This document shows positions 1 to 64,000 of a stretch of 64,000 bases of DNA, piece after piece (within the stretch, counting starts at the first letter, position 1; every line of letters starts with the position of its first letter). Source of the stretch: Eledone cirrhosa (Eukaryota); NCBI GenBank assembly GCA_964016885.1, contig OZ024740.1, forward strand, positions 210,614,001-210,678,000, given 5' to 3'. The position numbers and the translations under genes are program-made. Below the pieces are notes generated by a model. That model saw nothing but the letters and a program-made list of their open reading frames with translations, had not been told where the DNA came from and ran no database searches.

Positions 1-27000: not shown

Positions 27001-27930
27001 GTTATCAGTGGAGACTCCACCGCAACATTCTATAGAGGGCTGGTACGCAGCAGGTGCGACGACGCCCTTGGAGAAGCCCTAGACATGGAGGAGGACGAAC
27101 TGGCCAGCCTGTTCGGTAGGACATTCAGCCCGGGACCTATGGACAACTTCCAGAAGTCCCTGGCCTGGCAGTGCTACCGAGGGGCTTTACCCGTTCGAGA
27201 AAGGCTCTACAGACACGGGCGCCCGGGTAGGGACCCCGCCAAAAAGATCTGTCCCAGATGCGTGTGCGACGAGGAAACCGTTGCACACGCATTGGTACAC
27301 TGCTCGGGCGTAGCCGATCTGTGGGGCTATGTCGAACAACTGCTGTCAAGGGTGGGACCGATCCGGTTGACCACCGAGTCTATTGTAATGATCAAGCCGC
27401 CTCCCCCCTTCAAAGATGAAGCAGAGGCGGTGTTTCTGTGCGTAATAGCCATGGCGAAAGAGGTTGTATGGTGGACGCGTCTGAAAGGACTGAGGTCAGG
27501 CACCTTTCTCTCTGGCCAACAACTGGTCCGTTTCTTCCGATATCATTTCGGAAGAAGGATCAGGATGGAGAGAGAGGTGCTGCACCCCAGTCGTTTTTAT
27601 GAAAGGTGGGTGAAAGTGGCGAGAATGGCCCGTGTGAATGGGCCTTCTCTTTACATAAGCCTGTAGGTGGAAAAGAGGAAGGAACGAGGGAGCACCCCCT
27701 CTCTGTGCTCCTGGGGAAAAGGGTTGCACACTTTTTTCGGGGGTGTGTGCGACTCCCCAAGGCGCCTCCTCTCTATTGAGGATTTTGTTAAAAATTTTAT
27801 TTTTTGTTATATCTTATTTTATTTTTATATTTTGTTATTGCCTCCTCCTTATTGAGGACGCCTTTTTGTGTAAACTCCCCCCTTTGTACTTGTCCCACTT
27901 TTGATGCCCTAGTGGCAAATAAAAGAAACT
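24100..27930 (+). mobile_element. Tx1/L1-clade LINE copy 1 (5'-truncated within the end of ORF1; intact ORF2)
   Basis: Preceded by (CTAT)n at 24077-24099. Contains the ORF1 tail MEIERPVSRDAER*, ORF2, and a 3'UTR ending GCCCTAGTGGCAAATAAAAGAAA, followed by (TCCA/TCTA)n to ~28110. Confidence 0.95.
24229..27666 (+). CDS. LINE ORF2 protein: APE endonuclease, reverse transcriptase and C-terminal CCHC zinc finger (1145 aa from ATG)
   Basis: Uninterrupted ORF. APE motifs LNARG, ICE, GDWN, SYLDRF, SDHK; RT motifs FRPITLLN, DQSKAFDRV, QGCPLS, AYADD; C-terminal CPRC...HALVHC. ATG context is CCACCAACATGG. Confidence 0.95.
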   Translation: MAVLRVGCLNARGLGSSWKQAMLLNDLRSQSINVMVICEARISSMRQLAPTFDDFEMHASLCQPGGGGGVVVLLQKHMGLATQIVHLDPGGRLVVLDLGSGEGRALRLIAAYAPFGTERPDFFQRLESFLGTSRSLLLVGDWNGILDARWDYAGACPDREGCNSLKGLLGRFDLADRFRLDFPTVPTWSWSNRSGSSRSYLDRFLVRNKDRDFLSCPEMLMVGYSDHKLVTCMVNLDRTHRQGPGYWKLNLSLPASRAYRNRISTLVKERLTGAIVNSRWWVSLKREIRVVSIEFSKVLAADRNRKERELIDRVEEAIRSGDVARVLASRTALSQFFDAKHEGCVVRSKIRALGNEGAKAVSWARVTEANSGTKSTIRSLRDLDGRAILEPKQMCEAFQRHFARLFGRGGEPVGNVDFGPYLDGLPRLSDREAKSCEEPISAAEIEDVLGQCGKRKSPGLDGLPYELYLAMPDLFPDLLEAVYCNWQQNGRIPCTVTKGVVTLVRKDENKGDEISNFRPITLLNTELQILAKVLAKRLALVVGNLVGDAQTCAIPSRSIHDNLHLMRYIIERVGNEPGFGGALINLDQSKAFDRVDHGYLDAVLAAAGFGPVFRGWITAMHSSRICSRVKVNGYLSEPFKIARSIRQGCPLSSLLYVLTLEPLLRKLELLQGIPLEPGLRKAVSAYADDVTVMVSTASEIEAVGTLLEEYEKFTGAKLNRDKSIGLQLGTWRGRPMPSDGVVGRWTEGPVKLLGVWFGPDLQVEKNWAEVTNRVFALTQKWASCKLSLKGRAEVANTYIASVIYYRLTVVPCPRETLTKMERALFQFLWKGRAPMVRRSICCQHPSKGGLGMPWLMMRKHALRLRHLYVFLTGQPVWASFVRRTFPRLVSLTELQSWVKQRPRKLGAWHTECAQALTALWQADPVISGDSTATFYRGLVRSRCDDALGEALDMEEDELASLFGRTFSPGPMDNFQKSLAWQCYRGALPVRERLYRHGRPGRDPAKKICPRCVCDEETVAHALVHCSGVADLWGYVEQLLSRVGPIRLTTESIVMIKPPPPFKDEAEAVFLCVIAMAKEVVWWTRLKGLRSGTFLSGQQLVRFFRYHFGRRIRMEREVLHPSRFYERWVKVARMARVNGPSLYISL

Positions 27931-28394
27931 CATCTATCTATCATCAATCCATCCATCCATCCATCCATCCATCCATCTATCCATCCATCCATCCATCCAT
28001 CCATCTATCCATCTATCCATCCATCCATCCATCTATCCATCCATCCATCCATCTATCCATCCATCCATCCATCTATCCATCCATCCATCCATCTATCCAT
28101 CTATTTATCTTCTGTTCTACCACCTCCAGTGCCACCACCCTTTCACGTTCATTACTGTTGCTCCACCATTACCATTGCTTTCCTTCCTTATTCTCCACCT
28201 TCAAAACCATCTCTATTTCCATTTCCTCATCCTCATTCATGGACTCTCCTAGTACTTTCCTCTCTACCTTTCCCACTATCTTTTCATTAACTGTTGCTTC
28301 CCTCATCATTCACAACTATATCACATCCAATATTCACTCACACTCACATAGCAGTTCTATCTCTCTCTCTCCATCCATCTCTCTACCCCCCCCC

Positions 28395-28451
<57 letters not shown>

Positions 28452-29532
28452 GAGAGGTTATATTTAATTTGTTGGGATACAACAATCAAAATATTTTTAT
28501 AACTGATATAAAGCACTCAACAAATTAATTGGAATAAATATATATATCGTGTTTAATATAGGACTAAAACTGTTTCATTCAAAAGAAATCATCAGGGCTT
28601 TCTAGGAAAGCCCTGATTTATTTTGAATGAAGCAGTTTTAGTCCTGAAACATGATGTGTACACTCTACTAATGTATTGAGTACTTTACTAACTGTGGTTA
28701 ACCCTGATTGAACCCGGGACTATTCCTCTATCCATATCTCTTTTTCTCTCTCCCTTATCAAAACTGTTGCTTTACCATCGTTACACTGAACTCATCCTCA
28801 ATTATTCCGTTTTTTTTTTTGTCGTACAACGTCCTTCTCTATTCTCTCTACTACTATCTTCTCTTCTCTCCTCTCCCCCCCCTCTCTCGCTCCCTGCATT
28901 ATCTTGTTCCTTTCTCTAGCAACACTCAGACACCATCTTCTCCTCCCCCTGTCTCTCTCTCTCTCTCTGTCTTATCTAGATCCCTCATCTCATAGTGATT
29001 TCTCTCACCCAATCGTTCTCTTATAATCCCTTTCATTCACCTTTTTTTAATATTTTTCATTCACATCTAAAGTAGTCGTATCTAGCTCTCTCTTCCTTCG
29101 TCCATCTATTTCCTTTCACTCCACATAAAACCTCTCTTGCTACCCTTATCCCCTCTATCGTACACATTCACAATAGTTCTTTTTCTCTTTCTCTCTAACC
29201 CCCTCTCTTACTCACTTTCTCTCTAACTCACTCTCTCTTTCTTTTTCATTTTCTCTAACCACCCCTCTCTTTGTTTTATTCTCTCTAACCCCCCCCCCCC
29301 CCTCTAACTCTCTCTCTCTGTTTCATTCTCTCTAACTCCCTCTTTCTCTCTTTCTCTCTAACTCTCTCTCTGTTTCATTCTCTTTAACTCCCCCTCTCTC
29401 TCTCTTTCATTCTTTCTAACCCCTTCTCTCTCTTTCTCTCACACAAGTTCACGTCACCTCTTGTTCCCACTTAGATAATTTATTTTGCTTCACACATTAA
29501 TACACCGTGGATCTCTGTCTGTCTATATATCT

Positions 29533-32468
29533 GTGTCCCAGTAGAGGGGGATACAACAGCCTCAAAAATTTAATCGGCCAATTCCAACTGGCCGATCGGT
29601 ATCGACTAGATTTCCTGACTGCACCACAGTGGACGTGGACAAATATTAGCGGGACATCTAGATCGTATTTAGATAGGTTCTTTATTAGAGAGAGAGGGAG
29701 AGGAAAATGTTAAGCTGTCCACAAATGTACATGGTTGCCTATTCAGACCACAAACTAGTCACCTGCATAGTCAACCACGATAGAACAGATGGACAAGGAC
29801 CTAGATACTGGAAACTGAACGTGTCGTTACCGACGCGTAAAGCCTACAGTAGACGGATAAGTAGATTAGTTAACGGCACTGGACCAGTTCTTCGATGCGA
29901 AACACGAAGGCTGCGTAGTCAGGAGTAGATCACGTGCTCTAGAAAATGAGGGAGCAAAAGCTATTAGCTGGGCCCGAGTGGCAGAGGCAAAAAGTGGCAA
30001 CAAGTCCACGCTTCGGTCTTTGAAAGACCAAAACGGACGCGTGCTACTTGACTCCAGGCGGATGTGCACGGCCTTTCAGGGGCACTTTGCGCAACTGTTC
30101 GAGCAGAACAGTGCGCCGAACGATGTAATGGACTTCGGTTCATACCTCGACGGCCTGTCGCGTCTCTCGAGCATGGACGCCGAGTTCTGCGAAAGACCGA
30201 TCACAGCCACTGAGATACGGGACGCTCTGAGCCGCTGCGGGAAACAGAAATCACCCGGTCTAGATGGTCTACCCTATGAGTTTCACATAGGCATGCCGGA
30301 CTTGTTCTCTGGCGTCCTCGAAGCCGTCTACTGCAACTGGCAGCAGAACGGTAGAATTCCCAGTTCTGCAGGCAGGGACGTAGTAACGCTGATCGGGAAA
30401 GACGAGAACAAGGGAGACAAACTAAGCAACTTTAGGCACATAACTCTCCTAAACGCAGAGTTAAAGATTTTGGCCAAGGTGTTAGCAGCGAGGCTGGCGC
30501 TTATCGTCGAGAACCTGGTGGGAATCAAACGTGTCCAATTCCAACCAGGTCCATACACGACAACCTCCACCTCATGCGATACATCATAGAGAGGGTGGTG
30601 TGAAACCAGGCTTCGGTGGGGCTCTGATCAATTTAGATCAGTCTAAGGCGTTCGATAGAGTCGACCATCGATACTTGGAAGCGGTTCTCAAGGCGGCCGG
30701 TTTCGGACCCGTCTTCAGAGGCTGGATCAAAGCAATGCACACCAACATCTGCTCGAAGGTCAAGGTGAATGGCTACCTATCAGAGCCGTTCGCAATCACG
30801 CATTCCATCCGACAGGGATGCCTTCTCTCCTCTATTCTGTACGTATTGACTCTTGAGCCACTACTGCGGTAGTTGGAGCGGCTACAGGAAAGTGGCGTCG
30901 GCTTATGCCGATGACGTGACAGTAATGGTGGCGAAAACCTTGGAAATCGGGGCGATCGCCAACTTACTGCAGGAATACGAAAGGCTCACAGGAACAAAAC
31001 TAAACCCGGACAAGTCTGTCGCTTTGCAACTCGGAACGTGGAGAGGCAAACCGATGCCGTCCGACAGTGTCGTCGGACGCTGGACGGACGGACCGGTGAA
31101 ATTGCTCGGGGTCTGGTTCGGTCCGGACCTCCAGGTGGAGAGAAACTGGAACGAGGTCACGGCCAAGATATTTGTGGCCCACCCAGAAGTGGGCAGAGTG
31201 CAAACTATCCTTGAAAGGTCGAGCGAAGGTGGCGAACACTTTCATGGCGTCCGTCATCTACTATCGCTTGACTGTCGTGCCTTGTCCCCGTGAATACCTC
31301 GCCAAGATGAAACGCATGCTCTTCCAGTTCCTTTGGAAGAAGCAGGCTCCACTGGTGAGGAGATCCGTCTGCTGTCAGCACCCTTCCAACGGAGGGCTGG
31401 GAATGCCGTAGCTGATGATGAGCAAACATGCGCTGAGGATACGGCATCTACAGGTATTTCTCACCGACCCCCAACCGGTGTGGGCACCGTTTGTGAGACA
31501 GGCCTTCCCGCAACTTGTCTCGCTGAAGGAGCTGCAGTCTTGGGTCAAGCGGAGACCGAAGATGGGCGCCTGGAACATTGAATTCTCTCAGGCGCTCACA
31601 GTTCTCTGTTAAGCGAACACGGAAATCAGTGGAAACTCCACTTCGACATTCTATAGAGGGTTAGTACGTCACAAGTGCGACCACGTGCTCGGAGAGACTC
31701 TGGACGTCGAAGACGACGAGCTCACCCGTCTGTTCGGTAGAACTTTCCGCCTGATACCTATGGACAACTTCCAAAGGTCCCTGGCCTGGCAGTGCTACCG
31801 AGGAGCTCTACCTGTTCGAGACAAGATCTACAGGCACGGACGTCCCGGCAGGGATCCTTCCAAGAGGACGTGTCGAAGATGCGAGCAGGACATTGAAACC
31901 GTCCTGCACGCAATTGTACATTGCCCGGGCGTAACCGACATGTGGAACTATGCAGAAGAACTGCTGTCGCGTATGGGACAAATTCAGTTGACTGCCGAGT
32001 CCATAGTAAGGATCAAACCGCCAACTTCTTTCAAAAACGAAAGAGAGGCAGTTTTCCTCTGTATAGTGGCTATGGTAAAAGAGGTTATATGGTGGATTAG
32101 ATTGAGAGGACTGAGGACAGATGCCTTTCTCTCCGGACAACAACTCATTCCACTCTTTAGGTACCACTTTAGAAGGAGAATCAGAGTGGAGAGAGAGGCA
32201 CTGCACCCCAGTAAATTTACTGAAAGGTGGGTGAATGTAGCAAAAATGGCACGAGTAATTGGGCTTTCTCTGTATATAAACCTGTAGCTTGAAGAAGAGA
32301 GCAAAGGGAAGAAAGGAGCACTTGCGCAACACGCACTTGAAGTTGAGGGTTGTTCTATTTACGGGGTATTAAACAACCCATTTGTAACGCCTTCCCCCTA
32401 TTGAGGATTTCGATTGTTAAATTTGTTTGTTTGTTTCATTTTTTTACACGATTGTATGTAAAATCCCC
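29533..32468 (+). mobile_element. Tx1-clade LINE copy 2 (second subfamily, 5'-truncated, with deletions and stops)
   Basis: Fragmented ORF2 pieces (SYLDRF, SDHK, DQSKAFDRV, AYADD, C..C...H....C). Starts after TCTG/TCTA repeats. Confidence 0.93.
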
Positions 32469-32935
32469 TGTTTGGTGACTATGACAAAAGAAGTCATATA
32501 GTGAACAAGATTGAAAGGGCTGAGGGCAAACACCTTCCTCTCCGGACAACACCTAATCACCTTCTTCAAATGCCATTTCAGAAGAAGGGTGAGAGTGGAG
32601 AGAGAGGCGTTGCATTCCAGTAAATTTTCTGAAAGATGGGTGAATGTTGCGAAAATGGCCCGAATGAATGGCCCTTCTCTGTTTAAAGAGGACAAGACAG
32701 AGAAGACATGAGCTCTTGCAAAACATTCTCTTGGTGTTGAGGGCTGTTCTATCTACGGGGTGTAAAACAACACAGTTGTAAGGTCCACCCTCCCACCCCT
32801 ATTAGGAATTGCGATTGTTTATTATTTATTTTATAACTGTTAAAATTTTCTTTTTTACACGTATGAATGTAAAACCCCCGCCGTAAGTCCTGTAATGTCC
32901 CATTTCTTGTGCGCCCTCGTGGCAAATAAAGAAAT
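32469..32935 (+). mobile_element. Tx1-clade 3' fragment (third variant) fused directly to copy 2
   Basis: GLRANTFLSGQHL...ERWVNVAKMARMNG followed by a 3'UTR ending GCCCTCGTGGCAAATAAAGAAA and (TCTA/TCTG)n. Confidence 0.88.
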
Positions 32936-33051
32936 CTATCTGTATATCTATGTCTGTCTGCCTGTCATCTATTTGTCTATCTGTCTATCTGTCTGTCTGT
33001 TTGACTATCTGTCTGTCTGTCTGTCTGTCTATCTGTCTGTCTGACTACCTG

Positions 33052-33123
<72 letters not shown>

Positions 33124-33322
33124 GCACAACACGCTCCTTGAGTTGAGGGTTGTTCTATCGACGGGGTATTAAACGACCCATTTGTGGCGCCTCCCCTCTA
33201 TTGGGGATTTCGATTGTTGAAATTGTTTGTTTTTATATTTTTTACACGACTGTATGTAAAATCCCCGGCATGTCTTTGTATTGTCCCCTTTCTTGTTGCG
33301 CCCTTGTGGCTAATAAAGAAAT
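33124..33322 (+). mobile_element. Tx1-clade 3'UTR-only insertion (~200 bp)
   Basis: Near-identical to the 3'UTR at 48225-48420; flanked on both sides by (CTAT)n. Confidence 0.9.
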
Positions 33323-33354
33323 CTATCTATCTATCTATCTAGCTAGCTAGCTAG

Positions 33355-33392
<38 letters not shown>

Positions 33393-33469
33393 GACTATGT
33401 CTGTCATCTATCTGTCTGACTATGTCTGTCATCTATCTGTCTGACTACCTGTCTATCTGTCTATCTGTT

Positions 33470-35197
33470 CCATATCACGCGATCCATTCGACAGGGATGC
33501 CCTCTCTCCTCCCTTCTGTACGTACTGACTCTTGGGCCACTACTTCGGAAGTTGGAGCTATTGCAGGGCATCCCTCTGGAACCGGGACTGCGGAAAGCGG
33601 CGTCGGCCTACGCCGACGACGTGACAGTAATGGTGTCGAGCGCCTCGCAAATCGAGGAAAGGTTCACAGGAGCGAAGCTGAACCGGGAAAAATACATCGG
33701 TTTGCAACTCGGATCGTGGAGAGGCAAACCGATGCCTTCCGATGGCGTCGTCGGACGCTGGACGGAAGGACCGATAAAGCTGCTCGGGGTCTGGTTTGGT
33801 CTGGACCTCCAGGTGGAGAAGAACTGGAACGAGGTGACGGCCAAGGTGTTTGCACTCACCCAGAAGTGGGCCGAGTGCAAACTATCCTTGAAAGGTCGAG
33901 CGGAGGTGGCGAACACTTTTATAGCGTCCGCCATCTACTACCGCTTGACCGTCGCGCCTTTTCCAGCCAAAACGCTCACTAAAATGGAGCGCGCGCTCTT
34001 CCAATTCCTTTGGAAGAGGCGGGCTCCTTTGGTGAGAAGATCCATCTGTTGCCAACACCCGGAGGGCTGGGGATGCCGTGGCTGACGATGCGCAAACACG
34101 CACTCAAGCTGCGGCATCTCTACGTATTCCCCACCGGACAACCGGTGTGGGCCCCGTTCGTGAGGCGAGCCTTCCCACGACTCGTCTCGCTGACCGAGCT
34201 GCAGTCCTGGGTCAAGCAAAGACCGAGGAAAATGGGCGACTGGCACATCGAATGTGCTCAGGCACTCACAGCCCTCTGGCAGGCGGACCCGGCGATCAGT
34301 GGAGACTCCACTTCGTCATTCTATAGAGGGTTGATCCGCAGCAAGTGCGACGAAGTGCTCGGTGAAACTCTAGGCGTAGAGGAAGACGAACTGGCCAGTC
34401 TATTCGGTAGGACCTTCCTCCCGGGACCGATAGACAACTTCCAAAAGTCCCTGGCCTGGCAGTGCTACCGAGGAGCTCTACCAGTTCGTGACAAGCTCTA
34501 CAGACATGGGCGCCCGGGCAGGGACCCTGCAAAAAAGATCTGTCCGAGGTGTGTGCGAGACGAAGAAACCATCGCGCACACATTCATACACTGCCCGGGC
34601 GTCACCGACCTGTGGGGCTATGTAGAACGACTATTGTCGCGGGTGGGACCAATCCGGTTGACCACCGAGTCCATTGTCATGATCAAACCGCCACCCTCCT
34701 TCAAAAACGAAGGAGAGGCGGTTTTCCTTTGTGTGATAGCTATGGCGAAAGAGGTTGTATGGTGGACAAGGTTGAAAGGGCTGAGGTCAGACACCTTTCT
34801 CTCCCGCCAACAACTGATCCTTTTTTTTCAAATACCACTTTGGAAGAAGAATCAGGATGGAGAGAGAGGTGCTGTACCCCAGCAAGTTTTATGAAAGGTG
34901 GGTGAAAGTGGCGAGAATGGCCCGAGAGAATGGGCCTTCTCTCTATATCAGCCTGTAGGTTGAGGAAAAGGAGGAGGAGAGGAAAGGAGTACAAACTCTT
35001 CGTACTCCTAGAGATGAGGGTTGCACATTTTTTTTCGGGGGTATGTGTTACCCATATGAACTGTCTCCCCATATTGGGGAAAATCGACTAATTTTTAAAT
35101 TGCATTTGTGATAATATTTTACACGTTTTTATTGTATGTAAACTTCCCGCTTTGTATTTGTCCCCTTCTTTTCTGCCTCTGTGGCTAATAAAGAAAC
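33470..35197 (+). mobile_element. Tx1-clade LINE copy, 5'-truncated in RT, frameshifted
   Basis: QGCPLS-region, AYADD and CPRC..H..C pieces; 3' end GCCTCTGTGGCTAATAAAGAAA. Confidence 0.93.
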
Positions 35198-35392
35198 ATA
35201 TCTACCTGTCTCTGTCTTTGATAGTAGACGTCTTTCATATCGGCTCTTCGATTTGGAATTTTTACTTGGAATATTTGAGAGTGCATTATTTAAATTGTTT
35301 TTTATTATTGACTCTAACCCCTAGTCTGGGACTGTAGACGTAGGGTAAATATATTTTCACCTCTTTTGGGGTGAAAAATATTTAATTCAAAA

Positions 35393-37149
35393 ATGTTTAT
35401 CGATATCGTTGAAAACGATATCGCCATATTGGAAGCTAACGCCACGCCTACCAAAAAAATAAGCGAGAAAGAGGGAACAACAATTCAAACTGTTGAACAG
35501 CCCCTCCTCTCCAATGAAAAAAAAAAGAATATTAATTCGAATGAAAACCTAAATTTTGAAGAAAAAAATAACACCACAAATAATGAAACCAACAACATTA
35601 CAACAACAAGCAACAAAGACAACAAAATTTGTTTTGCCCAAACGGTCAGGAAAGCTATCGAATACAAGCCCATAGATATTACTAACGCTAAGCAAAACTT
35701 GCTAGATGCCAGAAAATACGTATCTTTTGGGGAGGATGGTTCTTTTACGATCAACTCCCCAGAAGAAGTTCGTTAACAGGTATATAGGAATACCATAACC
35801 TACAGGACTATATCCAACGCAACAAGAAAGCCAGCTCAATTGACAGAAAGTCAAATTGAGCTGGTTCTGAAAGACATTAAAAAGGACATACTCTTTATTG
35901 AAAGAGGAAAGCTGTATGCCAGCATTATGGTCCGAATGAAGGACGAAATGCTGGCTCAAAAATGTTCGGTGGCACCTATAGTGTCACCACAATACACCTT
36001 CTTCCCCACATATAAAGGAAGAAGAACACAAAGAATAAGAATGTGGAGCCCAACTCCAGAAGTAAACATCTGGTCCGTCCTAACAGGATTTACGGACCTA
36101 GAAAAGGACATCCTTATTTCAGCAGGGGAGTCCACCAGTGGACTGTTCGGGGGGAAAAGTCTGGAGGTTCTCTTACAGATGACACCTGAGAGAATCGCCG
36201 GAATACCCGACCGAGTCCTACTGGATGGGCGAACCTTCATAAATATTACGGTGGAAGGCAGGAGACCCTCATGTTACCACTGCGCTGGCAGAGGTCACAT
36301 GAGGACGGCCTGCCCTCTACTAACAACAAAAAAACCACTGCTACAAACACCACAACAACAACAAAAACAACCAGCACCACCACCACAAAAACAACAAAAT
36401 ACACTACCATCACCACCACAACGACAACAAAAACCAACAACACCACCTCCACCACCACCACCACCACAACAACAACATCAACAACAGCTCAAGAAAACAA
36501 CCCAAAACACGGTCCCACCCAGCCCCTCCCCACAGAACACAAATACAAAAACACACACAGTTCATACACAACCCGGAAATATACCCCTCCCCTCCAATAC
36601 GGAAGAGGAGCTCATATCGTCGGAAGACGAGGGGGCTCCCTTCCAAAAAGTGAAAAGAAAAAAACGTACACACACCACATAAACAAAAATAACCCCACCT
36701 GACAACACAACACAAACAACAAAACGCAAACTCACGCAAGAACAACAAGCAAAAACAAACACAACAACACAAAAACTCTACACATACATAAACAAAAACA
36801 ATAAAAACTTAACGGAAAAAATAGAAAACAACCCTTCGGTACAAACCGAAGGGCCGAATTTTGCAACGGCAATGGGACTCCCTAACCTGAAAATGGTGAA
36901 AGTCCCACTTTCAAAACTTTGAAAAACATTTACCCTGAGGACGTGGGGGCCACCCTGCACCAGGCCACTCAACCGCGTCCTCCTGAAAGGTTTTCCCCTC
37001 CCCTCCTCAAACACCCACACAACTCCAAACACCCCAACCCCTCCACACACTAATACCCCCACACCACCACAAACCACCACCCACCCAACAACCCCTCCAC
37101 CAGCCCCATGGAAACTGAGCGGCCCGAACCCCGGGACGCAGAGAGGTAA
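35393..37149 (+). pseudogene. LINE ORF1 (gag-like CCHC zinc knuckle; P/Q/T-rich C-terminus), interrupted by stops
   Basis: ORFs 35393 and 35840 are in the same frame, separated by one TAA. CYHCAGRGHMRTAC knuckle. Terminal METERPEPRDAER* matches the ORF1 tail of copy 1. Confidence 0.85.
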
Positions 37150-37172
37150 GTGCCTCTTTCTTTGCCACCAAC

Positions 37173-40100
37173 ATGGCTGTGTTAAGAGTGGGTTGTCTAA
37201 ATGCGCGTGGCCTGGGCTCACCTTGGAAGCAAGCTAAACTTCTAAATGACCTCAGGTCACAATGTATAAATGTGATGGTTATTTGCGAGGCCCGGATCAG
37301 CAGCGTGCGACAGCTAGCCCCCACCTTTGATGACTTTGAGATGCACGCATCTCTCTGTCAGCCCGGAGGTGGGGGTGGGGTTGTCGTTCTGCTGCAAAAA
37401 CATCTGGGTCTCGCTACACAGACGGTACACTTGGACCCGGAGGGTCGACTCGTGGTTCTGGACCTTGACAATGGTGAAGGCGAAGCTTTTAGGCTTGTCG
37501 CCGTATACGCCCCTTTTGGGGCAATGCGGTCGGACTTCTTCCATCGTCTGGAGACTTTTCTAGGGACGTCCCGCTCCTTGCTTTTAGTGGGGGACTGGAA
37601 TGGTATCCTAGATGCACGTTTGGACTATGTAGGGGCATGTCCCGATAGAGGGGTGTGTAACAGCCTTAAGGGGTTAATCGGCCGATTTGACCTGGCCGAT
37701 AGATACCGACTAGATTTTCCGACTGTGCCAACCTGGACTTGGTCAAATAACAGTGGTCAATCTAGATCGTACCTAGATAGGTTCTTAGTTAGAATTAAGG
37801 ATAGGGACATTTTAAGTTGTCCAGAAATGCTCATGGTGGGCTATTTAGACCACAAGTTAGTGACCTGCGTAGTCCACCTTGATAGAACGCATAGGCAGGG
37901 ACCCGGTTACTGGAAGCTCAACTTGTCCTTACCGGCAAGTAGAGCTTACAGGGACCGGATTAGAACCTTAGTTAAGGAGCGGTTGACTGGCACCATCGTC
38001 AACAGCAGGTGGTGGGGCTCTCTAAAAAGAGAGATTAGAGTAGTTTCAATAGGAGTTAGTAAGGAGTTAGCCTCAGATAGAAATAGGAAGGAAAGGGAGT
38101 TGGTAGTTAATGTTGAAGAGGCAATGAGAAGCGGCAACGTGGCCAGAGTGCAAGCGTCGAGAATGGTCTTTAACCAGTTCTTCGACGCGAAACACGAAGG
38201 CTGCGTTGTCCGAAGAAAAATACGTGCTCTGGGAAACGAGAGGACCAAAGCTGTTAGCTGGGCCCGCGTGACAAAAGCGAAAAGTGGGATTAAATCCACT
38301 ATCCGGTCTTTGCGAGACCAGGATGGACGGTTGATCCTTGAACCTAAGCAAATGTGCGAGGCCTTTCAAAGGCACTTTGCCCGATTGTTCGGGAGGGGCG
38401 GGGAGCCGGTTGGGGATGTGGAATTCGGTCCATACCTCGACGGCCTGGCGCGTCTTTCGGACAAGGAGGCGAGGTCCTGCGACGGGCCGATCTCAGCTGC
38501 TGAAATAGGGGACGTGCTGAGCCTATGCGGCAAACGCAAATCTCCAGGGTTCGATGGTCTGCCCTACGAACTATATATTAATATGCCGGACTTGTTCCCC
38601 GATCTCCTCGAGGCGGTCTACTGCAACTGGCAACAGAACGGGAGAATTCCCTGTTCTGTGACCAAGGGCGTAGTCTCGCTAGTGAGGAAGGACGAGAACA
38701 AGGGGGATGGCATTAGTAATTTTAGGCCCATAACTCTGCTAAATGCAGAGTTAAAAATTTTGGCCAAGGTGTTAGCGAAGAGGTTGGCGCTTGTCGTGGG
38801 GGCCCTGGTGGGAGATGCGCAGACATGCGCTATCCCGTCCAGGTCCATCCACGACAACCTCCACCTCATGCGATACATCATAGAGAGGGTTGGGAACGAA
38901 CCCGGCTTTGGTGGGGCCCTGATAAATTTAGATCAGTCTAAAGCGTTCGATAGGGTGGACCATGGTTACCTGGATGCGGTGCTAGCGGCGGCTGGGTTCG
39001 GACCCGTTTTCAGGGGCTGGATCACTGCCATGCACAGCAGCCGCATCTGCTCTAGAGTCAAGGTGAACGGCTACCTTTCGGAGCCGTTCGAAATCACCCG
39101 CTCCATCCGACAGGGGTGCCCTCTCTCCTCCCTTCTGTATGTATTGGCCCTCGAGCCACTACTGCGGAAATTAGAGTTGTTGCAGGGCATCCCTTTGGAA
39201 CCGGGATTGCGCAAAGCGGTGTCGGCCTATGCCGATGACGTAACAGTAATGGCGTCGACCACCTCGGAAATTGAGGCAAACGGCACCTTACTGGAGGAGT
39301 ACGAAAGGTTGACAGGGGCTAAGTTGAACCGGGACAAGTCAGTCGCTTTGCAACTCGGTGAGTGGAGGGGAAAAGCGATGTCGTGCGACGGTATCGTCGG
39401 ACGGAGGGCCCGGTGAAGTTGCTTGGGGTCTGGTTCGGACCGGACCTCCAGGTGGAGAAAAACTGGGGTGAGGTGACGAATAGGGTGTTTGCACTGATTC
39501 AGAAGTGGGCCGAGTGCAAACTATCCCTGAAAGGTCGGGCGGAGGTGGCGAACGCTTACATAGCGTCCGTCATCTATTACCGCTTGACTGTCGTGCCTTG
39601 CCCGGGTGAGATCCTCGCCAAAATGGAGCGCGCCCTCTTTTATTTCCTTTGGAAGAAGAGGTCTCCTCTGGTGAGGAGATCCATCTGCTGTCAACACCCT
39701 TTGAAAGGAGGGCTGGGGATGCCGTGGCTAAAAATGCGTAAACACGCATTGAGGCTAAGGCACCTCCAGGTATTCCTCACCGGTCAACCGGTGTGGGCCC
39801 CGTTTGTGAGGCGAGCCTTCCCGAGGCTCGTCTCGCTCACCGAGCTGCAGTCCTGGGTGAAGCCAAGACCGAGAAAACTGGGCGACTGGCACACCGAGTG
39901 TGCCCAGGCGCTCACGGCTCTCTGGCAGGCGCACCCGGCTATCGACGGAGACTCCACCTCGTCATTCTATAGAGGGCTGGTGGTTAGCAGGTGCGACGAC
40001 GCCCTAGGAGAAACCCTAGGCATGGAGGAGGACGAACTGGCCAGTCTATTCGGTAGGACTTTCGGCCCGGGACCTATGGACAACTTCCAGAAGTCCTTGG

Positions 40101-40608
40101 CCTGGCAGTGCTACTGAGGGGCTCTGCCCGTTCGGGATAAACTCTACAGACACGGGCGCCCGGGTAGGGACCCCTTGAAAAAGATCTGTCCCAGATGCGT
40201 GCGCGACGAGGAAACCATCGCGCACGCATTGGTGCACTGCCCGGGCGTTGCCGATCTGTGGGGCTATGTCGAACAACTGCTGTCACGGGTGGGACCAATT
40301 AGGTTGACCACCGAGTCCATTGTAACGATCAAGCCGCCCCCCCCCCCCCCTTCAAAAATGAAGGAGAGGCGATGTTTCTGTGTGTAATAGCCATGGTAAA
40401 AGAGGTTATATGGTAGACGCGTCTGAAAGGGCTGAGGTCGGACACCTTTCTTTCCGGCCAACAACTGGTCCTTTTCTTCCGATACCATTTCGGAAGAAGG
40501 ATCAGGATGGAGAGAGAGGTGCTGCACCCCAGCCAGTTTTATGAAAGGTGGGTGAAAGTGGCGAGAATGGCCCGTGTGAATGGGTCTTCTCTCTACCTCA
40601 GCCTGTAG
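37173..40608 (+). pseudogene. LINE ORF2 (APE-RT-ZnF), open for ~740 aa and then frameshifted/stopped
   Basis: 747-aa ORF plus 251-aa and shorter continuation ORFs, highly similar to ORF2 of copy 1. Confidence 0.93.
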
Positions 40609-40822
40609 GTGGAAAATGAAGAAGGGAGCACCCTCTCTTTGTGCTCCCGTGGAGAAGGGTCGCACATTTTTTCGGGGGTGTGTGTGACCCCAAAACGATC
40701 CCTCCCTATTGAGGACCTTCTTGTTACTATTTTGTTTCTTATATTTTTCTTACTCGATTTTTATGTAAACTCCCCCCACCCATGTCCCTTTCTTTTGTGC
40801 CCTAGTGGCAAATAAACAGAAA

Positions 40823-41596
40823 TGTGTCTGTCTGACTACGTCTGTCATCTATCTGTCTGTCTGTCTGACTATGTCTGTCATCTATCTGTCTGTCTGTCTA
40901 TCTGTCTGTCTATCTGTCTGTCTGTCTGACTACCTGTCTATCTGTCTATCTGTCTATCTATCTATCTATCTATCTGTCTGTCTGTCTGACTATGTCTGTC
41001 ATCTATCTGTCTGTCTGTCTATCTGTCTGTCTGTCTGACTACCTGTCTATCTGTCTATCTGTCTATCTATCTATCTGTCTGTCTGTCTGACTATGTCTGT
41101 CATCTATCTGTCTGTCTTTCTATCTGTCTGTCTGTCTATCTGTCTGTCTGTCTGACTACCTGTCTATCTGTCTATCTGTCTGTCTGTCTGACTGACTAAG
41201 TCTGTCATCTATCTGTCTGTCTGTCTATCTGTCTGTCTGTCTATCTGTCTGTCTGACTATGTCTGTCATCTATCCGTCTGTCTGTCTATCTGTCTGTTTA
41301 TCTGTCTGTCTGTCTGACTACCTGTCTATCTGTCTATCTATCTGTCTGTCTATCTGTCTGTTTATCTGTCTGTCTGTCTGACTACCTGTCTATCTGTCTA
41401 TCTGTCTATCTATCTGTCTGTCTATCTGTCTGTTTGTCTATCTGTCTGTCTGTCTGACTACCTGTCTATCTGTCTATCTGTCTGTCTGTCTATCTGTCTG
41501 TCTGTCTGACTACCTGCCTATCTGTCTATCTATCTATCTGTCTGTCTGTCTATCTGTCTGACTATGTCTGTCAATCTGTCTGTATATCTGTCTGTC
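40823..41596. repeat. Complex (TCTG/TCTA)n, i.e. GACA/GATA-type, satellite with recurring CTGACTATGTCTGTCATCTAT and CTGACTACCTGTCTAT motifs
   Basis: Directly visible. The same motifs occur in the spacers at ~32940-33120, 33325-33468 and 48423-48475. Confidence 0.97.
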
Positions 41597-44296
41597 GTGC
41601 CAGTAGACAATACAAGCTATATACACATTTCGGCAGAAGGGGGCAAGTCACATCGTTTTAAATGCGCAAGCACATCGCATTTAAAGGCCTCCTGTCCCCT
41701 CTTTCGACCCCCCCCCCAAAAAAAGTACTTTTACCAACACCAACTCCAAAACCACAACAACAACAACAACACAAAACAAGCAAGCACACAAAAACAAACA
41801 ACTGCTCAACCACAAACAACAGAAAAAAACACAAACAATTCCCTTGAAAAACACAGTACCACCCCATCCCACTCCATCCAACACTACCACAATCACACAC
41901 ACAAACACACCATCACCACACAACATACCCATCCCACACGCCCCTGATGACGATTCATCGCCAGATGAGGCTACTTCTCCATCCCCAAATGAAGATGAAG
42001 GAGAGCCTCGGAAATAAAAACAAAACAAAAAAAGAGACACCGCAAAGCCACAAAAACACCAATCACTAACATGAACACACAACCACCAACACAAACAACA
42101 ACACAAACACCACCCCAAACACAAATGTCCACCATAAAAAGAAAACTACAAAATGAACAACAAACCAAAACAACACAACAACAAAAGTACACATACATTA
42201 ACACAAACAACAAAAACCTAATGGAGGTCATCTCCCAAGACCCCAAAGTAGAAATTGAGGGGAAAACTTTTATCAAGGCAGACTCTCAACCACACCTAAA
42301 ACTGATAAGGGTTTCGATAGAAACCTATCAGAAATTAAAAGAACAATTTTCGCAGGACGTTGGCAACCCTTGTCAAAAGCCCATTAACCGCGTCCTATTA
42401 AAATGTTTCCCCACCCCACTCAACACCCGCACCAGCACCCAAATGGATATTGAACAACCCGATCTCCAGGAAACGAAAAGGTAAATGCATCTTTTCGTCC
42501 TTTTTCGCCAACTCTTCTCCACCAACATGGCTGATTTACAAGTTGGAAGTGTGAATGTGCGTGGCCTAGGGATGCCCAGGAAACAGGGCCAACTTTTAAA
42601 CGACCTTAGGTCACACGGTATGGATGTGATAGCCATCACCGAGTCCAGGATCCACAACAGGCAGCAACTAACCCCCACCTTCAATGACTTTGAGATCATG
42701 CTGTCAGCCAGGAGGCGGAGGGGGAGTGACTGTCATGTTTCGGAAAAACCTGGACGTTGAAGTACAGCAAGTACACTTGGACCCGGAGGGTAGACTGGTA
42801 GTCCTAGACGTGAACAGTGTTGGAGGTGGAGCCTTCAGACTGGTGGCCGTTTATACCCCAACTGGGCAATCGCGGTCAGACTTCTTTAAGCGTCTAGAGT
42901 CTTTTCTGGGAACGTCTAGCTCCTTGCTTTTAGTGGGGGACTGGAATGGTATCCTAGACGTACGATGGGACTATGTAGGATCATGTCCCAGTAGAGGGGG
43001 GTGCAACAGACTCAAAAATTTAATCGGCCAGTTCCAACTGGCTGATAGGTATCGACTAAATTTCCCGACTGCACCAGAGTGGACGTGGACAAATCTCAGC
43101 GAGACATCTAGATCATATTTAGACAGGTTATTTATTAGAGAGAGAGAGAGAGAAGAAGATGTTAAGCTGTCCACAAATGCACATGGTTGCCTATTCAGAC
43201 CACAAACTAGTCATCTGCATAGTCAACCGTGATAGAATACATAGACAAGGACCCGGATACTGGAAGCTGAACGTTTTCGCTACCGACACGTAAAGCCTAC
43301 AGTGAACGGATAAGTAGATTAGTTAAGCAACAATTGACGGGAGCCATCGTCAACAATAGATGGTGGTATTCCCTCAGGAAAGCAATTAGAATAGAGTCGA
43401 TAGACTTTAGCAGAGAGTTAGCCTTACAGAGAAACAAAACAGAAACGGAACTAGTAGCCAAGGTAGAGGAGGCGCTTAGGAGCGGCAACGTAGCTAGAGT
43501 GCTAGCAACGAGAACGGCACTGGACCAGTTCTTCGACGCGAAATACGAAGGCTGCGTGGTCAGAAGTAAATCACGTGCTCTAGTAAACGAGGGAGCGAAA
43601 GCTGTTAGCTGGGCCCGAGTGGTAGAGGAAAAATGTAGCAACAAGTCCACGCTTCGGTCTTTGAAATACTAAAACGGACGCGTGCTACTTGACCCCAAGC
43701 GGATATGCGCGGCCTTTCAGCGGAATTTTGCGCAACTGTTCGAGCAGAGTGGCGGTGCGTCGAACGGGGCAATGGACTTCGGTTCATACCTCGACGGCCT
43801 GTCGCGTCTCTCGAGCATGGACGCCGAGTTCTGCGAAAGACCGATCACAGCCACTGAGGTACGGGACGCTCTGGGCCGCTGCGGGAAACGCAAATCACCC
43901 GGTCTATATGGTCTACCCTATGAGTTTTACATAGGCATGCTGGACTTGTTCTCTGGCGTCCTCGAAGCCGTCTACTGCAACTGGCAGCAGAACGGGAGAA
44001 TTCACAGTTCTGCAGGCTGGGGCGTAGTAACGCTGATCAGGAAAGACGAAACAAGGGGGATGAACTAAGCAACTTTAGGCTCATAAGTCTGCTCAACACA
44101 GAGTTAAAGATTTTGGCCAAGGTGTTGGCAACAAGGTTGGCGCCTGTCGTTGAGAAACTGGTAGGGAATGCGCAAACGTGTGCAATCCCGACCAGGTCCA
44201 TACACGACAACCTCCACTTCATGCGATACATAATAGAGAGGGTGGGGTGTAAACCTGGCTTCGGTGGGGCTCTGATCAATTTAGATCAGTCTAAGG

Positions 44297-46724
44297 CAGC
44301 AGTTCCCAAACTTTTATAATAAATTCCACCTTAATGATATAGCAAGCAAAACAGTATGACCCCCCCCCCCCCCCTAAAAAAATTAAAATTTTTGATATAA
44401 TTTTTTTATGTAGAAATAATTTCGGCATCTCTTTTTATTTCAATGAAATCATTTTAAATTTATTATAAACCCTTTTTCAACAAAAAAACATTAAAACAAG
44501 AACATATTATTTAATTTCAAAGAACAAATTAATGTATTTCTGTAATTGTTTGTTTTCAACTAGTTTCTGGAATCTTGGAAGAATAGAGGTAAGAGCACAC
44601 ATCAAGTCATCTTCAACTGCCAATTTGTTTCTTGCCTTTGATTTGATTGCTAACATAGCAGAGAACCCGCTCTCACAAAGATAAGTAGATGAAAATGGCA
44701 GCAACACATGGATCGCCATGTCAGTTATTCTTGGGTTGGACACTTTCATAGAACACCAGAATTCATTCAATTCTTCTGTCTTAAACAAATTATTTGCTGT
44801 TGAGTCATTAATTAGTTCAAGGAATTCTTCTTGAGCGGCTTCTGGTACAACTTCCACATCACAAAGAAAGGAATTTCTTGTCAACTCAAGATTTTGTTGA
44901 CTTAGAACTGGGAAGTCCTCTGAAACTCATTCTCAAGTTGTGACAGATCGTCAGTTATTTCAAGTTCTGTGGTCATTGGGAGTTGCTCTGCATTTAGAAT
45001 AGATGTCATTTTTGGAAACATTATAACATTATCTGGGTGAACTCTTTGCTTGTATAATACTAATTTTCCTAGAAAAGCCCGGATATCATCTGTATGTGAC
45101 AGAATATTGCAATTTTTCCCTTGCAATTTTAAATTCAAACTATTGAGTATGTCGAAAATGTCAACAAGATAAGCAAGAAGAAGATCAAATTGATCATGTT
45201 GAAATTTTTCCAGAATATCTTGCTTCTTTTGCTCTTCAACAGACTTTTTCACCACATTGCTAAGCGAGAAAAACCTTTCCAAAAATTGACCAGCTGACAA
45301 CCAACGGACAGCTGTGTAGTAAAGATGAGTATGCTTTGTTCCCAGGTCATCACAAAGTTGTTTGAACAAACGAGTATTCAGAGCTGATGATTTGATAAAA
45401 TTTACAATTTTGACAATGTCTTTGAAGAAATTATTTAATTTTTGAGGCAATGATTTTGATGCAAGGGCTTCTTTGTGTATGAAGCAATGTACTTGTACTT
45501 GTGGTGCTTTAGCTTTTACCAGTGTTTGTAAACCAGACCTTGATCCAAGCATTGCTGGTGCTCCATCTGTTGTTATGCCTATGGGATGTTGCCAAAGAAT
45601 TCCATGCTTGTCAATAAATGTAGAAATTGATTCCATGACATCAACTGCTTTCGTTGTGCCCTCCAGCGAATGACAGTAAAGAAACTCTTCTTTCATATGA
45701 CCATTAAACAAATAGCGACAGAAGACTAGGAGTTGAGAACATGGAAACATCAGTTGATTCATCAAGCTGCAATGCAAACCATGGTGAATCCTTAATTTGC
45801 TCAACGATTTGTTCCTTCAAATCTTCCGATATATCATTTATCCTTCGTTTTATCGTGTTATTTGACAAGGATATATCATTTAACTTCTTTGAAGCACTTT
45901 CTCCAACAACAAGTTTAACCTTCTCTTTGGCACAAGGCAAAATCAGTTCCTCAGCAATCGTATGTGCCTTCTTTTGTTGAGCAATCAGATAAGCAACACG
46001 ATAGAAGCTTCAACAATAGTGGCCTTGGTCTCATGAATAGTACCACTTACATCAAGCTTTTGATTTTTTAAACCATCTGATTTCCTTTTAAAAAAAGATT
46101 CAACTTTTCCAAGTAGTTCAGGATGACATTTTGAAAGATGTAATTTGAGCTTAGAAGGCCTCATAGAGTCATTTCCCAGTACCTTGAAACAAGTTACACA
46201 TTGAGGCAAATCAATATTGTTCTTTTGCATGCAAACAAATCCCATTTGAAGATAGGAATCATCATACTTTCTTTTTTTTCTGTTTTTCTGACATTGAGAA
46301 ATTCACTAAAATAAATAAAAAAAAGTTTCTATATCCAGTTTTAAATGATAAATTTACTAAAATAAATAATGAAAAGTACTTCAAAATAGTCAAAGTAATT
46401 TTGTCAATGAGAAATTTACTAAAATAAATAATATATATCCTGTTATAAAAATAAGTTTCTTTACTAAGTTTACTTACTAAAACATAAATTGTTATATCCA
46501 GATTTAAATAATTATCAAGTGAAGTAAAATCATAATTAGAAAAGGTAGAAAGTTGATAAAAAGTTGAATATAAAAATTTGAAGCAAGAAAAAGAAAAAAT
46601 TGTTAGGAAACTACTCTTCTTTTTTATGTATGAAATTTTGTGATTTTTAGTTAATTCCCGTGGCTCCCCCAATAACTTGCTATGGCCCACTGGTGGGCCA
46701 TGGCCCTCTGGTTGGGAACCAATG
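44297..46724 (-). mobile_element. hAT DNA transposon, Buster/Charlie type (2428 bp)
   Basis: Imperfect TIRs CAGCAGTTCCCAAAC / CATTGGTTCCCAACC. Perfect 8-bp TSD GTCTAAGG (44289-44296 and 46725-46732) with central TA. Confidence 0.95.
44507..46294 (-). pseudogene. Frameshifted hAT transposase (ZBED5/SCAND3/Buster-like)
   Basis: BED finger PQCVTC...HLSKCH, FALQLDESTD, TTDGAPAMLG, HCFIHKEAL, VRWLS, PFSSTYLCESGFS. Confidence 0.92.
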
Positions 46725-48720
46725 GTCTAAGGCGTTCGATGGGGTTGAGCATCGATACTTGGAACCGGTTCTCAAGGTGGCCGGTTTCGGACCCGTCTTC
46801 AGAGGCTGGATCACCGCAATGCACACCAACTTCTGCTCTATGGTCAAGGTGAACGGCTACCTATCGGAGCCGTTCGCAATCACGCGTTCCATCCGACATG
46901 GATGTCCTCTCTCCTCCATTCTGTACGTACTGACTCTAGAGCTACTACTGCGGAAGTTGGAGCTGCTGCAGGGCATCCCGTTGGAACCGGGACTGCGGAA
47001 AGCGGCGTCGGCTTATCCCGACGACGGGACAGTAATGGTGTTGGAAATCGGGGCGATCGGCAACTTACTGCAGGAATACGAAAGGCTCACAGGAACAAAA
47101 CTGAACCCGGACAAGTCTGTCGGTTTGCAACTCGGAACGTGGAGAGGCAAACCGATGCCGTCCGACAGCGTCGTCGGACGCTGGACGGACGGACCGGTGA
47201 AATTGCTCGGGGTCTGGTTCGGTCCGGACCTCCAGGTGGAGAAAAACTGGAACGAGGTCACGGCCAAGGTATTTGCGCTCACCCAGAAGTGGGCAGAGTG
47301 CAAACTATCCTTGAAAGGTCGAGCGGAGGTGGCGAACACTTTTATAGCGTCCGCCATCTACTACCGCTTGACCGTCGCGCCTTGTATCTACAGGTATTTC
47401 TCACCGACCCCCAACCGGTGTGGGCACCGTTTGTGAGACAGGCCTTCCCGTAACTTGTCTTGCTGAAGGAGCTGCAGTCCTGGGTCAAGCGGAGACCGAA
47501 GATGAGCGCCTGGAACATTAAATGGTCTCAGGCGCTCACAGTTCTCTGTCAAACGAGCACGGCAATCAGTGGAAACTCCACTTCGACATTTTATAGAGGG
47601 TTAGTACGTCACAAGGGGGACGACGTGCTCGGAGAGACTCTAGGCATCGAAGACGACGAGTTAACCAGTCTGTTTGGTAGAACTTTCCGCCTGGGACCTA
47701 TGGACAACTTCCAGAGGTCCCTGGCCTGGCAGTGCTACCGCGGAGCTCTACCAGTTCGTGACAAGATCTACAGGCACGGCCGCCCCGACAGGGATCTTTC
47801 CAAGAGGACGTATCCAAAATGCGGTCAGGACAGTGAAACCGTCTTGCCCGCAATTGTACACTGCCGGGGCGTAACCGACCTGTGGAACTACGCAGAACCA
47901 CTGCTGTAGTAAGGATCAAACCGCCAACTTCTTTCAAAAACGAAAGAGAAGCGGTTTTCCTCTGTATAGTGACTATGGTGAAAGAGGTTATATGGTGGAT
48001 GAGATTGAGAGGACTGAGGACAGATGCCTTTCTCTCCGGACAACAACTCATTCCATTCTTTAGGTACCACTTTAGAAGGAGAATCAGAGTGGAGAGAGAG
48101 GCACTGCACCCCAGTAAATTTACTGAAAGGTGGGTGAATGTGGCAAAAATGGCCCGAGTGATTGGCCTTCTCTGTATATAAACCTGTAGCTTGAAGAAGA
48201 GAGCAAAGGGAAGAAAGGAGCACTTGCACAACACGCTCTTGAAGTTGAGGGTTGTTCTATCTACGGGGTATTAAACAACCCATTTGTGGCGCCTCCCCCT
48301 ATTGGGGATTTCGATTGTTATAATTGTTTGTTTCATATTTTTACACGATTGTATGTAAAATCCCCGGCATGTGTCCTTGTTTTGTCCCCTTTTCTTGTGC
48401 GCCCTTGTGGCTAATAAAGAAATATATCTATCTGTCTGTCTATCTATATGTCTGTCATCTATCTGACTAACTATTTATTTGCATATCTGTCTCTCACCTA
48501 TATGGAAAGATTCTCTGGATCCCATTTCTCCGTTTTACATACCATACACCACCCAACGTCTCCACCCATCCATAGTAGTTCAAACTCTTTCTCTTACTCT
48601 CCTCCCTCTTTCTTTATTTACTTCACTCTCTTTCATCTACAACATTCACACTCACCAACTTCGATTACTCTTTTTTTCTGCTCTCCCAACCCTCTCTATT
48701 TTCCCCACTTTACTTATCTT

Positions 48721-48790
<70 letters not shown>

Positions 48791-49231
48791 TCCCCTACAT
48801 TCTCTCTCCTTCATATATTCCATTTCTTTACTCTCTTCCACATTCCCTGTATCCCTTAGTCTATTTATTATTCAGTCTAGCAATCAATTTTATCGTTCGC
48901 CTTTTCTCTGAATTGAGAGATCACAGCTCCGATACTATGGACATGTGGTTAGAATGTCCCAGGAAAGAATCGCTGGACAGATTGTATAGGCAAAACCAAC
49001 CAGCATGAGACCCAGGGGCAGACCCCGAGGAAGATAGTTGGATATTATCCAGGAGCCTTGCTGGTTTCCCTTGCTCGTTTCCTTCAGTTGGAGAAGAAGA
49101 AGTTCACATTAAACTGTCAATAGTCCAGTTCACCTAGCTGTAAGTAGGTACCACATCGTCAACTGTAATGTGTCAATGACCAAGACATTATACTGTCAAC
49201 AGGCCTGTCCACCTAGCGGTACGAAGATACC

Positions 49232-49316
<85 letters not shown>

Positions 49317-49319
<3 letters not shown>

Positions 49320-50318
49320 TAATCTATAAAGCTCAGTGTGTGGTCATGCTCCTTCGTTATAGAAATCTAGGATATAGAATTTCTTCAATTGAAATTTACA
49401 ATTCAGTATTCGAAATAGCTTCGATTGCGTCTTGACGCAGATAATTTTTTCAATTTCACCCACAATTACGCAAAAAATAGATAAAACTCAATATTTTACG
49501 ATTTTTCTCTCTCATTTAAACTGCTGAACTCTTTCTACTACCATTCAAAATCTATACAACTTCATACTTTCTACTACTTTCTCTTTCCAAGCTTGATGGT
49601 GATACTGTCCGTTCACACCACTCCCTACTGTCTTAAATTTAGAAAACACATATCCTCTATGAGGTTACTAAACCTGCTAGAAACAGCAGCTAACTCTCCC
49701 CCATATCACACCCCTCCCCACACCACTCCCTACTGTCTTAAATTTAGGAAACACATATCCTCTATGAGGTTACTAAACCTGCTAGAAACAGCAGCTAACT
49801 CTTCCCCATATCACACCCCTCCCTACTGTCTTAAATTTAGAAAACATATCTTCTATGAGGTCACTAAACCTGCTAGAAACAGCAGCTAACTCTCCCCCAT
49901 ATCACACCACTCCCTACTGTCTTAAATTTAGAAAACACATATCCTCTATGAGGTTACTAAACCTGCTAGAAACAACAGCTAACTCTCCCTCATATCACAA
50001 CCCTCCCTACTGTCTTAAATTTAGAAAACACACAGACAACCATGCAGAACAACTCCATCGCAGCTCTGTTGTTCGGCTGGCATCGTCTACGCGCGTGTTG
50101 CGCAAGTACTGTGAAACAATAAATTTCAACACTTTTTTGCACAGAGATAATATCCATAGGCGAAACTACAATTGTCACTGCTGGCGCAGCTCATGCTTCC
50201 AGGTCTGCAATTCATTCACCCAGTGCCTGGCAGACAAAAAAGTGCTGCCATAAAATGGGTGGTGCAACCTAACTTTGGTAACTTAATGACCCCGAGCAAC
50301 GCCGGTCTTTAATGCTAG
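49317..50318 (+). mobile_element. Non-autonomous Helitron (~1.0 kb) carrying an internal tandem repeat
   Basis: 5' A|TC(ATAATCTATAAAG). 3' GC-rich hairpin CCCGAGCAACGCCGG followed ~10 nt later by CTAG|T. Inserted at an AT site within (TA)n. Confidence 0.75.
49615..50032. repeat. ~95-112-bp tandem repeat (~4 units) inside the Helitron
   Basis: Unit CTCCCTACTGTCTTAAATTTAGAAAACACATATCCTCTATGAGGTTACTAAACCTGCTAGAAACAGCAGCTAACTCTCCCCCATATCACAC. Confidence 0.9.
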
Positions 50319-53300
50319 TATATATATAGCAAGGTGCATTATTGGTTGTGTAAAATGGTCCAATAACTTTATGTTAGCAATATTAAGTTCTCCACACTTT
50401 TGTATATCTCCAATTCCATTCAAGGGAACAGCTAGATGATGTAAAACGGAGTATAAGTATCAAAATGAAAATCCGAAGGCAAGGTAAAATTCCAATCATT
50501 TAATCACGACACATGTTTCAATAAGAGATAGATCGATTGGGAAGCCATGATCGATTATCACTGATCTCATTAGGTGAAAATGAATTGTCTTCAAATTCTT
50601 GATATGAGGGAGAAAAAAACGATGTTCTCTCACAGAATTCATTCCCTCATATGGAGACACACCAGTCAGAAACACGGCGACTGCTATTAGCTTCAGTTGA
50701 GGTCATAAAAGTTTTCAGATTTCTATCGCTGCAAAAGACGCTGGACATCAATCAAATCTGTAGGGATACAGTCAGTCACAGTTAAAGTGAGTGGGTACAC
50801 ACACATTCCACACCCACATACACCGGCTCGAGGTCAAAGAAAAATATAAACATATATATATATACACATCAACACAGTATTAAACCTGTAGAGTTAGTGT
50901 GGATGGGTACACACACACTTTCACACACACCGAAGCGATGTCCGAGAAAAAATAAATATAAGAAAACAAATATAGGAATGTACCAACACAGCACTCACCG
51001 AAAGTTAGTTCACAAAGCAACAGAAGCTATATTGATCAAATCTCAGCAACTGTCAACATAAAACCTGCGCGGGATTTTTGGAAGGTAACCTACCAATAAC
51101 TCCTCCCTCTCTACTTTAGCCATAGAGTTCTCTCAATAAACGGACAGTCACACACTTAGGTAGTTAGACGGCTAAGATTGTTTGCGCACTTGCAAACGAT
51201 GCTCGGCCTGTTTCCACAGAGTTCTCACAGCTGAGTGCTCTCTTTTAGAATACCGAGCTAGTAAATAGTCAGACTGATTACACACTTACTTAGGACCGTT
51301 TACGCTCTCTATACATAGCTCTACACACAGTACCCGTTTCCTTTAGACATTGAGCTCCCACAATTACGACTGTCACGTTCCTACCGACTGAACACTACAC
51401 CAGGTTTTGATCCGTGATCATCTAACCATGGAGGACTCGCTGTTACGGATTGAACAATAATACTGACACACCATTAATGGGCCTACACACATCCTTTGGA
51501 TTTTACTATCCTGTGTTTTCTTACTTCACCTTGTGTTGGATAACACACCTCCACCACTCAAACAACTATCTTAAAAGCTCATTGGCCCATAAGATGGGAA
51601 ATCGCACTTGCGGACGCATTTACCGAATACCCAACCCTACACGGAGCCCTTTGCTGGCCTACATTGCGGTTGCTTGCACGCACGGATTTGGTGACACGGA
51701 TTCTCAATGGGACAGCCGTACACAAGGAGTTCGACATGAGCTGATTGCTTGCTCTTCACATGGATGTGTGTATACCCGGACATACCCTTTTTTGGACGAT
51801 TCGGATGTGTATATACCATAACATACACTTGAAGATATGGATGTTACAATTCAATCTATACACGTATAGCAGAACGCTGAACTGAATTTACTTGCGCGCA
51901 TGTGTGTGTGTGTATGTGTGGGGCGTTGGTTAACCCAATATTTCCAATTTACATCGTCAAATTGAGATTTGACCAATATAGCTTCTGTTGCTTTGTGAAC
52001 TAACTTTCGGTGAGTGCTGTGTTGGTACACTTTTTCAAATGTCTATGTTTTATTTTTTGTTTATTTGATATAATAAATTCTTTTATAGTTTATTTTTTAT
52101 ATCCGACCTTCATTCGAATATATAAAATTTAATTAGCGTAAAATTTTACTTATGTGATAGGGTCAGAGAAAGGCACTAACATGTTCCTTTAAGAATCAAC
52201 AAATGTTGGTTTGTCCCCCTCACATTTTTAAGGCAAACGAGGCCCCTGCATGTATACCTTATCAAAAGCAGTCGTCAACAGAACACAACATCAGCAACAG
52301 CTAACCATAATTAACCATTAAGGATTTATTAGAACGACTCATCAACCCGCTCAACAATGAATCTGCAAGTCACAGAACAAACGTCCGATGATTAATCTAT
52401 TATAGAAAATCATATGTAAAGATGAACCTCGTGAACTTCATGACTCTCACTGCTCTACTGGACATACAACTACCACAGTTCTTTGTTAATTGTTCATACA
52501 TCTACAATAAGAAACCTTTGCGAATTTGTCATAGTTGGTACGAAGATCGGCTTAAAAGTTGAGAGGCAGACTATGAAGGATGGTGCTAGAGCTGTGAAAT
52601 CTTGCATGCATTAATTCCTCTCAGAAATAAGTGGACGAAGAAGAAGAAGAAGAAGAAGAAGAAGAAGAAGAAGAAGAAGAAGAAGAAGACAACACTTCAC
52701 CTTAAAAACTCCAGCACGTTTCTGTATCAATCTTTCAAGACAATGTAGAAAGTAGCTACTTAATTTATTTTTTATTATATCAACTATACTTTACAGAAGT
52801 TATACAATAATGGAAATATTGGGTTATGATTTAGGCACAAGGTCAACAATTTTAGGGGGAGGGGAAAGTCGATTATATCGACCCCAGTGTGTTACTGGTG
52901 CTTTATTTTATCGACCCCGTAAGGATGAAAGTCAACAGGATTTGAACTCAGATCGTAAATATTAAGAAAAGATATAAACAAAATTAGTTATGAAAATAAA
53001 AGGAGGGGGATGGGTAAAAAGGAGCACATCTGGCTGTATAGGAAAGTAGAGGAAAGGACTATAAATGCCATAAATGTGAAGAAAAGGAGGAAAAGAGCAA
53101 GGACTATTAGGCAACGGGCGAAGGGGAGGGATGACAGACTTTGTGCGTTGGTCGGGGTGGTGTTTCAACTGCGCCCCGCTGACAAAACTGCAAAAGCATT
53201 TACGCAGACAATGGCCAGCGACACCCGCTGCAACAGCTACCCTACCCCGCGGGGTTGCTGACGTTCCGATTTTACGGAGGTCGGCTGTTCGGAGTCGGAG

Positions 53301-54007
53301 GACGCATAGGTCGGCTAACGGTGATATTTCATATACACGATATAGAAAGAGAGATAACCAAGTTGGGATGTCGTATTTTAATTTTGAATAACTCGAGTTT
53401 TCCAATGAAAGCAAGTAATAGCTTTTTTTCTGCAAAAATATAAGATTACAGTTTTCCCTTTGAAACAATTTGTTAAACAAATTAAGCTTTTCAAATACAT
53501 CTAAGGGATAAAAAAATCTCACACCTGGCAGAAACTACACTATTCACTAAGCTATTTACTATTCAGAAATGACACAATGTTCTTCCAAAATGCAACAAAG
53601 CACCAAAGACAATTAACTTTTGATAGCCACTGCACCAGTAAGTGTTCAAAACCTTCGTCATTTTTGTTGTAAAGTTACCGAAAAAAGCGATCACGAAGCA
53701 CATTTATTTCATAAAGTTGACAGTTTTTATTACAATGGCAAGGACATCTTACATATGTCATCTCATGATTTTTTAAAATTTATTGTTCGTTTGTTTATTT
53801 GCTTTTGCAACTAAATATTGACGATGGACCATACTGTGTATTAAAAAACATTGCACACATCACTTTCTAAATATACCGCTGAGGACGCAGGAGTTCAGTA
53901 GTTAACTCTCATAAAGGCAGCCTCGTCAGTTACACACACCATTATATTTACTTTGAAACAAGTCTCATATAGGAATTTAAATGGTTACATCTATTTTATT
54001 TCTATTA

Positions 54008-54097
<90 letters not shown>

Positions 54098-54124
54098 TTA
54101 TATATATATATATAATATATTTAT

Positions 54125-54222
<98 letters not shown>

Positions 54223-54372
54223 GATTAATCCAGTATTAAACTAGTTAGACCATTATTCAACAGAGTACTCGATACTTGGGATAGTAGAGAGTGACTATAT
54301 TAGAAAGAGTCGGGACCCGACGGCTGAACTAACAATTGAAATGGCAAGAGCTCAGCCATCGAACCCCCATTC

Positions 54373-54427
<55 letters not shown>

Positions 54428-54453
54428 CGCGTGTGTGTATGTGTGTGTATATA

Positions 54454-54489
<36 letters not shown>

Positions 54490-55678
54490 TATGTATGTAA
54501 AATGTAAAAAGAATTAAGAACACAATCGGTACAGTATATAGAAGGAATATATTAGTTTAACACTTGAAATAGCAGGAAGAGGGTCTTAATGTTTCGGACG
54601 CTAGTCCTTCATCAGAAGAAAGAATGAGAAATGAGAAAGATTGAAGGGACGGGCAGGGCAGAATTAAAAAAATGTCTTTAGATAAAAATAACAGGTCCAT
54701 TCATGTTGCCATCTCTTGGAACTATGTTGATGCTGGCGTTTTGTGTATAATATATTTCTTTAGAAATATATTATACAGAAGGAACTGCGTACTTTAGAAA
54801 CAGAAGGAACTGCGTACCAGGATGTCGCGGAGACTACGGAAGCGCTTAAAGCGGTGATAGGTGGATTAGGAAAAAAGCGAGAAGTGACAGGGTCAGAAGA
54901 GAGGGTGGGGAAGGAACGGAGAATATGTCACCGGAGGTAGGGGGATGGGGTGGTAGGTGAGAGGGAAAGGAAGGCGGGTGTTGGGAGAGCGTTGGTGAGG
55001 TAAGAGGGCTGTGATATGGTCGGTTTTACGGTCGCGGGTGAGAGCAGCTTGGATGGGGGGGGGGGGGGTCCGCGCTGGATTAAGCGGGAGGCCATCTAAA
55101 AGGAATGGGTTTCGAAACCGTGGTCATGCCTACAGAGCCGACGAAGACGGAGGGATTGGGAGTAGGGTATGGAGAGTTTGGTGTGGGTTGGATGGGAGGA
55201 GCTGAAGTCGAGGTAAGAATGGGAGTCAGTAGGTTTATAGAAGATGGGAGTAGAGAGGGTGTGGTGAGTTTGATCGATAGATAGAGAGATATCTAGAAAA
55301 GGGACAGAAGAATCTGTATGGGAGGTGGTGAAGGTGAGAGCAGGATAAAAAGATTGGACGAAAGAGAGAACGCAGTCGAGCTGTTAACGTGATAGAGAGG
55401 TGGCGCCGATACAGTAGTCGGTAATATACGTATAGCTCAGGGGTAGGTCCAGCATACTGGGAGAAGATCTGGGCTTCGACGTAGCCAACAAAAAAGTTGG
55501 CATAGTTTGGCCCATTCTCGTTCCCATAGCTACCACAGAGACCTGCTGATAGAACTCACCGGAAAAGGAAAATCCATTGAGGGTCATAACAAGCTCAGCT
55601 AGACGGAGAAGAGTAGTAGTGTTGGGGTAAGGGGTAGGGCGTTTGCCTAAAACGTGTTGGAGAGCGCGGAGGCCGTCA
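54490..55678 (-). mobile_element. Penelope-like element fragment (Neptune-like RT/thumb; endonuclease not visible) with a 3' hammerhead
   Basis: LLRLAELVMTLNGFSFSGEFYQQ...AMGTRMG, downstream FFPNPPITA..R..SLRDILVRS, and a hammerhead core near the 3' end. The clade assignment is from memory of PLE motifs. Confidence 0.82.
54583..54620 (-). ncRNA. Minimal type I hammerhead ribozyme motif (PLE-associated)
   Basis: UCUU-CUGAUGA-AGGAC-UAGC-GUCC-GAAAC-AUUA-AGA. The core and stem II are canonical; stem III appears mutated. Confidence 0.7.
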
Positions 55679-55689
55679 TATATATACAT

Positions 55690-57270
55690 CTGGAACTCCC
55701 TGACCTCAAAGGAGGATTATATAGAGATGATGCTCTCCTACTCATTAAGAACTTCAATGGTCAACAGTTGGAAAATCCTTCTTTTAAAATATCTTTTTAG
55801 ATGTGACTCTCGACCTTAACTCTGGCATATACGAACCCTTCCATAAATCTAATCATAAATTAAACTATGTTAATTGTTGGTCTAACTATCCTAGGACTAT
55901 CACTAGCTCCATTGTTAAAAATGTATCCCTTAGGATCTCCAGATTGTCAGCCTCAGAATCCTCTTTTAACAAACACATGGACTACTGCAATGCTGGTCTA
56001 CTTAAGGCCGGTTATGGTGAACCACTAAAATTTCTTCCAGATACAACATGCGGGGGAAAATCCAACCACCCCAATGGAAAAACATCACAAGCATACCACA
56101 CAAAATTTGCAAACTTAAATACCAACGGCTGAAAGCCCCACAGTGGCGAGACAAATGATAATACTGCAAATAAGAAAACACAAAGGAGGCCCCGCACGAA
56201 ATCATACCTATGGTATAATCCCCCGCCCAAAGATCTGGTAACTACTAAGCTATCCTATCTCTTCTTTAATCTTATAGACGAACACTTGCCTCCTACACAC
56301 AAATTCCATAGAATACTAAATAGAGACACGATCCGACTATCCTATTCCATCACAGCTAACCCGGGCAACGTCGTCATGAAATTGAATAACAAACGCCTCC
56401 GCAGGTATGGCAATACCAACAGCCAACGGAAACCCGGACTTAATCTGAACCCTCAACAACACCCGCAGCCTCCAACACTGAGCAGACCGGCACCCGCAAA
56501 TACCAACGTCTCTTCCACTTTACCCGCATATCCAGAGCAACAACAAAATACCCGGAATAACATCCCCAGCACTGGAACCAGGGAAGAAACCACACACTAT
56601 ATACGGACAAACTGCAACTGTAGAAATCCCAGCATTTCTCCTTTATCGAGTAAATACTTATACAAAAATATCATTTACCAATGTGTGGTAAAATCTAAAC
56701 TGGGGATATTTAATTGTGTGGGTTCCACTTCGAATACTTTCAAGAAAAGATGGTATGTGCACACTCACACGTTTAAAAACCCGAGGTTAGCTAGATCTAC
56801 GGCCATGGCGAATGAGACATGAAACGCGCTAATATTGAATACACACTACAATGCACCGTTCTAAAATGTTCCCGTCCATACTGGAATGAAAGTCGCCCCT
56901 GTAAACTTATGTTTGGCGGAGGAAATTGAAATAGCGACCGGAAAGTACCTTCTAAATTCCCGGCACGATAGGATATTTAATTGCAAACACAAGGTTCTAA
57001 AAACCTTCGCTAAATACAAACTGGACTAGAACTAAATTCGATCCCTAATACCTAGGTTTTACTATATCCTATTTGGTACAATTCCTGTGGCATTTGAACT
57101 TTTCACACCCAATGGATTCAGTAATAATCAAAACAATCTCATTTTATTAATTCCTTTCCTTCTTACACACTCTAACCTACTCTTAATCTCTACCCTCTCT
57201 TTTTCTGTCTCTCTCTTTATACCTTCTCTATCCCCATAAATGGTAAACGTCAAAACCTTCATATATACAT
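55690..57270 (+). mobile_element. Penelope-like element fragment (RT C-half plus C-terminal GIY-YIG endonuclease; resembles the Hydra-type group), degenerate
   Basis: GLYRDDAL, WYNPP, HLPPTHKFHRILNRDTIRLSYS, CNCRNPSI(S/C)PL, IIYQC...VGST..FKKRW..H, and CKL/CLAEE..I....LLNSR....CKHK. Ends at (TA)n. Confidence 0.82.
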
Positions 57271-57271
57271 T

Positions 57272-57334
<63 letters not shown>

Positions 57335-57337
<3 letters not shown>

Positions 57338-60300
57338 TATAGACATAGAATATTCGAAAATATTCTGTATGTTTATAATAAACATTTTGAAGACCTAATC
57401 GCTATAGAATAGAATACGTCACGTATTACAATTAGATTCTCGATAAAAGCAAGGGAAGTAATCTACGCGTTTCATTCTTGTTAGAAATCTTCAGGACTAC
57501 ATATCCAGTGCTTTTATCGAGAATGACACAGCTAGAGACTTATAGAATACTTAGCTGTGTACAGGAACTGGTTTGAAAGAGCGGTTGCCGGTCCGGCAGA
57601 AATTAGAAATTGGAATAAATGCTCTGAAATAGCGATATATATGTGAATATAGACATAGAATATTCGAAAATATTCTGTATGTTTATAATAAACATTTTGA
57701 AGACCTAATCGCTATAGAATAGAATACGTCACGTATTACAATTAGATTCTCGATAAAAGCAAGGGAAGTAATCTACGCGTTTCATTCTTGTTAGAAATCT
57801 TCAGGACTACATATCCAGTGCTTTTATCGAGAATGACACAGCTAGAGACTTATAGAATACTTAGCTGTGTACAGGAACTGGTTTGAAAGAGCGGTTGCCG
57901 GTCCGGCAGAAATTAGAAATTGGAATAAATGCTCTGAAATAGCGATATATATGTGAATATAGACATAGAATATTCGAAAATATTCTGTATGTTTATAATA
58001 AACATTTTGAAGACCTAATCGCTATAGAATAGAATACGTCACGTATTACAATTAGATTCTCGATAAAAGCAAGGGAAGTAATCTACGCGTTTCATTCTTG
58101 TTAGAAATCTTCAGGACTACATATCCAGTGCTTTTATCGAGAATGACACAGCTAGAGACTTATAGAATACTTAGCTGTGTACAGGAACTGGTTTGAAAGA
58201 GCGGTTGCCGGTCCGGCAGAAATTAGAAATTGGAATAAATGCTCTGAAATAGCGAAACATACAGAATATTTTCGAATATTCTATGTCTATATTCACATAT
58301 ATATCGCTATTTCAGAGCATTTATTCCAATTTCTAATTTCTGCCGGACCGGCAACCGCTCTTTCAAACCAGTTCCTGTACACAGCTAAGTATTCTATAAG
58401 TCTCTAGCTGTGTCATTCTCGATAAAAGCACTGGATATGTAGTCCTGAAGATTTCTAACAAGAATGAAACGCGTAGATTACTTCCCTTGCTTTTATCGAG
58501 AATCTAATTGTAATACGTGACGTATTCTATTCTATAGCGATTAGGTCTTCAAAATGTTTATTATAAACATACAGAATATTTTCGAATATTCTATGTCTAT
58601 ATTCACATATATATCGCTATTTCAGAGCATTTATTCCAATTTCTAATTTCTGCCGGACCGGCAACCGCTCTTTCAAACCAGTTCCTGTACACAGCTAAGT
58701 ATTCTATAAGTCTCTAGCTGTGTCATTCTCGATAAAAGCACTGGATATGTAGTCCTGAAGATTTCTAACAAGAATGAAACGCGTAGATTACTTCCCTTGC
58801 TTTTATCGAGAATCTATTTGTAATACGTGACGTATTCTATTCTATAGCGATTAGGTCTTCAAAATGTTTATTATAAACATACAGAATATTTTCGAATATT
58901 CTATGTCTATATTCACATATATATCGCTATTTCAGAGCATTTATTCCAATTTCTAATTTCTGCCGGACCGGCAACCGCTCTTTCAAACCAGTTCCTGTAC
59001 ACAGCTAAGTATTCTATAAGTCTCTAGCTGTGTCATTCTCGATAAAAGCACTGGATATGTAGTCCTGAAGATTTCTAACAAGAATGAAACGCGTAGATTA
59101 CTTCCCTTGCTTTTATCGAGAATCTAATTGTAATACGTGACGTATTCTATTCTATAGCGATTAGGTCTTCAAAATGTTTATTATAAACATACAGAATATT
59201 TTCGAATATTCTATGTCTATATTCACATATATATCGCTATTTCAGAGCATTTATTCCAATTTCTAATTTCTGCCGGACCGGCAACCGCTCTTTCAAACCA
59301 GTTCCTGTACACAGCTAAGTATTCTATAAGTCTCTAGCTGTGTCATTCTCGATAAAAGCACTGGATATGTAGTCCTGAAGATTTCTAACAAGAATGAAAC
59401 GCGTAGATTACTTCCCTTGCTTTTATCGAGAATCTAATTGTAATACGTGACGTATTCTATTCTATAGCGATTAGGTCTTCAAAATGTTTATTATAAACAT
59501 ACAGAATATTTTCGAATATTCTATGTCTATATTCACATATATATCGCTATTTCAGAGCATTTATTCCAATTTCTAATTTCTGCCGGACCGGCAACCGCTC
59601 TTTCAAACCAGTTCCTGTACACAGCTAAGTATTCTATAAGTCTCTAGCTGTGTCATTCTCGATAAAAGCACTGGATATGTAGTCCTGAAGATTTCTAACA
59701 AGAATGAAACGCGTAGATTACTTCCCTTGCTTTTATCGAGAATCTAATTGTAATACGTGACGTATTCTATTCTATAGCGATTAGGTCTTCAAAATGTTTA
59801 TTATAAACATACAGAATATTTTCGAATATTCTATGTCTATATTCACATATATATCGCTATTTCAGAGCATTTATTCCAATTTCTAATTTCTGCCGGACCG
59901 GCAACCGCTCTTTCAAACCAGTTCCTGTACACAGCTAAGTATTCTATAAGTCTCTAGCTGTGTCATTCTCGATAAAAGCACTGGATATGTAGTCCTGAAG
60001 ATTTCTAACAAGAATGAAACGCGTAGATTACTTCCCTTGCTTTTATCGAGAATCTAATTGTAATACGTGACGTATTCTATTCTATAGCGATTAGGTCTTC
60101 AAAATGTTTATTATAAACATACAGAATATTTTCGAATATTCTATGTCTATATTCACATATATATCGCTATTTCAGAGCATTTATTCCAATTTCTAATTTC
60201 TGCCGGACCGGCAACCGCTCTTTCAAACCAGTTCCTGTACACAGCTAAGTATTCTATAAGTCTCTAGCTGTGTCATTCTCGATAAAAGCACTGGATATGT

Positions 60301-60494
60301 AGTCCTGAAGATTTCTAACAAGAATGAAACGCGTAGATTACTTCCCTTGCTTTTATCGAGAATCTAATTGTAATACGTGACGTATTCTATTCTATAGCGA
60401 TTAGGTCTTCAAAATGTTTATTATAAACATACAGAATATTTTCGAATATTCTATGTCTATATTCACATATATATCGCTATTTCAGAGCATTTAT

Positions 60495-60500
<6 letters not shown>
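57335..60500. repeat. Retrozyme-like array A: near-identical 310-bp units, ~3 in one orientation (57335-58255) and ~7.2 inverted (58255-60500)
   Basis: Exact 310-bp period, inversion junction at 58255, (TA)n on both flanks, one hammerhead per unit. Confidence 0.95.
58415..58503 (+). ncRNA. Type I hammerhead ribozyme of array A (7 copies on +, predicted cleavage after 58475+310n; 3 copies on -, first at 57458-57500)
   Basis: GUAGUC-CUGAAGA-UUUC[UAACAA]GAAU-GAAAC-GC-GUA^GAUUAC. Stem I is GUAGUC/GAUUAC, extended by a perfect 16-bp AUUCUCGAUAAAAGCA/UGCUUUUAUCGAGAAU helix. Stem III is the palindrome ACGCGU. Confidence 0.85.
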
Positions 60501-60532
<32 letters not shown>

Positions 60533-61177
60533 GTCAAAATCATAATTTCCACTGTGAAACCATAATATCTAGAATTAAGTTAGATTCTCTTAGAGGCTGA
60601 TGGCAAATTCTATTGTCCACGCGGAATGTAAGGGTAGTAGTAAAGCCCATTGAGAGACAAACTCTGCCACTACCACTAGGTTTCGGTCAACCGCCACTGG
60701 CAGGACGGCTAGCAGCAAACTATAGCCGTCTCATATTACAGACCTGGATGGGGTGATTGTTTCGTTGGGGTAAGGGGGGACCTGCCTAGGCGAATTTCGT
60801 ATAGTTTTGGGGTGGTGGATGGTCAACTTCCTCCGGACTTGCGCCTGCGCAAACCGGTGGGGGTGAATTGGGACTCACAAGGGAACGGACGAAGGACTCA
60901 AGAGCACCTGCTTTGTCTGTTTCCTTGTCGATTCAATTTGCATTACCTCAGGAACATAACCTTATTGTGTAAAAAGCTGTCTGATGATGTCACAGCACTG
61001 AGTACACCGAAGAGGGTCGCCACTGTCGCCATTGAAATATGTATCACAGCCTTATCATTAAAGCACTTTAACATCTGAAACTACTTTGCATTTTCTTATT
61101 CTAAATATACTCCGTCACTCCTACGTGAAAAAAGTACGTTGAGTGCTCGAATCGAATTGCAACAAAGTTAACCTTAA

Positions 61178-61250
<73 letters not shown>

Positions 61251-61256
<6 letters not shown>

Positions 61257-62145
61257 GCATTTTTAAGACCGTGAGCTATTGTTTTTTAGAGTAGTGACAA
61301 ATTCACTTACTTTGATCTCAGCAAACAGTGGAGATAAGCCGACAAGACCTTGTTTCGCTTTTGTTGAAGCTTATCAAGGCTAACTACTCCCACCTGTCTA
61401 CCGAGATCACTGATGTTATATTCTTATAGAATTCTAGTAAATAATCAGGAGCTGATTATACAGAGCGGTTGTTGGTCAGGCAGAAATTAAAAATTAGAAT
61501 TGGAGCTCTGAAATAGCAATATATATATGGATGTATATATAATGTATTTTGCAATACACTTTATGCTTAATTAAAAGCATTTTGAAGACCGTAAGCTATT
61601 GTTTTTTAGAGTAGTGACAAATTCACTCACTTTGATCTCAGCAAACAGGGGAGATAAGCCGACAAGGCCTTGTTTCGCTGAGATCAAAGTAAGTGAATTT
61701 GTCACTACTCTAAAAAACAATAGCTTACGGTCTTCAAAATGCTTTTAATTAAGCATAAAGTGTATTGCAAAATACATTATATATACATCCATATATATAT
61801 TGCTATTTCAGAGCTCCAATTCTAATTTTTAATTTCTGCCTGACCAACAACCGCTCTGTATAATCAGCTCCTGATTATTTACTAGAATTCTATAAGAATA
61901 TAACATCAGTGATCTCGGTAGACAGGTGGGAGTAGTTAGCCTTGATAAGCTTCAACAAAAGCGAAACAAAGCCTTGTCGGCTTATCTCCCCTGTTTGCTG
62001 AGATCAAAGTAAGTGAATTTGTCACTACTCTAAAAAACAATAGCTTACGGTCTTAAAAATGCTTTTAATTAAGCATAAAGTGTATTACAAAATACATTAT
62101 ATATACATCCATATATATATTGCTATTTCAGAGCTCCAATTCTAA

Positions 62146-62152
<7 letters not shown>
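61251..62152. repeat. Retrozyme-like array B: 320-bp units, ~1.3 units in one orientation and ~1.5 inverted
   Basis: TTAAAAGCAT recurs at 61251 and 61571. Inversion at GCT 61677-61679. (TA)n on both flanks. Confidence 0.92.
61911..62005 (+). ncRNA. Type I hammerhead ribozyme of array B, U3-A8 core variant (antisense copy at ~61314-61408)
   Basis: AGCC-UUGAUAA-GCUU[CAACAA]AAGC-GAAA-CAA(G/A)GCCUUG-UC^GGCU. Outer 16-bp helix GAUCUCGGUAGACAGG/CCUGUUUGCUGAGAUC contains three G-U pairs. Confidence 0.82.
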
Positions 62153-62182
<30 letters not shown>

Positions 62183-62188
<6 letters not shown>

Positions 62189-64000
62189 TATAAGTATTAA
62201 TAAAATAGATGTTCTTTTGATCAATTACATTTTATTATACATATTTCGGATGTACAACAATACGTCCTCATCAGACAAAATATAATGATACATGACATAC
62301 CCTGAGATGTTAAATGTTTAAGATTTAATCAAGAAAATCTTATTTATGAGAAAATGCGAAAACGTAATAAATTCATTAGAGAATGCGTGAGTAATAAAAA
62401 AAAACGTTGCATACTGTAACTGTTCTAAAAATGTTAAAGTGTATGATACTACGATATACCTAGGAAAACGTCTCATGAATCGTAACAGCCAGTGATAGCC
62501 ACTGGGAAAGGATTTATAAAGAGGGAAAAATAAAGTGTGTGTGTGTGGGGGGGGGGGGGTCGAAAGTTAAACGGTTAGATTTGAAAATATTTAATTTATA
62601 ATATTAGGGTGAACACTCCAGATTTCAGGATTATTTGCTGGTTATTTATATATTATTTTTATAAATTCGATAACTGTGTTATCATTTCTAAACTTCTGAA
62701 TTTTGAGAGTAACATTTAAAGGATTTAGCTGGCACATAAAGAATGAAATATTATACTGTTGATTATTTACCTAAATTTAAACTTTAACAAAGATACCAAC
62801 ATATTAGGTATGTAAAGCTTTTGAAGTACTTATTGTTATAAATATTTAAACTATTATGTATATAGGTATATATTAATGAGCCATTATGTTTAAGGTAAAT
62901 AATAACGACGAAGATAAAAATAAAATAAGATAATATATTGAAGGATATTAAGGATAAATATATACATATGTATAACTGGGTGTAAATGCACTAATTCTTC
63001 AACCAAGATATCAACATATTATTAGATATAGGGATGTATATATATAGATATATATTAGGTATTATTAGTGTAGGTAAATGATAACAGTTATAATCTTATC
63101 AACGTGTCACATTTAAATACATATATATATACATATAAAAAAACAACAATGAGTGCATGGATAATACAGAGTTCAAAATAATGTCTATAATAATTTTTAG
63201 TTTGGATATTTTCTCTATATTTGAATCATATATATAGAAATGTGGTAGGTATATTTAAAAATATTAAAAAATATATAAAATATAATATATAACTACATAC
63301 ATATTATAATACATTATATTATAAATAAATAAGAGATCGAAAGTACAGCGAAAAATTCACATTTATATATAAGTTTGAATCCGTCTCAAAAGTTAGATTT
63401 TATAGTGCAGTAAATATATTTAAAAGAAATATATGCTATATTATACTATAAATAATAGATCGAAAACTCATTAAAAATTTAGAGTTATAGATAAGTTTCA
63501 TAAAAATTTATGGATTGGGTATTAAACTAAAATTTAAAAGAGATCACAAATGTATTAAAAATTCAGTTAAATAAATTCCATAAATATGTAAGGATTAGGT
63601 ATTATCTAAATTATAATCATAGATAAAAATAAGGAGATAAAGAAATGATGGTATTGATCAAAGTTAACAAATAATGTTGTGTGTATCAATGTTTAGGCAT
63701 GTTAATTGAAATATTGTCATTCATTCTAGCGTTGTTTCTTCTATAGATAAATATAAAATAAAGCAATATTAAAGGCCATTAATGTTTTTTACTGTTGATT
63801 ATATATTCCTGGTAAGCGAGTTGTTATTGGTTTTGTGTAATTGTTTCTTTCTTTCTCGTTTTATGTGAGGCTAAAAAAGTAGACGTAGCTTTATGGAGGC
63901 AACTAGAGAATAATTCACTTTTTCTGTTAATTAGGGCCTCATAATTATTAATAATCAACAGGGTCTCCATTGTACAGAGCGGGCAGTTATTTGATATACT
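62183..64000 (-). mobile_element. 3' end of a further Penelope-like element (C-terminus of GIY-YIG region plus a long AT-rich 3' region ending in a hammerhead and (TA)n)
   Basis: Minus-strand translation of ~63870-64000 gives NNCPLCTMETLLII...LINRKSELFSSCLHK (one frameshift), the same motif pattern as the C-terminus at ~56900-57000. Confidence 0.65.
62223..62286 (-). ncRNA. Type I hammerhead motif near the 3' end of the third PLE
   Basis: AUUAUAUUUUGU-CUGAUGA-GGACGUA[UUGUUG]UACAUCC-GAAA-UAUGUAUA-AUAAAAUGUAAU, giving a 12-bp stem I and a 7-bp stem II with one mismatch. Confidence 0.72.

Follow-up and report, generated by a model that had tools for sequence, protein, structure and literature searches.

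Architecture of the 320-bp locus and its hammerheads

The stretch of DNA analysed here, hereafter the window, comprises 64,000 nt of Eledone cirrhosa contig OZ024740.1. Repeat and self-alignment analysis of the window resolved positions 61252-62152 into copies of a unit with a period of 320 bp, laid out not as a plain head-to-tail tandem but as two divergent arms joined at their 5' sides (Table 1). The arms overlap by 3 nt at the inversion junction (61677-61679) and are mirror duplicates, with 98% identity over 396 nt. The monomer has a GC content of 34.4%, below 50%, and the ORF scan returned no ORF of at least 60 aa in 61252-62152, so that the unit is non-coding. On both sides the flanks are pure (TA)n, in which a target-site duplication would be indistinct from the tract itself. 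When the neighbouring 310-bp array is included, all four arm ends stop at an AT adjoining (TA)n, at four different positions of the unit, and none of them lies at the predicted cleavage site.

The outer copies of both arms (61264 and 62055) share a letter seldom met in the family (about 2% of the reads in run X12, described below), with the common letter in the inner copies. Possible sources of this pattern are mixed templates, conversion between the arms and polishing of the assembly. The two arms differ from each other at three other sites, all of which are common family polymorphisms.

Near-perfect inverted arms are a known assembly hazard, and the inverted structure might be ascribed to a fold-back read. 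Such an artefact is extremely improbable at this locus, given that the arms are unequal and have different flanks, that the same inverted-arm design is present three times in the window (at 18.6 kb, 58.3 kb and 61.7 kb), and that four X12 reads contain an opposite-strand joint at another position of the unit.

Table 1. Coordinates of the 320-bp locus, its hammerheads and the adjoining elements within the window
Feature	Position	Strand	Details
Arm A	61252-61679	-	about 1.3 units, leftward from 61679 to 61252; starts inside hammerhead, ends in (TA)n
Arm B	61677-62152	+	about 1.5 units, rightward from 61677 to 62152; ends in (TA)n
Complete type I hammerhead, arm A	61329-61393	-	U3 61377, A8 61372, C17 61341
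Complete type I hammerhead, arm B	61926-61990	+	U3 61942, A8 61947, stem II 61949-61962, stem III 61966-61977, C17 61978
Third hammerhead, 3' half only	61650-61679	-	C17 61661; core missing; perfect 12-nt palindromic stem III 61662-61673
Outer helix (17 bp) closing the hammerhead domain	61910-62006	+	61910-61926 pairs with 61990-62006; 3 G-U
320-nt monomer, predicted cleavage site to next	61341-61660	-	
Left target flank, (TA)n tract	61179-61251		
Right target flank, (TA)n tract	62152-62183		
Broken RT/GIY-YIG ORF of a Hydra-clade-type Penelope-like element	55693-56993	+	tblastn E 2e-30 to P0001; 3' end of element enters (TA)n at 57261
Sister 310-bp retrozyme array	57325-60500		core CUGAAGA, C3-G8; divergent arms of 3.0 and 7.2 units, (TA)n on both sides
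Fragment between the two arrays	60532-61178	+	Penelope-type minimal hammerhead at 60981
Second Hydra-type Penelope-like element, 3' end	62184-64000	-	AT-rich tail, canonical hammerhead at 62274, end in (TA)n

A relaxed hammerhead descriptor applied to the whole window located the core UUGAUAA at 61942-61948 (+) and 61377-61371 (-), as the first-pass annotation had reported for both complete copies. The core is followed by stem II (4 bp with G10.1-C11.1 and a 6-nt loop), GAAA, a 4-bp stem III, GUC and stem I. When any Watson-Crick 3-8 pair is accepted, all positions of the type I core are canonical except U3-A8, UUGAUAA standing in place of the literal CUGANGA. All stems had been described as intact together with GAAA and GUC; this holds for stem II, GAAA, stem III and GUC, but stem I, which forms the open end, consists of four pairs, a U-U at the fifth position and one further pair. 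The 12-nt palindrome described for stem III is the majority form in the reads, but at the locus it is perfect only in the truncated third hammerhead, with one substitution in each of the complete copies. Likewise, the two complete copies do exist, but because they are mirror duplicates of one insertion they count as one observation and are no proof of covariation by themselves, and the argument that C3U and G8A changed together, as drawn from these two copies, does not stand.

Among 20,000 dinucleotide shuffles of the unit only one gave a hammerhead, with any Watson-Crick 3-8 pair accepted and three stems of at least 4 bp required. As regards a possible tertiary contact of loop 1 with loop 2, loop 2 (6 nt) matches the consensus of the Rfam family HH9 as well as the 310-bp sister at five of six positions each, and stem I contains an internal loop but aligns poorly to HH9. 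The outer helix holds no A-C pair beside its G-U pairs, a count that is weak taken alone (about 1 in 8). HH9 matched the two copies with E values of 0.02 and 0.035 (22.6-23.4 bits against a gathering threshold of 52), and with 0.0009 when the query was a 141-nt stretch. The whole-window Rfam scan at the gathering threshold detected neither U3-A8 copy, in agreement with the earlier expectation that searches tied to CUGANGA would miss this core, and retrozyme censuses using canonical descriptors can thus miss the whole family. The HH9 score is not diagnostic, since the 310-bp sister with its canonical C3-G8 core also scores low (16.5 bits). Matches to miRNA families at the junctions were rejected as hairpin artefacts far under their Rfam thresholds.

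The U3-A8 core in sequencing reads and comparison with the sister family

Positions 3 and 8 form a Watson-Crick pair in the active hammerhead fold, C3-G8 in the canonical core. The section of Perreault et al. (2011, PMC3088659) on U3-A8 hammerheads gives them as active in vitro with several natural examples, which upholds the earlier statement that a compensated 3-8 swap retains activity. The natural hammerheads of that section have the compensated 3-8 pair found here, and the section does not tie them to a retrozyme family.

To place the locus in its family we used public sequencing runs, of which 14 with seven organism codes were listed and nine contain part of the unit; no RNA run was among those containing it, which is taken as evidence neither for nor against expression. 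Four DNA-type runs were analysed with reads placed at 80% likeness, giving 1544 records for X1, 3079 for X12, 36 for X4 and 2 for X5. These runs represent three organisms (A, B and C); the best run contains 0.59 of the words, compared with shares of 0.06-0.18 in runs X6-X9, which do not enter the analysis, and organism A may not be the species of the window. Variants are drawn from the best-supported 40 of 104 variant rows, the weakest of which reaches about 25% in its best run. Among these 40 rows there was no substitution at 61942 or 61947, with about 500 X12 reads across the core, and none at any other core position (61942-61948, 61963-61966 and 61977-61978), whereas variants do occur in stems, in loops and elsewhere in the unit. 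All ten differences between the locus and a 284-nt contig from organism C are assignable outside positions 3 and 8, two contigs from organism B cross the core unchanged as judged by matching depths, and loose read ends of X1 and X5 also carry U3-A8. From this we take U3 and A8 to be clearly predominant in each of the four runs, perhaps beside a minority class with C3 or G8.

These reads bear directly on the case that the first-pass annotation had set against its own proposal, namely a CUGAUGA family of which this locus is a decayed copy, with an accidental double change copied to both arms. Both changes are transitions, and the copies mirror each other as products of a single event, as such decay would have it, but the predominance of U3 and A8 in every one of the four runs, and also in contigs of organisms B and C with differences at other sites, largely refutes this explanation and leaves it highly improbable. 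Exact-pattern scans of metagenome and viral contigs gave no match, which carries little weight because animal genomes are not part of these collections.

The large number of different variants and read starts found in X1 and X12 marks the unit as multi-copy, and head-to-tail joints with the exact 320 period were found in 118 X12 reads from 21 starts as well as in X4, hence in organisms A and B. The G at 61970 that makes stem III a perfect palindrome is present in 308 of 501 X12 reads and 91% of the X1 depth, and loop 3 is variable. Several helix variants keep their pairs by per-site counts, including 61911 A (179/437) with 62005 T (327/580), 61917 A (333/426), 61921 A (40/414) and 61938 G (135/481). 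Pairs would be broken by 61951 A in stem II (136 of 515 X12 reads, 26%) and 62002 A (31/580), for neither of which a partner change is among the best 40 of 104 rows. A-to-I editing was rejected as the source of the variation, the X12 changes being symmetric (A>G 15, T>C 14, C>T 19, G>A 11).

The array at 57325-60500 provides a comparison with a C3-G8 core. End-to-end alignment of the 320-bp and 310-bp units gave 211 identical positions of 303 (70%), with a score of 254 against a maximum of 106 in 200 shuffles. The "second retrozyme family" of the earlier annotation is thus retained as a retrozyme-type unit, but as a sister of the 310-bp family, not as an independent one. Pairs were counted by coordinates anchored on the core and a shared motif, as the MAFFT alignment slips one column after stem III. 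Of 30 pairs compared, 27 form in both families and three fail in one; 12 change on both sides (the 3-8 pair, two in stem I, two in stem II and seven in the outer helix), four change on one side, all to or from G-U, and 11 are unchanged. Sliding the outer helix out of register as a control left 6-8 of its 17 pairs. This count compares two families only and is not a phylogenetic test; it supports conservation of the structure at the RNA level. Selection on RNA structure, which had been proposed from the double change in the two copies plus G-U content, draws instead on the 12 of 30 two-sided changes relative to the C3-G8 sister. The two families form a natural matched pair, 70% identical and side by side, in which one can ask how a selfish RNA exchanges a catalytic core pair and at what cost.

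The 310-bp sister includes seven perfect tandem units and has a U-U at the base of stem II. Its copies are 99.7-100% identical over about ten units, far more uniform than the 320-bp arms, which fits recent rolling-circle copying from one template. In segments shared with the 310-bp family (61780-61880 and 62044-62098), X1 depth is about 5-40 times that of the hammerhead and the reads carry 310-like letters. A larger set of families appears to share this middle segment, which contains (UA)n tracts and may act as a promoter or as a signal for RT binding.

Predicted folding and processing of the RNA

The circular monomer was predicted to fold at -79.7 kcal/mol, with a z-score of -5.4 on the ribozyme strand (100 shuffles) and -2.1 on the other. 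This asymmetry was rejected as proof of the functional strand because the 310-bp sister has the opposite one, its opposite strand folding better (-77.9 vs -67.8 kcal/mol). The same behaviour of the sister, together with a total of only three G-U pairs, leaves unsupported the earlier claim that G-U pairs fix the functional strand, which is fixed by the hammerhead itself.

In every monomer the active fold lies above the predicted minimum, by 3.1-7.2 kcal/mol. In a two-unit model the double hammerhead lies 2.8 kcal/mol above the minimum and 11.6 kcal/mol below two single hammerheads, and because of this predicted difference dimer cleavage would be the likelier route. In two circles made from arm A, the active fold costs 7.3 and 6.5 kcal/mol with U3 compared with 4.4 and 4.0 kcal/mol with C3-G8, an increase of about 2.5-3 kcal/mol in a model that leaves tertiary energies outside. 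With the majority loop, U3 is predicted to complete a perfect 6-bp helix in which the stem I/core strand pairs with the 5' half of stem III; copy B, whose loop letter is private or in the minority, shows no such lock (4.0 vs 3.6), and in the dimer the cost of U3 is 2.8 kcal/mol. A full lock arises from one of 256 possible palindromes, or four with G-U, as counted after the fact.

A tentative and in our estimate rather unlikely interpretation is that the change from C3 to U was kept as a switch, whereby the monomer would be locked off, the 12-bp inter-unit palindrome would free the core in multimers, and A8 would restore the 3-8 pair. If this were true, a core substitution would act as a monomer-off/multimer-on control and would answer, for the 320-bp family, how animal retrozyme circles avoid re-cleavage. 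The variability of loop 3 in the reads speaks against such a switch, as do the unlocked copy B and the cost of U3 in the dimer.

The predicted misfolding of monomers can also be read as a sign of a ribozyme that is now slow or dead, in an RNA that was shaped as a ribozyme but spreads passively as a satellite or cargo of Penelope-like machinery. In the available part of the study by Li, Clavereau and Pollet (2026, 10.64898/2026.07.22.740005), cleavage was found in only one of nine predicted retrozyme dimers from Xenopus, with eight that did not cleave, and activity of the 320-bp unit is for this reason not assured. The stem II variant 61951 A in a quarter of the X12 reads and the variable loop 3 are in line with such a loss, but the core is invariant among the best 40 of 104 variant rows and most helix variants there keep pairing, so that we regard a slow or dead ribozyme as an improbable state of the family.

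The locus itself is a different matter from the family. With one complete hammerhead per arm, it fails the rule of two consecutive complete hammerheads by which Li et al. call a locus "active", and monomer release by two complete hammerheads in cis is therefore excluded. Read-through RNA of the locus is predicted to form a hairpin of about 384 bp across the junction. The locus is probably a dead end with one complete ribozyme per arm and a hairpin transcript, and would more likely serve as a source of double-stranded RNA than as a master copy.

Neighbouring elements, proposed mobilisation and related systems

The interval 55693-64000 holds at least five elements, piled up at a single (TA)n site (a Hydra-type remnant, the 310-bp array, the solo fragment, the 320-bp array and a second Hydra-type end), and looks like a hot spot of repeated insertion. 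The best match of the left remnant, P0001, has RWK, DKT and CxCX5C, the defining motifs of the Hydra clade of Penelope-like elements; Pfam returned only a sub-threshold GIY-YIG for P0001 and no match for seven remnant ORFs of the window. In the right-hand element, an endonuclease C-terminus at 63890-64000 (-) matched with 39% over 36 aa (pairwise E 1e-6). The fragment at 60532-61178 is a probable solo pseudo-LTR. Neither the inverted layout targeted to (TA)n nor these Hydra-type remnants had been mentioned in the first-pass annotation.

According to the accessible text of Craig et al. (2021, PMC8557442), almost all Hydra-clade families target (TA)n for insertion, elements of this clade carry hammerheads near the 3' end, and Penelope-like insertions typically include an inverted 5'-truncated copy. 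Naiad elements also favour (TA)n. The divergent arms show just such an inverted 5'-truncated copy on the 5' side. The 320-bp unit thus resembles Hydra-clade elements in its (TA)n targeting, its inverted truncated copies and its hammerhead, but unlike them it encodes nothing, and it has no sequence similarity to the Penelope-like ends of the window, including those of Hydra type. Insertion pattern and neighbourhood point to the Hydra clade as mobiliser of the unit, a partner that is read from the footprint only because of this lack of similarity. At the level of the locus, the inverted (TA)n footprint between Hydra-type elements argues for mobilisation by Penelope-like elements and indicates which clade is the candidate.

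Taking the evidence together, we consider it likely, with a probability of roughly 0.7, that this multi-copy 320-base non-coding repeat with U3-A8 as a family trait is a non-LTR retrozyme whose multimers would self-cleave, mainly as double hammerheads, to 320-nt monomers that are predicted to circularise and were probably copied into (TA)n by the RT of a Hydra-clade Penelope-like element. Tandem copies would be transcribed, as are the retrozymes of coral, mussel and axolotl, and the RNA would be cleaved after GUC, in dimers by way of the palindromic stem III. Monomers may then be closed to circles by a host ligase, by analogy with other metazoan retrozymes (PMC7229834), and reverse-transcribed by a Penelope-like enzyme, again by analogy. 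Priming could start from both nicked (TA)n strands at AT sites within an RNA that is circular or multimeric, and the two cDNAs would meet at the 3-nt microhomology. Arm ends that lie at AT and never at the cleavage site fit internal priming of this kind.

The same footprint could be left by an autonomous Penelope-like element, with the unit as its pseudo-LTR and the locus as a 5'-truncated inverted insertion of that element, not as an independent retrozyme. Inversion and (TA)n targeting are hallmarks of Penelope-like elements, 2960 of the 3079 X12 reads fit only part of the unit, the first animal U3-A8 cores were seen in Penelope-type minimal hammerheads (PMC4209133, as far as its available text goes), and Xenopus retrozymes resemble pseudo-LTRs in the part of Li et al. 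at hand. We nonetheless judge a pseudo-LTR origin decidedly unlikely, more so than loss of ribozyme activity, given the head-to-tail joints of organisms A and B, which keep the 320 period exactly, the seven perfect tandem units of the 310-bp sister, the lack of any ORF of at least 60 aa in 61252-62152, the arm ends at four different unit positions and a stem II of the canonical 4 bp, in contrast to the minimal motifs with their long stem at 60981 and 62274.

As expected of a retrozyme, the unit combines at sequence level a head-to-tail length within 150-450 bp, one type I hammerhead, a non-coding sequence with GC below 50%, multiple copies and a self-paired monomer. In the sections of Cervera and de la Pena (2020, PMC7229834) available to us, metazoan non-LTR retrozymes likewise have tandem units of 150-450 bp with GC below 50% and one type I hammerhead per unit, a palindromic stem III for dimer cleavage and a strongly self-paired predicted circle. 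Axolotl offers a parallel there, its genome having a pair of sister families that differ a little in length (330 and 350 bp), of which one has U-U at the base of stem II as does the 310-bp sister. In contrast to the retrozymes of those sections, the 320-bp unit has U3-A8, a stem III of 4 bp instead of the usual 1-2 and an inverted pair in (TA)n; its monomer is predicted to occlude the core, which in most metazoan circles was predicted to stay free, and it is known from DNA alone.

The U3-A8 variant is already known in nature and defines no new class of element. About 1,300 Penelope-type motifs with U3-A8 were described in Schistosoma mansoni that a canonical descriptor had missed (Cervera and de la Pena 2014, PMC4209133, in the part available). 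These Cercyon Penelope-like elements share with the 320-bp unit the U3-A8 covariation, an animal host and a Penelope-like link, but their motifs are minimal, heterogeneous and mostly single, unlike the canonical-sized hammerhead of a tandem, non-coding unit with a C3-G8 sister beside it. Li et al. propose a Penelope-like origin and mobilisation for their retrozymes as well; in the available portion of that preprint the evidence is co-occurrence and pseudo-LTR similarity, as opposed to the insertion footprint of the 320-bp locus. In mostly open papers, leaving aside the supplements of PMC7229834 and of the Li et al. preprint, we found no report of a tandem retrozyme family with a U3-A8 core, and within the same literature none in which a retrozyme leaves an inverted footprint in (TA)n.

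Several further hammerheads and mobile elements were observed in the window. Penelope-type hammerheads at 17871 (+), 60981 (+) and 62274 (-) have in common a near-palindromic 8-nt stem III and a long stem II, and each lies about 200 nt or less from (TA)n. A third small inverted element (18620-18734) contains two CUGAUGA hammerheads (18693 + and 18686 -) and ends in (TA)n; its hammerhead is 68% identical to that of the 310-bp family over 79 nt and has a much longer stem III. Pieces of another RT at 55096-55716 (-), without a Pfam match, presumably belong to a different Penelope-type element, judging by their motifs. A LINE-type endonuclease/RT frame of 1153 aa occupies 24205-27666 (+), with several broken relatives in 29870-48270, and from their translations we take 3702-4226 and 44507-45816 to be pieces of mariner-like and hAT-like transposases. 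The tRNA-like sequence at 20178-20250 (+), scored at 36.8 bits by Rfam, is probably the head of a tRNA-derived SINE, and positions 1168-2413 hold a 47-bp minisatellite of 26 copies with 97% matches and G-runs.
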